From: Nitrospirota bacterium
GTDB taxonomy: Bacteria > Nitrospirota > Thermodesulfovibrionia > SZUA-242
Length of the DNA stretch: 64,000 bases
Reading direction: 5' to 3'
Assembly: GCA_016212095.1 (NCBI GenBank)
Contig: JACRHH010000027.1
Coordinates: 23,880-87,879, forward strand
Shown here: positions 1 to 64,000 of the stretch, one piece after another
Layout: each line of letters starts with the position of its first letter
Numbering within the stretch: position 1 is the stretch's first letter
The notes under the pieces: model-generated
Told to the model about the DNA's origin: nothing
Databases searched by the model: none
What the model saw: the letters and a program-made list of their open reading frames with translations, nothing else
Translations under genes and position numbers: made by a program

Positions 1-302
1 ATGCGCCGTGGGCGCTTGAGGTGAACGGCATTACAGCGGTGATAGCGCCGAGCTTCGCGCGCATATTCCGGCAGAACATGTTCAACTGCGGCATGATGGC
101 GATTGAACTGGACGAGGCGCAGGTTGCCGCGCTCTTTGAACGCGCCGGAGATGGCGCGGCGATAGAGTTCGATCTGAAATCCGGCAAATTTGCGGTCTCA
201 TCCGGCAAGGGCAGGGCTGAGTTCACGTTTTCGCTGGCCGGATTCGACCGCGAGCTGGTTGAGTCGGAAGGCTGGGTGGGCTTTGCCGACAAGCGGTATT
301 AA
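1..302 (+). CDS. leuD: 3-isopropylmalate dehydratase small subunit, C-terminal part (5' end lies upstream of window)
   Basis: The frame of ORF 21..302 is open to the window edge. The translation ...IAPSFARIFRQNMFNCGMMAIEL...GWVGFADKRY looks like the LeuD/aconitase swivel domain. TAA stop at 300-302. Confidence 0.8.
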   Translation, partial: APWALEVNGITAVIAPSFARIFRQNMFNCGMMAIELDEAQVAALFERAGDGAAIEFDLKSGKFAVSSGKGRAEFTFSLAGFDRELVESEGWVGFADKRY

Positions 303-565
303 TCGCCGATGACCACAAGCGGGCAGGCAGAGGGCGAAAACGTTCCGGTGGACGATTCCTTCTGCCTGCTCTGCGTCTACGCCGCCGGAAGGCTTGATCC
401 GGCTGCCATCTCAGTGCCTGACGGCCCGTGCGGCTTGTCGTTTACGCCCGGCGATGAATTTTGCCTCGATATGCGAACCGCGAACTGCGGGATAAGAAGG
501 CGGTAAACAGCTTGGTTAATTGATGTTAAGTTGCCGCGACTGCATCGCTGGCGGCTATTCGGTGA

Positions 566-1441
566 GTGGGGGGATGTTTTGATGGAACCGGTGACAAGTC
601 CCGCATTGCCACGCTGATATTCGGCAAGTCCTCGCTCCGCGATCGGGATGAGGAGGAAGTGCGCGGTTATCTCAATGCCTTGAAGCTTGTCCATGAAGGC
701 GGCGACATGCTTTCCGTATCCGAATCCACTATCAGAAAACTTCACAAGCTTTCGCGCGGAGAGATCTGGGATGCCGGAGCCTACAAGGAAAAGGATGTCG
801 ATATCATCCAGACCTATCCGGATGGCCGCAGCCGCGTGCGCTTCAAGCCGGTTTCCGCCGGGCAAACACCACAAGCGATGGCGGAGATGATCGATCTTTG
901 GAACCGCGGTCTGCGTGAGCGCTGGGTGCATCCGCTCGTTTTGGCCGCCGCATTGAACCTCGACTTCCTCTGTATCCATCCCTTCCGGGACGGCAATGGC
1001 CGGGTTTCCCGGCTGCTGTTCCTGCTGACCAGTTACCACTGCGGTCTCGAAGCCGGGCGGTTTGTCAGCCTCGAACGTCTCATTGAACAGAACAAGGCAC
1101 GCTATTACGAGGTGCTCGAACAAAGCTCCCAAGGCTGGCACGAAGGCGAACACGACCCGTGGCCCACGATAAACTTCCTGCTTTCCATCCTCAAGCAGGC
1201 GTGCAAGGAATTCGAGCAGCGCGTCGGCCACATCAAATCGCCACGGGGCGAAAAGACCGCTGCCGTGCTTGCGGCAATCGACCGGCAGATTGGCGACTTT
1301 CGGGTGACAGATTTGCAGGCCGATTGTCCAGCGGTGGGCGTAGACTTGATCCGCAAACTTCTGTCCCGGCTGCAACAAGAAAGAAAGGTTTGCTCCCTTG
1401 GAACCGGACGAGGCGCGCAGTGGCGGAAAACCGGAAACTAG
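566..1441 (+). CDS. Fic/DOC family protein (AMPylase-type motif), possibly 5'-truncated
   Basis: Canonical Fic motif HPFRDGNGRVSRLL (HxFx[DE]GNGRxxR), followed by a C-terminal wHTH-like segment. The ORF starts at a GTG directly after an in-frame TGA (563-565). The usual N-terminal Fic_N segment is missing. Confidence 0.8.
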   Translation: MGGCFDGTGDKSRIATLIFGKSSLRDRDEEEVRGYLNALKLVHEGGDMLSVSESTIRKLHKLSRGEIWDAGAYKEKDVDIIQTYPDGRSRVRFKPVSAGQTPQAMAEMIDLWNRGLRERWVHPLVLAAALNLDFLCIHPFRDGNGRVSRLLFLLTSYHCGLEAGRFVSLERLIEQNKARYYEVLEQSSQGWHEGEHDPWPTINFLLSILKQACKEFEQRVGHIKSPRGEKTAAVLAAIDRQIGDFRVTDLQADCPAVGVDLIRKLLSRLQQERKVCSLGTGRGAQWRKTGN

Positions 1442-1516
1442 GTACTATCCCGCAAACCAGGTATTAAACTACGTATTGAGGAAATTTCGGTCAGCAATGA
1501 GCTTCAAATAGTCCAA

Positions 1517-1554
1517 ATAAAAAAGGATACCCGTTTCCGGGTATCCTTTTTTAT
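1517..1554. terminator. Bidirectional rho-independent terminator between the convergent Fic gene and the giant gene
   Basis: Perfect 13-bp stem aaaaggatacccg / cgggtatcctttt with a tttc loop. An A-run lies on one side and a T-run on the other. Confidence 0.8.
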
Positions 1555-1578
1555 TCCAGCATTAATGTGTGGCTTTAA

Positions 1579-4500
1579 TTACTGTCCGCAATATGCGGCG
1601 CAGGCCTTTCCGTTATTGTAGTCGTCGAGCTTCAGGTAGAGAGGCTCTCCCACCTTCCACGCCGCGCTGTCACCAGTAACCCCGCTGCCTGCCGGATACT
1701 GGCCCATCCATGAATCGGCGGCGGTGATTGTGTCGGTGATGCAGGTTGAGTTCGCCGCGGAAAGCACGTTCAGTTTTGCCGAAACAAGAGCCCGGAACAG
1801 CGTGTAGGTCTTGTCGCCGCGAACCGATTTGCTCATCAGGTTGATGGCGTCGGCCTTCGAGTATGTCCTGCCGCCGATGGTGATCGAGCCAACCGGCCAT
1901 GCCTCCGGATGATTCTTCCAGTAGCCGGGCGACCTTACGCAGCCGCCTGAAGTTGTATCGCAAGTGGAGCCGGTGTAAATTGCAACGTCCGTGTCGGACA
2001 CGATTGTTGTGTTGTAGGTTCCCGACGCCGTTGCTGAATTGGTGTGAGAGCCGGTTCCGGCGGCAAACGGGCCGATCACGCATGTGAATGTGGCTCCGGA
2101 CTTAAGCCCGGCAGGAACCGCGCAACTGTCGAGAGCGTAGAGGCTGTCTGAAAGGCTGAAGCCGGTCAGATCGACATTGCCGGTATTCCTGACCACAAAC
2201 CTGTAATAGACATTGCCGCAGGTTTCCGGGTTGCCGGAGGAACTTCCGGAATTGGCGCCGCAGCCGGATGCATCGCGGTCATCATATTCGCGGTCGTGCT
2301 TTCCGCATGATTCCTTGCGGGATGAGCAATACTTGCCATCCCTGTCGTCACAGACGCCGTCGCCGTTGTAGTCGCATCGCCCGATCTCGTGCTCGTCATG
2401 TTTTCTCGATTCGCACAAGGTGTTGTCCTGGCTGTCATCGCAGCGGTATTTGCGTGTGTGGCTGCCGTTGTCGCTGTCCTTGACGTCGCAGGACGACTTG
2501 TTCAGCCTGCAGTAGTCGATGTCGCGCTCGTCGCATTTGCCGTCGCGGTTGTAATCGCTCGTGCCCTTTTCGGCATCGTGGTGCTCCTGAACCTTAAGGG
2601 CGCAGTAGGCCAGGTTGGCGCTGTCGTCACAACGATATGAACGCTTGTCGCTGACAAAACGGATGTCCTGCGCGTCGCAAACGGCCTTCTTTGCTTCGCA
2701 GTAGCTGATGTCGCTTTCGTCGCACTTCCCGTCGCGGTTGTAATCGGCGTGTTCCCTGTCGCGTTCCGTTTTCGCCCTCGATTCACAGTCAGGCTTTAAG
2801 AGGCTGTCGTCGCAGCGATAGTTTCTGCTTGAGTTGCCCTTCTCCTTGTCGTGAATGTCGCAGGACTCCCTGTCCTGTCCGCAATAGTCCATGTCATGCT
2901 CGTCGCACCTGCCGTCGTGGTCGTAGTCGCTTCTCTCCCTTTCAGCGTCGGATTGGGTGGATGTGCAGGGTTTGCCGTCAGGGCCGCAGAGCTTGACCGG
3001 AAGTCCGGGTGCTATATCGCCGTCCTGCCAGTTGATCCCGTCGGCTGAAACGTATTTCTCAAGATCGATGGACGGCTTGGCCGAACAGTCATCGCCATGA
3101 TAGATGGCGATGTCGGTTGCCTGAACGGTTCTGCCGTCGTATGTGCCTGTGGCTGTCGCCGTGTTTACATGCGGCCCGGCAATCGCATCGAACGGGCCGA
3201 TCACGCATGAATAGGCTGCCCCGGCGGCAAGCGACGCTGGAACCTGACAACCTGTGACAGGATACTGACTGTCGGAGAGCGAGAATCCAAGGTCAACCTC
3301 GCTTGTATTGACCGCATCGAGCTTGAAATAGACCTTGCCGCACAAGCCTGGCTGCTTGCCGCCGCACGAAGCGCCCTCCATTTCATGATCGTGTTTCCTG
3401 CAGTCGTCGTAGTTGAAGATGCAATGCAACGTGTCGGATTCGCCGCATTCTCCGTCATGATCGTAATCGCAGCGTTCAGTCTCATGCGCTTCGTTTGCCA
3501 TGGATTCGCAGTAGGTTTTACCGTAACTGTCGTCACAGCGATACTTGCGCCTGCCTTCATCGTGCTGCTTGTCGTGATCGTTGCAGTCCGATCCGTTCTG
3601 CCTGCAGTAGTCGATATCGCGCTCATCGCAGCTTCCGTCGTGGTTGTAATCCGAACGCTCTCTTTCTCTGTCGTGTTCGGCCTTCACGCGATCGGCGCAT
3701 GCGATCTTGTCGGAGCTGTCCTCGCACCTGAACGACCTCTCGGAACATGAATGGTTTTTGTCCTGCTCGTCGCAAGTATCCTTGTGGGAGCGGCAGTAGT
3801 CCATGTCGCGCTCATTGCTCTTGCCGTCGTGGTTATAGTCGGAATGCTCCTTCTCGTGGCGCTCACGAACCTTGGTCTCGCATGAGGATTTGTTGCTGCT
3901 GTCGTCGCAGCGATATGAGCGGGCATGGCTTTCATGCTTTCTGTCATGGGAATCGCATGAGGCCTTGTTTGCGGCGCAGTAATCGACATCCCGTTCATCG
4001 CTTTTGCCGTCATGGTTGTAATCGGCATATTCCCTGTCGCGCCGTTCGCGTGCTTTCGATTCGCACGAGGATCTGCTGCCGCTGTCGTCACAGCGGTATT
4101 TACGTGATTTGCTTCCATGTCGCCTGTCTTGCCCGTCGCAGGAAGTCTTGTTGTTGTCGCAGTAAGTCATGTCGCGCTCATCGCACTTGCCGTCATGATT
4201 GTAGTCGGCATGATTTCTGTCACGGTCGTTATCGTGGTGTTCGTCGTCGTCATCGACGCCGCCGTCATGCTCCGAACCGGCTGCCGGACAGAGGCATACG
4301 GCAAGACCGGCGGCATCGTTGGCATCGAACCAGTTAATGCCATCCGTTGAAACGTACTTCCTTAAGTCAAGAGTCAAGGCAACAGGCTTGTTGAATCCGA
4401 AGTCTGTCGTGTTGTCCGCGCTGAAATCCGTTATCGTCACGCTTGCCGTGCTGCCGTTGCTGTCGGCGGTGGTGTTTCCGCCCTGACCGGAAGGCGACGG

Positions 4501-6735
4501 CACGTAACCTGCGGGAGCTGAAACGCTCACTGTGTATGTTCCGGCACAGAGGCCCCGGAAATCGTAATGGCCGGAAGCGTCTGTAATGACGGTCATGCCG
4601 TTGCTCAAGGCAACGGTTATGCCCGCAAGGCCCGGCTCGCCAGCGTTCTGGATGCCGTCACGGTTGGCGTCGTCCCAAACGAGGTCGCCGATCATTCCGG
4701 CGCACGGCTTGTTGAAACCGAAGTCCATGTCAAGATTGTTGGTGGCGTCGGAACCGAGTGCAACCGGTATCGGAGTGCCGTCAGCCGGTTCATCGCTGTC
4801 GAGTGCATTGTTGCCGCCCTGGTTGGCTGCGGTAGGAACCATTCCGGGCGGAATGGTGTTTTCGTCAACGTCAACGAAATAATTGCCCGCGCATAGACCG
4901 GTGAACTCGTAGAATCCGAGAACATCCGTGATCGCTTCACCGGTCTGCACGCCCTGGGAGTTTTTAAGGATCACGCGCACGCCTGACATGCCCGGCTCGC
5001 TCGCGTCCTGAATGCCGTCACGGTTGGCGTCGTCCCAGACGAGGTCGCCGATCATTCCGGTGCATGGCGACAGATAACCGAAATCGATGGTTTGATCCAC
5101 GGTTGCGTCGGTAGTCATAACGATGGAAACCGCGCCCCCGTTTGCCGGGCCATTGCTGTCCAGCGCGGCATCGCCTGTGAACGGCGTTGTTGCTGTAAAG
5201 CCCGGAGGCAGTGTTGACTCGTCAACATCAATGGCGTAAGAGCCGGAGCAGATGCCGGTAAAGGCGTATGAGCCATCGGCGGCGGTAATGGCAACCGAGG
5301 AATTGCCGAAGCCGTCGGTCAGAACGATATTAACGCCTGACATGCCCGGCTCGCCAGCGTCCTGGATGCCGTTACGGTTTATGTCGTGCCAGACAAAATC
5401 GCCGATCATGCCGGTGCATGGCGATACATAACCGAAGTCGGCGGAAAGATCGGCTGTTGCGTTATCAGGCAAGGAGACCGAAGCCGCGCCACCGTTTATC
5501 GGGCCATTGCTGTCGAGGCCCGTATTGCCGCCGGCAAAAGGTGTGGTTGGAGAAAATCCCGGCGGCAGGGTTGTCTCATCCACGTCGATAAAATAATTGC
5601 CGGAACAGAGACCGGTAAAGGCGTATGAGCCGTCGGCTGCGGTTGCGGTGATTGCAGTGTTGCCAATGCCGTCAGTTAGAACTACATTAACACCGGATAT
5701 GCCTGGTTCACCGTTGTCCTGAATGCCGTTACGGTTTATGTCGTGCCAGACAAAGTCTCCGACCCGGCCTGTGCAGGATGATATGTAACCGAAGTCTATG
5801 GTTTGATCCACATCTGAATCCGTGAGCAGCGTTATGGGCGCGGCTCCGCCATCAACGGGGCCGTTGCTGTCAAGCGCGGCATCGCCAACGAGAGGAGTGG
5901 TTGGCGTCAGGCCCGGAGGCAGGGTATTTTCGTCCACGTCAACGAAGTAGTCTCCGGCTGTCAAGCCATAGAATTCGTAAGTTCCATTTGCATCGGTGGT
6001 GACGGTATCCATCACAAATCCGGCAGGGTCGAGGAGATCGACAGTAACGCCCTCGATGCCAGGCTCTCCGGCGTCCTGAACGCCGTTGTTGTTGATGTCA
6101 TGCCATACGGTATCGCCGATCTGGCTTGCAAGCGGCGCGATATTGATGTGAAAGCTTGTGATCTCCGAGCCTATCGCTGTCCCCGGATGAGTGACTCTCA
6201 CGGCGGTCATCAGTGTTATCGGATCCAGCGAAGGCATCAACGTGGTCATCGAACCTGAAAATCCGCTTTGCTGAAAGCTTCCAGCAAGAAGTCCGGAATC
6301 CAGCAGCAATGAGCCGTTGGCGTAAGTCTGTATCCAGACCGAACCCTGGGTAACGAGCCCATAGGTGGTTTGCAGGTTCAGCGCAACAAGCGGGCCGGGT
6401 ACCGTGTCCGTCAGCATGATATCTATATACTTTGACCCCGCCGGAGCAATTGGCGGCGCCATGCTCAAGTCCACGGAATCAAGGTGTGTCTGAGGCAGGC
6501 CGGGTAAACCGAACAGCGGCGAACCGATGCCTGTTGTCACGTTTACAACCCACAGCCCGATTGGGCCGCTGAAACCGACGATCCCCGGCGTTGCGTTGGT
6601 GTCTCCAGCTCCGCCATCTACCACCGTGACGGTATTGGCGCCATCAGAGAGTGTGATCGTTGGGGCAGCCTCGATCGATCCTGCCGTGAACAATGCAAGC
6701 ATGGCCAGCATTAAAGCTCTTGGTAATTTGCACAT
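1579..6735 (-). CDS. Giant secreted repeat protein: signal peptide, N-terminal domain, 6x SdrD-B-like modules, 2x split beta-sandwich (DUF11-like) domains carrying Cys/Asp-rich DxNxDG repeat insertions, C-terminal GYWKNHPEAWP domain
   Basis: The start is set at ATG 6735, with GGAGG 7 nt upstream (the ORF track starts at 6759). Signal peptide MCKLPRALMLAMLALFTAGSIEA. Repeated IGDxVW(H/D)DxNxNGIQDxGEPGxxGV...G.Y.F.GL..G.Y modules. Nine DY(N/D)xDGxCDExD repeats. TAA stop. Confidence 0.85.
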   Translation of the reverse strand: MCKLPRALMLAMLALFTAGSIEAAPTITLSDGANTVTVVDGGAGDTNATPGIVGFSGPIGLWVVNVTTGIGSPLFGLPGLPQTHLDSVDLSMAPPIAPAGSKYIDIMLTDTVPGPLVALNLQTTYGLVTQGSVWIQTYANGSLLLDSGLLAGSFQQSGFSGSMTTLMPSLDPITLMTAVRVTHPGTAIGSEITSFHINIAPLASQIGDTVWHDINNNGVQDAGEPGIEGVTVDLLDPAGFVMDTVTTDANGTYEFYGLTAGDYFVDVDENTLPPGLTPTTPLVGDAALDSNGPVDGGAAPITLLTDSDVDQTIDFGYISSCTGRVGDFVWHDINRNGIQDNGEPGISGVNVVLTDGIGNTAITATAADGSYAFTGLCSGNYFIDVDETTLPPGFSPTTPFAGGNTGLDSNGPINGGAASVSLPDNATADLSADFGYVSPCTGMIGDFVWHDINRNGIQDAGEPGMSGVNIVLTDGFGNSSVAITAADGSYAFTGICSGSYAIDVDESTLPPGFTATTPFTGDAALDSNGPANGGAVSIVMTTDATVDQTIDFGYLSPCTGMIGDLVWDDANRDGIQDASEPGMSGVRVILKNSQGVQTGEAITDVLGFYEFTGLCAGNYFVDVDENTIPPGMVPTAANQGGNNALDSDEPADGTPIPVALGSDATNNLDMDFGFNKPCAGMIGDLVWDDANRDGIQNAGEPGLAGITVALSNGMTVITDASGHYDFRGLCAGTYTVSVSAPAGYVPSPSGQGGNTTADSNGSTASVTITDFSADNTTDFGFNKPVALTLDLRKYVSTDGINWFDANDAAGLAVCLCPAAGSEHDGGVDDDDEHHDNDRDRNHADYNHDGKCDERDMTYCDNNKTSCDGQDRRHGSKSRKYRCDDSGSRSSCESKARERRDREYADYNHDGKSDERDVDYCAANKASCDSHDRKHESHARSYRCDDSSNKSSCETKVRERHEKEHSDYNHDGKSNERDMDYCRSHKDTCDEQDKNHSCSERSFRCEDSSDKIACADRVKAEHDRERERSDYNHDGSCDERDIDYCRQNGSDCNDHDKQHDEGRRKYRCDDSYGKTYCESMANEAHETERCDYDHDGECGESDTLHCIFNYDDCRKHDHEMEGASCGGKQPGLCGKVYFKLDAVNTSEVDLGFSLSDSQYPVTGCQVPASLAAGAAYSCVIGPFDAIAGPHVNTATATGTYDGRTVQATDIAIYHGDDCSAKPSIDLEKYVSADGINWQDGDIAPGLPVKLCGPDGKPCTSTQSDAERERSDYDHDGRCDEHDMDYCGQDRESCDIHDKEKGNSSRNYRCDDSLLKPDCESRAKTERDREHADYNRDGKCDESDISYCEAKKAVCDAQDIRFVSDKRSYRCDDSANLAYCALKVQEHHDAEKGTSDYNRDGKCDERDIDYCRLNKSSCDVKDSDNGSHTRKYRCDDSQDNTLCESRKHDEHEIGRCDYNGDGVCDDRDGKYCSSRKESCGKHDREYDDRDASGCGANSGSSSGNPETCGNVYYRFVVRNTGNVDLTGFSLSDSLYALDSCAVPAGLKSGATFTCVIGPFAAGTGSHTNSATASGTYNTTIVSDTDVAIYTGSTCDTTSGGCVRSPGYWKNHPEAWPVGSITIGGRTYSKADAINLMSKSVRGDKTYTLFRALVSAKLNVLSAANSTCITDTITAADSWMGQYPAGSGVTGDSAAWKVGEPLYLKLDDYNNGKACAAYCGQ
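2212..2991 (-). repeat. Tandem coding repeats: 4 x 61-63 aa Cys/Asp-rich units (second insertion block)
   Basis: DYDHDG/DYNRDG/DYNRDG/DYNGDG anchors at residues 1278, 1339, 1402 and 1463 of the 1726-aa track ORF. Each unit reads DYNxDGxCDExDxxYC...CD..D....R.YRCDDS.....CE. Confidence 0.8.
3337..4296 (-). repeat. Tandem coding repeats: 5 x 61-63 aa Cys/Asp-rich units (first insertion block)
   Basis: DYNHDG/DYDHDG anchors at residues 852, 913, 974, 1037 and 1098. A DDDDEHHDNDRDR acidic stretch precedes the block. Confidence 0.8.
4387..6120 (-). repeat. Six tandem SdrD-B-like (about 115-aa) modules with long near-identical DNA stretches
   Basis: Module starts IGDTVWHD, VGDFVWHD, IGDFVWHD, IGDLVWDD (x2), and so on. 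For example, DNA 4644-4700 and 5004-5060 are nearly identical (gccgtcacggttggcgtcgtccca[a/g]acgaggtcgccgatcattccgg). Confidence 0.8.
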
Positions 6736-7126
6736 GGATAAACCTCCAGATTCTCCCATCCAGATTGATAATTATTGACCGTGAAACATCCTTGGCCATT
6801 CTTCGGAAAAACGGTAAAGCATATTTGTTGCTGTATATTGCAAGAATGTTGCCAGATTGTAACTTATTGATAACTCGTGGTTTAATTTTCTGAGCATATT
6901 GGAGATGTAAAATCCACCAACAGTAGCCCGAAGATTGTTGTTTGGCGGCGTGACCGGATAACTCTTTGTTATCACGCGTTTATTCTGATGAGGGCAACTG
7001 CGGGGCCGGTTCCCCCCTGCTAATGGCTAATGACGAATTAAATTTCCCGACATGAACCGCATGGCCGAATTATCGTGCTGAATAATCCGGTCTTGATCTT
7101 ATCCCGTCGTGGCCGGTTGCCGACGC

Positions 7127-7810
7127 TTAGCCAAGCTCCTTGCCGCAGTGCTTGCAGACCACGGCGCGGGCCTTGATCACTTCGGCGCAGTACGGGCATT
7201 CTTTCGTGAAGTGGGTCTCGTGAATCTTCTTGATGGCATCCGCTATTGCCTTGCCTATTGCGTCATGCCCCGGTTCCACGGCGTGCAGCGCGTCGAGCGA
7301 TTTGGGGTCGCCAATGTCGCCAAGCATCTGGGCGGCTTTCAACCGGACGCTGGGCCATTCCTCGCTTGAGCGAAGGATCTCCATTATCGGGCCGGTATCC
7401 CTGGCGATAAACGCATCGGTCAGCCGGGCCATCGCGAGGCGGCGAAGTTCGAGGCTGGCCTCGTCCTTAGCCTCCTGAATCTCATCCAGGATATTGCCCT
7501 TCATCGCATCCACGCTTCCAACCGGAACCGCCATGCACTCGTTGGAGTCGGGATGAATCATCGCCCTGTATCCCATGGAATGGCCGAATTGCTCGTCCAT
7601 ATGATCCCAGCTTCGCTTGAAGAAACCGCATTCATCGTTGAAGCATATGTACAGATGGTCGGAGCACCAGCCCAGGCCGTCGGAGAAGTTGAACGGCGGA
7701 ACCTGCCATTTGTTCATCTTTTTATTGCAGTACGGGCAGATGTATTCCTTGCGGGCGGCTTTTTTTGAATTGTCGGGGCCGGCTGCCTTGCTGTCTTTGG
7801 AATGAGGCAT
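7127..7810 (-). CDS. Hypothetical Cys-rich protein with HEAT-like segment and C-terminal zinc ribbon
   Basis: Start at ATG 7810 with AAGGAG 6 nt upstream. CPYC...C..H...C.NDEC cluster, LGDIGDPKSLDALH (HEAT/PBS-lyase-like), and C-terminal CPYCAEVIKARAVVCKHCG. Confidence 0.6.
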   Translation of the reverse strand: MPHSKDSKAAGPDNSKKAARKEYICPYCNKKMNKWQVPPFNFSDGLGWCSDHLYICFNDECGFFKRSWDHMDEQFGHSMGYRAMIHPDSNECMAVPVGSVDAMKGNILDEIQEAKDEASLELRRLAMARLTDAFIARDTGPIMEILRSSEEWPSVRLKAAQMLGDIGDPKSLDALHAVEPGHDAIGKAIADAIKKIHETHFTKECPYCAEVIKARAVVCKHCGKELG

Positions 7811-7847
7811 TTGTTGCTCCTTAATAATGTTTAAACAATCGGCGAGA

Positions 7848-8573
7848 TTAGCGGCGGGCAAGCATGTTTTCGCCGAAAAGAACCGTCCGCATCCATTTCA
7901 CGCCGAAACCGATAAGTTCAATGTCGTCCTCGCGAACACGGCGAAGCGTCTCTTCGTCAACGCTGAAATGATTCAGGAATCCGGAATTGAAAATCATCGA
8001 GCGGAATTCGTCGGGGTTGTAGCTGCCGATGAAGAACACGTCGCGTCCGGGGCCGTCCAGCAGGTTCACCCTGTCAACCGCCGGGTGCTGCGTTACGGAT
8101 GACCAGATATTGTTTACCGCCTCGTGCAGTTTCATATCCTGACCGTCCCGCCAGTCGGAGACTTTTTGAACATGTTCGCCGTCGAAACCCAGACAGAAAT
8201 CGCGCTTGACTATACTGAAACCCTCGCCATCCGCCGGTTCCAGCGGAAAGCTTCTGCAAGACCAAGGGCGGGCGTTGTAGATTCGGCAGCCGTTGTCGGT
8301 GGTAAATGGGCAGCTCTTGTCCGATTTCCGCATCTTCAGCAGCATCACCGGATGGCCTATCGCCTTCGGGAAAAGCGGAATTACATGGGTTTTCAGCAGT
8401 TCGCCGGACGAAATTCCCAGCGCGCGCCGCATCAGGGCAATGTCTATTGGCGTGAGATAGATGTTCACATCGCGGCAGCATTTGTTGAAGCACGCCAGTT
8501 CACGCCCGCACGAGAAACGGAATTCGCCGGATTCGCTCAATGTCCGCGGGCTGTTTTCGATAACGGCACTCAT
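7848..8573 (-). CDS. YkgJ-family (UPF0153) cysteine-cluster protein
   Basis: N-terminal FSCGRELACFNKCCRD (CxxxxxCxxCC) and later C-rich motifs typical of the putative Fe-S/Zn 'YkgJ' family. Confidence 0.65.
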   Translation of the reverse strand: MSAVIENSPRTLSESGEFRFSCGRELACFNKCCRDVNIYLTPIDIALMRRALGISSGELLKTHVIPLFPKAIGHPVMLLKMRKSDKSCPFTTDNGCRIYNARPWSCRSFPLEPADGEGFSIVKRDFCLGFDGEHVQKVSDWRDGQDMKLHEAVNNIWSSVTQHPAVDRVNLLDGPGRDVFFIGSYNPDEFRSMIFNSGFLNHFSVDEETLRRVREDDIELIGFGVKWMRTVLFGENMLARR

Positions 8574-8744
8574 TTAATGATCGTCGCCTCCGTCGCATCG
8601 GCACGGCGAATAGATCATGATGGCGTCCTTGATCTTGTTCACGGCTTCGTCCGGCGTTGACCCAAACGCGCGATAGCCGGGCAGCCTGGCGTATTGCGCC
8701 TCCCATCGCCCGTCTTCCGTCTGATGCAGTATCAGTTCTCTCAT
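8574..8744 (-). CDS. HicB-like (UPF0150) small protein, orphan
   Basis: MRELILHQTEDGRWEAQYARLPGYRAFGSTPDEAVNKIKDAI resembles the HicB/UPF0150 fold signature (..G.Y.A....LPG....G.T.EEA..N..EAI). I saw no HicA next to it. The start is uncertain (8762 or 8744). Confidence 0.5.
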   Translation of the reverse strand: MRELILHQTEDGRWEAQYARLPGYRAFGSTPDEAVNKIKDAIMIYSPCRCDGGDDH

Positions 8745-8805
8745 GGCCAGAAAGTATAACAATCCGCCATGTTTTCTGTCACGCCGGGAGCGCGGAGCTT
8801 GCGGA

Positions 8806-10842
8806 TTACGTATCCAGAACCTCCCGTATTTTCGTCAACAGTTCCACCGGTCTGGCAGGTTTCTGGATCATCTCAACCCCTCCCTCAACTATCATTTTCC
8901 TGCTTATCACCTCGTCGGCGTATCCGCTTATGAAAAGAGCCTTTATATCGGACTTGATCGCGCGCATTTCTTCAAGCGCATCGCATCCGCTCTTTCTTGG
9001 CATGATTATGTCAAGCAGCACAAAACCGATCTTGTCCGTATTGTCCGCAAACTTCTTGACGGCATCAACTCCGTCCCGCGCCTCCATAACCTTGTATCCG
9101 TGCTTTTCGAGCAGCTCCCTTGTGAGCTTTCTGACAGCTTCATCGTCATCGGCTATCAGAATCGTCTCGCTTCCTCCGCGAACGGGAGCCGATTTCAAGC
9201 CTTCGGTCTCCGGAAATGCCGTCTTCACCAACGGCAGATAGATCCTGAACGTGGTTCCCTTCCCCGGTTCGCTGTAACAGTTTATGTAGCCGTTATGCTG
9301 CGTAATGATTCCGTAGGCAATCGACATGCCCAGCCCTGTTCCCTTGCCCGGTTCCTTGGTGGTGAAGAACGGCTCGAAAACCTTGTCGCGCGTGACAGCG
9401 TTCATGCCTGTCCCGGTGTCCGATATCGAAACCAGCGCATATGCCCCCGGTTTCCCGAAGCCATGCAGATGCACAAACGCATCGTCCATGATCAGATGTC
9501 CGGTTTCTATCCTTAGAAAACCGCCGTCAGGCATGGCGTCGCGCGCATTTGTAACCAGATTCATCAATACCTGCTCCAGTTGGCCGCAATCACCCAATAC
9601 GGTCAGCATCTCCGGCGCAAGAATGATTATTGTTTCTATATCCTCCCCGATCAGCCTGAGCGCCATCTTCCTCATGCCGTCCACCAGCTCATTGATCTCA
9701 AGCGGTTTGAACTCGGCGTGCTGTTTCCTGCTGAAGACAAGGAGCGACTGCGTCAGGCGCGCGGCGCGTTCCGATGCCGTCAGTATCTCCCTGACATACG
9801 GGGAAACAGGACTGTCCTTCGGCATGGTCATTTCCATCAAGCCGCCGTAGCCCACGATTACATTGAGAATATTGTTGAAATCGTGCGCCACGCCCGCCGC
9901 AAGGGTTCCAAGCGCCTCCAGCTTCTGCGAGTGACGGAGATGGCTTTCCAGCCTTTTCTTCTCCGTCACGTCGGTAATGGTCTCGATTGCCGAAACAATG
10001 TTCCCCGATGCGTCCGCAATGGGGTATGACCTTGTTTCGACATGCTGCTCGACGCCCTCGACATTGACGTGAACGTGGGTAGCCGTATGCGGCGCCTCGG
10101 TTGCGAACGTCCGCCTGACAGCGCAGTCTTCGCCTGCTTCGAAACACGGTCTGTCGATATGATGGGACACCTTGTAGCACGGCTGCCCCAGAACCTTGTC
10201 CTCAGGCAGTCCGGCAAAACGGCAGAACGCCTTGTTGGCCGACAGGATTTTGTAGTTGCGATCAACCACGATGAATCCCTCGTCAACCGTTTCCAGAATA
10301 TTGCTGATGAACGCCTCACGCTCGCGCAATCTATCCTCTGCCAGTTTCCGCGCTGCCAGCGTCTTTTCAAGCTCCAGCACCTTCTCCTCAAGCTTTGCCG
10401 CAACTATCTGGCTGTATCTCTTGAAATACTCCGCGTCTTCACCGGCAAGTTCGCCGATAACAGACTTTTTCTTGTCGCTTCCGGCGATTATCCGTTCAAC
10501 GTCATTCCACAACTCCGAAGGTTCCCTTGGCTTGATGATGTAGCCGTCGGCGCCAAGGGAGGCGGCAAGCTGCCGATCCTGATCCGCGATATATGAGGCT
10601 GAGTAGAAGATAAACGGCGTCGAAGCAAAGCGAGCATCCTGTTTCAGCCGTCTGAGAAACTGAAAGCCGTCCATGACCGGCATCAGGACGTCGGAGATAA
10701 CGATGTCGGGCCTGTGAGCGGATGCCATCGTAAGGGCTTCCTGCCCGTCTCCGGCCAGGACGACCTCATGTCCGCGCGACTGCACGATATACCGGAGCAC
10801 GGTTCTGTCGTCTGGATTGTCGTCCACGATAAGTATTTTCAT
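8806..10842 (-). CDS. Hybrid sensor histidine kinase (REC-PAS-HisKA-HATPase-REC)
   Basis: The start MKILIVDDNPDDR overlaps the upstream stop (ATGA). H-box AAGVAHDFNNIL. N/G boxes LMNLVTNARDA, DTGTGM, GKGTGLGMS. C-terminal receiver ILIADDDEAV...VLLDIIMP. Confidence 0.9.
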   Translation of the reverse strand: MKILIVDDNPDDRTVLRYIVQSRGHEVVLAGDGQEALTMASAHRPDIVISDVLMPVMDGFQFLRRLKQDARFASTPFIFYSASYIADQDRQLAASLGADGYIIKPREPSELWNDVERIIAGSDKKKSVIGELAGEDAEYFKRYSQIVAAKLEEKVLELEKTLAARKLAEDRLREREAFISNILETVDEGFIVVDRNYKILSANKAFCRFAGLPEDKVLGQPCYKVSHHIDRPCFEAGEDCAVRRTFATEAPHTATHVHVNVEGVEQHVETRSYPIADASGNIVSAIETITDVTEKKRLESHLRHSQKLEALGTLAAGVAHDFNNILNVIVGYGGLMEMTMPKDSPVSPYVREILTASERAARLTQSLLVFSRKQHAEFKPLEINELVDGMRKMALRLIGEDIETIIILAPEMLTVLGDCGQLEQVLMNLVTNARDAMPDGGFLRIETGHLIMDDAFVHLHGFGKPGAYALVSISDTGTGMNAVTRDKVFEPFFTTKEPGKGTGLGMSIAYGIITQHNGYINCYSEPGKGTTFRIYLPLVKTAFPETEGLKSAPVRGGSETILIADDDEAVRKLTRELLEKHGYKVMEARDGVDAVKKFADNTDKIGFVLLDIIMPRKSGCDALEEMRAIKSDIKALFISGYADEVISRKMIVEGGVEMIQKPARPVELLTKIREVLDT

Positions 10843-11213
10843 TTTGCCGCCGTCCTTGTTATCTTGTGTATCCGATCCATGATTGTTATCGGGTCTATCG
10901 GCTTTTCGATGTAACCGTTGCAGCCCGCTTTCATGATCCTTTCCCTGTCTCCGGTCATTGCGTAGGAGGTCACCGCTATTACCGGAATGCTTTCGTCCGC
11001 ATCCGAGTTCCTTATCCTTCTGGTGGTCTCGATTCCGTCGATGCCCGGCAGGTTGATATCCATTATGATGAAGCATGGCTTTTCCTTCACGGCCAGTTCC
11101 ACGCCTTCTTCCCCGCTTCCGGCGGAAATCACTTCATAGCCCGCCCGTTGAAGCGCATATTGAACTATCCTCAGATTGTCCCTGTTGTCTTCCACAACGA
11201 GCACTTTCTTCAC
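10839..11213 (-). CDS. Single-domain response regulator (CheY-like receiver)
   Basis: MKKVLVVEDNRDNL...IIMDINLPGIDG...VTSYA...K receiver signature. 124 aa. Confidence 0.9.
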   Translation of the reverse strand: MKKVLVVEDNRDNLRIVQYALQRAGYEVISAGSGEEGVELAVKEKPCFIIMDINLPGIDGIETTRRIRNSDADESIPVIAVTSYAMTGDRERIMKAGCNGYIEKPIDPITIMDRIHKITRTAAK

Positions 11214-11224
11214 GGCCGCCTCCT

Positions 11225-13843
11225 CTATTGTCGAACCGGAACTCTCAGGTAAAACCTGCTTCCCTTGCCGTATTCGCTCTCGACGGACACTTCGCCTTTC
11301 AGCACTTCAGTGGCCAGCTTCCTTGTCAGGTACAGCCCAAGCCCCGTGCCGAGGATCTTCGAACTCACGGGCGATTCCAGACGGACAAAAGGCGAAAAGA
11401 GTTTCGGAATATCCTCCTGCCTTATGCCTATGCCGCTGTCGCTCACCGATATCTCAAGAATACCACCAGACGATATGGCGCGCACCTCCACGGAACCCTT
11501 CAGCGTAAACTTGACCGCATTGCTTATGAAGTTGAGCAGGCACTGGAGCAACCGGCGTCTGTCGGCATGTATCGTCAGGTGCTCGGCATCCGCCTTGAGT
11601 TCAAGTTCCTTGTCTTTTACGTCCGCCGTAAAGGTGGACATGGCCTCGGCAACCACGTCGAAAACATCGAAATCTTCGGGACTTGAATCGATCATCCCGG
11701 CTTCGATCTTCGAAACGTCAATCACGTCGTTTATAAGAGACAGAAGATGCCTGCCGGATCTGAGTATGGCGGAGAGATTCTCCTTCTGCTCGCCGGACAC
11801 AGGGCCTGCCCATTCATTGAGCATGATGCTCGAAAAGCCTATGATCGAATTGAGAGGCGTCCGGAGTTCGTGGCTCATCGATGCTATGAACATCGATTTC
11901 AGGTGGTCGAGCTCTTTCAGCTTTGCATTGGCCTGTTCCAGTTCCATGGTTTTTTCGTTCAGGTCTTCCACGATGTTCATGAGCGCCATCTGGCTGTCTT
12001 TCAGTTCGGCGCCCGTTTTCTCCAGATCCACGGTGCGCTCGACAACGCGGTTTTCAAGTTCCTCGTTCAGAGCCATGATCTCGGCTTCAGCCCGTTTTCG
12101 TTCGGTGATGTCCCTGAATACAACAACCGCGCCGACAACAACCGCGTTATCCACAAGGGGAGTGTTGACATGCTCCACCGGGAACATCCTTCCGTCACTT
12201 CTCCAGAATACTTCATTCAGCCCGCGGTACGTTTCTCCATGGGCAAGCGATCGATGCAGCGGACACTCTTCAGGCGGGTAGGGCGCGCCGTCGGCTTTTG
12301 TATGATGAAAGATGTCGTGGCTTTTTTTACCCAGAACATCCGGTATGGCGCATCCGAGCATATCCTGCGCGGCCTTGTTCATGAACACGATATTGCCGTT
12401 TATGTCGGTTCCGTATATGCCGTCTCCAACGGAATTCAGGATCATCTCATTTCTAAGACTAAGCTGCTTGAACAGATCTTCGGCCCGTTTGCGTTCGGTG
12501 AGCTCGAAGAGCAGTTGTTTATTTGCGTCATGCAGGTCGGAAGTGCGTTCCGCTACCCGCGCTTCCAGCTCATCCATGGATTTGCGAAGGGCATCTTCCG
12601 CCAGCCTGCGCCGATAGACATTGAACGCCAGAATAACGATGCCGGAAGTCATTATGATGAACATCATCAGCGCGCTTGCGACAAGATACGTGTGGGATTC
12701 GATGAAAGGAACCGGCCTGTTGACAATAATGCTGCCCTTGGGCAACGCCCTTGCCGGAATGCCGAAACGTGCAAGCCGGTCATGATCGAACATCATCCGT
12801 GTTGGCGGCTTCATCTCAACCGGAATGCCCGATGCCGGAGTTCCGGATAATATCTTGAGAGCCAGCCGGGCCGCATCTTCCCCATGAATTTTTCCACCAA
12901 GAAGGCTTCCGCCCACAATCCCGTATCCGAGCCTTTCAAAATGCACCCCATACACAGGCACGGGAGAGTTTGCGGCAAGAAGCCCTGCAATATCCTCATG
13001 CCCTATCACCTCCCCATCCTTGAACACGCTATATGTAAGCGCAAGAACCAGGCTGTCCTCATGAAGCCCATTGAGCAAGCGCATCAACTCTCTTTTCGTC
13101 AGATCCTCCACATTCCGGAATGATATTCCGTCGAACATTCCCTTCATCTGCTCCTGCGCCTCCTGGCGTGTAGCCAGACCGGTGGAGGTATAGTCATGCA
13201 CAACAACTATCTCTCGTGTTTTTGGATGGAGCTTGAGCGCCATGCGCACAGTGCCAACCGCATCGAGGACTTCCGCATGGCCGGTTATGTTTTCCTGTCC
13301 GCCGAGCATCTCTTTCCTGAAGTTGTTCACTCCGCAAAAGACAATGGCCGAGCGGGGGAAAAGCTGGGAGCGGTACTCTATGGCGAATTTGAGCGCCGGA
13401 TTGTCGGCAGCCATGACAACCGGAATATCCCTGTTGCCGTATTTGAGCTTGAGCAGGTCTTTTAGCAGATCGAAATGCTCATATTTCGGGTGGCGCTTGC
13501 AGTCCAGATATTCCACATGATACCGGACGCCGGGAGCCGAATCCTGTAACATTGCGATTATTCCGGCTATTTCGTTGTCCGACCAGGCGTGTCCCACATG
13601 GTAGGAGTTGAGAATGAGGATTTCCACTGAAGGCTTAAACGGCTCTGTCGAAGCCTTGGCGTGTTTTGTGTCAGCCTGCCTGGTCGGCAGTTCGATCTGA
13701 ACGGTTTTTCCCACTTCCCGGTATGCGATGTACATCAATGCCAATACTGCAATGCTCAGGAGCGAGATTGCAATGGCAGCCTTGCGCGAGGCAAAAAAGA
13801 CCGGCGAAAGTCGAGCCAGAAAAGCTTTCCAGTGTTCCATCAT
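11225..13843 (-). CDS. Sensor histidine kinase with periplasmic ABC-substrate-binding-like domain, PAS domains, HisKA and HATPase
   Basis: N-terminal TM, then ILILNSYHVGHAWSD (ABC_sub_bind-like), a second TM, and PAS segments. H-box FIASMSHELRTPLNSI. G boxes DSGIGI, GTGLGLYL. ATGA overlap with the upstream gene. Confidence 0.9.
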   Translation of the reverse strand: MMEHWKAFLARLSPVFFASRKAAIAISLLSIAVLALMYIAYREVGKTVQIELPTRQADTKHAKASTEPFKPSVEILILNSYHVGHAWSDNEIAGIIAMLQDSAPGVRYHVEYLDCKRHPKYEHFDLLKDLLKLKYGNRDIPVVMAADNPALKFAIEYRSQLFPRSAIVFCGVNNFRKEMLGGQENITGHAEVLDAVGTVRMALKLHPKTREIVVVHDYTSTGLATRQEAQEQMKGMFDGISFRNVEDLTKRELMRLLNGLHEDSLVLALTYSVFKDGEVIGHEDIAGLLAANSPVPVYGVHFERLGYGIVGGSLLGGKIHGEDAARLALKILSGTPASGIPVEMKPPTRMMFDHDRLARFGIPARALPKGSIIVNRPVPFIESHTYLVASALMMFIIMTSGIVILAFNVYRRRLAEDALRKSMDELEARVAERTSDLHDANKQLLFELTERKRAEDLFKQLSLRNEMILNSVGDGIYGTDINGNIVFMNKAAQDMLGCAIPDVLGKKSHDIFHHTKADGAPYPPEECPLHRSLAHGETYRGLNEVFWRSDGRMFPVEHVNTPLVDNAVVVGAVVVFRDITERKRAEAEIMALNEELENRVVERTVDLEKTGAELKDSQMALMNIVEDLNEKTMELEQANAKLKELDHLKSMFIASMSHELRTPLNSIIGFSSIMLNEWAGPVSGEQKENLSAILRSGRHLLSLINDVIDVSKIEAGMIDSSPEDFDVFDVVAEAMSTFTADVKDKELELKADAEHLTIHADRRRLLQCLLNFISNAVKFTLKGSVEVRAISSGGILEISVSDSGIGIRQEDIPKLFSPFVRLESPVSSKILGTGLGLYLTRKLATEVLKGEVSVESEYGKGSRFYLRVPVRQ

Positions 13844-15336
13844 GCCTCCGGCGTTACCTTGCCTGTCCCCTCTTCAAGTTGCCTTATCCGCTCCTTCAAT
13901 TCGATCATCCTGAGTTCCCTGCCCACAAACAGCCGGTTCATCCGCTCCAGCTCCGCGTTCTTTTCCTGAAGTTCCGCAGTTCTCTCCCTTACGCGCTGTT
14001 CAAGAGCCTTGTTGAGATTGCTGAGTTCCTCCTGCGCGATGATCCGTTCCGATACATTCACGAGCGACAGAAGGACTGCCTCCACCTCGCCGCCCTGTTC
14101 CCTTATCGGCGTAAGGCTCCAGTCCCAATGGGAGGTTCCACGCTCCGGATGGAACCTGTACTCAAAAGGCTTTGCCTTGGCGATATGCTGCTCGCCTGTC
14201 TCAACGACCTTCCTGAAAATGGCCTCGTTTTCCTCATTCGGGTAAAGTTCGAAATGGTTTCTACCTATAAAGTACTCCGGCTCGTTTCCATCCGCATCCG
14301 CATACATTTTGTTGACGCGGATAAAATTGAAATCCCTGTCCATGTAGGCGATGCATGTTGTGGTCATGGAGAATATTTTCTCGACCATCTCGTTGTTCTT
14401 GCGAAGCGCTTCATCGGTTTTCTTTCTGGCGGTAATGTCGCGCTGAAGGCCGAAATGTCCGGTGATGCGTCCTTCCCGGTCGTAGAGCGCGATGTATTCG
14501 CCCTCGATCCACATCTGCGTTCCGTCCATCTTGCGCTCGTAGCTTTCCACGTGCAGCTTGCCCGCGTCGAAGAAGCGCCGCCAGAGAGCCCTTCCGTGGC
14601 CGATGTCGTGCTCGAACAAGTCGTTTGGCGTAAGTCCCATCATCTGCTCCCGCGTTGCTCCATACTGCGCCAGCATGGCGTCGTTGATTCTGGTTATCTT
14701 CTGATGCGCGAAAACGTAGTCGAGCATCTGTTCCTTGTCCGTGGCGTCGTTCCAGAACACCGGATAGTCGAGCATCATGAAGAAGCAGCCGTCGAGCGCC
14801 TGCGAGAAAAAGGCGTTCAACTCGTCCTCGCTCTCTCGCAGGCTGTTCAACGTATTGTTCAGTTCGGCGGTGCGCTCGCAAACAAGCGTTTCAAGCTGCT
14901 GTTCGTGCATCTCTATCCTGCGGCGCTGTTTATACAGGTCGCAAAAAACCCTTACTTTGCTTCGCAGAAACGTGGGTTCAACCGGTTTCAACAGGTAGTC
15001 GAACGCGCCGGCCTCGTAGCCCTTGAACTGATGCTCGGTGTCTTTCATGGCAGCGGTAACGAATATTATCGGCAGGCGTCCGGTTTTCGGGTTTGCCCTC
15101 ATCAGCTCGGCAGTCTCAAAGCCGTCCATCCCAGGCATCCTGACGTCCATGAGAACTATTGCGAAATCGTGCTTCAGCGACAGGCGCAGCGCTTCGTTTC
15201 CAGATTCGGCCTTGAACAGGTCAATCCCCATGTCGCCCAGAAGGGCTTCCAGCGCGATCAGGTTTTCCGGCCTGTCGTCAACAAGCAAGACCGGTATTTT
15301 ATCGGGTTCGGTCATTTGTATTGCCCTTTGTTTCAT
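13840..15336 (-). CDS. REC + 2 PAS protein ending in the shared His-less coiled-coil tail (no output domain)
   Basis: VLLVDDRPENL...VLMDVRMPGMDG receiver and PAS regions. C-terminus ...ERTAELQEKNAELERMNRLFVGRELRMIELKERIRQLEE. AGGAG 8 nt upstream of ATG 15336. Confidence 0.85.
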   Translation of the reverse strand: MKQRAIQMTEPDKIPVLLVDDRPENLIALEALLGDMGIDLFKAESGNEALRLSLKHDFAIVLMDVRMPGMDGFETAELMRANPKTGRLPIIFVTAAMKDTEHQFKGYEAGAFDYLLKPVEPTFLRSKVRVFCDLYKQRRRIEMHEQQLETLVCERTAELNNTLNSLRESEDELNAFFSQALDGCFFMMLDYPVFWNDATDKEQMLDYVFAHQKITRINDAMLAQYGATREQMMGLTPNDLFEHDIGHGRALWRRFFDAGKLHVESYERKMDGTQMWIEGEYIALYDREGRITGHFGLQRDITARKKTDEALRKNNEMVEKIFSMTTTCIAYMDRDFNFIRVNKMYADADGNEPEYFIGRNHFELYPNEENEAIFRKVVETGEQHIAKAKPFEYRFHPERGTSHWDWSLTPIREQGGEVEAVLLSLVNVSERIIAQEELSNLNKALEQRVRERTAELQEKNAELERMNRLFVGRELRMIELKERIRQLEEGTGKVTPEA

Positions 15337-15934
15337 TCGGAGTGCTCCTGCTTAAACAGGAGGACTCCAGGCTGCATAAAAGCCCGCATATATCCTTTAA
15401 CGGTAAAACATGGTCTGCTTCAACCGCCGCAAGCGCGCTGCGCGGCATGGAGTCCGCTTCCGCATCCGAAGGATCCTGCACGACCGCAAGTCCGCCGTTG
15501 TCTTTAATCTTTCTCAAACCGTTGGACCCGTCAAAGCCTGCGCCTGTCAGGATAACACCGATAAGTCCGGCGCCGAAAGCGTCGGCGGCGGATTCAAAGA
15601 GAACGTCAACCGAAGGCCGCGCGAAATTCACAGGCATGTCCACCGAAAGCGCCAGGGTTCCGTCCTTTTCCACAAGCAAATGGTAGTTTGGAGGGGCCAG
15701 ATACGCGGTTCCGGGTGTTATAGCCTCTCCTTCGTCGGCTTCCTTTACGTGAATCGCGCAGCGGGCGCCAAGCAGTTTTGCAAGGTCGCTCCCGGAATCG
15801 GCGCTGATATGATGCACAATAAGCAGAGGCAGCCGGAAATTGACCGGCAGGCCGCCAAGCAGTATCCTGAGCGCCTCCACTCCGCCCATCGACACGCCCG
15901 CGACCACCGCGCAAAACTGCCGGTTCCTATACAT
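15299..15934 (-). CDS. cheB: CheB-type protein-glutamate methylesterase, catalytic domain only (no receiver)
   Basis: AVVAGVSMGGVEAL (Ser nucleophile region), LLIVHHIS (His), RPSVDVLFESAA (Asp). 211 aa, so no room for an N-terminal REC. Confidence 0.85.
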   Translation of the reverse strand: MYRNRQFCAVVAGVSMGGVEALRILLGGLPVNFRLPLLIVHHISADSGSDLAKLLGARCAIHVKEADEGEAITPGTAYLAPPNYHLLVEKDGTLALSVDMPVNFARPSVDVLFESAADAFGAGLIGVILTGAGFDGSNGLRKIKDNGGLAVVQDPSDAEADSMPRSALAAVEADHVLPLKDICGLLCSLESSCLSRSTPNETKGNTNDRTR

Positions 15935-16754
15935 ATTGTTTCCTGTAAATCCGCATTCCTTGCGCCATTTCCATGTATCGGCCCGCGATGCCGCGGCCTG
16001 AAAGGGTTTCCTTCACTCCAAGGCAGAGGAACCCGCCGTTTGCAAGGCTTCCGTCAAAAAGCGCGAGCACACGCTCCTTCAGCGCGGCCTTGAAGTAGAT
16101 CAGCAGATTCCTGCAAAGCACCATATGCATCTCGCCGATACCGGCGTCCACGGTCAGGTTGTGCGAGGCAAAGACAATATTGTTTTTGAGCTTTTGCGCC
16201 AGTATGGCGCTGTCGTAACGGGCGGTGTAATAGTCGGCAAAATCCCTTTTTCCGCCTGCCTTCTGGTAGCTCTGGGTGAACTGCTGTATCTTTTCGATGG
16301 GATAAATGCCGTCAGCCGCCTGTTTCAGCGTCTTTTCGTTTATGTCCGTCGCATATATCCTGTAATGGCCTTCAAGCCCCTCTTCGCAAAGAAGAATGGC
16401 CAAAGAGTACGCCTCCTCGCCTGCGGCGCATCCCGCAACCCATATCTTTATGAACGGATAGGTCTTGAGGTGCGGGACAACATCTTCCCGCATTGCCTTG
16501 AAGAATAGCGGATCGCGAAACATCTCGGAAACATTGACGGTTATTCCATCCAGCAGGCAGTTGAACAGCTCGTGGTCGCGCAGCACATGCGCCTGCGCCT
16601 CCGAGAAACTGCCGAAGCCGGAACACTGGAGCCACTGCGTCAGCCGCCGCCTGATGGACGCCTCGGCATATTCCCTGAAGTCATATCCGTGTACCTGGAA
16701 TATGCCTTCCAGAAGGAGCTTTATCTCAATATCTTCAACGTCTTGCCTTTTCAT
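15927..16754 (-). CDS. cheR: CheR-type protein-glutamate O-methyltransferase
   Basis: FREYAEASIRRRL...TVNVSEMFRDP...IWVAGCAAGEEAYSLAILL...IFASHNL...MHMVLCRNLLIYF matches CheR N-terminal and SAM-MTase motifs. ATG 16754 is preferred over TTG 16775. Confidence 0.9.
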   Translation of the reverse strand: MKRQDVEDIEIKLLLEGIFQVHGYDFREYAEASIRRRLTQWLQCSGFGSFSEAQAHVLRDHELFNCLLDGITVNVSEMFRDPLFFKAMREDVVPHLKTYPFIKIWVAGCAAGEEAYSLAILLCEEGLEGHYRIYATDINEKTLKQAADGIYPIEKIQQFTQSYQKAGGKRDFADYYTARYDSAILAQKLKNNIVFASHNLTVDAGIGEMHMVLCRNLLIYFKAALKERVLALFDGSLANGGFLCLGVKETLSGRGIAGRYMEMAQGMRIYRKQYV

Positions 16755-16791
16755 TCCCTGTTCCTGTCGTCTCAAAGTCTGTCACGCCGTT

Positions 16792-18768
16792 TCATTTCTC
16801 CAGTTCCCTTATCCTCTCCTTTAATTCGATCATTTTCAATTCCCGCCCTACAAAAATTTTATTGAAGCGCTCCAGTTCCATGTTCTTTTCATCAAGCTCG
16901 GCTGTTCGCTGTCTGACACGCTGTTCGAGCTCTTCGTTGAACTTCCTCATTTTTTCCTCCGCCCGCTTGCGTTCGGTGATGTCGGTAAACATTCCAAAAG
17001 TGCCTTTGAACTTCTGCCCGGCATCCATGATCGGCACAGCGGACGCCAGTGTCCATAGCGGCAGACCGTTCTTGTGGCGATACCTGCGTTCATAGTGTTC
17101 GGACACCCCGCGGCGGCGTTTTTCCATTCTCCGATGGTGATCTGGCGCATCCTCTTCAAACATGAAGTCGGTCACCGGACGGCCAAGCATTTCTTCGACG
17201 GAATAGCCGAGCAAGTCGGCCATCCGCGCGTTTGCAAATGTTGTCAAGAGATCCTCGCCGAGCACCCATATGCCTTCATTGGACGCGTCCACGAGCCTGC
17301 GATACTTTGCCTCGCTTTCCCGCAGGTCGCGCTGGGACAACAGGGTGGTCAGCGCGTCTGCCAACCGCCTGCCGATTTCTTGCAAGAGCCGCTCTTCTTC
17401 AACTGTCCAGATGCGCGCATACGAACACTGATGTATCCCGAATTGCCAGGGTTTGCCGACTTTGGGATGTATGGCAATCGACATGAAAGAGCGGAAGCCG
17501 AACCGTTGCGCAATATCCTCCGGCAAGGGATGTTCCGTCTCCAGGCCGAACTTCACGGGCTTGCCGGAGGCGAGCAACTCACGAAGCGTCCGGGCCACCT
17601 CCTCATCCATCGGCAACTCAAACCCATGGCTCCAGGCGCCGGGATATTCGGGTTTATTGCGCTCCATCGGCACTCGCCAGAAGGCTGCTTCGGGATCGCA
17701 GGGATACATGAGAAATGCCCGGTCGCAATCGAATAGCGAGAGCGCCGTGTCGAGAACATCGCTCATCATCTGTTCCAGATTGTTTGTTCCCTGAATGGCC
17801 CGGTTGACCTTGTCCATGCTTTCGAAGAACTTTAGGTTTGCCTGGCGCTCCTGCTCCCGTGAACGCAGGTCATTGGTCAGTTGTTCCGCCATCAGGAGCG
17901 CTTCAGCGCGTGTATTGAGCAGGGAACGGGTCAGGAAGTATACAAGCAGGGCGAACATACCTCCAATGGCTCCATTTAGCGCTAATCCCATCGGATCGCC
18001 CCAGCCGTTCAGCGGCGCCACGCTCAGCGTCCAGACACCGTTTGGCAGTTCCATCCGATGGTCAACCGGACTGATGAGCTGAGCGGAGGAAGAGGCGGCG
18101 ATGATCTGACGCTCGCCGGTATCCGGATGAATCCGCCAGAGCGCATATCCGAATCCGCGCTGCTCCAATGCCGCCAGCCGGGCCGTATCGAGCACCTCCG
18201 GAAAACGGATAAGGACGTTGGTGAAACCCCAGAAGTGCGATCTGCTTGCGCCGTTGTCGAGATAGACAGGAAAACGTCCGACAGCGCCGAACCCGCCTTG
18301 TTTCAGCGTGAACGGCCCGGCCAGCGCCAACGTCTTTGCGTCTCGCGCCCGGATGGCCTCCTTGCGCCGTTTCGGATCATTAAACAGATCGTGGCCTATC
18401 GCGCCCTCGTTGCCGGCCAACGGCACAATCTGCCGGACTACGCCTCCCGGCGCCAATTGCAGTGATGACGCCCCCGGAAAAAACGGCAGCATTTCCCTGG
18501 CGGTGGCGTCGAAGTCGTCAATGGTTCCGTTGCCTTGGCGCACCAGTGCGGCCAGCGCATACGTGGCCGAGAGTGAACGCTCGATGTTGCTCTGGAGTGA
18601 ATGGGCATAATCGCTGGCGAGATCGGAAACCCGTGACCGCTCCATCAGGTAACGTCCCCTCTCATAGCGCCACACCAGGCCGGCTGCAACAGCAAACGCC
18701 AGAATAAAGACCAGTATCTCTATTATCCTGTTTCGGTGCATTCCAATCGGCTTGCTATCCATCTTCAC
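16792..18768 (-). CDS. CHASE-type periplasmic sensor + GAF + PAS protein ending in the shared tail
   Basis: TM, an extracytoplasmic region of about 250 aa, and a second TM (CHASE-like layout). Then GAF-like and PAS segments. C-terminus ...QRTAELDEKNMELERFNKIFVGRELKMIELKERIRELEK. Confidence 0.8.
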   Translation of the reverse strand: MKMDSKPIGMHRNRIIEILVFILAFAVAAGLVWRYERGRYLMERSRVSDLASDYAHSLQSNIERSLSATYALAALVRQGNGTIDDFDATAREMLPFFPGASSLQLAPGGVVRQIVPLAGNEGAIGHDLFNDPKRRKEAIRARDAKTLALAGPFTLKQGGFGAVGRFPVYLDNGASRSHFWGFTNVLIRFPEVLDTARLAALEQRGFGYALWRIHPDTGERQIIAASSSAQLISPVDHRMELPNGVWTLSVAPLNGWGDPMGLALNGAIGGMFALLVYFLTRSLLNTRAEALLMAEQLTNDLRSREQERQANLKFFESMDKVNRAIQGTNNLEQMMSDVLDTALSLFDCDRAFLMYPCDPEAAFWRVPMERNKPEYPGAWSHGFELPMDEEVARTLRELLASGKPVKFGLETEHPLPEDIAQRFGFRSFMSIAIHPKVGKPWQFGIHQCSYARIWTVEEERLLQEIGRRLADALTTLLSQRDLRESEAKYRRLVDASNEGIWVLGEDLLTTFANARMADLLGYSVEEMLGRPVTDFMFEEDAPDHHRRMEKRRRGVSEHYERRYRHKNGLPLWTLASAVPIMDAGQKFKGTFGMFTDITERKRAEEKMRKFNEELEQRVRQRTAELDEKNMELERFNKIFVGRELKMIELKERIRELEK

Positions 18769-18788
18769 CTGCCAGTTCCAAATGTATC

Positions 18789-18881
18789 GCCGGTCATGCC
18801 TGACCTCCCGACGTCTGTTGTTTCTCCAACTCCTTGATCCGCTCCTTCAATTCCAACATCCGCAATTCCCGGCCCACGAAC
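18789..18881. repeat. 93-bp perfect direct repeat, copy A (3' end of the PocR-tail gene)
   Basis: Base-for-base identical to 19522..19614 (gccggtcatgcctgacctcccgacg...cccggcccacgaac). Confidence 0.95.
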
Positions 18882-19474
18882 GCCTTGTTCATCGTTTCAA
18901 GCTCATGATTTCTTCGTTCGAGATGCTCGTGATACTTGCGCAGTTCTCTATTGGATTCTTCCAGGCGTTTTCCGGCAAGTCCCATCTCGCCAATAATGCG
19001 GGCAAGACGCGTGAAGAATTCCATCATAATCCGCACCTGCTGCTCGGAGAAGACAGGGACTTTGTGCAACGCATCAAGATAGCTTCTCTTGTCAAAACCG
19101 AATTCTTCCGCCTGGACGACGAATGGTTCCTCGTTCGGGGATTGAAAAAAGAACTGGCCGGTGAAAAAATTGGCAATATGTTCTCCGCCGACAATAATGG
19201 GCACGGCAACATCAACCAGGCCGTTCTTGCATTTGTAGACGTTATAGGTTTCCCCCTTTTTCAATTGACCGGCAAGGACGGTATCGCTCTCTGTGCAGCG
19301 GCATGCCGTTTGAGGATTCACTCGATGAAAACGTGTGCATATATCCTGCCAGCCGGTAGCTACAAGGATATTGCCTTCCAGGTCAAGAATGGCCGTCACT
19401 GCGTCGGTGAAAGCGGTGAAACTCTCGCACAGCTCCCGTAACTCGTTGATGTCAACAAGCTCTACAAACTTCAT
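18794..19474 (-). CDS. PocR sensory-domain protein ending in the shared tail
   Basis: The N-terminus ...LRELCESFTAFTDAVTAILDLEGNILVATGWQDICTRFHRVNPQTACRCTESD is PocR-like. C-terminus ...HELETMNKAFVGRELRMLELKERIKELEKQQTSGGQA. Confidence 0.8.
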   Translation of the reverse strand: MKFVELVDINELRELCESFTAFTDAVTAILDLEGNILVATGWQDICTRFHRVNPQTACRCTESDTVLAGQLKKGETYNVYKCKNGLVDVAVPIIVGGEHIANFFTGQFFFQSPNEEPFVVQAEEFGFDKRSYLDALHKVPVFSEQQVRIMMEFFTRLARIIGEMGLAGKRLEESNRELRKYHEHLERRNHELETMNKAFVGRELRMLELKERIKELEKQQTSGGQA

Positions 19475-19521
19475 GGAATCTCCACTTTGGCATATCTTTC
19501 AATGAGTTGATCAAATGAATA

Positions 19522-19614
19522 GCCGGTCATGCCTGACCTCCCGACGTCTGTTGTTTCTCCAACTCCTTGATCCGCTCCTTCAATTCCAACATCCGCAATT
19601 CCCGGCCCACGAAC
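19522..19614. repeat. 93-bp perfect direct repeat, copy B (3' end of the 7TM-PAS-tail gene)
   Basis: Identical to 18789..18881. It covers the last 29 codons, the stop and 5 nt downstream. Confidence 0.95.
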
Positions 19615-21038
19615 AGCTTGTTTATTTTTTCCAGTTCTGCGTTTTTAGCTTCAAGCTCTGAGGTTCTGTCCTTAACACGCTGTTCGAGCTCTTCGTTGAA
19701 CCTCCTCAATTCTTTTTCCGCCCGCTTGCGTTCGGTGATGTCGCGTATGAAAACCGCCGCTCCGACAATCACTCCGTCTTGATTGACAGGGTTCCAGATG
19801 AACTCGTAATAGATATTCAGCCCCGGCTGGTGTTGAACCTCTGCAAACACTTCCCCTCGCAAGGCCCGGTCGATGCTCTGCCTGGCTAAATTCCTCAATT
19901 CAGGAATCTTCATGCAGTCGAGCAGATTCATGCCAACCTTGATGTCGGCATCCCACACTTTCTTCATTTCCTCCTGATGCTTTTCGTTAAACGCGGTGTA
20001 ACAGTAATCCCTGTCCAATGAAAAAATAATGATATCCTGGGAGCTGTTCAGAATGGCGGTCAACAAAGCATGATGGGCCTGCAACTGCTGTTCCGCCTGC
20101 CTGCGCTCGGTGATCTCTTTCTCAAGCTCTTCGTTGGCGGCTTTAAGTTCAGATGTACGTTCACCGACTTGCCAGTCCAGATTGTCGCGGGCCTTCTGGA
20201 GTGTCTCTTCAGCCTGCTTGAGGTCTCTGAAAACCAGTTCAAAAGGCTCCTTGAAGCCGGTTACGAGTATTGCCCGGTAAACAAGGTAGAAGGCGGCAAG
20301 CTTGGCAAAGTGGCCAACCATGTTTGCTAAGCCGTACACGCTCACGTAGGCGGTGAACGACAGTTCGGAAAGGATGGTGCAGGCTATCGATGAAGCAACC
20401 AGAAAATACACCCTGTCGCTGAAATGCTTCCGCTCTCTGGAGAATAGATACAACGCGGCCAGAAGAGCGGCGGATACCACGTATTCGCTGCCTATCTTGA
20501 ACGTGGTAAGCCCTTTGCCCTCGATGAAGCAGTCGGGAAAATTGCCGGAGTAGATCATCGCCGCAAGCCCTGCAACAGCCGCCGCGTATCCTCCGAAAAG
20601 GGAGTGGTTGCTCATCCGGCGCTCCATGAACAGCGGCGCGGCAAAAAGGGTGACTGCTTGCAGATAGCGCGCCGCGATCCAGAGCTGGGTAGGCAGGTTT
20701 GCTCCATAGCCGGGGAATACTCCCATGCCTTTGTAGGCTATGGCATGGAGCAGGTCGATCAGGGCGATGAAGCCATAGCCGACGCCGAGCATCCGGAGAT
20801 AGTTGCTTGCCAGATACTTGCGCGTGTTCCAGGTGAGGATGAAAAGCGTAAAGGCAACGGCAATGGTTACGATCTCGATGAGGCTGTGGAACAGAAGATA
20901 GCTGTAGAGGCTGCTGAGGTAAAGCCCCAGAACCACCGCGGAAATCACGCCGGTGTAGTAGAACCTTTCCGGTATTTTACTGCCCGGCATGCTCAGCCCC
21001 CGTAGAAAGCTTGTTTTCACCCCTGCCGGTAGAGCCAT
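19527..21038 (-). CDS. Polytopic membrane (about 7 TM) sensor + PAS protein ending in the shared tail
   Basis: The N-terminal region of about 260 aa has multiple hydrophobic helices (MASE/7TMR-like), followed by PAS. C-terminus ...DRTSELEAKNAELEKINKLFVGRELRMLELKERIKELEKQQTSGGQA. The alternative start ATG 20990 would remove the overlap with the upstream kinase. Confidence 0.8.
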   Translation of the reverse strand: MALPAGVKTSFLRGLSMPGSKIPERFYYTGVISAVVLGLYLSSLYSYLLFHSLIEIVTIAVAFTLFILTWNTRKYLASNYLRMLGVGYGFIALIDLLHAIAYKGMGVFPGYGANLPTQLWIAARYLQAVTLFAAPLFMERRMSNHSLFGGYAAAVAGLAAMIYSGNFPDCFIEGKGLTTFKIGSEYVVSAALLAALYLFSRERKHFSDRVYFLVASSIACTILSELSFTAYVSVYGLANMVGHFAKLAAFYLVYRAILVTGFKEPFELVFRDLKQAEETLQKARDNLDWQVGERTSELKAANEELEKEITERRQAEQQLQAHHALLTAILNSSQDIIIFSLDRDYCYTAFNEKHQEEMKKVWDADIKVGMNLLDCMKIPELRNLARQSIDRALRGEVFAEVQHQPGLNIYYEFIWNPVNQDGVIVGAAVFIRDITERKRAEKELRRFNEELEQRVKDRTSELEAKNAELEKINKLFVGRELRMLELKERIKELEKQQTSGGQA

Positions 21039-24000
21039 ACCCGCAGAAGCGAAAGCAACTTTTCCATGTCGAGCGGCTTGGAGATATAGTCATCCGCCCC
21101 TGCCTGAATGCATTTCTCCTGATCGCCGGCCATTGCCTTGGCGGTCATGGCAATGACCGGAAGGTTCCTGAACCGGGGATCGAGGCGTATCTTGCGAATA
21201 GCCGCGTAGCCGTCCATCTCCGGCATCATGATGTCCATGAGCACAATGTTCACGTCCGGATGCTCTGCGATCCTCTCCAACGCCTCCCTGCCGTTTTCAG
21301 CCTCCAGCACTACCATGTTTTTGCCGGAGAGGATGCTTGAGAGGGAGAAGACATTGCGCATGTCGTCATCCACCAGCAGCACTTTTTTGCCGTCGAGCAT
21401 GGCTTCCTTGTCGAGCGCGGCGCGTATCATCCGCTGCTTGTCGCGGGGCAGGTCGTTTTCGACCATATGGAGAAAAAGCGTCACCTCATTCAGGAGGCGT
21501 TCCGGGCCCTTGGCCCCCTTGATGATGATGCTCTTTGCATAATGTTGCAGCTTCAGCTCTTCTTCATGCGAGAGGTCGCGGCCTGTGTGTATGATGACCG
21601 GAATGCGGCGGAGCGTTTCATCCTTGTGGATATGTTCAAGGAGATCGAAGCCCGACATGTCCGTCAGGCCGAGATCAAGGACGATGCAATCGATCTGTTC
21701 GCGGCCAAGAACGGCAATCGCTTCTCCGCCGGTAGCGGCAACGCTGATTTCGAGGTTGCGATCCTGAAGCAGGCAGGTCATGCCGTCAGCCTCGCTCTTG
21801 TTGTCCTCGATGATAAGCAGTCTTCTCATTGTTCTGGCAACACTCTGCTCTATGCTGCCGAATACCTCTTCAAGCTGCTTCGGCGTGACCGGTTTTGTAA
21901 AATAACCCACCGCGCCCATCGCCATTCCCTTCTGGCGTTCGTCGAGACATGTGATGAAATGAACGGGGATATGCCGGGTGGCCGGATTGTCCTTGAGACT
22001 GCGCATCACGCCCCAGCCGTCCATGCCGGGCAGCATAACGTCGAGTATTACCGCGCTTGGCTGGTATATGTCGGCAAGATGAATGCCGCTGGTGCCGTCG
22101 GCAGCCACAAGGCAGCCGAACCCTTTATCCCTCACCATGACCATCAGCGTCTTGGCGAAATTGAGGTCGTCCTCGATTATCAATATGCTTCTGTCGCCTC
22201 TGTTTAGCCTCTGCCTGTCATCCGGAAGCGGCTGCGTGATTTGCGTGGAGACGCATTGCAATGCGTCTCTGCCGGCAGGCATTTCTGCTTTTTTGGGCTT
22301 CAATGCGCCCGGCGTTGCTCTTTGCATGTCCACGTCTTTTCCGGCAACAGGAAGATAAAGCGTGAAGGCGCTTCCCTTGCCGCGCTCGCTTTCAAGCGTA
22401 ATGTTGCCTCCCATCCTGCGGGCAAGCTGCATGGATATGGACAACCCCAGCCCCGTCCCGCCGAACTTTCGGCTGGTGCTGCCGTCGGCCTGCTGGAAAG
22501 CCTGAAAGACCAGTTCCTGCTTCTCCTTCTCTATGCCCATGCCGGTGTCCCTCACGCTGAACGCAACCGCCGGAACCGGCAACGGATTCGCATTGTCTGC
22601 GGGGGCCGAAATGCTCAGGATTACCGAGCCTTTTTCGGTGAACTTGAAGGCATTCGAGAGCAGGTTTTTAAGAATCTGCTGCGCGCGCTGCTCGTCCATC
22701 CGTATTGTTTTTGGTGCGCTTGCCTCGACAATCAGTTTGAAGTCCAGCCCCTTCCTCTCGGCCTGCTGCCTGAACATATCGTCGAGGGGCTCGCAAAACT
22801 CGCCGGTCTCCACGTCTTCATAAACCAGATCAAGCCGCCCGGCCTCAACCTTCGAAAGGTCGAGAATATCGTTTATCAGGTTAAGCAGGTCTTTCCCGGC
22901 GCTGTTTATGGTTGCGGCAAACTCCCTCTGCTTCTCCGTCAGCGTGCCTTCCTTGTTCTCCATGAGAAGGGTGGAAAGTATCATCATGCTGTTTAGCGGG
23001 GTGCGGAGTTCATGCGACATGTTGGCAAGGAATTCCGACTTGTAGGCGCTGACCTTCTCAACCTCGGCGGCCTTGCGCATCAGCTCGGCGCTTGCCGCCT
23101 CAATTTCCTGATTCTTGGCCTGTATCTGCTTTCTCTGCTGATCTAGCATCTCGGCGCGCTCTTCCAGTTCCTCATTGGTCTGTTGCAACTCTTCCTGCTG
23201 CACCCTCAGCTCTTCCGTCTGCTGCTGTGTCTGTTCCAGAAGCTCGTTTATCCTCTGCCGCGAGTGCGATACCCCAAGCCCGATGGCAATGCCCTCCATC
23301 GCCTGATTCAGGAAATCGAGCTCCTTGTCGCTGAACGGCCTGAAGGTGGCAAGTTCCACGGCGGCCACAAGTTGTTCGTCATGGACAAGCGGCAGCGCGA
23401 CAATGTTGCCGGGCGCAGACTCGCCCAGCGCGGAGCCGATCTGGAAGTAATCGGGTGGAACATTGGAAAGGCAGATCATCTTTTTTTCAAGCGCTGCCTG
23501 GCCAATAAGTGCTTCTCCGGGCTTGAAGCGGTCGCCAAGATGCTTGCGGCGGATGAATGCGTATGTGGCCGTGAGCACAAGGGCCTGCTCCTTCTCCTCA
23601 TACATGTAGAAGGCTCCGGATCCGGCGCTAAGATATTCGGCAAGGAAGGTCAGCACCTTGTCGGCTATTTCGGCGGTCTTCTGGTCTCCGCGCATCAGGG
23701 AGTTCAGTTCGTTCAGGCCGGTTTTCAGCCAGTCGCGACGCTGTTCCTCCTCGCGGCTCCGGCGCAGCGATTCGGTCATGCGGGCAAAAGCCATGTCAAG
23801 CGAGGACTGGATTTCGCTCATGCCGACTATCGCTTTCAGCAACATGCCGGCTTCGTCCCTGCCGATCCGGTCAGGCTCGAATTGCAATGGCTCGGCAACG
23901 GTTACATCCCGGCTTAAGTCGCCGGCGGCGATAGCCTCCACCAGATGAGCCTTTTCCTTTCCCCCTTCCTGCTGCAACCGGACGGATTCCAGCACCATGC

Positions 24001-24658
24001 TCAAGGGGTTGACGACGCTGCGGCTGATAAGCACGGCTATGATTGCCGCAAGCAATGATGCGCTGAATGCCAGAACGAGCATGACCCTGCCTGTCATGAC
24101 CGCTGTGGCGGTATCCTGATCCGAGAGTTTCCTGGCGGCTCCGGCCAGATAATTCGACAGAACCTCGATTTTAGCGATCATCTCCTTCTCTGTTTCATAG
24201 GAATCGCCGGTCAGGTATTCGAAGGCTTCCTTGTCCTTGTTCTGCCTTGCAAGCGCAAGGACATTCCCCTGGTGCCGGATATAGTCCTTGCGGGTTTCCA
24301 TGAAAGCGTCAAGCAAGCTCTTTGCCTCGGCGTCCGGCAGGGCCTTTTCCAGCTCCTCTGCCGCCTTGCCCACCACTTCACGGAATTTCAATACCCGGCC
24401 TTCGTAATACTCGATTCTCGTTGGATCCTGTTCCATGACGATCTCACGAATATTTGCCCGAACCCTCTGGAAATTCGAACTGACATCGCCGATCAAGTCC
24501 AGCGCCACAACCCCTTTCTCGTAGAGTCTGGTGTCGGCCTCGCGCATCTTGTTTATCTGGACATAGCTGAAAATTCCGATGGCCAGGGTAATGACAACCA
24601 CAACCGCATATCCTGTAAGCAGCTTGTCCCTTATTTTAAGATTCGCATACCAGCTCAT
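21017..24658 (-). CDS. Hybrid sensor histidine kinase (4-helix-bundle/TM sensor, HAMP, GAF, coiled coil, HisKA, HATPase, three receiver domains)
   Basis: H-box FLANMSHELRTPLNSM. DTGMGI, GGTGLGLSI. Three receivers (ILIIEDDLNF.., LLIIEDNKSE.., VLLVDDDMRN..MDIMMPEMDG). ATGA overlap with the upstream gene. Confidence 0.9.
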   Translation of the reverse strand: MSWYANLKIRDKLLTGYAVVVVITLAIGIFSYVQINKMREADTRLYEKGVVALDLIGDVSSNFQRVRANIREIVMEQDPTRIEYYEGRVLKFREVVGKAAEELEKALPDAEAKSLLDAFMETRKDYIRHQGNVLALARQNKDKEAFEYLTGDSYETEKEMIAKIEVLSNYLAGAARKLSDQDTATAVMTGRVMLVLAFSASLLAAIIAVLISRSVVNPLSMVLESVRLQQEGGKEKAHLVEAIAAGDLSRDVTVAEPLQFEPDRIGRDEAGMLLKAIVGMSEIQSSLDMAFARMTESLRRSREEEQRRDWLKTGLNELNSLMRGDQKTAEIADKVLTFLAEYLSAGSGAFYMYEEKEQALVLTATYAFIRRKHLGDRFKPGEALIGQAALEKKMICLSNVPPDYFQIGSALGESAPGNIVALPLVHDEQLVAAVELATFRPFSDKELDFLNQAMEGIAIGLGVSHSRQRINELLEQTQQQTEELRVQQEELQQTNEELEERAEMLDQQRKQIQAKNQEIEAASAELMRKAAEVEKVSAYKSEFLANMSHELRTPLNSMMILSTLLMENKEGTLTEKQREFAATINSAGKDLLNLINDILDLSKVEAGRLDLVYEDVETGEFCEPLDDMFRQQAERKGLDFKLIVEASAPKTIRMDEQRAQQILKNLLSNAFKFTEKGSVILSISAPADNANPLPVPAVAFSVRDTGMGIEKEKQELVFQAFQQADGSTSRKFGGTGLGLSISMQLARRMGGNITLESERGKGSAFTLYLPVAGKDVDMQRATPGALKPKKAEMPAGRDALQCVSTQITQPLPDDRQRLNRGDRSILIIEDDLNFAKTLMVMVRDKGFGCLVAADGTSGIHLADIYQPSAVILDVMLPGMDGWGVMRSLKDNPATRHIPVHFITCLDERQKGMAMGAVGYFTKPVTPKQLEEVFGSIEQSVARTMRRLLIIEDNKSEADGMTCLLQDRNLEISVAATGGEAIAVLGREQIDCIVLDLGLTDMSGFDLLEHIHKDETLRRIPVIIHTGRDLSHEEELKLQHYAKSIIIKGAKGPERLLNEVTLFLHMVENDLPRDKQRMIRAALDKEAMLDGKKVLLVDDDMRNVFSLSSILSGKNMVVLEAENGREALERIAEHPDVNIVLMDIMMPEMDGYAAIRKIRLDPRFRNLPVIAMTAKAMAGDQEKCIQAGADDYISKPLDMEKLLSLLRVWLYRQG

Positions 24659-26214
24659 GTTGTTAACCCTCCTGCGCCTGAACGCCCGGTTTTGTTCTCC
24701 AGCTCCGCTATCTTCTTCTTGAGTTCAATCATCCTGAGTTCCCTGCCCACGAACATCCGGTTCATCCGCTCCAGCTCCGCGTTCTTGTCCTCCAGTTCGG
24801 TCGTACGCTCTTTTATGCGCATGTCGAGTTCCTCGTTGAGCATTCGCAACGATTCCTCCGCCCGCTTGCGCTCGTCCAACAGATGAATGCGGTCGAGCGT
24901 GACCGCCATGTGGCTTGCCAGGGCGCACAGGTATTCCTGTTCGGATGTTGTGGGCATCCGCGCGCCCTCATCGCCGAACGTACCCGTTCCCACCGATCCC
25001 ATGTGTTTGTCCATGAGGAAAATAGGGATATTGACGATTGTCCTGTTTCCCAGTTTCGCCACGATCTTCTTGTCGGTTCGTTCGTCCGTGCGCGCATCCT
25101 CGACAACCACAATGTTTTTTGCCTCCGCAATCTCTTCGAGCATCCGGTCGCCCCGGATGGTGAGCGTTGCCGCGCCTTCCTCCGACAGAATGGCATCAGC
25201 CATCGCCCCCTCGGCCATAAGCGCCTTCGCGTATTGCTTGTCCTCGGTAAAAAGATACGCCCACAGGTTCTGATAACCGATGATCGCGCGGACTTCATCG
25301 CGCGCCGCGTTCAGTACCTCGGCGTAATTCCGTGCTGTTTCCAGCCTTCTGGAGAGGCGAAGCAGCGATTGCGTGAAACGTTCCTGCTCGCGCAATGCCT
25401 CCTCGCTTCGCATGAGCGCCTCATGCGAAGCTGCCCGCTCCATGATGAATCGCCTGCCTTTGGCAAAGAAAAGGCCGAGCATTGCCGAGCCGAGCAGCCA
25501 GATGGCAAGGTGAGAAAGGAGAACCGCATTTGCCGCCTTCTTCTCCATGGCCTGATACTGGGCCATCGGCACGTTGACGCCCACGCCGCCCCTGACATCG
25601 CCAGCCTTGTATCCCTGATGCGCATGACATTTGAGGCATCCTGCTTGCGCCACCATGGGGCGCATCAGCCGGAGGCTCTTTTTCCCGTCATGTTCGGTGA
25701 TGGCAAAAAACTCCTTCGCGCCATGCTCAAATGCCGTCAGCGCCTCGCGTTCCCATGGATCGGGCGCGTTTGCCGGATTCAGCGGCTTGAGGCTGGTTAT
25801 GCGTCCCTTGATACCGTAGAGTTCATCGAAGTCGGACATCAACTGACGCACCATGTATGCCGGGTTCATCAGTGTGAGCCGCTTGCCTGATGGCAGCGTG
25901 ATGTCACGATCCGGGATGTGGCTCAGATACGGATTGGGCGGGGTCTGCACGGTCGGCGGCACATAGACACCTCCATGCTTTGTTCCCCACAGGCGAAAGG
26001 CCATGTCCTTGTTGAAATTGGAGACGGCCTCTTTCTTTGCGAGCGCAAATGTCTGCTCGTGCTCGTTGTATACGTTCCATGAAGCCGAGCCGATGACAGT
26101 GGCTGTCCAGATGAGCGCCGCCGCTGCGGATATCCGGTGGAAATATGTGAGCCCGTTATCATTTTTGGCGTTCATTGTCGTGTTCCTGGCGCATCGGTCT
26201 ATCCGGTTTATCAT
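24655..26214 (-). CDS. Tll0287-like/DUF3365 (CxxCH haem-c) periplasmic sensor + TM + GAF protein ending in the shared tail
   Basis: ...RLMRPMVAQAGCLKCHAHQGYKAGDVRGGVGVNVP (CxxCH), TM, and a GAF-like region. C-terminus ...ERTTELEDKNAELERMNRMFVGRELRMIELKKKIAELEN. Alternative start 26175. Confidence 0.8.
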   Translation of the reverse strand: MINRIDRCARNTTMNAKNDNGLTYFHRISAAAALIWTATVIGSASWNVYNEHEQTFALAKKEAVSNFNKDMAFRLWGTKHGGVYVPPTVQTPPNPYLSHIPDRDITLPSGKRLTLMNPAYMVRQLMSDFDELYGIKGRITSLKPLNPANAPDPWEREALTAFEHGAKEFFAITEHDGKKSLRLMRPMVAQAGCLKCHAHQGYKAGDVRGGVGVNVPMAQYQAMEKKAANAVLLSHLAIWLLGSAMLGLFFAKGRRFIMERAASHEALMRSEEALREQERFTQSLLRLSRRLETARNYAEVLNAARDEVRAIIGYQNLWAYLFTEDKQYAKALMAEGAMADAILSEEGAATLTIRGDRMLEEIAEAKNIVVVEDARTDERTDKKIVAKLGNRTIVNIPIFLMDKHMGSVGTGTFGDEGARMPTTSEQEYLCALASHMAVTLDRIHLLDERKRAEESLRMLNEELDMRIKERTTELEDKNAELERMNRMFVGRELRMIELKKKIAELENKTGRSGAGGLTT

Positions 26215-26310
26215 CCTTGCGATTATTCCAGCTTACCTCACATCAAACGGAATGCAATGGCATCACGACGCATGAACAGGATAAGATATGCGGATGAAAC
26301 GGAGACTTTC

Positions 26311-26841
26311 ATGAGCCGTTGCCCTTGCGAAGCCGACTTGCCGCCGGTTATCCGGTCTGTCGGATTTGTCTGCACCGGCAATATCTGCCGTAGCGCGATG
26401 GCCGAGGCGATCCTGAAGGATCTTCTTCCGGACAATGCCGAACTCCGCGTTCTGTCGTTCGGCACGCTTGCAAGGCCCGGAAACCCGGCAACCGACGGAA
26501 CCGTCATCACGGCACGTGAAACCGGACTTGATCTCTCCAGTCACCGCGCCACGCCGCTGTCGGCTGATGCCGTGAAGTCGCTGGATCTGATCCTTACCAT
26601 GGAGAGCCATCACCGGTTCGACGTGCTGAACATCGCTCCCGAAGCCGACGGCCCAGACGTTGACGGAAAAATATTCAACCTTGGATGTTTCGCTCCGGAC
26701 GATCCGTCGGCGTTTCGCGAAATCGAAGACCCCTACGGCGGAAGCCTGCACGACTACAGGCGGTGCTTCATGGATATACGCGAATGCATGGGCAGCCTGG
26801 TTGATTTTCTTGAGCCACGGCTATTGAGGAAACCGGACTGA
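26311..26841 (+). CDS. Low-molecular-weight protein-tyrosine phosphatase
   Basis: P-loop VGFVCTGNICRSAMAE (CxGNxCRS) and a DP motif (IEDPYGG). GGAG 6 nt upstream of ATG 26311 (the ORF track starts earlier, at 26137). Confidence 0.85.
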   Translation: MSRCPCEADLPPVIRSVGFVCTGNICRSAMAEAILKDLLPDNAELRVLSFGTLARPGNPATDGTVITARETGLDLSSHRATPLSADAVKSLDLILTMESHHRFDVLNIAPEADGPDVDGKIFNLGCFAPDDPSAFREIEDPYGGSLHDYRRCFMDIRECMGSLVDFLEPRLLRKPD

Positions 26842-26854
26842 CGCTTCCAGCGCG

Positions 26855-27343
26855 TTACAGTGAATAAAGCTCCTCATCGTGAGCCGGAGGCCGGTTTGAA
26901 ACGCTTTTCGGCCCGGTTTTCATGCCGATAACAGGCTCTTCGCCCTCGATCATGCCGCCAAGTTCCGCCTCAACCGCTTCCGGGTCTTCACCCGCTTCCA
27001 TGCGCCGAAGCGCCTCCTCCATTCCGGGGCCAAGGCTGATGCCGGTCATGTCGGTAAGCTTGCGCATCAGGTTCACCGCCTGACGCGGATCGTTTTCGTC
27101 GATGCGCTCGGCTTCCGACGCCAGCGACGCCATGGCGCGTTCGAGCTTCGATTCGTCGATGTCCGGCATTCCGTCCTCGCCGCCGTCCCTGGCCCCTCGC
27201 GGCGCGGCGAACATAGAAACCTTGCGATCCAGTCCGGCGCGTCCGCAACGCGGACAGTCGGGCCGCTTCTCGGTGTTGATGCGGGTTGAAAAGAAATTGA
27301 ATATCCTGTGGCAATCGGAACAGTAAAATTCGTAAATCGGCAT
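26855..27343 (-). CDS. FmdB-family zinc-ribbon protein with acidic tail
   Basis: MPIYEFYCSDCHRIFNFF...CPRCG (CxxC...CxxC) N-terminus typical of the FmdB family. Confidence 0.8.
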   Translation of the reverse strand: MPIYEFYCSDCHRIFNFFSTRINTEKRPDCPRCGRAGLDRKVSMFAAPRGARDGGEDGMPDIDESKLERAMASLASEAERIDENDPRQAVNLMRKLTDMTGISLGPGMEEALRRMEAGEDPEAVEAELGGMIEGEEPVIGMKTGPKSVSNRPPAHDEELYSL

Positions 27344-27389
27344 GTCTATTGAGTTTCCTCCATGGTCCGATATGTTTTCCGTCGGGCCG

Positions 27390-28364
27390 CTACTTCCTGA
27401 TCTCGATGTTCGCCCTGCCTTTCAGCCCGGCAATCCATGCGCTGTAATCCTTCCAAAGCGTCGCATCCCGCAGTTTCTCCCGGATGGCGTTTTTCTTCGC
27501 CTCAATCGTGGTTGTGTCGTCCTTGAACGACTCAGCCTTCACCAGATAGATTGCGCCCGCCGCCCGAAACGGCTCGCTCACGCCGCCGGGCTTCAGGGCG
27601 AAGGCAGTCTGCTCTATTTCCGGCAGGATCATTCCCCGCTTGATGAAGCCGATGTCGCCGCCCGCCGACGCCGATGGATCGGCTGAATATTCGCGCGCAA
27701 GCTTGCCGAAGTCTTCGCCGCCGCCTGCGCGCCGCGCCAAGTCCGCGCCAAGCTCCATCGTTGCCGACTCTGCTCTGGCTTCGCCGTATTCCAGCCTGAT
27801 TACCCGGATACGCGCCTCCCGGCTGTCCTTGTTCGCCAATGCCGGAAATTCGGCCCTGAACTGCGCGTCCACATCGCTTTCATTAATCATTATCTTGTTG
27901 CGCACTTCCTGACTCACAACGCGGGAAACGGTTATCTGGTCGTGAATGTTGGCCTTGTATCGCTTCAAATTCAGGCCCTGAGCTTCCAGCGAGCGCATGA
28001 AATTCTCTTCAGTCAGGCTGAACTTGGCCTTGATCTCGCCAATGGCGGCATCCACTTCGGCATCTGAAATGTCGATGCCGAGACGTTTGGCCTCGATAAG
28101 CTGAAGCTTCATCTCGATCAGGTTGTCCAGAAATTCGCTCTCCATCTTGCGGATGGCGGCTGAGGCTTCTTCGGCTGGCAGTTTCGTCGCGGGTTCGATC
28201 CTGTCCGGCGGAATCTGCTCCCTGAGTTCGCTCCACGTTATTACCGTGCCGTTAACGATGGCTACAACACGGTCGAGTTCAACCCGTTCGGCATGAGCCA
28301 GTCCTGATGCGAACATGAAAAGCGCAACGGATAGCGCGGTTATCGTCTGTCTCAATTTGAACAT
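27390..28364 (-). CDS. SurA-like periplasmic peptidyl-prolyl isomerase (parvulin type)
   Basis: Signal peptide MFKLRQTITALSVALFMFASGLAHA, a SurA-N-like region, and the rotamase motif GGDIGFIKRGMILPEIEQTAFALKPGGVSEPF. Confidence 0.8.
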   Translation of the reverse strand: MFKLRQTITALSVALFMFASGLAHAERVELDRVVAIVNGTVITWSELREQIPPDRIEPATKLPAEEASAAIRKMESEFLDNLIEMKLQLIEAKRLGIDISDAEVDAAIGEIKAKFSLTEENFMRSLEAQGLNLKRYKANIHDQITVSRVVSQEVRNKIMINESDVDAQFRAEFPALANKDSREARIRVIRLEYGEARAESATMELGADLARRAGGGEDFGKLAREYSADPSASAGGDIGFIKRGMILPEIEQTAFALKPGGVSEPFRAAGAIYLVKAESFKDDTTTIEAKKNAIREKLRDATLWKDYSAWIAGLKGRANIEIRK

Positions 28365-28379
28365 GCTCCTGTCCTGCGA

Positions 28380-29429
28380 TCAGAATCGTTTGATTATTTT
28401 ATAGAAAGTGTCGCGCTGGGCCGCGCGGAATCCGGCGTTATGCGCGGCTTCCACCAGTTCCTCCATCGACACCCGGTAACTTACGCCAGCCGCCGCAACA
28501 ACGTTTTCCTCGATCATCGTGGAGCCAAGATCGTTTGCCCCAAAGCGCAGCGAAAGCTCGGCCATTTTTATTCCCTGCGTAACCCACGACGCCTGAATGT
28601 TGGCGATGTTGTCCAGATACACGCGCGAAAGCGCAAGCACGCGAAGATAATCGGCTCCGGTGGCCGGGCGGATGTCGATGTCGGTGTTCGACGGCTGAAA
28701 CGTCCACGGAATAAACGCGGTGAAGCCGCCGGTTTTGTCTTGCAGCTTGCGGATGGCGTCCAGGTGGGCGATGATGTCGTCCGGCTCCTCGCCGCTTCCG
28801 AACATCATAGTGGCGGTGGAACGTATGCCCTGCCTGTGCGCCGCCTCCATAACGCCAAGCCACTGCGCTGTTTTTATCTTGTTCGGGCTTATGGCCTCGC
28901 GAACCCTGTCCGAGAGTATTTCCGCGCCCGCGCCCGGAATCGAGCCAAGCCCCGCCGCCTTCAGCCGCGCGAGCGTTTTCGGCACGGAAAGCCCCGACTG
29001 CTTCGCTATGTAAAAAATCTCCGGCGCGGATAGCGCGTGCAGGTTAACGTCGAAGCGCGACTTGATGGCGCTGAAAAGGTTTTCGAAGTATTCGATGTTC
29101 AGATCGGGATGAAGGCCGCCCTGAAGCAGAATCTGCGTGCCGCCAAGCGCAACCGTTTCGGCGATCTTCTCGAATATCGCCTCGCGCGAGAGCAGATAGC
29201 TCTCCGGATGTCCGGCGTCGCGGAAGTAGGCGCAGAACCGGCAGCGGTTTATACAGATATTGGTATAGTTGATGTTCCGGTCGATGACAAACGTGACGGT
29301 TTTGCCGCGATGTAGTTTCTTGCGAACATCGTCGGCCATGCGGCCAAGCTCAAGAAGCGGCGCGTTTTTCAGAAGCGAAAGGGCGTCCTTGCGGGTTATG
29401 CGCCCGGTTTCAGTCACCGGCTTACTCAT
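28380..29429 (-). CDS. mqnC: Cyclic dehypoxanthinyl futalosine synthase (radical SAM, futalosine pathway)
   Basis: VTFVIDRNINYTNICINRCRFCAYFR radical-SAM CxxxCxxC and a CofH/MqnC/MqnE-type C-terminal region. The start is set at MSKPVTE (29429) to clear mqnE. The MqnC versus MqnE assignment is from memory of family motifs. Confidence 0.7.
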   Translation of the reverse strand: MSKPVTETGRITRKDALSLLKNAPLLELGRMADDVRKKLHRGKTVTFVIDRNINYTNICINRCRFCAYFRDAGHPESYLLSREAIFEKIAETVALGGTQILLQGGLHPDLNIEYFENLFSAIKSRFDVNLHALSAPEIFYIAKQSGLSVPKTLARLKAAGLGSIPGAGAEILSDRVREAISPNKIKTAQWLGVMEAAHRQGIRSTATMMFGSGEEPDDIIAHLDAIRKLQDKTGGFTAFIPWTFQPSNTDIDIRPATGADYLRVLALSRVYLDNIANIQASWVTQGIKMAELSLRFGANDLGSTMIEENVVAAAGVSYRVSMEELVEAAHNAGFRAAQRDTFYKIIKRF

Positions 29430-30531
29430 AAGCCCTTGAATCGGTTGCTGTGGTCGTGGAACGCTTGCGTTCCACCGGGTTATATACCGCATTTCGCTCA
29501 ACCGGCGTCTTTCCGGCCCGCCGTATCAGATCGGCCAGCGCCCCGATCTCCATAGCTTCCGGCGACGAGCCGCCTGCCATATGCGCTATCTTCTCCTCGA
29601 TCACCGTGCCGTCCATATCATCGGCCCCGAACGAAAGCGCGATCTGCGCTATTTTGACTCCAAGCATCACCCAATAGGCCTTGATATGCGGGAAGTTGTC
29701 CAGAAACAGCCGCGCAACCGCGATGGTTTTCAGATCGTCGAACGCCGAAGTGCGCGAGCCGCCGTCCATCCGCGTGTTTTCGGGCTGATACGCAAGCGGG
29801 ATGAACGCGTTGAATCCGCCTGTCTCATCTTGAAGCTCTCGCAGCTTGAGCATGTGGTCAACGCGGTCTTCGATCTTTTCCACATGCCCGTAGAGCATCG
29901 TGGCGTTTGTTTTCAGGCCGGCCTTGTGCGCCGCCCGCATAACCTCTATCCACCGCGCTCCGGAGACCTTTTCAGGACAGATTTTGCGCCGGACGCCCTG
30001 GCCAAGTATTTCGGCCCCGCCGCCCGGCATCGAGCCAAGCCCGGCGTCGATCAGCGCGTTGATGGTTTTCCGCAGGCCAAGCCCGGAGAGCTTTGTCAGG
30101 TAATCGATCTCGACCGCAGTGAAAGCCTTGATGTGAAGGTGCGGAAACCGCGATTTTATCCCGCCCAGCATGTCGGTGTAGAACGAAAACGGCCAGTCGG
30201 GGTGCAGGCCGCCCACGATATGCAGTTCCCGTGTGTCCGGCCCGCACTCCGAGGCGCGCCGCATGATGTCGTCCATCGTCATCTCGTATGCGCCGTCCTC
30301 GCCGCGCGAACGGCTGAAGGCGCAGAAACGGCAGCGGTTTATGCAGATGTTTGTGGGGTTTATGTGGCGGTTGCGGACGAAATAAACGCGGTCGCCGTTA
30401 AGCTCGCGCGCACGGGCGTCGGCAAGCAGGCCAAGGCCGAAGATGTCGTCGGAGCGGTAAAGCTCGACGGCGTCCTGAGGCGAGAGGCGTTTCCCTGAAA
30501 TCAGCTTTTTCTCTATCCGGCGAAAACTCAT
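29422..30531 (-). CDS. mqnE: Aminodeoxyfutalosine synthase (radical SAM, futalosine pathway)
   Basis: VYFVRNRHINPTNICINRCRFCAFSR. Paralog of the adjacent gene and overlaps it by 8 bp. Confidence 0.7.
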   Translation of the reverse strand: MSFRRIEKKLISGKRLSPQDAVELYRSDDIFGLGLLADARARELNGDRVYFVRNRHINPTNICINRCRFCAFSRSRGEDGAYEMTMDDIMRRASECGPDTRELHIVGGLHPDWPFSFYTDMLGGIKSRFPHLHIKAFTAVEIDYLTKLSGLGLRKTINALIDAGLGSMPGGGAEILGQGVRRKICPEKVSGARWIEVMRAAHKAGLKTNATMLYGHVEKIEDRVDHMLKLRELQDETGGFNAFIPLAYQPENTRMDGGSRTSAFDDLKTIAVARLFLDNFPHIKAYWVMLGVKIAQIALSFGADDMDGTVIEEKIAHMAGGSSPEAMEIGALADLIRRAGKTPVERNAVYNPVERKRSTTTATDSRAYE

Positions 30532-30760
30532 CGGGTGATTATAATATTTTTGAAAATATTCGGTTGTGAGCGCCAGATTAGCTACGAAGAAGGAGCGTGA
30601 AGATTATGAAGAAAACATCCGCCGCAAAAAAACGCGCCCGCGCAATCTGACAGCCGCAATCCAACCACTCTTCCGCCTTTGCCTTGCGAACGGGCTTTCG
30701 GCTCTGATACATTACCCGTCTTATGAAAACACCTGATACATTATCTTTAAGGAGGCTTGC

Positions 30761-31855
30761 ATGGGCTTGAACTGCGGCATTGTCGGGCTTCCGAACGTCG
30801 GCAAATCCACCATCTTCAACGCGCTAACCGCCGCAAAGGCCGAGGCGTCCAACTATCCGTTCTGCACAATAGACCCGAACGTGGGCATGGTGAAGGTTCC
30901 GGACACCCGCCTTCAGGCTTTGGCTGAAATCGTTCATCCGGATAAAATCATCCCGGCGGTTGTCGAGATTGTTGACATAGCCGGGCTTGTCGAGGGCGCG
31001 AGCAAGGGCGAGGGGCTTGGCAACAAGTTTCTGGGCAACATCCGCTCGGTTGACGCCATAATGCATGTGGTTCGCTGTTTCGAGGACGAAAACGTGGTGC
31101 ATGTGTACGGCTCAGTCGATCCGGTGCGCGATATTGAGGTTATCAACGCCGAGCTTATTCTGGCCGATCTCGACTCGGTGGAAAAGCGCATTGACAAGAC
31201 ATCGCGCATGGCGAAGCTTGGCGACAAGAAGGCGAAAGAGGCGATGACCGCCTATGAAAAGGTGATCGACGCCCTCAAGCGCGGCGTTCGCGCGGCGGCT
31301 GCCGGGCTTTCAGACGACGAAAAGGCTGCGCTTTCAGACCTGTTTCTGCTTACCGGCAAGCCGGTTCTGTACGTGGCGAACGTGGCCGAGGACGAGCTTG
31401 CGTCAGGCAACAAATACGTTGATGCCGTTCGTAAAATCGCCGAATCGGAAGGTTCCGAGCTTATCATGATTTCCGGCAAGATCGAATCCGAAATCGCCGA
31501 ACTGGACGGCGAGGAGAAGGCGGCGTTCCTGAGCGATCTGGGCGCAAGTGAATCGGGCATCGACCGGATTATCCGGGCGACTTACCACCTCCTTGGCCTG
31601 ATAACCTACTTCACCGCAGGGCAGCAGGAGGTTCGCGCATGGACAATCCATCAGGGCGACAAGGCGCCGCAGGCGGCTGGAGTCATCCACACCGATTTCG
31701 AGAAGGGTTTCATCCGCGCCGAAACAATTGCGTTCAGCGATTATGTTTCAGCCGGTTCCGAGACGCGGGCGAAGGAGCTTGGCCTGATGCGCGTGGAGGG
31801 CAAGGAATACGTGGTTAAAGACGGCGACGTGATGCATTTCAGGTTCAACGTGTAG
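30761..31855 (+). CDS. ychF: Ribosome-binding ATPase YchF
   Basis: [23 protein letters not shown]...[10 protein letters not shown]...C-terminal TGS-like ...[10 protein letters not shown]...[13 protein letters not shown]. Confidence 0.95.
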
Positions 31856-32009
31856 GGGCAAACGCCGGGCAACAAGGTCTGATGAACTTCGAGGCGGTTG
31901 TGACTTGCCACCCCTGATCTTCCGGAGATTCAGGAAAGGGCGGTTGAAGAGGGGATGCCAACCCGTGTTTCCATAATACTGGCCAATTGATTAATTGGAG
32001 GATCTGTCC

Positions 32010-33704
32010 ATGCGCTATTCAAAACTGTTTATTCCCACGCTTCGCGAGGCTCCCGCCGACGCCGAGGCGATAAGCCACAAGCTGCTTGTTCGCGCCGGTT
32101 TCGTGCGCCAGCTTGCGTCCGGGCTGTATATCTACCTGCCGACAGGCTGGCGGGTGCTGAACCGCATTAACCGCATAATGAAGGAGGAGATGGACGCAAT
32201 CGGCGCTCAGGAGCTTTCGATGCCGGTGCTTCACCCAGCCGAAATATGGCAGGAAACCGGGCGCTGGAGCGTGATCGGCGACGAGATGTTCCGCCTGAAA
32301 GACCGCGGCGGGCGCGACATGTGCCTCGGCATGACGCACGAGGAGATCATGACATGGCTTGCGGCGCGGGAAATCCGCTCATACCGCGACCTGCCGCAGG
32401 TCTGGTATCAGATGCAGACCAAGCTGCGCGACGAGGCGCGCCCAAAAAGCGGCATCCTTCGCACGCGCGAGTTCATAATGAAAGATTCCTACAGCTTCGA
32501 CCGCGACGAGGAAGGGCTGGACATAAACTACCGCTCACACTCGGAGGCGTATCACCGCATTTTCGCGCGTTGCGGCCTGAAGTTCCACGAGGTTGAATCC
32601 GATTCCGGCATGATGGGCGGCGCGGTGTCGCACGAGTTCATGGCTCCGTCGGCTGCGGGGGAAGACACGATTGCGATATGCGCCTGCGGCTACCAGTCGA
32701 ATGTGGAATGCGCGGCGTCCACCCCGAAGCCGGCTCCTGTTGCGGCGTGGGAAAAGGAAGAAATTCACACGCCAAACCGTAGAACGGTTCAGGAGGTGAG
32801 CAATTTCCTGAAAGCCGACGCGTCAAGCTTCATGAAATCGATTATGGTGATGGCGACCAGCCCGGAAAACAGCCCGGTTTTGGCCGTTGTTCGCGGCGAT
32901 CAGACGCTGCACGAGAAGAAACTGGCGAAAATCATCGGGCAGTTTCGCGCGGCAACAAAGGACGAGATTAGGGAAACGCTCGGCGTCGAGGCCGGATTCA
33001 TCGGGCCGATGGGGCATTCCGTCAGAATCATTGCTGATCCGTGCCTGAAAGACGGCATGTTCATCTCCGGCGCGAACAAGGCCGATTATCACATGCGCGG
33101 CGTGCAGGCGGGCGTAGATTTCACGCCGGAATGGGCCGACATACACGAGGCGAAGCCCGGCGACGCCTGCTCAAAGTGCGGCGCGCCTCTGGCATTCGAA
33201 AACGTGATCGAGATCGGCAATATTTTCAAACTTGGCACGAAGTATTCTGCAGCGTTGAACGCCGCGTATCTTGATGAACAGGGAAACAGCCATCCGATCA
33301 TCATGGGAAGCTACGGCATCGGCCCGGCGCGGATCATGGCGGCGGCGGTGGAGCAGGGAAGCGACAAGAACGGCATCGTATGGCCGGAGGCTATCGCGCC
33401 GTTTGATGTGGAGATTGTGCCGCTTAATGTCGGCAATCCGGAGGCGGTGGAAGTTGCCGATGCGGTTTGCGCCGCGCTGGAAAAGGCAGGGCTTGAGGTT
33501 CTGATCGACGACCGCGACGAGCGTCCGGGCGTGAAGCTGAAAGACGCCGATCTGATCGGCATTCCGTGGATCGTGGTTGTCGGCGACAAGACATTGAAGG
33601 ATGGCATGATCGAGTTCAAGAGCCGCAAAACCGGCGAAGTGGCGAAACTGCCGGTTGAAGGCGCTGGTGAGGCGATAGCGGAGCGGATGGGGAAGAATGT
33701 ATAA
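32010..33704 (+). CDS. proS: Proline--tRNA ligase (bacterial type)
   Basis: MRYSKLFIPTLREAPADAE...class II motifs (FRDE.RPKSGILRTREF, GSYGIGP.R). ATG 32010 with GGAG upstream. Confidence 0.95.
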   Translation: MRYSKLFIPTLREAPADAEAISHKLLVRAGFVRQLASGLYIYLPTGWRVLNRINRIMKEEMDAIGAQELSMPVLHPAEIWQETGRWSVIGDEMFRLKDRGGRDMCLGMTHEEIMTWLAAREIRSYRDLPQVWYQMQTKLRDEARPKSGILRTREFIMKDSYSFDRDEEGLDINYRSHSEAYHRIFARCGLKFHEVESDSGMMGGAVSHEFMAPSAAGEDTIAICACGYQSNVECAASTPKPAPVAAWEKEEIHTPNRRTVQEVSNFLKADASSFMKSIMVMATSPENSPVLAVVRGDQTLHEKKLAKIIGQFRAATKDEIRETLGVEAGFIGPMGHSVRIIADPCLKDGMFISGANKADYHMRGVQAGVDFTPEWADIHEAKPGDACSKCGAPLAFENVIEIGNIFKLGTKYSAALNAAYLDEQGNSHPIIMGSYGIGPARIMAAAVEQGSDKNGIVWPEAIAPFDVEIVPLNVGNPEAVEVADAVCAALEKAGLEVLIDDRDERPGVKLKDADLIGIPWIVVVGDKTLKDGMIEFKSRKTGEVAKLPVEGAGEAIAERMGKNV

Positions 33705-33788
33705 CATGGATGAGCAGGATGGACAGGATGGGATAAAGTGACCTCTTTGCATTTCAAATTCGAATCCTGTTCATCCTGTCTATCCATG
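33705..33788. repeat. Imperfect inverted repeat (25-nt arms, 21/25 complementary, 34-nt spacer) immediately after the proS stop
   Basis: Left arm catggatgagcaggatggacaggat (33705-33729). Right arm atcctgttcatcctgtctatccatg (33764-33788). Confidence 0.7.
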
Positions 33789-33825
33789 TTAATTTGATTC
33801 TTTCTTGAAAGGTGGGGTAAAGAGT

Positions 33826-34371
33826 ATGGACTCACATCCTGGTGAAAGAATAAAAGATGTTCGATGCACGACTGAGCCTGTGAAAGTCGGCATCATCTCC
33901 GACACCCACGACAACATGCCGCTCATCCGGCGGGCTGTCGAGCTTTTCCGCGCCGAGGGCGTTTCGCTGGTGGTTCACGCCGGAGATTTCGTCGCGCCGT
34001 TCACGCTTGCGCTATACCGCGAGCTTGGCTGCGATTTTATCGGCGTTTTCGGCAACAACGACGGCGATCAGGTGCTTCTGAAAAAGCGCTCAGACGGGCG
34101 GATTCACTCCGCGCCGCACGAGTTCAGCTTTGGCGGCAAGCGGTTTATAGTTACCCACTATCCCGACGCGGTTGACGCCATGGCCGCCGGGGCCGACGTG
34201 GTGATTCATGGCCACACGCACGATCCGGTGATACGGAAGTCCGGAAACGCGCTGATAATAAACCCCGGCGAATGCGGCGGATGGTCAACCGGACGGTCAA
34301 CCGTGGCTGTGCTGGATGTTGAGGCGATGAAGGCGCGGGTGGTTGATCTGGATTTCAGGCCCTCTTCTTAA
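33826..34371 (+). CDS. YfcE/MJ0936-family metallophosphoesterase
   Basis: VKVGIISDTHDN...VHAGD...GNNDGD...GHTHDP metallophosphoesterase motifs. The start is uncertain (33826, or GTG 33880). Confidence 0.85.
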   Translation: MDSHPGERIKDVRCTTEPVKVGIISDTHDNMPLIRRAVELFRAEGVSLVVHAGDFVAPFTLALYRELGCDFIGVFGNNDGDQVLLKKRSDGRIHSAPHEFSFGGKRFIVTHYPDAVDAMAAGADVVIHGHTHDPVIRKSGNALIINPGECGGWSTGRSTVAVLDVEAMKARVVDLDFRPSS

Positions 34372-35671
34372 GGAATAATCGTATTGGCGTTCCGGCGAAT
34401 CCGAATTCCTCGCGCAGCTTGCGCTCAACAAAACGAATATATGCCGGTGTGATTCCCTGCGGCTTGTTCGCGAAAATCGAGAACGAAGGCGGCGCGGTTT
34501 CAACCTGGGTCATGTACTGAATCTTTACGATCTTGCCGTTCAGGAGCGGCGGAGCCTGTTCCGCCGTAAGCCTCGCCACGAATTCGTTCAGGCGAGCTGT
34601 CGGAATGCGCTTTCTGCGCTGCGCCATGATCTCGTCTATCAGCGGAAACACCTTGGTTATGCGCTGCCGTGTAAGCGCCGAAATGCTCAAGACCGGAGCA
34701 TGTGCCAGAAAAAACGCGGAGTTTCGGATCGTTTTTGTGAAGTCCAGCAAAGCGTCGTCGCTTCTTTCGGCGATGTCCCATTTGTTGACGAGAAAAATAA
34801 CGCCCTTTCCGGCTTCATGCACAATGCCTGCAACCTTCTGATCCTGCTCGGTGAAACCCTCCACGGCATCGATTAAAATCAGGGCAATGTCGGCCCGCTC
34901 GATGCTTTTTACGGTTCGCACAACGCTGTAGTATTCGACCGATTCCTCAATGCGCGACTTTTTCCTCAGTCCTGCGGTGTCGATCAGCAGATATGGCTTG
35001 CCGTGATACCGGCACTCGGTGTCGATCGAATCGCGGGTTGTTCCGGCCACAGGGCTTGTTATCAGCCTGTCCTTGCCGATCAGCGCGTTTACAAGCGTCG
35101 ATTTGCCCGAATTTGGCTTGCCCACGACAGCAATGCGCGGCATGTCGGCAGCGGCTTCCTCATGTTCTGTTTCCTGCGCGAAATCGATTATCCTGTCGAG
35201 AATATCATCGAGGCCGCGCCCGTGCAGGGCGGAGAGCATGAAAAGCTCATCGGGCGCGAGGGCGTAGAATTCGGTTGCGGCATCCTCCTGCCTCGGCCCG
35301 TCAACCTTGTTCACCACATGTATCACCGGCTTTGCGGATGCCCGAAGCAGGTTGGCTATCTCGATGTCGTCGGGCATGACTCCGTCCCTGCCGTCAACCA
35401 TGTGCAGGATGACGTCGGCCTCCTCGATTGCCAATAGCGCCTGTCTGCGAATTTCCGATGTCATTGCATCGGTGGATGCTTCCGGCACAACGCCGCCGGT
35501 GTCGATAAGGATGAAGCCGCGCCCTTCCCACGACGCGTCGGCATAGTTTCTGTCTCGCGTGATTCCGGCCAGATTCTCGACTATCGCGGTGCGGCGTCCG
35601 ACAATGCGGTTGAAAAGCGTCGATTTGCCGACGTTTGGCCGTCCGACAATTGCAATTGCTGTTTTCTTCAT
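34355..35671 (-). CDS. der: Ribosome-biogenesis GTPase Der (EngA)
   Basis: Two G domains (IVGRPNVGKSTLFN; VVGKPNSGKSTLVN) plus a KH-like C-terminus. Confidence 0.95.
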   Translation of the reverse strand: MKKTAIAIVGRPNVGKSTLFNRIVGRRTAIVENLAGITRDRNYADASWEGRGFILIDTGGVVPEASTDAMTSEIRRQALLAIEEADVILHMVDGRDGVMPDDIEIANLLRASAKPVIHVVNKVDGPRQEDAATEFYALAPDELFMLSALHGRGLDDILDRIIDFAQETEHEEAAADMPRIAVVGKPNSGKSTLVNALIGKDRLITSPVAGTTRDSIDTECRYHGKPYLLIDTAGLRKKSRIEESVEYYSVVRTVKSIERADIALILIDAVEGFTEQDQKVAGIVHEAGKGVIFLVNKWDIAERSDDALLDFTKTIRNSAFFLAHAPVLSISALTRQRITKVFPLIDEIMAQRRKRIPTARLNEFVARLTAEQAPPLLNGKIVKIQYMTQVETAPPSFSIFANKPQGITPAYIRFVERKLREEFGFAGTPIRLFLKKRA

Positions 35672-35680
35672 TGAATTAAC

Positions 35681-36145
35681 CTAGACGGAAACCTGAAAAA
35701 TGAACTCTATCTCGACTGCCGCGTCCAGCGGAAGCTCCGACACGCCGACCGCCGCGCGGGCGTGGCGTCCTGCCTCGCCAAGCACATCGGCCAGAAGCTC
35801 CGATGCGCCGTTTAAAACGGCGGGCTGTGCGGTGAATCCGCTTGCTGAGTTGACGAATCCGGTTAATTTAACGCACTGAATTATCCTGTCGAGCGAGCCA
35901 AGGGCGGCCTTTGCCTGCGCCAGCCCGTTAATGGCCGATATACGGGCGGCCTCCTTGCCCTGATCCGCGTCGATGTCGCGACCGACCTTGCCGGTGAACC
36001 TGAGCGAGCCGTCTGCCATCGGAAGCTGGCCGCTGATGAAAAGCAGATCTCCGGCGATTACCCAAGGCCGGTAAGCCGCAATGGGAGCGGGCGCTGCCGG
36101 AAGCGTTATGCCAAGCTGATAAAGGCGTTGCTCAACGTTGTTCAT
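35681..36145 (-). CDS. RidA/YjgF-family protein
   Basis: ...FISGQLP...GLAQAKAALGS...RAAVGVSELPLDAAVEIE typical of the RidA family. Confidence 0.8.
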   Translation of the reverse strand: MNNVEQRLYQLGITLPAAPAPIAAYRPWVIAGDLLFISGQLPMADGSLRFTGKVGRDIDADQGKEAARISAINGLAQAKAALGSLDRIIQCVKLTGFVNSASGFTAQPAVLNGASELLADVLGEAGRHARAAVGVSELPLDAAVEIEFIFQVSV

Positions 36146-36580
36146 TTAGATCTTGAGCAAAATCATGTTGGAAACCGGATCGAGTTCGCGGGTCACGCTC
36201 ACGCCGGTTATCTCGATGATCACGGCTTCAAGCACCAGAAATGTTGACGACTTTTCGCGCAGGCATCCCATCTTTACCATGTCGTGCTTGCCGAATGCGC
36301 CGTGAAAATGAACCTTCGGCGTTTCGCCCTGCATGAAGATTGTGCCGAAGCCGACCACCTCGTGCGCCTGTCCTAGTGTCCGCCATACAGGCGTCGGAGG
36401 TATTGTGTCGGTTTCCGGCCCCACCACTATTCCGCCCTCGCGCATTCCTCCCACAAGATGAAACGATGCGGCGCGTATGCCTTCCTTGAGAGCGATATCC
36501 GCAAGCCCGGCCAGAATGTCGTCGTTATCCTCGAACTTGGCCACGACCACGCGCCCTATGCTGCCTGTCTGGTATTTCAT
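36146..36580 (-). CDS. PPC (DUF296) domain protein
   Basis: GRVVVAKFEDNDDILAGLADIALKEGIRAASFHLVGGM...VHFHGAFG resembles the PPC/DUF296 fold. ATG 36580 preferred. Confidence 0.65.
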   Translation of the reverse strand: MKYQTGSIGRVVVAKFEDNDDILAGLADIALKEGIRAASFHLVGGMREGGIVVGPETDTIPPTPVWRTLGQAHEVVGFGTIFMQGETPKVHFHGAFGKHDMVKMGCLREKSSTFLVLEAVIIEITGVSVTRELDPVSNMILLKI

Positions 36581-37007
36581 GTGTGTATCCTCCGCAAGCT
36601 GATTATCGTGCAACTGCAAACTATAACAGAACTTGCGCGCATGTTTCAGAAAGCCTGTTGTTTGCGGAAATAAAAAAAGCCCGGCGCTTAGGTTGGCCGG
36701 GCCAGTGGGAGGGGAGAAATTGCAATCACGCTTTATTTATGCAATGGATGTGCCATTTTGTAACCTCTTGAATATTCAGCATATTGCATACTCTTGTGTG
36801 TCATGATGTTGACGTTTTGCAGTGTGAATGGCATTAAATCATTGGAGTTGGTGGCAGCCGGATGACGGCGGAATGATGACGTATGTAGCATTTGATTGGC
36901 AGCTTGAATGAATTGGCCGGATATGTTATGTTTTGAAACGCTTTTTCAGCGGTTCGGGCTGATGATCCACTGATGTCCGTGATTTCCATTCCCAAGGAGG
37001 ATGGCTA

Positions 37008-37556
37008 GTGAAAAATGTTTTAAAAGTAATGGTTGCGGTTTCCATTGTATCGCTTGCTTTCGGATGTTCGGACAAGGCTCCCAAAACTGCTGGTGCTCCG
37101 TCACCCGCTCCCGCTTCGGCACCCGCTCCCGCTCCGGCGGCACAGCAGGCGGCTCCGGCGCCCGGCCAGCCCGCGCAGATGATGGAAAGCCACCCGCCCA
37201 TCGAGAAGGCTTCAGCCGATGCCTCGGCTCCGAAAGCCGGAAGCATCAAGAAGGCTGAAGGCGGCACGGTTGCCGACATTATCGGCAAGCGCGCTTCGCT
37301 TGGCGGCAAGCCGGTTACGTTCCGTGGCAAGGTCATGAAGTTCTCGCCGATGATCATGGGCAAGAACTGGATTCATGTTCAGGACGGCAGCGGCGACGCG
37401 ACCAGCAAGAACAACGATCTGACCATTACAACCATGGACACGGCCAAGGTTGGCGATGTTGTTGTCGTGAGCGGCAAGGTTGCGGTTAACAAGGATTTCG
37501 GCGCCGGATACAGCTATGAAATCATTATCGAAGATGCCAAGGTGAAAGTCGAATAG
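37008..37556 (+). CDS. Lipoprotein with Ala/Pro-rich linker and OB-fold-like C-terminal domain
   Basis: Lipobox SLAFGC after the signal peptide. AP-rich low-complexity segment. GTG start with AAGGAGG 7 nt upstream. Confidence 0.7.
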   Translation: MKNVLKVMVAVSIVSLAFGCSDKAPKTAGAPSPAPASAPAPAPAAQQAAPAPGQPAQMMESHPPIEKASADASAPKAGSIKKAEGGTVADIIGKRASLGGKPVTFRGKVMKFSPMIMGKNWIHVQDGSGDATSKNNDLTITTMDTAKVGDVVVVSGKVAVNKDFGAGYSYEIIIEDAKVKVE

Positions 37557-37594
37557 GACTTGTTCATATCCGAACCATAGTCAGCGCCACATCG

Positions 37595-37626
37595 AAAGGC
37601 CGGGGTAATTCCCGGCCTTTTTTTTG
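37595..37626 (+). terminator. Rho-independent terminator after the lipoprotein gene
   Basis: 10-bp stem aaaggccggg / cccggccttt, 6-nt loop, then a T-run (37618-37626). Confidence 0.8.
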
Positions 37627-37708
37627 CCATGTCAAGTTTTTTCCGTGAATGACGATAGGGATGTGAAATCATCCGGATTAATCCGGCAAAACAGCGGTGG
37701 AGGTGCAT

Positions 37709-37924
37709 ATGAACATGGGAAAGATGCAGTGCTGGGAGTTCAAGGGATGCGGGAGAGACAAGGGTGGTAGCTCGTGTCCGGCTGTAAAGGAAAACGCCGG
37801 AAGAACCTGCTGGCTGGTTGCCGGAACGATGTGCGGAGGAGCTGTTCAGGGAACGGCTGCCCAGAAGATCGGCAACTGCCGCAACTGTGATTTCTATAAA
37901 AAAGTCAAGGCGCGGGAGATATAG
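37709..37924 (+). CDS. Small Cys-rich 'two-CW' domain protein
   Basis: MNMGKMQCWEFKGCGRDKGGSSCPAVKENAGRTCWLVAGTMCGGAVQGT...CRNCDFY. It has two CW dipeptides and 7 Cys in 71 aa. GGAGG 5 nt upstream of ATG 37709. Confidence 0.7.
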   Translation: MNMGKMQCWEFKGCGRDKGGSSCPAVKENAGRTCWLVAGTMCGGAVQGTAAQKIGNCRNCDFYKKVKAREI

Positions 37925-37933
37925 CTCCCCGCC

Positions 37934-39055
37934 ATGAGTTCAACATCTCGATTTAATCTCGTTACAACAGTTTCATCGTTGCTGATCGGTTCGCTTCTTG
38001 CTTTGGCCGGTGGCTGGCCGGCATTGCTGGCCGCGCTGACATGCGGAGCAATTTCCTGTGGCGCATGGCATTTTCAGATGAAAATGATCGGGCGTTTGGC
38101 GGGTGTTCCCGGAGATGAAAAGGATCCCGTCAACTGGCTTGTCACCGAATGCAACAGTCTTACCGCCTGCAATCAGGAAGTCACGTCGAGGATGACCGAG
38201 CACAGGGTTGCCGTTTCCAACAATGAGCATGAAGTGATGACGATTTTCGACAACATGACGATACATCATGAGATGGCGATGGAGCAGATGGGTGAGACTG
38301 TTCAATCCATCTCCGAGATGGAGCGATCGATAAGGGAAATAGCCAGAAACAGCGAGGAAGCGGCGCAGGTTGCCAACGATACGAGGGATGTGGCAAATGC
38401 CGAGGTTGACAAGGTGCTTGCCCCTGTAAGAAGGATGCAGCAGATAGTCTCCGTCGTCGAGGAGGCAGAAACCGGCATGAGCAGGCTCAAGGAGTCATCC
38501 GACAAGATCGGCGTTGTGATAAACGTCATCGACGAGATTGCGGATCAAACAAACATGCTGGCGCTCAACGCCGCCATCGAGGCTGCAAGGGCAGGAGAGC
38601 AGGGCAGGGGCTTTGCGGTCGTGGCCGATGAGGTGAGGAAACTGGCGGAAAAAACCACGCGGGCTACACGCGAGATCAATTCCACCATAAACGAGATCAG
38701 GGAACTCACAGGATCGGTCATGACCGTAATGCGCGAAGGAATGCAGGGAATCGGATCCGGCGTTGAAATCGTTACTGCAACCGGCGAATCGCTGGCCGAT
38801 ATTGTCAACATGATGGACAAGGGCGTCTCCATGATAGAGGCGATAGCCGCGGCAGCCGAGCAGCAGGCTGCGTTGACGAGCCGTCTGGACGTGTCGGTGA
38901 AAGACATGATCAAGGCTGCAAGGAATGCCGCCGTGGATGTCGAAAACGGCGCCCAGGCAATGACGGATCTCATGAAAACACTATCATCCGACATGCCGCT
39001 GTGCGCCTCGGCGGAGGGGCTTTTGGCGGACGTTGCCGCAGTGAGGGCGGTATGA
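37934..39055 (+). CDS. Methyl-accepting chemotaxis protein (two N-terminal TM helices, no periplasmic sensor domain)
   Basis: Highly conserved MCP hairpin [39 protein letters not shown]. Confidence 0.9.
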
Positions 39056-39061
39056 AAGCGT

Positions 39062-39742
39062 TTAAAAATCCGCAGGCGTCAGCGATTCGATTCGTTTCGC
39101 GGTCGCGCGGCTGATGTCAACAAGTTGAATCAGGTCTGATTGCGAAAACGCCGCCCCGGAATCTTCAAGCGACGTTCCTTTTCTGCTGATCTGTGAAACA
39201 CCGATAACCTTGCCGGTTGGCGTGACAATCGGCGCGGTCATCATCTTCTGGATAAGGCTTGCCGGGCGGTCGCTCAGCCGTATCTGCTCATAAAAGCTGA
39301 GATGGCGCACTTTTGTTGCGTCGTTATCGACCCTGCCCAGTTTTGCCCTGAAAACCTGCGCGGCAATGCTCTGGCTTCCAACCGGAAATACGTTCATTTT
39401 GCCGACATACAGCTTGATCGGATACCCGAACCGGAACATCTGGCCGTTGTCGGCAAGCAGAAGTATCGCCACTTCGTCGGCATTGACAGCAAAAGCCTCC
39501 GCAAGCAGCCCGCCAAGTCTTTCCATGAAAAAGCGGAAAATTTCCTCGCGAGGCCTGCCTTCCGCAGCAAGCCTGTCCACCTCCATGTCCAGTTCCGGAA
39601 TCATTCTTTCGGTTATCCTTCTTATCGTCTGACGCTGATCGTTGAATGCGCCGGACGGATTCATCTCGTCGGCAATGGTTCTGCGATCCTCGCCTGAGCG
39701 CCGCTCAGGTATGTTTTTGTCGAGTGGTGGCATCATGGTCAT
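39062..39742 (-). CDS. GAF-like domain protein (hypothetical)
   Basis: 226 aa. The C-terminal 150 aa show a GAF-like pattern (...VAILLLADNGQMFRFGYP...MTAPIVTPTGKVIGVSQISRK). No other motif recognised. Confidence 0.5.
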   Translation of the reverse strand: MTMMPPLDKNIPERRSGEDRRTIADEMNPSGAFNDQRQTIRRITERMIPELDMEVDRLAAEGRPREEIFRFFMERLGGLLAEAFAVNADEVAILLLADNGQMFRFGYPIKLYVGKMNVFPVGSQSIAAQVFRAKLGRVDNDATKVRHLSFYEQIRLSDRPASLIQKMMTAPIVTPTGKVIGVSQISRKGTSLEDSGAAFSQSDLIQLVDISRATAKRIESLTPADF

Positions 39743-39881
39743 CCGGCTAACCTCTGTATATATTTGCTGTTCATTCCGAGATGTAATCGGTAAAGTTTAT
39801 GATAAAATACCCGAATAATACATATCATCAAGTGCATTGATGCACCATTATATCAAAACAGGCAGTTCCAGCGGATAGAAT

Positions 39882-40556
39882 ATGACGGAAACCGGGTTTG
39901 CAAAAAAAGAGAGAAGACGTCTGGGTGAAATCCTGCTGGAGGCCGGACTCATCAACGAGCTGCAACTTGCGCGCGCCCTTGGGCAGCACAAGCAATGGGG
40001 CGGCAAGCTTGGCAATTCGCTCATCAAGATGGGCTTCATAAGCGAGGAGGATCTGGCTGCCGTTCTTGAATCGCAATTGGGCATCAAATGGATATCGTTG
40101 CGCGACATAGTAATTTCCGAGGGCGCCATCGGATCGATGAAAGCTGAAGTCGCCAAAAAATATCACATCATGCCGGTGCTGGTGGCGCGGAAGAATATCA
40201 CAGTCGCCACAAACGATCCCACCGATCTGGTCACGCTCGACACGGTGGAATTCATACTCGGCAAGCGCATCAAGCCGGTTATCGCCATCAAGTCCGAAAT
40301 CGAATGGGCGATAGCCAAATACTACGACGGCGTAGAAACAGATGAGCCGCAGACGCACAATCACAATGCCACGCGGTTCCCCCGGCAGTCCATCCCCCTT
40401 TCCATCGACGAACACGTTGCGCCGACCGCTGTCAAACGCACAGTCAGGAATGAGGATGTAATTATGGCGCTTGTCAGCATCCTTATCGACAAGGGGCTGC
40501 TTGACGAAAACGAGCTCATGCGCCGGGCCGAGACGCTCAAGGGCAGGAATCAGTAG
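39882..40556 (+). CDS. Stand-alone T2SSE_N/MshEN-type domain protein (putative c-di-GMP receptor)
   Basis: RRLGEILLEAGLINELQLARALGQH-KQWGG-KLGNSLIKMGFISEEDLAAVLESQ matches the bipartite MshEN motif RLGxx(L/I)(L/I)xxG(L/I)(L/I)xxxxLxxxLxxQ. No ATPase domain. Confidence 0.7.
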   Translation: MTETGFAKKERRRLGEILLEAGLINELQLARALGQHKQWGGKLGNSLIKMGFISEEDLAAVLESQLGIKWISLRDIVISEGAIGSMKAEVAKKYHIMPVLVARKNITVATNDPTDLVTLDTVEFILGKRIKPVIAIKSEIEWAIAKYYDGVETDEPQTHNHNATRFPRQSIPLSIDEHVAPTAVKRTVRNEDVIMALVSILIDKGLLDENELMRRAETLKGRNQ

Positions 40557-40941
40557 CGCCTACATAGTCGCTATCATATACGTTCATCCCCGATATGTAT
40601 TTATATTCTTCATAATCCTCAATTGTCTTTTCCCTGAATTTCCGGTATGAAACGTTGTCGTTGATTGCCAGAACCACCCTGTGTTTCATAACCTGATGCC
40701 GCAGAAACGCCGACGCCTTGTTAAGGACAACAATGTCCACATCCCTGCCGGTCATATTGGATAGCCTGTTGATCAGGTCGAGAAGTTCCAGCCCTTCGGG
40801 CGGACTTCTGAAGTAAACGGCAACGTCAAGATCGCTGTCCTTGCGCATCGAGCCTTTTGCCGCCGAGCCGAAAAGCAGGGCAAAGACCACATTCCGGTCG
40901 TCTGTCATTTCCTCGGCGATGGTGTTGATCCCCGGCTCCAT
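40537..40941 (-). CDS. MNT-type nucleotidyltransferase domain protein (orphan MntA-like)
   Basis: ALLFGSAAKGSMRKDSDLDVAVYF (GSxxxG...DxD). No HEPN partner is adjacent. The 3' end overlaps the convergent gene by 20 bp. Confidence 0.7.
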   Translation of the reverse strand: MEPGINTIAEEMTDDRNVVFALLFGSAAKGSMRKDSDLDVAVYFRSPPEGLELLDLINRLSNMTGRDVDIVVLNKASAFLRHQVMKHRVVLAINDNVSYRKFREKTIEDYEEYKYISGMNVYDSDYVGATDSCP

Positions 40942-40999
40942 GTCCGTATTGTAGCATGGGGCGGTTTGAAGGATAACGGTCGATAAGTTAATATAGCCG

Positions 41000-43900
41000 A
41001 TGCATTCCGGGTTCGTTCCCCTTCACGTACATTCGCAGTATAGCCTGCTGGACGGCGCAATTCGACTGGATGAGCTTCTCGAAGCGGCGTCCGCGTTCAA
41101 CATGCCAGCCGTCGCGGTCACCGATCACGGCAACCTGTTCGGCGCTGTGGATTTCTTCAAGAAGGCGCGCAAGGCCGGAATAAAGCCGATCATCGGCTGC
41201 GAGGTTTACATATCCTCCACCACCCGGTTCGACAAGTCATCAAAAGACCAGAAAGACGCATCCTGGCATCTTGTTCTTCTGGTGCGCGACAGCGACGGCT
41301 ACAAGAACCTCGTTCGCCTCGTGTCGGCGGCATATCTTGAGGGTTTTTACTATCGTCCGCGCATAGACAAGGATCTGCTCACCCAGTACAGCGGCGGGCT
41401 GATCGGCCTTTCGGCCTGCCTGAAGGGCGAGGTTCCGAACCTTCTGCTTCAGGGCAGAATAGACGAGGCCCGGCAGTCGGCGCTCGATTACAAGCATATC
41501 TTCGGCCCGGAGAATTTCTACTTCGAGATCCAGGACAACGGGCTTGAGGAGCAGGACAGGGTTAATAAAATGCTTCTTGATCTGTCCGAGGAGCTTCACA
41601 TCCCGGTTGTGGCAACCAACGACTGCCACTACCTGAGGCGCGACGACGCCCGCGCCCACGACGCGCTGGTCTGCATACAGACCGGCAAGACGGTGAAGGA
41701 AACAGGGCGCTTGCGGTTTTCGTCGGAGGAGTTCTACCTGAAATCACCGCAGGAGATGGCCGAGGCGTTCAAGGATATTCCAGACGCCATTCGAAACACG
41801 AAGGTCATTGCCGAGCGCTGCAATTTCGATTTCGAATTCGGCAAGCACCATCTGCCGAAATACAGCGTGCCGGAAGGGTTTACGCTCGCGTCTTATCTCC
41901 GGAAGCTCGCGGAAGAGGGTCTTGTTGACCGTTTTGCCGGAGGAACTGAGCCGGATGAGTACAGGGCGAGGCTTGAAATGGAGCTTGGCGTCATCGAGCG
42001 CATGGGATTTCCGGGCTATTTCCTTATAGTCTGGGATTTCATACACGAGGCCCGCAAGATGGGCGTGCCTGTCGGCCCCGGACGAGGCTCCGCCGCCGGA
42101 AGCCTGGTTGCCTGGTCGCTCGGAATCACAGAGATCGATCCCATCAAGTACACCCTTCTTTTCGAGCGTTTCCTTAATCCGGAGCGCGTGTCGATGCCGG
42201 ATATAGACGTGGATTTCTGCATGGACAGGCGCGGGCTGGTTATCGACTACGTCACGCGCAAATACGGGCAGGATCACGTTGCCCAGATCATCACGTTCGG
42301 CACGATGGCCGCGCGCGCCGTGCTTCGCGACGTGGGGCGAGTGCTCGATGTTCCATACGCCGAGGTTGACAGGGTCGCCAAGCTGGTTCCAAACGTCCTG
42401 AACATCAAGCTCAAGGATGCGCTCGAAATGGAACCGAAGCTCAAGGAACTGTACGAGGAAAACGAGACGATCCGCGAACTGATCCAGATCGCGCTCAAGC
42501 TCGAAGGGCTGAACCGTCATGCCTCCACGCATGCGGCTGGCGTCGTCATATCGCCGGAGCCGCTCACTGAATACCTGCCGCTCTACAAGGCTCCGGACGA
42601 AACCGGAGTGGTCACGCAGTTCGACATGACCTGCGTGGAGGCGCTTGGGCTTCTGAAATTCGACTTTCTGGGACTGAAAACGCTCACGGTTATCGACAAG
42701 GCCGAGAACATGATAACCGCCGGGCCTCACGACAAGACAGCTCCGGGCTTCGTTGACGGCGCGTTTTCCGTCCGGAACATTCCGCTCGACGACAGGCGCA
42801 CGTACGAGCTTCTTTCGGCTGGCCAGACAACCGGCGTGTTTCAGCTTGAAAGCTCCGGAATGCGCGACATCCTGGTGAGGCTTCAGCCTGAGGTTTTTGA
42901 AGACGCAATCGCGCTGGTTGCGCTATACCGGCCTGGCCCGCTCCAGAGCGGCATGGTTGAGGATTTCATCAAGCGCAAGCGCGGCGAGAAAAGGGTCGAG
43001 TACGAAGTCCCGGAACTGGAAGAGATCCTGAAGAACACATACGGCGTGATTCTCTATCAGGAACAGGTGATGCACATCGCAAACAAGCTCGCGCGGTTTA
43101 CGATGGGGCAGGCCGATGTTCTGCGGAAGGCGATGGGCAAGAAGAAACATGAGCTTGTGGCCGAGCAGAAGGAGCTTTTCCTTAAGGGCTGCAAGGAAAA
43201 CCACGTTCCGCTAAAAAAAGCCGAGCGCATATTCGAGCTTATAGCGTTCTTTGCCGGTTACGGTTTCAACAAGTCGCATTCGGCGGCATACGCGCTAATC
43301 GCCTATCAGACGGCTTTTTTGAAAGCCCACTACCCGGTCGAGTTCATGGCGTCGCTTCTGAGCTGCGACATGGACAACACCGACAAGGTTGTGAAATACA
43401 TCAACGAATGCCGCGACATGGAAATCTCGATTCTTCCGCCCGACATAAACAGAAGCGGACGCGAGTTTTCTGTGGTTGATGGCGCAATCCGGTTCGGGCT
43501 GGAGGCGGTGAAGGGCGTGGGCGGAGGCGCGATCGAGGCGATAATCGATGCGCGGACGCGGCAGGGCCGATTTGAAAGCTTTATCGATTTCTGCGTGAAG
43601 GTTGAGCTTCGCAAGGTTAACCGCAAGGTGCTGGAATGCCTGATAAAGGCCGGCGCGTTCGATTCGCTTGGCTACCATCGCGCCCAGCTCATGGCGATGA
43701 TAGACGGATGCCTTGAAGACGCCTCACGCACCCAGAAGAACAGGATGAACGGCTACGCGAGCTTTTTCGATAACGAACCGCTTGTCGAGTCAAAGCCGGT
43801 TGTGCCGGAATGGGACGACAAGCTGCTGCTGCGGCAGGAGAAGGAGACGATCGGTTTTTATATAACCGGCCATCCGCTAAGGAAATACGCCGACGAACTT

Positions 43901-44440
43901 GGCCGTTTTGCCTCGGCAACCACATCGGGACTGGCCGAGATGGACGACAAGGCCGATGTTTCCGTTGGCGGAATAGTGGCGTCGGTCAAGCCGATTGTCA
44001 CCAAAAAGGGCGACAAGATGGCCGCGTTCGTGCTGGAAGACCTGACCGGCAGCACCGAGGTTATTGTTTTTCCGGGTATCTATGCTGAAACTTCGGCATT
44101 GATAGGCTCGGATGCGCCGATTCTGGTGACCGGCCACCTCGACAAGTCTGAAACCGGCCACAAAATAGTTGCGCGAAGCGTGACTCCTCTTGGCAACGCG
44201 AAAGCGTCGAGGGTTGAAATCCGGCTCAATGCCTCTGTATTATCCCAGTCCGATCTCGAACGGCTGAAGGATGTTGTAGGCAAACATGCCGGATCGTGTC
44301 CGCTGTCGATCCGTCTTACCTCGCCGGGCATCTGGGAAACGGTTGTCACAGCCGCCTCAGGCGTGAAACCGACCATGGATATGGTAAAGGATGTGGAAGG
44401 GATTTTGGGGCGCAACACGGTTATATTGAGCAATGGCTAA
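41000..44440 (+). CDS. dnaE: DNA polymerase III subunit alpha
   Basis: PHP domain [16 protein letters not shown]..., palm/fingers ([17 protein letters not shown]), OB fold. 1146 aa. Confidence 0.97.
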
Positions 44441-45401
44441 TTATCTTGAATTTGAAAAACCGATTGCCGATCTTGAACGGCAGATAGCCGAACTGCGGCG
44501 TTTCTCGCACGGCCAGGGAGTTGACCTCACAAAGGAAGTCGCGAGGCTGGAAAAGAAGCTGCACGAGGTGCGCAAGTCTGTTTACGAGAAGCTGACGCCG
44601 TGGCAGAAGACGCTTGCGGCACGCCATCCGGATCGTCCTTACACTCTCGATTACATCAAGCAGATGATGACCGGATTCCACGAGCTGCACGGCGACCGGC
44701 GGTTTGGCGACGACGCGGCTATTGTGTCGGGATTCGCGCGTATCGACGATATGCCGGTTGCCGTGATCGGCCATCAGAAGGGGCGCGACACGAAGGACAG
44801 AATCGCTCGCAACTTCGGTCAGGCGCACCCGGAAGGCTATCGCAAGGCGCTTCGGATAATGAAACTTGCCGAAAAATTCGGACGTCCGGTGATCACTTTC
44901 ATCGACACGCCAGGCGCGTATCCCGGAATCGGCGCCGAGGAGCGGGGGCAGGCCGAGGCTATCGCGTACAACCTGCATCAGATGGCGATGCTCCGCACTC
45001 CGGTTGTGATACTGGTGATCGGTGAGGGCGGAAGCGGCGGCGCGCTTGCCCTTGGCGTGGGCGACAGAGTGTACATGCTGGAGCATTCGGTATATTCGGT
45101 GATATCTCCGGAAGGATGCGCCGCGATACTCTGGAAAAAGGACAAAAGCGGACTTTCCCTGGATGATTTTTCGAAGGCAGCGGATGTCCTGAAGCTGACG
45201 CCCGGCGATCTCAAGCGGTTTGGGGTTATCGACGAGGTTATCAAGGAGCCGCCGGGCGGAATGCATACTGCCGGGAAGGCCATGTTCGACTCGGTCAAAA
45301 GCGTTATCAAGACCGCGCTTGATGAACTTGCCGCTCTGCCCGCCGACGAGCTGGTCGCAAAGAGGTATTCCCGAATCAGGGTGCTGGGTTCGATCGGCTG
45401 A
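44433..45401 (+). CDS. accA: Acetyl-CoA carboxylase carboxyltransferase subunit alpha
   Basis: [11 protein letters not shown]...[25 protein letters not shown]...[10 protein letters not shown]. Confidence 0.95.
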
Positions 45402-45618
45402 ATGCCAGTTGTATTTGCCGAAATCCGTCAATGTTTATGAAAAACTTCTTCTCAGTTGCTCTAATTTCCCGATTTCATTGGGAATATCGATAAATAGTGC
45501 TTGACATTTCAGCGCCGTGCCTGTAATTTAACCCGTACCTTTGCCCTTTGGAGCCTGTCCGGTCTGGTTTAGCCGCCGGATAGTCTGCCAGTAAATATCC
45601 ATTTCGAGAGGTTTTTAA

Positions 45619-46761
45619 GTGCAGAAAAGAGGCGGCAAGGAAGGTTACGACGCGCAAGGCAAGAACAAGGTGGCCGTGCCGCCGCTTTCCGATGAATTCC
45701 CCGGTCTTGAATCCATGACAATCAGGATGGTCTACTATCAAAAGGGAGACAATCCGGTGCTGATGACGCGCACGCTTCATGTGTATCCGGAGAGCGATCC
45801 GGCGTTTCTGTTCACCCCATGCCTGATTCATGATTGCGAGGGGGGGAGTTTCGAGCTTGCGCCGATTGTGTACGAGCTTCTGAGGAATGGCGGAAGTTCC
45901 GTCTCCGGGCAGTTGTCATGTGTCGGGAGCACAAACAAGGATATTCCGCCGGATCATGCAAGCATGGATTATGCCGTTGAAGTTGTGTACAAATCCATGA
46001 CAAAACCGGAGCCGCCGGTTGAAACGAAACCGGCTTTGAGAAAAAAGATTGCTTCCGGCAAAGAGGTTATCCCGGTTGCCGAACCGGCAAGGAAAGCTGT
46101 TGTTCAGGAACCTGTAACGGTAATCAAGCCGGTGGAGCCGGTTAAGAAAATCGTGGCGAAAGCGCCTAAAAAGCCGGTTGAGCATGTAAAGCCGGTTGAG
46201 GATGCAAAGTCAATTGCGCCGGCAAAGCCTGCTGTTGCATCCCCTAAAAAGGCTCTTGCCGTTTCGGCTCCAGCGGCAAAAGCTTCAGCACCGCAGGTGA
46301 AACCAGCACCGCCGCTGCCTAAAAAGGTTGCGAAGGCTGTATCCGTACCTGTTGAGGTGGCTGCTCCATCCGTGAAAAAAATCAAGCCGTCTGTGGAGCC
46401 GGTTTCAAACAAAGGGACGAAGACGGCTCAGGCCAGTAAACCGGCCAATAAACCGGCCAATAATGCTGCGCCTGCCGTTTCGAAGCCTGCCGCCACCAAA
46501 CCTGTCGCCGCTAAATCTGCCTCCGGCAAACCTGATGTCAGGAAAACATTGATCCAGCCGACAAAGGCGGGCAAAAACAGTCCTGTTGCGATTCAACAAG
46601 CTCCGGCGAAGCAAACTCCGTCAACAACATCGAAACCCAGACCTGTTGCCGGTGTTAAGGCTGTTCCGGTGGCTGCAAAGCCAGTAGCGGCAAAAAAAGC
46701 TCCGGTAGTTGCCACAAAGGCGGTCTTGGGGAAACCTGCCGGAAAAAACAAAAAAAAGTAA
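45619..46761 (+). CDS. Hypothetical protein: about 130-aa N-terminal domain plus about 250-aa Lys/Ala/Pro-rich (histone-H1/AlgP-like) tail
   Basis: The tail is made of KPV/KPA/AKK repeats (...KPVEPVKKIVAKAPKKPVEHVKPVE...AAKPVAAKKAPVVATKA...KNKKK). GTG 45619 is uncertain; ATG 45715 is the alternative. Confidence 0.6.
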   Translation: MQKRGGKEGYDAQGKNKVAVPPLSDEFPGLESMTIRMVYYQKGDNPVLMTRTLHVYPESDPAFLFTPCLIHDCEGGSFELAPIVYELLRNGGSSVSGQLSCVGSTNKDIPPDHASMDYAVEVVYKSMTKPEPPVETKPALRKKIASGKEVIPVAEPARKAVVQEPVTVIKPVEPVKKIVAKAPKKPVEHVKPVEDAKSIAPAKPAVASPKKALAVSAPAAKASAPQVKPAPPLPKKVAKAVSVPVEVAAPSVKKIKPSVEPVSNKGTKTAQASKPANKPANNAAPAVSKPAATKPVAAKSASGKPDVRKTLIQPTKAGKNSPVAIQQAPAKQTPSTTSKPRPVAGVKAVPVAAKPVAAKKAPVVATKAVLGKPAGKNKKK

Positions 46762-46836
46762 TCGATATTGCGTTGTTCGGGCCATGGCCCGTTCTGCCAT
46801 GATTCAAGCATATTACAATGGAGGCGGTATAAGTTA

Positions 46837-48153
46837 ATGAGTTCACAGAGTGTTGCATTGCAGGATTACAAGGTTGCTGACATCGGCCTTGCGGAATGGG
46901 GAAGAAAAGAGTTGACGATTGCCGAGACCGAGATGCCGGGCCTCATGGCCCTGCGCGAGGAGTACGGCAAGTCGAAGCCGCTGAGCGGCGCGCGCATTGC
47001 CGGTTGTCTGCATATGACAATCCAGACCGCGGCGCTCATAGAAACGCTTGTTGAGCTTGGCGCCGAGGTTCGCTGGTCTTCGTGCAATATATTTTCCACA
47101 CAGGATCATGCGGCGTCGGCTATCGCGGCTGCCGGAATTCCGGTGTTCGCATGGAAGGGCGAGACACTTGAGGAATATGACTGGTGCATCGAGCAGACCC
47201 TGTTCTGGCCAGACGGCAAGCCCCTGAACATGATACTGGACGACGGCGGAGACCTCACGCAGATCATCCACGACAAATATCCGCATCTTCTCAAAGACAT
47301 ACGCGGCATTTCGGAGGAGACAACTACCGGCGTTCACCGCCTCTATGAAATGATGCAGAAGGGAACCCTCGGCTGCCCGGCGTTCAATGTGAACGATTCG
47401 GTAACCAAGTCGAAATTCGACAACCTTTACGGCTGCCGCGAGTCTCTGCTTGACGGCATCAAGCGCGCAACCGACGTGATGATTGCCGGCAAGATCGCCG
47501 TCGTCGCGGCATACGGGGATGTGGGCAAGGGATGCTGCCAGTCGCTTCGCGGGCAGGGCGCTCGCGTGCTTGTCACCGAGATCGACCCCATATGCGCGCT
47601 TCAGGCCGCGATGGAGGGCTACGAGGTTGTCACGATGGAGGACGCCGCGCCCATCGCCGATCTGTTCATCACCGCCAGCGGCTGCCGGGACGTCATTCGC
47701 CGCGAGCATATGGATGTGATGAAGCATCAGGCGATTATCTGCAACATCGGCCATTTCTACATTGAGATCGACGTTGCCTCGGTCTTCGACGATCCGAATC
47801 TCCGCAAGGTGAACATCAAGCCTCAGGTCGATCAGGTTATCTGGCCGGATGGCAGGACGATCACCATTCTTGCCGAAGGACGGCTTGTGAATCTTGGCTG
47901 CGCAACCGGACATCCGTCGTTCGTCATGTCCAACAGCTTCACCAATCAGGTGATGGCGCAGATGGAGCTTTGGAACAACTCAGACAAATACGAGAATAAG
48001 GTCTATGTGTTGCCGAAGCTGCTTGACGAAAAGGTTGCCCGGCTGCACCTGAAGAAACTGGGAGTGAGGCTAACAACGCTTACCGACGCGCAGGCCGAAT
48101 ACCTCGGCATTGCCAAATCAGGCCCGTACAAGCCGGAGTATTACCGGTATTAA
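46837..48153 (+). CDS. ahcY: Adenosylhomocysteinase
   Basis: [25 protein letters not shown]...GYGDVGKG...NIGHF..EID. GGAGG upstream of ATG 46837. Confidence 0.95.
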
Positions 48154-48166
48154 CAGATAACACAGG

Positions 48167-48200
48167 CAACAGCCCGCGCGGTCTGCGGGCTGTTGCATTT
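48167..48200 (+). terminator. Stem-loop terminator after ahcY
   Basis: 11-bp stem caacagcccgc / gcgggctgttg with a 7-nt loop, followed by cattt (weak U-tract). Confidence 0.6.
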
Positions 48201-48294
48201 GCAAAACACAGCCTGTTTGTGATATAAAACACGGCTTCTCCTTGCCTGTTCTCCCGGAATGGGCTTAATATCCAGAAGGAGGTTACCGCCAAGC

Positions 48295-48696
48295 ATGGCG
48301 AACCACTACGAATCCCTCATTATTCTCAAGGCAAACCTCAACGACGAAGAAATCAAGGCTTCGATCGACAAACTGAAGACCGTTATCGCAAATAACGGCG
48401 GCAATATCATCAAGGAAGAGAACTGGGGAACCAAGGAACTTTCCTATGTGATCAAAAAACAGATCAGGGGACGTTACTTTCTGCTCGTTTTCACGGCTGA
48501 ACCTTCCGTTGTGGGCAATTATGAATCCACCTGCAACGTGATGGAAAACATGCTCAAATACGTTGTCATCCGGCTCGACAAGGCACGGATTGACGCTTAC
48601 GAGAAGAAGGCGGCGCAGGCTGCGGAGGCTGCCAAGCCCAAGGCTGAAGCGGCGGCGGAAGAAGCCGCCGGGGAAGCCGCTGTCGAGCAGGCCTGA
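48295..48696 (+). CDS. rpsF: 30S ribosomal protein S6 (with Ala/Glu-rich C-terminal tail)
   Basis: [19 protein letters not shown]...[15 protein letters not shown]...GRYFLL. AGGAGG upstream. Confidence 0.95.
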
Positions 48697-48701
48697 CGGT
48701 T

Positions 48702-49124
48702 ATGTATAACAAGGTCATTCTCGTCGGCAATCTGGTTCGCGATCCAGAAACCCGCTTCACGCCCCAAGGCACGCAGGTTGCAACATTCAGCATCGCCGTA
48801 AACCGCATTTACAAGGTCGGCGACGAGACGAAGGAATAAGTGTCGTACTTCGACATCGTTGTTTTTGGGAAACAGGCGGAGATCACAAGCCAGTATCTGA
48901 GCAAGGGCAGTTCCGTGCTTGTGGACGGACGCCTCAATCAGCGCCGATGGGACGACAAGGACACCGGACAGAAGCGTTCGAAGGTTGAGATAGTGGCGGA
49001 AGTCGTGCGTTTCATGTCTAAAAAAGGTCAGACGCAGGGCGGCTCGCATGGAGCGTCGGAGCCGGAATACAGCGATTCGGATTTCACGCCGCGTGAAGTT
49101 ACCGATGACGAAGTTCCGTTCTGA
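48702..49124 (+). pseudogene. ssb: Single-stranded DNA-binding protein interrupted by an in-frame TAA (48837-48839)
   Basis: [80 protein letters not shown]...DDEVPF. Both halves are in the same frame (48702 and 48840 are both divisible by 3). Confidence 0.85.
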
Positions 49125-49190
49125 CGCCCGTTTATTGAATAATTTCAGATCAACAGCTTTTTATAGCGAAAGGAGTTTTCAGAAATAATC

Positions 49191-49418
49191 ATGGTTCAGC
49201 AGAAACGATTTCACAGGAAAAAGTTTTGCCGGTTCTGCGCGGAAAAGACGCCGTTCATAGATTACAAGGATTTTCGTCTGCTCAGGGGCTTCGTGACTGA
49301 GAGGGGCAAAATCATGCCGCAGAGGCTTACAGGCACATGCGCCGGACATCAGCGTGAGCTTTGCGCCTCGATAAAGCTTGCCCGCACGATGGCGCTTCTT
49401 CCGTTCATCGAGAAGTAA
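49191..49418 (+). CDS. rpsR: 30S ribosomal protein S18
   Basis: ...[62 protein letters not shown]. Confidence 0.95.
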
Positions 49419-49423
49419 TAGCC

Positions 49424-49705
49424 ATGCGTCTGCCTCGTGCATGGATTCCGATGATCTCCCGCGCAATCGTCGAATCGATTGTGAAGAGCGACGCTGCAAC
49501 GCTCAAGGCCGACAAGGCCGCCGTGACGGGCGTTGTGAATGAGATCGTGCTGAACGAACTCATGGTGGAGGATCGGCTGAACGAGGAAGTGCGCGAGATA
49601 TTGAAGAAATTCGAGGCGGATATTGAAAAGGGCCGCCTCGATTACAAACAGTTGTTCGACCTCACCAAAAAGAAGCTCGTCCGCGAAAGGAATGTAATCC
49701 TGTGA
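49424..49705 (+). CDS. DUF507-family protein
   Basis: MRLPRAWIPMISRAIVESI...EVREILKKFEADIEKGRLDYKQLFDLTKKKL. Paired with the next gene, as is typical for DUF507. Confidence 0.7.
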   Translation: MRLPRAWIPMISRAIVESIVKSDAATLKADKAAVTGVVNEIVLNELMVEDRLNEEVREILKKFEADIEKGRLDYKQLFDLTKKKLVRERNVIL

Positions 49706-49980
49706 GATTGAGCGACGACAAAATCTCCCATCTAACCCACACGGTTTTCACCGGATTGAAGTCGAAAAGCCTGATCGTTCCCAAACGGTCTGAACCGGAT
49801 GTCCGCAAGGCGATAAGGCTTGCCATCAACGAATCGGTTCATCTGTTTGACGAGATAGACGAAAAGGTTCGCCGCAAGCTCGAATCATACTCAAGAAAAA
49901 TGATCGAGGGCACTGCCGAGTGGAACATCCTCTATGAGAAGTTCATCATCGAGGAGATGAACAAGCTGGGGCTGGAATAA
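49702..49980 (+). CDS. DUF507-family protein (second copy)
   Basis: RLSDDKISHLTHTVFTGL...KVRRKLESYSRKMIEGTAEWNILYEKFIIEE. The GTG start overlaps the upstream stop (GTGA). Confidence 0.65.
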   Translation: MRLSDDKISHLTHTVFTGLKSKSLIVPKRSEPDVRKAIRLAINESVHLFDEIDEKVRRKLESYSRKMIEGTAEWNILYEKFIIEEMNKLGLE

Positions 49981-50160
49981 GCAGTTTTTTAATTGATTTA
50001 CCCTGTTTCTCCGCGTTATACTCCTTCGGGCGGTGGCGTGGGGAATGTTGTAACTCTTCGATAATCCGCAAAATATAGCGCTGTACCCTCTCGTCATTTA
50101 AATTCTCGGCATCAGTCGTTTCGTTTTTGTTGCAGCAGCATCACCTTCAGGAGGATGGGG

Positions 50161-51096
50161 ATGGAAGGCATCAGTTACGGATCGTATGAGTTCACGCTTG
50201 CGGCGCGCGAGCGGCTGGTTCTGCCCGCGTACAAGGGATCGACCTTGCGCGGCGGCTTCGGCCATGCCTTCAGGCGCGTTGTATGCGCTCCGCGAAAACC
50301 TGTCTGCGACGGCTGTTTCCTTAAGGGAAGCTGCGTCTATTCTTACGTCTTTGAAACCCCGCCTCCGTCCGGCTCCTCGATGATGCGCAAATACGAGGCC
50401 GCGCCGCATCCGTTCGTGATCGAACCGTCGGTTGACAGGCGAAGGCAGTACGAGCCGGGGCAGGAGTTGACATTCAACCTTTTACTGATTGGCCGGGCTG
50501 TTGAATATCTTGCGTATTTCATATACGCGTTCTCGGAGCTTGGCGAAATAGGCATCGGCAAGAAACTGGGCAAATTCGAGCTTCGCTCGGTGACAAGCGG
50601 CGGCATTATGGTTTACGACGCAGAAACGCGGCAGGTTCGGAATGCGGAGCCGCGAAAGCTGACGCTGGATCTGGCGGCAGCGCCGGAAATAGTATCCGCG
50701 CCGATGCACCTTTCAGTCGATTTCCTCACGCCCACCCGAATCTTCTACAACAAACAGCTTGCCGCAACACCTGAATTTCATGTGCTGATTCGCGCAATCC
50801 TGCGCCGGATGTCGCTTTTGCACTACTTCCACTGCGGCGGCGATCCGTCGGGCTGGGATTTCCGGGGGATCATCGAACGGGCCGGTGCGGTTGAGATGAA
50901 GAGAAACGGCACGAAATGGCACGACTGGGAGCGATACTCGTCGCGTCAGGATACCAGGATGACGCTTGGCGGATTTATGGGCGATGTTGAATACGAGGGC
51001 GACATTGCGCCGTTTCTGCCGCTGATAAGGGCGGGCGAGGCGCTGCATGTGGGCAAGGGGACGGGGTTTGGGCTGGGGAGGTTTGGGGTTGGATGA
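50161..51096 (+). CDS. cas6: CRISPR pre-crRNA endoribonuclease Cas6 (Cys-cluster subtype)
   Basis: ...GSTLRGGFGHAFRRVVCAPRKPVCDGCFLKGSCVYSYVFE... and the C-terminal glycine-rich loop HVGKGTGFGLGRF. AGGAGG 6 nt upstream of ATG 50161. Confidence 0.85.
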   Translation: MEGISYGSYEFTLAARERLVLPAYKGSTLRGGFGHAFRRVVCAPRKPVCDGCFLKGSCVYSYVFETPPPSGSSMMRKYEAAPHPFVIEPSVDRRRQYEPGQELTFNLLLIGRAVEYLAYFIYAFSELGEIGIGKKLGKFELRSVTSGGIMVYDAETRQVRNAEPRKLTLDLAAAPEIVSAPMHLSVDFLTPTRIFYNKQLAATPEFHVLIRAILRRMSLLHYFHCGGDPSGWDFRGIIERAGAVEMKRNGTKWHDWERYSSRQDTRMTLGGFMGDVEYEGDIAPFLPLIRAGEALHVGKGTGFGLGRFGVG

Positions 51097-51107
51097 ACCG
51101 CTTATGG

Positions 51108-51368
51108 TTAATAGACGTGTTTCCGATGTTTTGCCGTAAGGATATGGACGGCATGGCTTGTCTTGTCAACTTCATAAATGATTCGGTAATCCCCGACACG
51201 AAGGGAATATTCCCCGGAGTGATTGCCCACAAGCGGCTTGCCATGAAATGGATTATCGGCAAGCGACTCGATTCTGGCCAAAATACGGCTGAAAAGCCGC
51301 CGGTCGGCAACATGCAACTCTTCGAGATCGCTTTGCGCTTCTTTCGCAAGCCTGATCTCGAACGTCAT
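51108..51368 (-). CDS. relE: RelE/ParE-family toxin
   Basis: ...NPFHGKPLVGNHSGEYSLRVGDYRIIYEVDKTSHAVHILTAKHRKHVY. Overlaps the antitoxin gene by 4 bp. Confidence 0.85.
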   Translation of the reverse strand: MTFEIRLAKEAQSDLEELHVADRRLFSRILARIESLADNPFHGKPLVGNHSGEYSLRVGDYRIIYEVDKTSHAVHILTAKHRKHVY

Positions 51369-51637
51369 TTAACGCCAACCCGCGCCTTGAATTCCTTGAG
51401 CGAAACCGTTTCGCCCATTTTAACCTGCGCCTTAGCGCGGGCAACAGCATCTCGTTCTTCAATGCTGGAAAGCAGGTCGAGGGTTTCCAGCAGGCCCGCA
51501 AATTCGTCGGAGCTGAGGATGACGGCTTTCTCGACGCCGTTTTTTGTGACGGCAAACCGGTCGTATCTTTCATCGACATCCTTGATGATGGCGGACAGGC
51601 TTTTTTTTGCCTCCGCAAGGGTGATGGTTCGGGTCAT
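51365..51637 (-). CDS. Phd/YefM-family antitoxin
   Basis: MTRTITLAEAKKSLSAIIKDVDERYDRFAVTKNGVEKAVILSSDEFAGLLETLDLL. Confidence 0.85.
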   Translation of the reverse strand: MTRTITLAEAKKSLSAIIKDVDERYDRFAVTKNGVEKAVILSSDEFAGLLETLDLLSSIEERDAVARAKAQVKMGETVSLKEFKARVGVK

Positions 51638-51783
51638 TAATCGTCTCCTTTTGCTGAAAGTTATGACCATAATTATAGGCTATATGGCGCGATATTGGAA
51701 AAACTTGCCGCCGGTCATCACATCAAGAACAAACACCTATGCCAATGGATCGTTGCCGTGGCGGCCCATGAATTGGAACCGCC

Positions 51784-51845
51784 GGATACGATGGCGACAT
51801 CGCGCCGTGTCTGCCGCTGATAAGGGGGAAGGTATGGGGTTGAAG
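51784..51845 (+). pseudogene. cas6: Remnant of a cas6 3' end
   Basis: 51784-51826 matches cas6 50989-51031 at 39/43 nt. It translates to DGDIAPCLPLIRGKVWG*, compared with cas6 EGDIAPFLPLIRAGEALHVGKGTGFG. Confidence 0.75.
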
Positions 51846-51894
51846 GCTGAGGATGCAGCGTTGAAAACTGACTGATAATACAAGGGGGAAGCGC

Positions 51895-52617
51895 ATGAAA
51901 AGTTGGCAAAGATGGGGCTTGGGAGTGCTTGTAATTATTCTGTTAGGAGGGTTATCAGTTTATGTTGGCTCACTGATACCTGATGGAATGCTCAAAAAAA
52001 TCGAAAATGCCGGCATTATTCTGGGCTATGCTTTCACAATCATTCCAATCGGTTTTGCACTCGTTGCCTGGTTTTCCAAAAAACAGCTTCGCAGTTTTTT
52101 TCACAGCAACTATTTTACGGGGCTTGGAACACCTTTCCCGCTTGGAAGCAAGCAGATTGATGGCCTGCTGATTCCTGTCAGCCGGGAAGAAGTTCCCAAG
52201 TGGCTGCTTTGTCATCTTCGGCCAAAGCATGTTGCTTTTATCTACACAGTTAAGACCGCTGAGATCGTTAAAAAACTTATTGATGAATTTTCCAAGGATA
52301 TCAAGTTCTACCAGATTGTATCCGGTTCGCCAAGCGGGGAAGATGTAGTTGATCCTTATGATCTGCCGGGCATAAAAACGATGGCGGCGAAATGGATACG
52401 GCGCTTGGAAGCCGAAGGCTTGAGCTTGGACACGATTTATGCTGATACGACAGGCGGCACGGTTCCAATGTCGCTTGGGGTTTTTCAAGCTGCGGAGGAA
52501 AGCGGCATTTCGAGCATATACGTAATCGGCAAACACGAAGGCGGGCGTATTCTCAAACCGGAGGTGTCAGATGAGGGGAAGCCAATTCTTATCAGCGATA
52601 GAGGGGAGGGTAAATGA
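51895..52617 (+). CDS. Two-TM membrane protein with CARF-like cytoplasmic domain (candidate type III ancillary effector)
   Basis: Hydrophobic helices at about residues 7-28 and 39-60. Rossmann-like strand/helix alternation and the IYADTTGGTVPMSLG motif. The stop overlaps the cmr1 ATG (ATGA). Confidence 0.6.
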   Translation: MKSWQRWGLGVLVIILLGGLSVYVGSLIPDGMLKKIENAGIILGYAFTIIPIGFALVAWFSKKQLRSFFHSNYFTGLGTPFPLGSKQIDGLLIPVSREEVPKWLLCHLRPKHVAFIYTVKTAEIVKKLIDEFSKDIKFYQIVSGSPSGEDVVDPYDLPGIKTMAAKWIRRLEAEGLSLDTIYADTTGGTVPMSLGVFQAAEESGISSIYVIGKHEGGRILKPEVSDEGKPILISDRGEGK

Positions 52618-53846
52618 TGTCACAACCAACCGTAATTGAGGCTGAATACAGCATCGTCACGCCAATGTTTCTGGGTGATGCGAAACAAGAGGCTACCGAG
52701 ATAAGGCCTCCTTCGATCAAAGGCGCACTCCGGTTCTGGTGGCGAGCGCTTAACTGGAGTCGAATGTTGGCGCAAAACGGGAATAACGTAACTGAAGCGT
52801 TAAAGACACTCCATAGCGAAGAAGGTCGGTTGTTCGGTCAGGCTGGCGATGAAGACCGTGGTGGGCAGGGGTGTTTTTTGATGAGTGTTACGTCCATCGG
52901 CATTACCCTGCGTAGCAAGGAGCAACTTAACGGTAACGACTCGCCAGCACCACTTGGCAAGTGGCGCCCCTATCTGGTTGGCCTCGGCCTTGCGAGTTAT
53001 AACAAAGAGGAAAAGAAGTCGAAGTACAACCGTAGCGCAATCACAAGCGGTAAATTCAAGGTTCGAGTTCGTTCTCGGCCTGAAACCACTCTGGCTGACG
53101 TCAAGTCCATTGAAGAAAGCCTGCTGCTATTCGGCTTGCTTGGAGGTTTAGGCAGCCGCACACGGCGCGGACTTGGTTCGGTTTCTATTACGAGTCTTTC
53201 CGGCGGCAAGCTGTCTGCGCCTAGCGGCATCGAGGAATGGAAAGCGGCGATTCAGAAACTTACAGGAACACCCATAACCGCACCCGAACCGCCGTTTTCC
53301 GCATTCTCGTCAGTAACCCGCATGGATATGTCTCTAAAAGGCAAAAACGCATGGAACTTGCTGGAGAAAACCGCAAGTGAAATGATGCGTTACCGTTCTT
53401 GGGGGCAGGACAGGAATAACACCGGAACACACAAAGTTAATGGCATTGAACTGTTTGTGGATGATCATGCAATCATGCTTAACGCGATTGCAAACGGAAC
53501 TCCGCCGACAGTGCTTCCAGATCGTATCGTGTTCGGACTGCCTCATAATTATTTTTTCTCTTCGATAACCGGTGCTGAAAAAATGAAAAAAGCCGAGATT
53601 GCACCAGATTCAGAAGGGCGTACCCGCCGGGCATCACCACTGTTCATCCACATCCACAAGTTTAAGGATAACGATTTTGCAGTAATTCAAACGCTGTTTC
53701 AATCCATGTTTCTTTGCCCATCGGATTATGTCGCTGTAAAAGCGGAGAAGCTCCGCCCCACACACCGGCTCATTCCATCGGTGGATTGGGGGCATATCCG
53801 GTGCTATCTCGACCGCTTTGCGGACAGAGAGGTGGTGTTGCCATGA
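52614..53846 (+). CDS. cmr1: Type III-B RAMP protein Cmr1
   Basis: ...YSIVTPMFLGDAKQEATEIRPPSIKGALRFWWRAL... and a second RAMP half with GLLGGLGSRTRRGLGS. Confidence 0.85.
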   Translation: MMSQPTVIEAEYSIVTPMFLGDAKQEATEIRPPSIKGALRFWWRALNWSRMLAQNGNNVTEALKTLHSEEGRLFGQAGDEDRGGQGCFLMSVTSIGITLRSKEQLNGNDSPAPLGKWRPYLVGLGLASYNKEEKKSKYNRSAITSGKFKVRVRSRPETTLADVKSIEESLLLFGLLGGLGSRTRRGLGSVSITSLSGGKLSAPSGIEEWKAAIQKLTGTPITAPEPPFSAFSSVTRMDMSLKGKNAWNLLEKTASEMMRYRSWGQDRNNTGTHKVNGIELFVDDHAIMLNAIANGTPPTVLPDRIVFGLPHNYFFSSITGAEKMKKAEIAPDSEGRTRRASPLFIHIHKFKDNDFAVIQTLFQSMFLCPSDYVAVKAEKLRPTHRLIPSVDWGHIRCYLDRFADREVVLP

Positions 53847-55765
53847 AATACCTGCACTTCACCATCGGCCCGGTTCAGGGATTTGTGGCACAGGCGCGCC
53901 GGACGCGAGATTTCTGGGCCGGGTCTTTTATCCTGTCTTGGCTGTCCGGCATCGCCATGAAGTCGGTTGAAAAGAATGACGGCAAAGTCATTTTCCCTTT
54001 AGTTGCTTCAAGTTATCTGAATTGGCTGGAAGAAATAAAGGGAACAGGAATGAAGCCACGGCAGGGTGCGGCTCCGAATCGTTTTATGGCCGAGATACCG
54101 GATGCAGGTTTCGATCCGGCATTAGTTGAGCAAAGTGTTAGATCTGCCTGGACTGAGTTGGCGGAAAAAGTCTGGCAAAACGATTTGAGCAGCATGGGAA
54201 TGACCTCTAACCAGCGAAAGATTTGGGATGAGCAGGTAAACAAATTCTGGGAAATTTCATGGGCGATAACGGACACCCGCTCAGAATCCAGCATCCTTGA
54301 TCGACGGAAAAACTGGCGGACTTCATTCCCGCCTGAACAGGGCGGCGTCAAGTGCATGGTGATGGACGCTTGGCAGGAGCTTTCCGGCAGCGAAAGGCCG
54401 GGTAAGCAAGTGAGTGATTTCTGGCTAAAAATACGGACTGATGGCCAAAACGGCATGAAAACCGATTTGCGAGATGGCGAGCATCTTTGCGCTATCGCGT
54501 TTATAAAGCGCAGGTTTGCCCGCTGCTTTCATAAAGTATCGGCAACAATGCCTGGCGGTTGGCGCATAAGCGGTTGGAATGTTTCCCCAAACGTTCCATC
54601 GGTGGTCTACATGGCAGCCGCTCACTGGATTGCCGACACCATCAAGGCTGGCAAGCCGGAAATGATCAAAAGATTTCATGATGCCGCATTCATGCTCACC
54701 CGCGAGCATGGAGAAACCAATTCCAACATACGGTGTATTGAAGATGCCCTGCATGGCAAAGATGATCCGACAAGACAATTTGCCGCGCTGGACGGCTCAG
54801 TGTTCTTTGAGACAATGCTTTCCAGTCCAAACATGTATCCGGACGCTGACGAAACAACGGTTAGCGCTACGTTGGCACGTCTCAATGAACTCATAAAAGA
54901 AACCAGCCTTGAGCCTCCAAGTCCATTTTACGCAATGCTGCTTATGGACGGCGATTCGCTTGGCAAGCATATGGGCGATGAGGAAAAGCAGGTGCCGATC
55001 AGTAAGGCGTTGGAAATATTCACCCGCGATGCGTCGAAGATAGTTCAGAAGAACAGCGGCTTCCTGATTTATGCCGGTGGTGACGACGTGCTGGCTATTC
55101 TGCCGGTGGAGGACGCCTTGAAGTGCGCCGCAGAGCTTCAACAGCATTACAATAACTGCTTTGCCGGTAGCGGGGTTTCCTCAACACTTTCCGGTGCTAT
55201 CGAGTTTGCACACATCAAAATGCCTCTCACACGTGTGCTGCGTGACGCGCACTCCCTGCTTGACGATATTGCCAAGGATGAGCGCGGACGCGATGCCGTG
55301 GCTGTCCGCGTCTGGAAACCCGGCGGAAAGGCGGTGGAGTGGGCGATGCCGTGGGAAAAGGCATTTGCCTCCGATGGCAAGGTTGAAATCCAGAAAATCG
55401 CCGACGAGTTCAGAGCGCAAGACGAAGATGCCAGATACAGCAATAAGTTCTTTTTCAAAATACGGGAACTTGTTGGGGTGATTGGGCAGGGAAAATTGCT
55501 GAGTTACGATGACATGGTAAGTCTGATGGCTGCCGAGTATCTCCATTCCGGCATAAACGAAGGCAGGGATCCCAAAATATCGAGGGGCGAGGCGGAAATT
55601 CTCACCAAAAGGCTTCTGGATCAATGCCAGCAGTTGAGAAGGATTGTCACGGATAAACCGGGTGGCCGAACCGATGTTAGCTTTGACTCGCTGCCGGGCG
55701 CGATGTTTCGAGCCGATGGCGCGTTGCTGGTGCGCTTTCTGGCGCAAAAGGGGGTGGAACTATGA
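53843..55765 (+). CDS. cas10: Cas10/Cmr2, short form without HD domain, cyclase GGDD intact
   Basis: MKYLHFTIGPVQGFVAQARRTRDFWAGSFILSWL (Cmr2 core N-terminus) ... FLIYAGGDDVLAILP. 640 aa. ATGA overlaps at both ends. Confidence 0.9.
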   Translation: MKYLHFTIGPVQGFVAQARRTRDFWAGSFILSWLSGIAMKSVEKNDGKVIFPLVASSYLNWLEEIKGTGMKPRQGAAPNRFMAEIPDAGFDPALVEQSVRSAWTELAEKVWQNDLSSMGMTSNQRKIWDEQVNKFWEISWAITDTRSESSILDRRKNWRTSFPPEQGGVKCMVMDAWQELSGSERPGKQVSDFWLKIRTDGQNGMKTDLRDGEHLCAIAFIKRRFARCFHKVSATMPGGWRISGWNVSPNVPSVVYMAAAHWIADTIKAGKPEMIKRFHDAAFMLTREHGETNSNIRCIEDALHGKDDPTRQFAALDGSVFFETMLSSPNMYPDADETTVSATLARLNELIKETSLEPPSPFYAMLLMDGDSLGKHMGDEEKQVPISKALEIFTRDASKIVQKNSGFLIYAGGDDVLAILPVEDALKCAAELQQHYNNCFAGSGVSSTLSGAIEFAHIKMPLTRVLRDAHSLLDDIAKDERGRDAVAVRVWKPGGKAVEWAMPWEKAFASDGKVEIQKIADEFRAQDEDARYSNKFFFKIRELVGVIGQGKLLSYDDMVSLMAAEYLHSGINEGRDPKISRGEAEILTKRLLDQCQQLRRIVTDKPGGRTDVSFDSLPGAMFRADGALLVRFLAQKGVEL

Positions 55766-56937
55766 CGAGCAGAACATTGCGTTTATCGGCTCTTGATACA
55801 TGGTTTTTCCGCGAATCCCGTCCGCATGGTTCAGTAGGCGGCACGGAGCTTGACAGCGTTTTCCCGCCGCCGCCACGAACCGTGGCCGGAGCAGTGCGAA
55901 CCATGATCGGAAATCATGCAGGTGCGGACTGGGATGATTTCAAAAAATGCAAAGAAACACCGTATTTACGAAACGAAATTGATCTAAGGGCTGAAATCGG
56001 TTGGGGCGATGACACCGGCAAACTCGCCATCAATGGGCCATGGCTCACTCTTAATGGCTCACGACTTTATCCCGCCCCCAGCTTTCTGGTGAAATCCGAG
56101 AACTCTGGCGTGGTGAGACTTGCAATAGGCCCGTCAGCGGTTTGTGATCTCGGTTGCCTTCACCTGCCGATTCTCGGAACTGGTTCCTCAGTAAAACCTA
56201 TTGAAAATGCCTGGCTTACACATGAAGCATTTAACCGTGTGCTTGGCGGTGGTGTGCCGGACATTGCTGATATTCTGTGCGAATCGCAACTTGTCGCAAT
56301 AGAACCGCGACTTGGCATAGCCCGCAATAACGCGGTGCGAACGGCTGAAAACGGAATGCTTTATCAAGCACGGCACATCCGTCCAGATGCTAAATTTGCT
56401 TTGGAAGTGGATATTTCCGGAATAGCTGAGCGTTTGCATCCTTCAGGTGGCGCAACACGTTTCGGTGGCGAAGGCCGTCTGGCTCTGGTTGAATCATTGC
56501 CAACCTCTCCGTTGTTTCCGCAACCGCCGGAGCCACTTGCTGATACCAAAGGCGTTATTTTGATTTTGCTGACGCCTTCCGACACAGGCGGCTGCTGGCT
56601 GCCAAACTCCAGTTTCAAGCTGATTGAAGAAGACGGCGTCTGCTATTTTGACGGAAAGATTAATGGAATCGGTCTTCGAATCGTATCGGCTGTTTTGGGG
56701 AAGGCGATTCGGGAGGGTGGCTGGGATTTGGCGCAGCAGAAACCGCGCCCGGCGCGAAGCCTTATTCCTGCTGGCAGTGCTTGGTACTGCACCGTAGCTG
56801 GCGGCGACATCAAGTCCGCCATTCAGGCGCTTCATAACTCTCAAATTGGTTTGGAAACATCGCTTGGCCGGGGGCATTTGGCTGTCGGCCTTTGGAATAA
56901 CTCGGAATATCCTGATACCTCAAGGAGGGGAATATGA
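55762..56937 (+). CDS. cmr3: Type III-B Cmr3
   Basis: LRLSALDTWFFRESRPHG.....SVFPPPPRTVAGAVRTMIG, the typical Cmr3 N-terminus. Confidence 0.85.
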   Translation: MTSRTLRLSALDTWFFRESRPHGSVGGTELDSVFPPPPRTVAGAVRTMIGNHAGADWDDFKKCKETPYLRNEIDLRAEIGWGDDTGKLAINGPWLTLNGSRLYPAPSFLVKSENSGVVRLAIGPSAVCDLGCLHLPILGTGSSVKPIENAWLTHEAFNRVLGGGVPDIADILCESQLVAIEPRLGIARNNAVRTAENGMLYQARHIRPDAKFALEVDISGIAERLHPSGGATRFGGEGRLALVESLPTSPLFPQPPEPLADTKGVILILLTPSDTGGCWLPNSSFKLIEEDGVCYFDGKINGIGLRIVSAVLGKAIREGGWDLAQQKPRPARSLIPAGSAWYCTVAGGDIKSAIQALHNSQIGLETSLGRGHLAVGLWNNSEYPDTSRRGI

Positions 56938-57875
56938 ACAACGCAATTTTAGGTTTACTTGCTGAAACATCCATCCATGCCGGAAGCGGCCAGTCCGTGG
57001 GCGGCGTTGATCTTCCGATTCAGCGCGAAGGACATAATAATTGGCCATGTGTCTTTGGCTCGGCAGTGAAAGGCGCGCTTCGGGCGCGTGCGGAAGACAT
57101 TAAAATGCCTGACATCGACATAGCCTTTGGGCCACGGCCTGCTTCCGGTCAGGCCTCCGATCATGCGGGGGCGCTCGCGGTTGGCGACGCCCGGCTTCTG
57201 CTTCTTCCGGTTCGTTCGCTCACCGGCTATTTCAAGTGGGTAACATGCCCTGCGGCGTTGACACGGCTGAAGCGGGATGCATTCAGACTTGGTCTCGACA
57301 TCGCAATGCCGGATTCCCCGGATGTTCCAGCAGACGACACGGCAATTGTTCCAGATGGGGCGGCCAGCGGCGGCATGTTTCTTGAGGAATACCGATTTAA
57401 TGCGATTCCACAAAATCTTGCGGACGTCATTACATCTCTTGCCAAGTTGATGAAAGGTGAGGACTCAACGGAACGCCTAACTTGCCAACTTGTAATCGTC
57501 AGCGACGATCAATTTTCTTTCTTCGCTCAATATGCAACGCCCGTAGCCGCCCATGTCCGGATCGATAACGGAAAAAAGACCGTGGCAAAAGGCGCGCTTT
57601 GGTACGAAGAGACTTTACCACCCGAAACCCTTATGTACGTTGGACTTGGTGCGTTCCCTTCTAGGAGAAACGGTTCCGCTATTTCCGGAAAGGAAATTCT
57701 TGATTCAACGGTTCAGAGCTTGTTTGGAGCGCACCCTTACCTGCAACTTGGCGGAAATGAGACTGTAGGAATGGGCTGGTGTCGAGTTGCGGTAAATCGT
57801 ACATCCATTGTGCCAAGCGGCGGCCAAGTGGCGGTTACCGAAAGCCAAGCCGTAGTTGCGGCACAGGAGGTTTGA
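56934..57875 (+). CDS. cmr4: Type III-B Cmr4 (backbone RAMP, target-RNA cleavage subunit)
   Basis: LGLLAETSIHAGSGQSVGGVDLPIQRE...FGSAVKGALRA...LQLGGNETVGMGW. Confidence 0.9.
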   Translation: MNNAILGLLAETSIHAGSGQSVGGVDLPIQREGHNNWPCVFGSAVKGALRARAEDIKMPDIDIAFGPRPASGQASDHAGALAVGDARLLLLPVRSLTGYFKWVTCPAALTRLKRDAFRLGLDIAMPDSPDVPADDTAIVPDGAASGGMFLEEYRFNAIPQNLADVITSLAKLMKGEDSTERLTCQLVIVSDDQFSFFAQYATPVAAHVRIDNGKKTVAKGALWYEETLPPETLMYVGLGAFPSRRNGSAISGKEILDSTVQSLFGAHPYLQLGGNETVGMGWCRVAVNRTSIVPSGGQVAVTESQAVVAAQEV

Positions 57876-57876
57876 T

Positions 57877-58296
57877 ATGCAGACAATTCAGCAAAAACGG
57901 GCCGCAGCCGCGCTTGCTGCGGTGAGAGAAGCTTCATCAGAACTCTCCGGCGACGACAGGAAAAAATATAAAAGCTACGCGAGCCAGTTTCCGGCCATGA
58001 TCCGAATGAATGGTCTTGGCCCTGCGGCAGCATTCTTCCGAGGCAAGGATGAGTTATACAAGAGTTTGTACGATACGCTTGGTTCATGGCTTAGAAGTGA
58101 AAACGGCCCCTATTACGGGGTTGACGATCTTATGGACGGAATCACAACGCGCAACCAGAACGAATACCGCATGGCTCAGGTTGAAGCGGTTGTCTTCATG
58201 GAGTGGGTCAAGAAACTCGCAAATGCCTTCATGGAAGAGCCAGTAAACAGCACTGTTCAGGGAGCAGGTGAAGCCGTCACAGAGGATGCATCATGA
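57877..58296 (+). CDS. cmr5: Type III-B Cmr5 (small subunit)
   Basis: ...YKSYASQFPAMIRMNGLGPAAAFF...; 139 aa; position between cmr4 and cmr6. Confidence 0.8.
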   Translation: MQTIQQKRAAAALAAVREASSELSGDDRKKYKSYASQFPAMIRMNGLGPAAAFFRGKDELYKSLYDTLGSWLRSENGPYYGVDDLMDGITTRNQNEYRMAQVEAVVFMEWVKKLANAFMEEPVNSTVQGAGEAVTEDAS

Positions 58297-59411
58297 AAAC
58301 TCCTCTATATTGTGCTCACGATGCTCCACTATCCAAACCTCAAGATGCTCATTCCGGTCTGTGGTTCGACAGGTTTTTTAATAGGTTTACAGATAGTTGG
58401 GAGACAGAAAAAGAAGGTGCGAAGCTGAAATGGATTGTGAAAACAGTCGAGGGCTCATGCTGCGACATGGCGGCAGTAAAATCTTTTTCGCTTAGACAAT
58501 ATGAGATTGCAGCTTCCCTTGGCGGTGAAAGCCGGGCGTTTACAACTTCATGGCGTTTTGCCTCCGGGCTTGGACTGCCGCATCCGGTCGAGAATGGTTT
58601 TGCTTGGCATCCGACACTTGGAACGCCATATCTGACGGGAGCGGCGGTAAAAGGTCTTGTTCGAGCATGGGTGGAGGTTTGGGAGCCAAGTTTTGATGAT
58701 CGAATCGAACGAGATAATCGATTGAAAAGCTGGTTTGGTGAGATCGATCAGTCCGGAGGACTGATTTTCTTCGACGCAATTCCTGTCGCCCCTCCCGCGC
58801 TGTCTCCCGATGTTATGACCCCTCACATGGGAAAGTGGTATGAATTGGGCGGCGAAATCGGTGTAAATCCGGAAAACGAACCGAAAAGTCTACCGGCGGA
58901 CTGGCATGATCCGAACCCTATTCCATTTTTAACCGTGAAGAATGGGACGTTCCTGTTCAGCATTGCGCCAAGAAATCAAAAGTTCACAGATGATGTGCCG
59001 CTTGCAATGGACTCGCTCAAGCAGGCTCTCGAATGGCTAGGGGCTGGCGCGAAAACTGCGGCTGGATATGGACGAATGGAGCCAGATGACGTTGCCAGAA
59101 ATTCGCTGAAGGTTGAAGCCGACAAGCGGATGAAAGACCGCTTGGAAAGAGAGAGCGTTGCCAGAATGTCGCCTCTTGAGCGTGAGTTGCATGAGCTTGC
59201 AAAAAATAATTCGCAAGATACAGAAGTATTTTTTCTGAAAGCGCTTGAAGACGGGCGTTGGAATGGTGACAATGCCCGCGTTGTGGCCGAAAAGATTCAA
59301 GCCATGATGCAGGAAAAGGACAAGTGGAAACCGGTATGTAACAGCAAGGAGGAGAAAAAGCTTAAATTGCATAGACGTACATTGGCAGTAATGAGGTATC
59401 TTGGGCGGTGA
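58293..59411 (+). CDS. cmr6: Type III-B Cmr6 with about 110-aa helical C-terminal extension
   Basis: ...SGLGLPHPVENGFAWHPTLGTPYLTGAAVKGLVRAW...GGLIFFDA...GAKTAAGYGRM, then a 110-aa charged extension. Confidence 0.85.
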   Translation: MKTPLYCAHDAPLSKPQDAHSGLWFDRFFNRFTDSWETEKEGAKLKWIVKTVEGSCCDMAAVKSFSLRQYEIAASLGGESRAFTTSWRFASGLGLPHPVENGFAWHPTLGTPYLTGAAVKGLVRAWVEVWEPSFDDRIERDNRLKSWFGEIDQSGGLIFFDAIPVAPPALSPDVMTPHMGKWYELGGEIGVNPENEPKSLPADWHDPNPIPFLTVKNGTFLFSIAPRNQKFTDDVPLAMDSLKQALEWLGAGAKTAAGYGRMEPDDVARNSLKVEADKRMKDRLERESVARMSPLERELHELAKNNSQDTEVFFLKALEDGRWNGDNARVVAEKIQAMMQEKDKWKPVCNSKEEKKLKLHRRTLAVMRYLGR

Positions 59412-59420
59412 GGCTCCGGC

Positions 59421-59492
59421 ATGACAACGTATTTTGTTACACGCCATCCCGGCGCGCGTGAGTGGGCGGCTGAGGAGGGCGTTATCGTGGAT
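59421..59492 (+). pseudogene. csx16: csx16 5' stub (about 24 codons), fused in frame to a transposase fragment
   Basis: MTTYFVTRHPGAREWAAEEGVIVD matches my recollection of the Csx16 (VVA1548-family) N-terminus. The rest of the gene is absent. Confidence 0.6.
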
Positions 59493-59780
59493 GAGCAGGT
59501 GGAGCTTTTCTTCAAGTGGATCAAGCAGAACCTGCGGATAAAAAGCTTTTACGGAACATCGGAAAACGCCGTCAAGACACAGATATGGATTGCGGTGTCG
59601 GTTTATGTGCTGGTGGCCATCATGAAAAAACGGCTGAATATCGAGGCAAGCCTCTACACAATTCTACAGGTGCTGAGCGTAACCGCTTTAGAAAAAATGC
59701 CGTTAATTCGACTACTTGCAAAACAGGATTACAGAACAGAGATGGGCGATTATCGTAACTCATTGTTTTTATTCGATTAA
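59493..59780 (+). mobile_element. IS4/IS5-type DDE transposase C-terminal fragment (IS remnant)
   Basis: ...VELFFKWIKQNLRIKSFYGTSENAVKTQIWIAVSVYVLVAIMKKRL...LYTILQVLS is the conserved C-terminal block of IS4-family transposases. No N-terminal or catalytic part is present. Confidence 0.8.
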
Positions 59781-60030
59781 ACGTTGGGACGCTAGTGATT
59801 TGAACATATAGTGCTGAAACTGCTTGGCCGGTTCAGCGGAGCCGAAAGCGTAACGCTCGATGGTTACAGAAACCCACGGCCACCGGGAAATCGCAGGGTG
59901 TGGGGAACTTCGCGGTTTATGGTTGAACAGATGTATCCGCTTGGATGGGTGAAGGTATCGGTGAATTAAATGCATCGCATTATGAGCGAGTGATAATGGT
60001 GCAGTATAATGCCTGAAGAGGATTGAGGAC

Positions 60031-60393
60031 ATGAAGCGAGATATTACGGATTACATTGCCGACATGTTTGATGCGATGAACAAAGCCCGTCAATTTGTCG
60101 AGGGAATGGATTTTGACTCATTTGCGGCTGACGACAAGACCGTGTACGCGCTGATCCGGGCGCTGGAAGTCATCGGGGAGGCGGCCAAGCGAATACCGGA
60201 CGACGTTCGCGCCCGATTCGCGCATGTTCCATGGAGGGACATGGCCGGAATGCGTGACGTGCTGATTCATGATTATTTCGGAGTGGACGCCGATACCGTA
60301 TGGCGAACAGTTACGGAAAAAATCCCTGAAGTCCTGCGTGATATGGAGACGATTTTGAAGGAGTTGCGCAATGAAGCGAATCGACGAGATTAA
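60031..60393 (+). CDS. hepT: HepT-like (DUF86/HEPN) toxin
   Basis: RX4HXY motif in [14 protein letters not shown]. 120 aa. Confidence 0.85.
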
Positions 60394-60664
60394 GTCTGCT
60401 CTGAAAGCCGAGAAATCCCGTCTTGAGCTGGAATACGGCGTGAGCGAAATAGGTCTTTTTGGTTCAAGAGTCACCGGCATTGCAACCGACGCCAGCGACA
60501 TCGACATTCTTGTTGATTTTCACCGATCAATCGATCTGTTGCGGTTTGTCCACCTGAAAAATGAACTGTCCGACCTGCTTGAATTGCGGGTGGATCTTGT
60601 GATGAAGCGCGCCGTCAAGCCCGAAATCGGCAGGCATATCACGAATGAGGCTGTGTTCATCTGA
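60371..60664 (+). CDS. mntA: MntA-like nucleotidyltransferase antitoxin
   Basis: [23 protein letters not shown] (GSxxxG...DxD). Overlaps hepT by 23 bp. Confidence 0.85.
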
Positions 60665-60685
60665 ACAGACCCATTACTCGGTGAT

Positions 60686-61178
60686 ATGGCGAATATTTAC
60701 CTGACCGAGCAGGGTTCAGTGGTCGGAAAGACCGGCAACAGGCTGATTGTCCGCAAGGACGACGTTGTTTTGCTCGATGTGCCGTGCGACAAGATAGATT
60801 CCGTGCTGATCTTCGGCAATGTGCAGGTCACCACGCAGGCGGTGCATGAGATGTTCGAGCACGGTATCGAGCTTGCCATGCGATATTCAGGAGGAATTCC
60901 GCGCCTCGGTTGACCGGTTCACGCTCTACCTCCTGAACAACCGGATGCTTAACGCGGAGGATTTCTACGAAAACAACAAGGACGGGGCCGTGTACCTCTT
61001 GCGCGACGCCATGAAAAAGTATTTTGTGGAATACGAAAAGCATTTTACGCGGGAATTCACGCATCCGGTATCGGGGGAGACGACGAACATCCGGAAATGC
61101 TTCCGGAGTCAGGCCGAAAGACTGGCGGCGCACATCAAGGGCGGCCCGGCATATGTTCCGTTTCTGTTCGAGGGGTAA
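60686..61178 (+). pseudogene. cas1: cas1 with large internal out-of-frame deletion (N-terminal about 65 aa joined to C-terminal about 95 aa)
   Basis: MANIYLTEQGSVVGKTGNRLIVRK...HGIELAM, then a frame change near 60880, then DIQEEFRASVDRFTLYLLNNRML...PFLFEG. Total 493 bp, compared with about 1 kb for an intact cas1. Confidence 0.8.
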
Positions 61179-61180
61179 AT

Positions 61181-61453
61181 GTGTTCCACGTTGTTACTTA
61201 CGATATTTCCGATGATCGTAAAAGAGACCGGGCGGCAAAGGTTTTGCTCGATTACGGCAAGCGTGTACAATACAGCGTGTTTGAGTGCGTGATGGACAAC
61301 GAGGCGCTGAAAACGCTTGTCTCACGGTTGAGCGGACTAGCGAGCGGCGAGGACAGCATTCGCGTATATTCGCTATGCTCAGGGTGCGAGAGGCGGATTG
61401 AGGTGATCGGAACCGGCGCGGTGACAAAAGACGAAAATGTCATTATTTTATAA
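61181..61453 (+). CDS. cas2: CRISPR-associated endoribonuclease Cas2
   Basis: VFHVVTYDISDDRKRDRAAKVLLDYGKRVQYSVFEC...IRVYSLC. GTG start 2 nt after the cas1 stop. Confidence 0.85.
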   Translation: MFHVVTYDISDDRKRDRAAKVLLDYGKRVQYSVFECVMDNEALKTLVSRLSGLASGEDSIRVYSLCSGCERRIEVIGTGAVTKDENVIIL

Positions 61454-61542
61454 CGGGTTTACGGAGATTTTCCATTGCGCCAAATAGCGCAGGACTTACG
61501 GTTGGCAGTGGATGCGCCTGTAATGACGCAGAAAATTGGTCT

Positions 61543-61570
61543 TTGACAGATGAATTATTGATGTTATCAT
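61543..61570 (+). promoter_or_regulatory. Sigma70-like promoter in the CRISPR leader
   Basis: TTGACA (61543-61548), 16-nt spacer, TATCAT (61565-61570), about 80 nt upstream of repeat 1. Confidence 0.45.
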
Positions 61571-61652
61571 TGCGGATGTGATGGTACGGGAAGGGAGGTT
61601 ACGGGAAAACGAGCTATAACTTATTGGAAAAACGCATGGAATTGATGGCGGA

Positions 61653-62382
61653 CAGAGAAACCGAGACTTAACGAATAAAGGATTGAGACCGGTCAGGTCT
61701 GTGGTTATATCGCCGGGGCCGGAAATTGGCAGAGAAACCGAGACTTAACGAATAAAGGATTGAGACCAAGCCAAGACATCATACTTACGCTCCGCGCGAA
61801 TTATCAGAGAAACCGAGACTTAACGAATAAAGGATTGAGACAAAAAAACGCCGGGCAGACGAACAACAAAAATACTCCGACCTCAGAGAAACCGAGACTT
61901 AACGAATAAAGGATTGAGACAGAGATTCGGGCGAACGGAACCTTAAGGCCATCCATGCACATTTCCAGAGAAACCGAGACTTAACGAATAAAGGATTGAG
62001 ACGGTTGACGTGCAGTGCGACTACATCAAGGAGTCGCTGGGGCACAGAGAAACCGAGACTTAACGAATAAAGGATTGAGACTATATTTCATCTTTCCATA
62101 GGCCACTTTCTGCTCAGTTCCCCAGAGAAACCGAGACTTAACGAATAAAGGATTGAGACTAGGCAATATGCTAAAGGGGTATCGCTGGTTTACCGCAGAG
62201 AAACCGAGACTTAACGAATAAAGGATTGAGACTAATGACGTTCGCTGTCTGGTTCGCCCGGCTGAAACAGAGAAACCGAGACTTAACGAATAAAGGATTG
62301 AGACAGGCCGCCGAGTTAAATGGTAGGAGCTTCCGGATCAGGGAACAGAGAAACCGAGACTTAACGAATAAAGGATTGAGAC
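61653..62382 (+). CRISPR. CRISPR array: 10 identical 37-nt repeats, 9 spacers (35-45 nt)
   Basis: Repeat CAGAGAAACCGAGACTTAACGAATAAAGGATTGAGAC at 61653, 61730, 61805, 61884, 61966, 62045, 62123, 62196, 62268 and 62346. The 3' ATTGAGAC resembles the 8-nt crRNA 5' handle (AUUGAAAC-type). This gives + strand transcription, with the leader next to cas2. Confidence 0.97.
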
Positions 62383-62615
62383 GAATTTCGATAAGACGCT
62401 CGTGCGGATCGTTTCGGAAGAATCCGGCAGGTTGCGTCTGGAAATTGAGAAAGTTGGCGTCGAGACGGCAAAATCTCGTGCGGAGCTTATCTGATGGATG
62501 TTTATCTTTTGGTGTGGTCAGATTGACGTGATGATCGCCCTCTTCAGGCAGTCCCTGAAATAATCAAGCCTTTATCCCAGGTTAGCGGGGGGGCATTGCG
62601 CCCCCCATCATGTTC

Positions 62616-64000
62616 TCAAACCCCGCTTTCGGGATTTCCAGTCTTTTTCCGCATCGCCAGCCGGTTGATGGCCGAGAGATACGCCCTTGCCGCAGCCACG
62701 ATGATGTCGGTGTCGGCTCCATGCCCGCGCACCTTGTCGCCGTCCTGCTCAAGCGCAACCGTCACCTCGCCGAGCGCGTCGGTTCCGCCGGTGATGCTTT
62801 TCACCTCGAACTTAAGCAGGCTGCTTCCGGTTTCGGTAAGCGCCGCGATGGCGCGGTAAACCGCGTCAACCGGGCCGTCGCCGGTTTCCGAGCGCTCGAT
62901 AACGCCTGTTGCAGTGGCCAGTCGCACGACAGCCGTCGGCCTCACGCCGATGCCGCCCGAAACCTCCATGCCCTCAAGCCGGAACGCGTCGTCGCCGCCC
63001 GATACTCCCTCGGAAACAAGCGCCTCCAGATCCTCGTCGAAGATGTCTTTCTTGCGGTCGGCAAGCTCCTTGAAGCGGGTAAACGCCTGTTCAAGCTCGG
63101 CGTCTGAAAGCTGGTAGCCAAGCTCCGCAAGGCGCGCCTTGAACGCGTGCCTGCCGGAGTGCTTGCCGAGCACCAGATTGGCCTTGGTGAATCCTACCGA
63201 TTCGGGCCTGATGATCTCGTATGTTGTGCGTTCCTTCAACAGGCCGTCGGTATGAATTCCGGCCTCATGCGCGAAGGCGTTCGCGCCCACAATCGCCTTG
63301 TTCGGCTGAACCGCCATGCCGGTGATCTTGGTCACAAGACGGCTCGATTTCACGAACTCTGTCGTGTTGATGTTCGTGTCGGCGTTGAAATAGTCGCGGC
63401 GCGTGCGAAGCGCCATCACAACCTCTTCCATCGAGCAGTTGCCTGCCCGCTCGCCGATGCCGTTTATCGTGCATTCAACCTGCCCCGCGCCCTCGATAAT
63501 GGCCGAAAGCGCGTTTGCAACCGCAAGCCCAAGATCGTTGTGGCAGTGAAGCGAAATCACGGCCTTGTCGATGTTCTTCACTCTTGAGCGAATCTCGCGG
63601 ATCATCGCGCCGAACTCCTGAGGAATGGCGTAGCCGACGGTATCGGGAATGTTCACCGTTGTTGCTCCTGCGTCGATCACGGCCTCAAGCACCTCGCAGA
63701 GATAACCAAGATCCGTGCGCGTGGCGTCCATCGGCGAAAATTCCACGTCTTCCACGAGGCTTCGGGCCAGTTTCACCATCTCCACCGAGCGGCGGAAAGC
63801 CTCATCGCGGCTTATCCGGTACTGGTGCTCAAGATGTATGTCGGACGTTGAATGAAACGTGTGAATCCGGCGCTTCGGCGCGTCCTTCAAAGCCTCGTAT
63901 GCGGTCTTGATGTCGGCCTCGCGTGCGCGGGCAAGGCTGCATACTATCGGGCCCTCGATCTCGGCCCCGATGCGCCTGATCGCCTCGAAGTCGCCCTTCG
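62616..64000 (-). CDS. leuA: 2-isopropylmalate synthase (N-terminus beyond window end)
   Basis: ...[18 protein letters not shown]...[36 protein letters not shown]... plus the LeuA dimerisation/regulatory C-terminus. The frame stays open to position 64000. Confidence 0.9.

Follow-up and report, generated by a model that had tools for sequence, protein, structure and literature searches.

A Cam1-type III-B CRISPR-Cas locus in a Nitrospirota-like genome with intact interference and signalling genes and decayed adaptation and signal-off genes

In a Nitrospirota-like genome, a type III-B (Cmr) CRISPR-Cas locus on the chromosome contains several visibly damaged genes, which raises the question of how much of it could still work and where its parts came from. 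We analyzed it within a window of 64,000 nucleotides, the whole stretch of DNA under study, and searched the 39-contig draft assembly of the genome (Table 1). Judged from its sequence, the locus is a Cam1-type III-B system, which is a known kind, and its decay is of an ordinary sort. Overall, we consider it fairly likely that the half for interference and signalling is still structurally intact whereas the parts for adaptation and signal shut-off are dead, that it works by the mechanism proposed below, and that its origin is mosaic. One stored spacer, though, matches the cell's own genome.

Table 1. Features of the type III-B locus, with positions in the window.
Feature	Position	Strand	Basis or remark
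cas6 upstream region	49993..50154	+	left edge of sequence common with a close relative's CRISPR locus is 49993
cas6, full length	50155..51096 (start maybe 50161)	+	Pfam CRISPR_Cas6 8e-20; TIGR01877
RelE/ParE-family toxin	51108..51368	-	Pfam ParE_toxin 4.6e-15
Phd/YefM antitoxin	51365..51670 (likely start 51637)	-	Pfam PhdYeFM_antitox 1.4e-15
cas6 3'-end remnant, ~13-16 codons	51773..51826	+	direct repeat D5; translation YDGDIAPCLPLIR
Cam1-like effector, two predicted TM helices and CARF domain	51895..52617	+	phmmer vs PDB 8t64
cmr1	52614..53846	+	TIGR01894 1.2e-12; aligns with orthologues over residues 1-410
cas10/cmr2, 640 aa, HD-less	53843..55765	+	Cmr2_N, palm2 and TIGR02577 matches
cmr3	55762..56937	+	Pfam Cas_Cmr3 1.8e-58, full model length
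cmr4, backbone RNase subunit	56934..57875	+	TIGR02580 5.2e-61
cmr5	57877..58296	+	Pfam Cas_Cmr5 1e-29
cmr6	58293..59411	+	TIGR01898 4.2e-32; aligns with orthologues over residues 1-370
Chimeric ORF: csx16 start and IS4-family transposase C-terminal end	59421..59780	+	Cas_VVA1548 residues 4-28; IS4 model positions 289-331
Non-coding stretch, weak similarity	59823..59962	+	vs sequence preceding cas1 in G345 (type III-A locus)
HepT, HEPN RNase toxin	60031..60393	+	Pfam HepT-like 3.6e-30; RDVLIHDY motif present
MntA, nucleotidyltransferase antitoxin	60371..60664	+	Pfam Polbeta and NTP_transf_2; GS-x10-DxD motif present
cas1 pseudogene	60686..61178	+	N fragment to ~60880, C fragment from ~60867, different frames
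cas2, intact, GTG start	61181..61453	+	Pfam CRISPR_Cas2 8.1e-23
Leader	61454..61652	+	promoter-like site at 61543-61570, the best in the region
CRISPR array	61653..62382	+	10 identical 37-nt repeats ending ATTGAGAC; spacers 35-45 nt
Spacer 5, self-derived	62003..62044	+	42/42 vs G000 C37:68113-68154
Possible degenerate terminal (11th) repeat	62415..62451	+	local alignment: both ends kept, 69-nt spacing; weak

The initial annotation described the locus as an island between housekeeping genes. The borders that it gave were borne out, with DUF507b ending at 49980 and leuA, on the minus strand, at 62616, but the implied simple insertion was not. At 87% nucleotide identity, one relative has three tRNA genes and SurA/PrmA after DUF507b, all of which lie on other contigs in this genome; in the nearest relative whose left flank was available, DUF507 is succeeded by tRNA genes rather than by leuA, and no simple empty site was found. 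Homology to one relative (L129) stops at 49979, and blastn aligned window positions 49993-51091 with positions 9832-10949 of a metagenome contig (L128) at 85%. A promoter-like site lies at 49993-50022, upstream of cas6.

Eight consecutive genes, about 9.2 kb in all, show no frameshift or truncation and keep their catalytic motifs, and the structural changes that can be seen all lie in the remaining 3 kb or so. Every Cmr protein can be aligned over its whole length with its orthologues, those of Cas10 having the same length. Alignment to Cmr2 structures revealed that Cas10 keeps both cyclase motifs, DGD and GGDD (LLMDGDSLG and YAGGDDVLAILP), and alignment to the Cmr4 of 3x1l/9x25 revealed that D26 is conserved in Cmr4 (VDLPIQRE motif). 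The interference genes, which had been called intact, and the signalling genes are so at the sequence level, being full length with these catalytic residues kept. The five ATGA start/stop overlaps reported earlier, at 52614, 53843, 55762, 56934, and 58293, were all found; at the cmr4/cmr5 junction (TGAtATG), the cmr5 ATG lies 1 nt past the cmr4 stop, with an AGGAGG Shine-Dalgarno sequence upstream. On the basis of the intact reading frames, the operon may still be selected and the system may still interfere. A search of the genome found no second cas10. The product of cas6 aligns with orthologues across residues 6-298 and is 87% identical to a metagenome homologue; the gene proper is intact despite a separate copy of its 3' end, a previously noted remnant of which 41 nt (51786-51826) are 93% identical to 50991-51031 and which also matches the cas6 of L128 (84%).

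The effector gene encodes a protein that phmmer matched to the Cam1 structure (PDB 8t64) with an E-value of 2.7e-13 over residues 62-211. Like NhCam1 of Nitrosococcus halophilus (Baca et al., 2024; PMC10808066), it is a small membrane protein with a homologous C-terminal CARF domain and an acidic residue, E36, at the conserved position ahead of the pore helix, and the equivalents of NhCam1 S75, T97, and Y180 are kept in the alignment to the structure, read against that paper (PMC10808066). Whereas NhCam1 has one helix and 206 aa, this protein has 240 aa and two predicted transmembrane helices (about residues 7-28 and 39-60), a long form that is common in the family (163 representative clusters), including among metagenomic relatives. 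The equivalents of N76 and of K160, an essential residue of NhCam1, are not conserved but replaced by R and T, respectively; with the second helix, this makes Cam1 membership imperfect. As in Cam1-associated systems, the gene belongs to a type III locus whose Cas10 is cyclase-competent; here, however, it is translationally coupled to cmr1 and the accompanying ring nuclease is destroyed. A homo-oligomer model scored 0.57, as against 0.00 for the best of three controls; of 30 proteins solved as pairs, 20 reached that mark, compared with one of 23 solved as single chains. Three runs agreed on at least 80% of contacts with a partner pLDDT of at least 75, and the CARF-dimer part of the model may be memorized from the Cam1 structure already solved.

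The gene families suggest how such a system would work. The array would be transcribed from the leader promoter, and Cas6 would cut the repeats to yield crRNAs with an 8-nt AUUGAGAC 5' tag. Cmr1-6 and Cas10 would bind complementary transcripts, which Cmr4 would cut through D26. Since Cas10 has no HD nuclease, the sole other output would be cyclic oligoadenylate, made at its GGDD palm domain. This messenger, probably cA4, would bind the Cam1-like membrane protein at its CARF dimer, and the protein would form an oligomeric pore, so that cA4-gated membrane depolarization and growth arrest would be the output expected by analogy with NhCam1 systems.

The suspicion that the system lacks its ring nuclease proved well founded. 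Experiments have confirmed Csx16 as a cA4 ring nuclease, and ring nucleases co-occur with Cam1 in 81% of loci (Hoikkala et al., bioRxiv 10.1101/2024.09.24.614671). As described initially, csx16 is a stub fused to an IS fragment: about 24-28 of about 96-104 codons are left, in frame with the final portion of an IS4-family transposase. These residues are 56-79% identical to Csx16, which has 96-115 aa in relatives, and the stub occupies the canonical position after cmr6, but roughly three quarters of the protein has been lost, which disqualifies it as a functional member. The IS4 remnant that cuts csx16 is itself dead, and neither another csx16 nor another copy of the IS piece was found in the draft genome, where a copy of either could have been lost at contig ends. 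For the Csx3 and APE2256 families, the control searches matched no genome at all, and these two negatives therefore carry no weight. With Csx16 truncated and not replaced, the signal would persist until the target was cleaved, the messenger was diluted out, or an unknown enzyme removed it.

The array holds nine spacers, as had been counted. Its direction was read from its place downstream of cas2, the best promoter-like site in the leader (TTGACA, a 16-nt spacer, TATCAT, and an extended TG; 11/12 matches), a canonical-type 3' tag, and decay at the far end. Spacer 5 matches perfectly inside the host's own nucleotide-sugar dehydrogenase gene, but the homologous genes of class relatives only at 82-93%; on this match, it is taken from the gene of the cell itself or of a conspecific. 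Its crRNA has the same sense as the dehydrogenase mRNA and should thus not pair with it, which would explain why the spacer is tolerated; being self-derived and in sense orientation, this one of the nine spacers would be useless for defence. The internal deletion of cas1 was also confirmed: about 165 codons (about residues 66-230 of the closest Cas1) are lost and the frame is shifted, the two fragments matching positions 1-63 and 227-283 of Pfam Cas_Cas1 and residues 1-65 and 231-330 of the Cas1 of locus L058. Because cas1 is frameshifted and without its core, the locus's own adaptation is dead and its own module would not extend the array.

The earlier view that the system is frozen, with no spacer acquisition, therefore stands as far as its own cas1 is concerned, but the suggested search for a second cas1 found two intact ones, though their repeats differ. 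One, on contig C10, is a full-length type I-G Cas4/Cas1 fusion (Cas4g/Cas1g; 795 bits); the other, on C12, is the full-length Cas1c of a type I-C remnant (517 bits). Adaptation could thus be supplied in trans, and the array would not be frozen if the type I-G Cas4/Cas1-Cas2 or the type I-C Cas4-Cas1-Cas2 remnant added spacers to it; alternatively, Cmr might borrow type I-G crRNAs. The type I-G array, with at least 17 repeats over two contig ends, and the similar 3' tags of the three repeat families (ATTGAGAC, ATTGAAGC, and ATTGAAAC) fit such an exchange. Yet these tags differ at one or two positions, the 37-nt repeat and its leader are unrelated to the type I-G and I-C repeats beyond the last 8 nt, no other array in the genome carries this repeat, and Cas1-Cas2 integrases as a rule recognize the leader and repeat of their own array, all of which makes either route very unlikely. 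The two toxin-antitoxin cassettes, RelE/Phd and HepT/MntA, are present as annotated, and RelE/Phd is not a chance lodger: the cas6-end/relE/phd junction recurs in a relative of the same class, G194, at 68% nucleotide identity (toxin, 66% identical to the same-position gene; antitoxin, 72%); a promoter-like site lies at 51701-51672, by phd. Both pairs are intact with their motifs and stand on either side of the cam1-cmr6 block, and locus L030 carries a HepT homologue just downstream of cmr6, as might be expected if the cassettes were functional addiction modules that bracket the effector core and stabilize it against deletion. We regard this as quite improbable, given that HepT/MntA and RelE paralogues occur elsewhere in the genome, as is typical of freely mobile cassettes, and that G345 has the homologous frame intact and no such cassette.

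It could also be argued that the locus as a whole is silent or has already ceased to function, and that the cmr and cam1 frames are intact because decay set in recently rather than because selection is ongoing. Three neighbouring functions are broken (csx16, cas1, and the IS itself), the type I-C remnant, the second CRISPR locus of the genome, is decayed too, and in the homologous locus of G194 cas1 is split, an IS200 has inserted, and csm2-5 are absent. The self-derived spacer fits as well, such spacers being reportedly a classical correlate of degenerating systems. We nevertheless consider a silent locus unlikely: the eight consecutive genes are undamaged, the ten repeats are identical, the leader keeps its strong promoter-like site, and the harmless orientation of the self spacer means that inactivation is not forced.

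Turning to the origin of this partly intact system, we suggest that it is probably a mosaic, in which a cmr1-6/csx16 cassette of a mainly gammaproteobacterial clade sits within a Nitrospirota-type cas6/cas1/cas2/array frame, a reading based on discordant identity levels rather than on trees with topology tests. The best Cmr4 matches are gammaproteobacterial (59%), and in 389 other genomes of the class one Cmr4 reaches 56% and the rest at most 41%. Several Cmr4-related loci carry csx16 immediately 3' of cmr6, and type III-B loci with HD-less Cas10 from Gammaproteobacteria and others (L032, L038, L047, L052, L093, and L099) share the order cmr1-cas10-cmr3-cmr4-cmr5-cmr6-csx16, 45-59% protein identity, equal protein lengths, and repeats ending ATT[A/G]AGAC. 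Unlike in those loci, csx16 is here truncated by an IS remnant, cam1 stands upstream of cmr1, and cas6, cas1, and cas2 are of another lineage, closest to Nitrospirota type III-A. Cas6 identity is at most 38.5% among 80 loci chosen by Cmr4 similarity, as against 52-57% to the loci of G345 (L119) and G194 (L118), which have similar repeats and to which Cas1 is 62-77% and Cas2 52-57% identical; the 87% identical Cas6 belongs to the third such type III-A locus (L128), where the HD domain of Cas10/Csm1 follows cas6. These Nitrospirota loci share the order cas6, effector genes, cas1, cas2, array and repeats ending ...GAATAAAGGATTGAGAC, and G194 also has the RelE/Phd pair beside the cas6 3' end, but their effectors are csm1-5 with an HD-bearing Cas10. 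The nearest relatives of the Cam1-like protein (36-41%), however, occur in the host's class and in metagenomes, which blurs the left edge of any swapped cassette. G345 further differs in having a reverse-transcriptase remnant before cas1, and a weak blastn similarity (66% over 140 nt, E 3e-5) links the non-coding stretch 59823-59962 to positions 15929-16068 of that locus, which overlap the remnant.

Profile searches with Pfam and NCBIfam models (the latter TIGR01894, TIGR02577, TIGR01888, TIGR02580, TIGR01881, and TIGR01898) recognised a plus-strand series of genes consisting of cas6, a CARF protein gene, cmr1, cas10/cmr2, cmr3, cmr4, cmr5, and cmr6. As judged from these matches, the locus has the defining features of type III-B, with Cas10/Cmr2, Cmr1, and Cmr3 to Cmr6 encoded in one operon beside a CRISPR array. 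The initial annotation had described the operon as a chain of ATGA start/stop overlaps, and inspection of the sequence confirmed all five of them (52614, 53843, 55762, 56934, and 58293). The end of cmr1 lies 3 nt past the cas10 start, and the probable start of cmr5 is the ATG at 57877, 1 base past the cmr4 stop codon and preceded by AGGAGG. Every Cmr protein aligned end to end with its orthologues in 80 related loci. Alignment to the Cmr4 of 3x1l/9x25 revealed that D26, the aspartate for target RNA cleavage, is retained within VDLPIQRE, and alignment to the Cmr2 of 3w2v revealed retention of the Cas10 cyclase motifs MDGD and YAGGDDVLAILP (GGDD). An HD domain on Cas10 is an optional feature of the type III-B family. 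The Cas10 encoded here (640 aa) opens directly with Cmr2_N, from residue 3, and therefore lacks the HD nuclease domain; its orthologues are equally long. Cmr6 carries a C-terminal extension of ~110 aa past the RAMP core, which is conserved in related loci, where alignments reach residue 370 of 372.

Features of the type III-B locus and its surroundings (window coordinates)
Feature	Position	Strand	Remarks
ssb	48702-48839 and 48840-49124		two ORFs with an in-frame stop between them
CRISPR-Cas locus	50155-62382		flanked by the DUF507 genes, the second ending at 49980, and by minus-strand leuA, ending at 62616
RelE/ParE toxin	51108-51368	minus	Pfam ParE_toxin, 4.6e-15; between cas6 and cas6 remnant
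Phd/YefM antitoxin	51365-51637	minus	Pfam PhdYeFM_antitox, 1.4e-15; between cas6 and cas6 remnant
cas6 3' remnant	51773-51826		41-54 nt; repeats 50991-51031 at 93% identity; cas6 proper is complete
Cam1-like protein	51895-52617	plus	240 aa; hydrophobic helices at residues ~7-28 and ~39-60 (hydropathy scan), then CARF domain
cmr6	58293-59411	plus	
csx16-IS4 chimeric ORF	59421-59780		first ~24-28 Csx16 residues, running in frame into the C-terminal end of an IS4-family transposase
HepT	60031-60393		Pfam HepT-like, 3.6e-30; HEPN Rx4HxY motif as RDVLIHDY
MntA	60371-60664		Pfam NTP_transf_2, 1e-11; MNT GSx10DxD motif as GS...DID
cas2	61181-61453		intact
Promoter-like site in leader	61543-61570		TTGACA, 16 nt, TATCAT, extended TG
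Spacer 5	62003-62044		

The CARF domain of the protein encoded ahead of cmr1 matches that of crystallised Cam1 (8t64_A; phmmer E 2.7e-13, query residues 62-211), a cA4-gated type III effector that depolarises the membrane (Baca et al., PMC10808066). An exhaustive search yielded 163 representative clusters of Cam1-like relatives, among which a short, NhCam1-like form of ~200 aa with one helix can be told from a long form of ~230-270 aa with two helices; the window protein belongs to the long form. Whereas NhCam1 possesses a single N-terminal TM helix with the acidic pore residue D17, two hydrophobic helices are predicted here. In the long-form alignment a conserved acidic position (LD-x-AG), Glu36 in the window protein, is located just before helix 2, and the point where the short forms begin aligning suggests that E36 is equivalent to D17. 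Reading the 8t64 alignment against the published residues (PMC10808066), we found equivalents of the NhCam1 ligand contacts S75, T97, and Y180 to be kept; N76 is replaced by Arg and the essential K160 by Thr. By sequence, this effector appears to be a divergent representative of the long Cam1 form, for which cA4 binding and membrane depolarisation are predicted. The exact protein is encoded on no contig of the searched collection.

A four-copy predicted structure of the Cam1-like protein scored 0.57 (best control 0.00); of the proteins with solved structures, 20 of 30 pairs and 1 of 23 single chains scored that high. Model runs share at least 80% of their contacts, with pLDDT of at least 75. 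Our test criterion was the Cam1 architecture, in which two CARF dimers form a tetramer that has a TM bundle; the predicted interfaces comprise a symmetric CARF-CARF contact (residues 185-217), a portion of the model that may be recallable from solved Cam1 structures, and a TM contact (residues 6-57).

Next to the effector operon, csx16 survives only as a stub. The chimeric ORF matched positions 1-25 of the Csx16 domain (Cas_VVA1548/TIGR02620, ~90-100 aa), and Csx16 in relatives is 96-115 aa long. The 3' part of csx16 is absent from the window and from the rest of its genome, a 39-contig draft of 2.97 Mb, in which we detected neither a second csx16 nor any further copy of the IS fragment. Biochemical work has established Csx16 as a ring nuclease specific for cA4, and 81% of Cam1 loci contain a ring nuclease (bioRxiv 10.1101/2024.09.24.614671). 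The DUF1874 ring nuclease family was not found in the genome, a negative to which a control search gives some weight; the Csx3 and APE2256 families also had no match, a result that carries no weight because their controls were blank in every genome.

The adaptation genes are unevenly preserved. Adjoining the intact cas2, cas1 consists of an N-terminal fragment (Pfam positions 1-63) and a C-terminal fragment (227-283) in differing frames, and is devoid of positions ~64-226, the region of the conserved Glu and His. Residues ~66-230 of the closest Cas1, a 333-aa protein from a Desulfocapsa MAG (locus L058), have no counterpart in the window. Because they are fragments, both Csx16 and the Cas1 integrase fail family membership; such decay, through IS insertion and deletion, is ordinary.

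The initial annotation had proposed searching for a second cas1/cas2 that could supply adaptation in trans, and two sets were found on other contigs. A complete type I-G system (Cas3g, Cas8g2, Cas7g, Csb2, a Cas4g/Cas1g fusion, and Cas2) occupies C10:1-13013 and the end of C38, its array of at least 17 repeats being spread over two contig ends. On C12, a type I-C locus is reduced to cas4-cas1c-cas2 and has no effector genes. Adaptation supplied in trans can thus be envisaged; what counts against it is that the repeats of the III-B, I-G, and I-C arrays resemble one another in the final 8 nt only, and even there differ at 1-2 positions. The C10 locus had also been considered as a second type III system with an RT-Cas1, an assignment we rejected since the locus is type I-G and the fusion is Cas4/Cas1; the genome carries a single copy of cas10. 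Genes for 'mobile mystery protein A/B' are inserted between the type I-G csb2 and adaptation genes. Upstream of the type I-C remnant, C12:1564-5032 contains an ATPase gene (weak OLD/retron-effector-like matches) and UvrD-like helicase fragments, which may represent another defence system, possibly Gabija-like.

The array comprises ten identical 37-nt repeats, with the 3' end ATTGAGAC, and nine spacers (35-45 nt); the last repeat may be followed by one or two degenerate units. The promoter-like site in the leader was the top one of the whole 12.9-kb scan. Plus-strand transcription of the array is indicated by this site, the possibly degenerate far end, the location downstream of cas2, and a 3' tag of canonical type. 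Querying phage and plasmid collections with the whole array (blastn, distant mode) returned no match, and neither the 37-nt repeat nor a 27-nt part of it matched metagenome contigs exactly. Against 390 class genomes, the array matched repeats related to its own and homologues of the gene targeted by spacer 5, with no other convincing protospacer.

Spacer 5 was the only spacer to match its own genome: all 42 of its 42 bases recur at C37:68113-68154 (L109:9914-9955), within a minus-strand nucleotide-sugar dehydrogenase gene (L109:8725-10410; TIGR03026 above cut-off) that is flanked by ordinary chromosomal genes. Given that the homologous genes of class relatives match it at only 82-93%, the spacer derives from own-lineage or conspecific DNA or RNA. 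Its crRNA has the same sense as the dehydrogenase mRNA and therefore does not pair with it, leaving an antisense transcript as the sole possible target. Because its 3' flank and the crRNA tag are not complementary, such a transcript would register as non-self; we identified no convincing antisense promoter. Counted from the leader, this spacer is number five, which implies that the lineage made at least five acquisitions before adaptation stopped.

Both toxin-antitoxin pairs that had been noted inside the island are present. A RelE/ParE-fold toxin is accompanied by a preceding Phd/YefM antitoxin, and the overlapping HepT and MntA genes, toxin first, are sited between the IS stub and cas1. A plus-strand 260-aa ORF at 51093-51875 was rejected as a gene, being a shadow of the minus-strand RelE/Phd genes. 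The position of the RelE/Phd pair is not unique to this island. G194, which belongs to the same class and has a type III-A (Csm) locus, shows a 41-codon fragment of the cas6 3' end directly next to a convergent relE-phd pair (L118, G194:C4, 14210-14332 and 13657-14210); the fragment is a second copy, ~820 nt downstream of full-length cas6. RelE and Phd are 66 and 72% identical between the two genomes, whose junctions are collinear and share 68% nucleotide identity. The duplication of cas6 3' ends around inserted DNA in both genomes suggests that this end is a recurrent recombination point.

We compared the borders of the locus with those of related genomes. Four family-level relatives (G001-G003 and G018) keep the S6-SSB-S18-DUF507 block, have different genes downstream, and lack leuA nearby; they leave the borders undefined because they are too distant. 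A closer relative (L129, ENA ERZ27250187) is 87% identical across the AdoHcyase-S6-SSB-S18-DUF507 block, up to window position 49979. Beyond DUF507 it encodes tRNA-Lys, tRNA-Arg, and tRNA-His followed by SurA/PrmA, whose counterparts in the window's genome are on contigs C16 and C38. The locus occupies a synteny breakpoint, with its left edge at ~49981-49993. An empty site with an intact DUF507-leuA junction, which had been suggested as a means of defining the island, did not occur among the relatives compared. No tRNA genes are present within window positions 40000-64000, and an Rfam scan of the island matched no family. The window's ssb is split, versus an uninterrupted 140-aa SSB in L129; this in-frame stop hints at either real decay to a pseudogene or a sequence error, which touches the trust placed in single-base features of the assembly.

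Ancestry appears to differ between parts of the locus. On a metagenome contig of a close relative (L128, Logan SRR22388055; 90% identical to the flagellar region of C14), Cas6 is 87% identical as protein, and nucleotide identity is 85% across window positions 49993-51091; there, cas6 occupies another place in the chromosome, with the HD domain of a Cas10/Csm1 coming next. Among class relatives, the closest Cas6 (52-57% identity), Cas1 (62-77%), and Cas2 (52-57%) are those of G194 and G345, the latter also with a type III-A locus; in these genomes they and a repeat much like the one here go with csm1-5. By contrast, the nearest Cmr4 proteins are gammaproteobacterial, at up to 59% identity. Among 389 other class genomes, one Cmr4 reached 56%, in a MAG labelled uncultured Nitrospiraceae bacterium, and the remainder were at 41% or below. 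Loci picked by Cmr4 similarity have Cas6 identities of at most 38.5%, and several carry csx16 directly after cmr6; their repeats end in ATTAAGAC or ATTGAGAC.

The mismatch, as read from identity levels rather than from tested trees, suggests replacement of a Csm module by a cmr1-6/csx16 cassette within a Nitrospirota-type frame. Candidate scars of the left and right junctions are, respectively, the cas6 remnant and the csx16-IS stub. Two similarities fit the exchange without proving it: positions 59823-59962 weakly resemble the region ahead of cas1 in G345, and in L058 an RVT_1 reverse transcriptase (10207-11139) is encoded directly upstream of cas1. G345 retains an RT remnant in the same place (L119 16015-16203), so the frame may descend from an RT-linked adaptation module; a tblastn search with the L058 RT detected no such remnant in the window. 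We tentatively propose, as a reading a little more doubtful than probable, a recent hybrid in which a Cmr/Csx16 cassette from a mainly gammaproteobacterial clade took the place of Csm in a Nitrospirota cas6/(RT-)cas1-cas2/array frame, leaving visible candidate scars.

In operation, crRNAs processed by Cas6, expected to be ~37-45 nt long and to begin with AUUGAGAC, would direct Cmr onto complementary transcripts, which Cmr4 would cut. Cas10, having no HD nuclease, would signal through cyclic oligoadenylate alone; the Cam1-like pore would then depolarise the membrane and arrest growth, and with Csx16 gone the signal would have no dedicated off switch. If the locus is such a hybrid, its Cmr complex is now supplied with crRNAs by an array and a Cas6 that had evolved alongside Csm, the locus is a natural ring-nuclease knock-out of a Cam1 system, and its self-derived spacer is harmless only owing to strand.

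Singly, the parts are of described kinds (type III-B Cmr, Cam1, Csx16, HepT/MntA, RelE/Phd, and a decayed cas1). The interest of the locus lies in three of its features. Because its effector cassette and its cas6/adaptation frame differ in apparent ancestry, it is a concrete candidate for III-A/III-B effector-module exchange, here from Csm to Cmr, with close relatives at 85-90% nucleotide identity on hand for comparison. The natural loss of Csx16 through an IS event beside a Cam1 effector could reveal whether a membrane-depolarising effector is tolerable without a dedicated off switch. The self-derived spacer, a perfect match in a non-pairing orientation, illustrates the tolerance of type III RNA targeting for own-genome spacers.

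The type III-A locus of G194 (L118, G194:C4, 7169-13561) is itself decayed. We detected no csm2-5 within this interval, the HD part of Cas10 is separate from its main part, two ORFs make up cas1, and cas1 and cas2 have an IS200/IS605 transposase gene between them.

Follow-up and report, generated by a model that had tools for sequence, protein, structure and literature searches.

The membrane-acting effectors of type III CRISPR systems are a class of recent date with few members so far (Cam1, Csx23, Cap1, and Chp1), and to our knowledge, no full-length structure of Cam1 exists. The locus analyzed here, which lies in a 64-kb stretch of DNA (the window), raises the question of how a Cmr system acts when its Cas10 is nuclease-dead, and whether a small membrane protein encoded at the head of the cmr operon could be its effector. 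A preliminary description had read the protein as a candidate membrane effector with two transmembrane (TM) helices and a CARF domain, gated by cyclic oligoadenylate (cOA) and serving a Cmr system with an HD-less, GGDD-positive Cas10, and this core reading is supported by sequence, profile, structure, and neighborhood, all of which agree.

The cmr locus and its candidate effector

The Cam1-like gene (51895..52617, plus strand) has an ATG start, encodes a protein of 240 aa with two TM helices and a CARF domain, and opens the cmr operon. A Shine-Dalgarno-like GGGGGA (51884..51889, plus strand), read from the sequence, lies 5 nt before the ATG, and the TGA at 52615-52617 overlaps the ATG at 52614-52616 of cmr1 (52614..53846, plus strand) as ATGA; the reading frame and the coupling to cmr1 are both exactly as first described. 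ATGA junctions are also found at cmr1/cas10, cas10/cmr3, cmr3/cmr4, and cmr5/cmr6. Homologs of the protein reach an E value of 1e-45, with 163 cluster representatives at E ≤ 1e-3 in a HMMER search of 1.84 billion proteins; this exhaustive search was needed to find them, the word-indexed homology search having given just 7 relatives. A scan of viral contigs detected no relative and so gives no hint that phages carry the gene. In the 224-bp gap upstream of the gene, a simple scan, uninformative for a Nitrospirota promoter, found no sigma-70 site on the plus strand, its sole match being the divergent phd promoter.

The gene is preceded by cas6 (50155..51096, plus strand; Pfam CRISPR_Cas6, 8e-20; PADLOC Cas6, 7e-109). 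Between the two, a 260-aa plus-strand open reading frame at 51093-51875 was considered as a second effector and rejected as spurious; it has no matches and lies opposite a ParE toxin and Phd/YefM antitoxin pair encoded on the minus strand of the same interval. Beyond cmr1 lie cas10/cmr2 (53843..55765, plus strand), whose correct start codon is the ATG at 53843 (MKYLHFTIGPVQGF), and cmr3, cmr4, cmr5, and cmr6 (55762..59411, plus strand; Pfam and PADLOC). The Pfam domains of Cas10 (Cmr2_N and Cas10-Cmr2_palm2) and its translation show that it lacks HD and keeps an intact GGDD cyclase motif. The csx16 gene, of a cA4 ring-nuclease family, has been wrecked by an IS4 remnant, as only its first ~27 codons are left as a stump joined to what remains of the C-terminal part of an IS4-family transposase (59421..59780, plus strand; Pfam, PADLOC, and NCBIfam), and cas1 is a pseudogene in two out-of-frame fragments (60686-61178). 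The CRISPR array (61653..62382, plus strand) contains 10 identical 37-nt repeats (CAGAGAAACCGAGACTTAACGAATAAAGGATTGAGAC).

Searches with Pfam, PADLOC, and NCBIfam found no other CARF or SAVED gene within the window, and to this extent, the proposal that the Cam1-like protein is the only effector candidate holds. The locus is a natural case in which a Cam1-type protein is the sole cOA effector seen beside a nuclease-dead Cas10, whereas Baca et al. expected systems of this kind to require a second effector. The csx16 stump and a HepT/MntA pair, also found in the locus, share it with this sole candidate. At the right border, leuA was suspected of being truncated and simply extends past the end of the window.

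One explanation that the state of the locus invites is that the Cam1-like gene is an intact-looking passenger of a decaying, non-functional CRISPR island. The two out-of-frame pieces of cas1, the csx16 stump beside the IS4 remnant, and the interspersed toxin-antitoxin modules would fit such a history, as would the absence of the island from a relative with a 97% identical AhcY. However, cas6 and the Cam1-like gene are full-length, as are all six cmr genes, with ATGA junctions that couple them, the ten CRISPR repeats are identical, the Cam1-like protein keeps all of the family-conserved residues, and interference can continue after adaptation genes are lost; we regard a passenger as quite unlikely.

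The soluble domain is a CARF domain related to that of Cam1

The CARF domain spans residues ~89-236 (52159..52602, plus strand), as delimited by phmmer, conservation, the AlphaFold2 model, and Foldseek, and includes a DTTGGT loop at residues 184-189 (nt 52444-52461) and a capping loop, L2, at residues 213-227. In the AlphaFold2 model, which is of the monomer (pLDDT 91.6, pTM 0.79), strands at residues 90-94, 112-117, 181-184, 206-212, and 228-234 and helices at 99-108, 119-132, 157-173, and 190-203 reproduce the alternation of strands and helices that had been predicted for residues ~88-225. The DTTGGT motif, likewise noticed at the outset, is a conserved one, with D184, T186, and G188 each kept in at least 90% of 111 homologs. 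The suggested comparison of an AlphaFold model with CARF structures returned a CARF fold: the first eight Foldseek matches are all Cam1 (E 5e-13, target TM-score 0.73-0.83), followed by the CARF domains of Csm6, Can2, Card1, and Cad1.

It is clear from these and further searches that the protein is a homolog of Cam1 over the CARF domain and the second TM helix (TM2). When phmmer was run against all PDB chains, Cam1 (8t64) was the sole significant match (E 2.7e-13; query residues 62-211 against chain residues 2-142), and two PADLOC profiles, "CARF8--CARF_TM" (PDLC01946; 6.6e-29, residues 31-217) and "CARF_2M: CARF, 2 TMs" (PDLC01168; 6.8e-18, residues 28-216), match near end to end, so the architecture of TM helices plus CARF, including its two-TM form, had already been catalogued computationally. 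These profiles from PADLOC and the CARF census are labels that carry no experiment or mechanism, and the meaning of "CARF8" is taken from the PADLOC label. The protein also falls under the operational definition of Cam1 as a CARF match plus any TM domain (PMC11229360), and Baca et al. list 56 Cam1 homologs. The relationship to Cam1 is, then, a sound but largely expected finding. It amends the preliminary description, which had counted Cam1 among the classes to be considered and had held that no named family could be assigned from the sequence alone; phmmer, PADLOC, and Foldseek all identify the protein as a Cam1 homolog. No Pfam or NCBIfam model reached its threshold for the protein, Pfam CARF_Card1 scoring 19.5 bits against a cut-off of 24.6 and NCBIfam TIGR02710 29.4 against 83.9. 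Members of the two-TM clade described below are annotated as hypothetical because Pfam and NCBIfam do not detect them, and one NCBI homolog carries the name "hypothetical protein."

Most of the residues with which NhCam1 contacts cA4 are recognizable when the alignment is read against PMC10808066: S75, V79, T97, and Y180 have identical counterparts in S96, V100, T118, and Y209, and in the capping loop, L189 and P192 correspond to I219 and P222. Three positions of the binding site have changed (K160 to T189, N76 to R97, and T183 to G212), the first of them being essential in NhCam1 (PMC10808066), and the affinity for, or identity of, the ligand could therefore differ. These three substitutions in the predicted ligand site are what speaks for a Cam1-type effector that responds not to cA4 but to another ligand, for example cA6 or cA3, which we nevertheless consider unlikely. 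The hydrogen-bonding S96, T118, and Y209 are kept together with I219 and P222 of the capping loop, and threonine at position 189, found in 68% of the two-TM clade, occurs in 20% of the one-TM clade as well. The locus retains a remnant of csx16, and Csx16 has been described as a cA4-specific ring nuclease (PMC13148439); 84% of typed effectors are activated by cA4, with loci tending to use one signal (PMC11229360), and isothermal titration calorimetry (ITC) of NhCam1 showed no binding of cA2, cA3, or cA6 (PMC10808066).

The membrane part contains an additional N-terminal helix

Two hydrophobic helices had been proposed at residues ~7-28 and ~39-60, and both are found: averaged over 19 residues, Kyte-Doolittle hydropathy peaks at 2.36 (residues 6-31) and 2.13 (residues 38-61) against a cut-off of 1.6, and AlphaFold2 places helices at residues 3-27 and 30-60. 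The second of these, TM2 (residues ~39-60; 52009..52074, plus strand), is homologous to the single pore-forming TM helix of Cam1. The phmmer alignments with one-TM proteins begin at about residue 36 of the query, and in hhalign, a profile of the two-TM proteins (columns 34-250) matched one of the one-TM proteins (columns 11-213) with a probability of 100% and an E value of 2.6e-53, covering the TM helix and an L-D-x-x-G-I-x-L-G motif. The first helix, TM1 (residues ~7-28; 51913..51978, plus strand), is unmatched in this comparison; it is an extra N-terminal helix not found in characterized Cam1, and its sequence is poorly conserved.

Residue E37 (codon 52003..52005, plus strand) occupies the alignment column of the pore-lining D17 of NhCam1 and opens the conserved motif [L/I]-D/E-x-A-G-I-x-L-G, which includes G40xxxG44. 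This column holds aspartate in 71% of the two-TM and 73% of the one-TM homologs, making glutamate a conservative but rare exchange. In NhCam1, D17 is functionally required; MvCam1 tolerated a change from aspartate to glutamate at the pore residue, and gpCam1 did not (PMC10808066). Following TM2, a linker, L1 (residues 61-88; 52075..52158, plus strand), aligns with residues 42-67 of NhCam1 and holds a basic juxtamembrane helix in the AlphaFold2 model (residues 62-70, KKQLRSFFH). The N-terminal tail carries a net charge of +2, the loop 0, and the segment following TM2 +3, a pattern that fits a predicted N-in/C-in topology, whereas single-helix Cam1 is N-out.

This topology presupposes that TM1 is retained, and the same effector, in family and role, might instead carry TM1 as a cleavable signal peptide, its mature form starting near residue 27 and resembling canonical Cam1 in having a single helix, an N-out topology, and a pore of four helices. 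The layout of TM1 is signal-like, with a basic n-region (K2 and R6), a hydrophobic core, and V24-G25-S26 followed by P29; in the clade alignment, small residues are common at columns 25-26 and proline, serine, or alanine at column 29. The poor conservation of TM1 counts in the same direction, and cleavage would bring back the topology of the characterized family. The hydrophobic stretch of ~21 residues, with its mean of 2.36, is, however, long for a cleaved signal peptide, AlphaFold2 predicts a continuous helix from residue 3 to 27 packed as a hairpin with TM2, and Cap1 retains its analogous TM1 as an outer ring (bioRxiv 10.1101/2025.11.13.688252). Cleavage thus seems to us improbable.

The additional helix is not peculiar to this protein. 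It is common to 66 of 111 aligned cluster representatives, 63 of which fall into one clade of the CARF tree, and TM1 is thereby shown to mark a near-monophyletic sister clade of single-helix Cam1. With 66 two-TM against 45 one-TM representatives in a library of representatives at 50% identity, the two-helix clade is, in that library, at least as diverse as the characterized single-helix Cam1. Its members are found mainly outside the Gammaproteobacteria, where it is the dominant clade (Nitrospirota, Thermodesulfovibrionales, KSB1, Calditrichota, Thermoanaerobaculia, Marinimicrobia, and Desulfobacterota).

Comparison with other membrane effectors

With Cam1, the protein shares a homologous CARF domain and membrane helix, the L-D/E-x-x-G-I-x-L-G motif, an acidic pore residue, a basic juxtamembrane linker, the absence of an enzymatic domain, a type III locus with a GGDD Cas10, and the serine, threonine, and tyrosine that contact cA4. 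It differs from Cam1 in its length (240 versus 206 aa), in a predicted N-in rather than N-out orientation, in a predicted tetramer of eight helices instead of four, in glutamate for aspartate at the pore, in threonine for K160, and in an identity to NhCam1 of ~27-30% over the aligned region; the three characterized Cam1 proteins have a single N-terminal TM helix, whereas two hydrophobic helices precede the CARF domain here.

The closest parallel to this membrane layout is Cap1, in which two N-terminal TM helices form an N-in hairpin attached to a cytoplasmic cA4 sensor, and in the cryo-EM tetramer of which TM2 forms an inner ring and TM1 an outer ring (bioRxiv 10.1101/2025.11.13.688252). Given the two-helix, N-in hairpin predicted here (+2/0/+3), Cap1 serves as a structural analog for the membrane part, the likeness being one of architecture only. 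The sensors differ: that of Cap1 is CARF-like with an R(X3)QQ(X10)L motif, binds one cA4 per tetramer, and is followed by a C-terminal DUF4579 (bioRxiv 10.1101/2025.11.13.688252), whereas the Cam1-like protein has a Cam1-type CARF domain, no QQ in its sequence, and no extra Pfam domain, and ends ~4 residues past the CARF domain. Cap1 was not among the 50 Foldseek matches listed. Two further membrane effectors from type III systems, Csx23 and Chp1, are likewise tetrameric and respond to cA4. In Csx23, cA4 is sensed by a non-CARF domain fused to a TM helix, unlike the CARF fold of the soluble domain here, and the 25 PADLOC matches listed are all CARF-type and none is Csx23. Chp1 combines a membrane domain with CARF and HAD domains and is gated by lipid fenestration, whereas no HAD domain was found in the Pfam search or in the AlphaFold2 model of the Cam1-like protein.

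Proposed mechanism

By analogy with the experimentally studied proteins NhCam1, MvCam1, and gpCam1, which bind cA4, form tetramers, depolarize the membrane, and arrest growth (PMC10808066), the Cam1-like protein probably serves the neighboring type III-B (Cmr) system as an effector of the Cam1 family, acting as a cA4-gated, tetrameric, depolarizing pore. Upon binding of target RNA by the Cmr complex, Cas10 would synthesize cOA, most probably cA4, one ligand would bind each cytoplasmic CARF dimer and be capped by loop L2, and a pre-assembled tetramer would open its pore. Four TM2 helices would form the inner ring, packed through G40xxxG44 and with E37 (the counterpart of D17) at the periplasmic mouth, and four TM1 helices would form the outer ring, as in the two-TM effector Cap1; this arrangement of rings rests on the analogy with Cap1 because only a monomer was modeled. 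The resulting ion flux would depolarize the membrane and arrest the growth of the infected cell (abortive infection). Against this reading can be set the glutamate in place of aspartate at the pore, the change of K160 to T189, the decay of the locus (the cas1 pseudogene, the destroyed csx16, and the IS remnant), and the lack of a plus-strand promoter match.

A regulatory role has also to be weighed, in which the protein would be a membrane-anchored CARF sponge or ring nuclease that damps cOA signaling. Ring-nuclease activity is found in stand-alone CARF proteins such as Crn1/Sso2081, Sso2081 appears at rank 23 of the Foldseek matches (E 3e-5), and the locus has lost its csx16; the fold likeness to this Crn1-type ring nuclease is, however, generic. 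NhCam1 leaves cA4 uncleaved (Supplementary Discussion, PMC10808066), the pore-helix motif and its acidic residue are conserved in both clades where a mere membrane anchor would not need them, and a regulator would leave the system without any output, given that its Cas10 lacks HD and that the window holds no further effector. We find such a role highly improbable.

Within the preferred reading of the protein as a depolarizing effector, the two-helix clade may represent a distinct type of pore, a suggestion that we make tentatively and would sooner doubt than assert. It would consist of eight helices in Cap1-like inner and outer rings, controlled by a Cam1-type dimeric CARF sensor that binds two cA4 per tetramer, with a topology inverted at the N-terminus and possibly different gating or ion selectivity, and would here provide the only output of a system that has an HD-less Cas10 and has lost its Csx16. 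If this is true, immunity would rest wholly on a depolarization switch for which no off-switch is encoded. These findings leave the known logic of type III signaling unchanged; they are of practical use for annotation and for the choice of a candidate for structural work, which the two-helix hairpin, joining the sensor of Cam1 to a Cap1-like membrane architecture, may ease.

Homologous loci and base composition

Linkage of homologs to type III loci had been proposed as a test of the effector reading, and they are linked: of 55 distinct loci that encode a homolog, at least 42 also contain a gene for Cas10, a RAMP protein, Cas6, or Csx16, or a CRISPR array, within the 10 kb or less available around it. 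Type III loci were identified with jackhmmer; single-sequence phmmer with the Cmr proteins of the window missed divergent ones. Homologs from both the one-TM and the two-TM clades are found in type III loci, and csx16 accompanies 19 Cam1 loci. In most related loci, the homolog follows cmr6 and the other complex genes, whereas it precedes cmr1 here, and it also follows cmr6 in the locus that has, among those retrieved, by far the strongest matches to the Cmr module.

This difference in gene position among related loci supports the modularity of the Cam1-like gene and to that extent the earlier notion that it sits in a swappable slot, a notion that had been tied to a shift toward AT specific to the gene. 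The hand counts behind it are exact (G+C of 49/120 at 51901-52020 and 38/60 in an ahcY row), but the shift spans the whole cmr operon and is not specific to this gene: GC3 is 0.469 for the Cam1-like gene, 0.477 for cmr3, and 0.464 for cmr6, against ~0.7 for core genes. The further fall in the total G+C of the Cam1-like gene is due to its TM-coding part, which is T-rich, with a G+C content of 41.4%.

A two-helix member of the Cam1 family

The 240-aa protein encoded at 51895-52617 (+), hereafter the Cam1-like protein, belongs to a recently characterised effector family and comes from an experimentally untouched sister clade. Pfam and NCBIfam yielded CARF matches below threshold only, while two PADLOC profiles, 'CARF8--CARF_TM' (6.6e-29) and 'CARF_2M: CARF, 2 TMs' (6.8e-18), matched nearly the full length of the protein, and the two-helix form is therefore already present in defence-system profile libraries. 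Among all PDB chains, the sole significant sequence match was Cam1 8t64 (E 2.7e-13, query residues 62-211). An AlphaFold2 model built with a 111-sequence alignment (A1) was confident (pLDDT 91.6, pTM 0.79), with helices at residues 3-27, 30-60, and 62-70 followed by a Rossmann-like domain of alternating strands and helices. In a Foldseek search of the PDB with this model, the top eight hits were Cam1 chains (best E 4.8e-13, target TM-score 0.73-0.83), followed by CARF domains of Csm6, Can2, Card1, and Cad1. The preliminary description had called the domain CARF-like and left the protein without a family name; these profile, sequence, and structure matches confirm the domain call and identify the family as Cam1. 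The finding is real and its interpretation essentially right. HMMER, run exhaustively against 1.84 billion cluster representatives, recovered 163 relatives, 98 of them with E<=1e-10, the nearest at 41% identity.

The ORF starts with ATG, has GGGGGA 5' of it at 51884-51889 (+), and ends in a TGA that overlaps the cmr1 start (ATGA), as had been proposed. The same junction is repeated at cmr1/cas10, cas10/cmr3, cmr3/cmr4, and cmr5/cmr6, so the gene opens a tightly coupled operon of seven genes. cas10, with an ATG start at 53843, encodes Cmr2_N and palm2 domains; GGDD is kept and no HD domain was found in Cas10. The two hydrophobic segments described previously, TM1 (residues about 7-28) and TM2 (about 39-60), are also evident, with Kyte-Doolittle 19-residue means of 2.36 and 2.13. 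The net charges flanking them (+2, 0, and +3) fit an N-in/C-in hairpin.

NhCam1 is a 206-aa protein with one N-terminal transmembrane helix, an architecture shared by MvCam1 and gpCam1 (PMC10808066), whereas the Cam1-like protein has an added N-terminal helix. Aligned homologues comprised 66 representatives of 230-280 aa with this additional hydrophobic helix and 45 single-helix representatives of about 195-220 aa. In a neighbour-joining tree of the CARF region alone, 63 of the 66 two-helix proteins fell into one clade, and the five 'one-helix' sequences within it are borderline or N-truncated; the extra helix is thus old and clade-defining, not an artefact of gene calling. Profile-profile comparison of the two groups (100% probability, E 2.6e-53) aligned two-helix columns 34-250 with one-helix columns 11-213, so TM2 is homologous to the pore helix of Cam1, with TM1 added at the N-terminus. 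The pore helix opens with a conserved motif, L-D-x-A/x-G-I-x-L-G (I36-E37-N-A-G40-I-I-L-G44 here), that includes the NhCam1 D17 column and a GxxxG helix-packing pattern. D17 is an acidic pore residue required for function in NhCam1, where the Cam1-like protein instead has E37, and MvCam1 tolerated a D-to-E change at the pore residue whereas gpCam1 did not (PMC10808066). Among GTDB representative genomes, two-helix forms occur in Thermoanaerobaculia, Marinimicrobia, Thermodesulfovibrionales/Nitrospirota, KSB1, Calditrichota, Desulfobacterota, and Bacteroidota, and one-helix forms are gammaproteobacterial almost throughout.

Proposed mechanism and ligand

Our results establish the homology, architecture, operon context, and functional-residue conservation of the Cam1-like protein. 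NhCam1, MvCam1, and gpCam1 bind cA4 per CARF dimer, form a pre-formed tetramer with an acidic pore, and cause depolarisation without lysis and growth arrest (PMC10808066); by transfer from these proteins, the Cam1-like protein would be a cA4-gated pore. In the cryo-EM structure of Cap1, a CRISPR effector with two transmembrane helices, TM1 runs from the cytosol outward and, after a turn, TM2 forms the inner ring (bioRxiv 10.1101/2025.11.13.688252), and by analogy TM2 would line the pore within an outer ring of TM1. Less probably, TM1 is cleaved. It is more unlikely still that the protein acts as a sponge or ring nuclease; Cam1 reportedly leaves cA4 uncleaved (PMC10808066).

With NhCam1 numbering taken from PDB alignments and published contacts (PMC10808066), S75, V79, T97, Y180, L189, and P192 correspond to S96, V100, T118, Y209, I219, and P222. 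N76 is replaced by R97, the majority residue in both clades, T183 by G212, and K160, which is essential in NhCam1, by T189; at the K160 column, threonine is present in 68% of two-helix and 20% of one-helix clade members. The ligand site is thus largely kept and its changes are clade-typical. Gating by a ligand other than cA4 is a less likely rival explanation. Besides the kept site, cA4 is the best guess as the locus holds a remnant of csx16, which encodes a ring nuclease described as specific for cA4 (PMC13148439), as Csx16 accompanies Cam1 in 19 retrieved loci, and as type III effectors are mostly activated by cA4, with a single signal per locus favoured (PMC11229360).

The type III-B locus as a variable island

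The preliminary description placed the gene in an AT-shifted special slot. The underlying G+C hand counts (49/120 in the gene, 38/60 in ahcY) are exact, and the gene has 46.6% G+C and a GC3 of 0.469. However, GC3 is 0.46-0.58 across the cmr genes, against about 0.7 in core genes, and the part encoding the transmembrane helices has 41.4% G+C, so the shift reflects the whole operon together with hydrophobic codon usage and does not mark a slot. Gene position is variable, the homologue being 3' of cmr6 in most loci, including L014 (Ca. Multivoradales), by far the best match to the window Cmr module among the loci retrieved (Cmr proteins 34-60% identical, Cam1-like protein 34%). In the window, the gene is instead 5' of cmr1, and a csx16 stump and IS4 remnant occupy the post-cmr6 position. 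The composition of cas6 (50155-51096, +), separated from the cmr genes by a toxin-antitoxin pair, is host-like (G+C 58%, GC3 0.69) and unlike theirs, which hints at different histories for cas6 and the cmr module.

The whole locus (from 49980 to about 62400) is a strain-variable island. A relative (L058/L059) whose AhcY is 97% identical shows synteny to window 36620-49979 at 82-87% DNA identity; synteny ends at 49979, one base short of the stop-codon end of the second DUF507 gene, and beyond it the relative has surA/prmA in place of the CRISPR locus and no CRISPR genes. The window comes from an uncultured Nitrospirota, and its AhcY is 85-86% identical to that of Nitrospirota MAGs.

Every notable island ORF was scanned. 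Between cas6 and the Cam1-like gene are a ParE-family toxin (51108-51368, -) and a Phd/YefM antitoxin (51365-51670, -, likely start 51637) with their own promoter-like site (51701-51672); a 260-aa ORF covering them (51093-51875, +) is spurious. In the csx16 stump (59421-59780, +), which lies after cmr1-6, the first ~27 codons run in frame into the C-terminal end of an IS4-family transposase. The remainder of csx16 was not found anywhere in the window, and the cA4 ring nuclease appears to be lost from this locus. A type VII HepT (HEPN RNase)/MntA (nucleotidyltransferase) toxin-antitoxin pair (60031-60664, +) precedes a cas1 pseudogene (60686-61178, +), whose N-terminal (Cas1 profile 1-63) and C-terminal (about 231-327) fragments occupy different reading frames; about 170 codons are missing. 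A less likely reading is that the gene sits in a decaying locus, as the csx16 and cas1 remnants would suggest. cas2 (61097-61453, +) looks intact, and ten identical 37-nt repeats make up the array (61653-62382, +).

Within the 64-kb window, no further CARF or SAVED gene was found, and there the Cam1-like protein is, as proposed, the only effector candidate. Baca et al. suggested that a second effector is perhaps needed where Cas10 is without nuclease activity (PMC10808066), to which this locus is an apparent exception. The remaining 50 kb carries housekeeping and signal-transduction genes. A 1726-aa protein (1579-6759, -) there has five SdrD_B repeats plus weak matches to dockerin and CarboxypepD_reg, and it is followed by a long series of hybrid histidine kinases, response regulators, CheB/CheR, and a MASE3 sensor protein (8800-26200, -).

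Homologous loci

Two of three two-helix homologues found by exact-sequence look-up lie a few kilobases from Cas10/RAMP genes, one of them immediately 3' of the last RAMP gene in a type III operon. A scan of GTDB representative genomes added 52 further loci, and loci were typed by iterative searches with the window Cmr proteins, a search for Csx16, and a basic finder of CRISPR arrays. Of 55 distinct loci, at least 42 had cas genes, csx16, or an array, and 7 of the 13 negative loci are contigs <7.3 kb. No relative was found in the viral contigs scanned.

csx16 is close to cam1 in 19 loci (L020, L022, L026-L029, L034, L035, L037-L040, L042, L044-L046, L049, L051, L052), directly upstream in several; all are outside the clear two-helix set and mostly gammaproteobacterial. 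Apart from the window stump, csx16 was absent from all retrieved loci with clear two-helix forms. In L003, the third looked-up locus, the stop of the closest homologue (P0002, about 40% identity) overlaps a 323-aa gene (2908-3879, +) with weak Card1-endonuclease/NERD matches, possibly a Can2/Card1-like partner effector, and an SF1 helicase gene is upstream. In L001, a Calditrichota MAG locus with a two-helix homologue, the adaptation module has, adjoining cas1 and cas2, a gene (11770-13377, +) that matches both Cas6 and reverse transcriptase (RVT_1).
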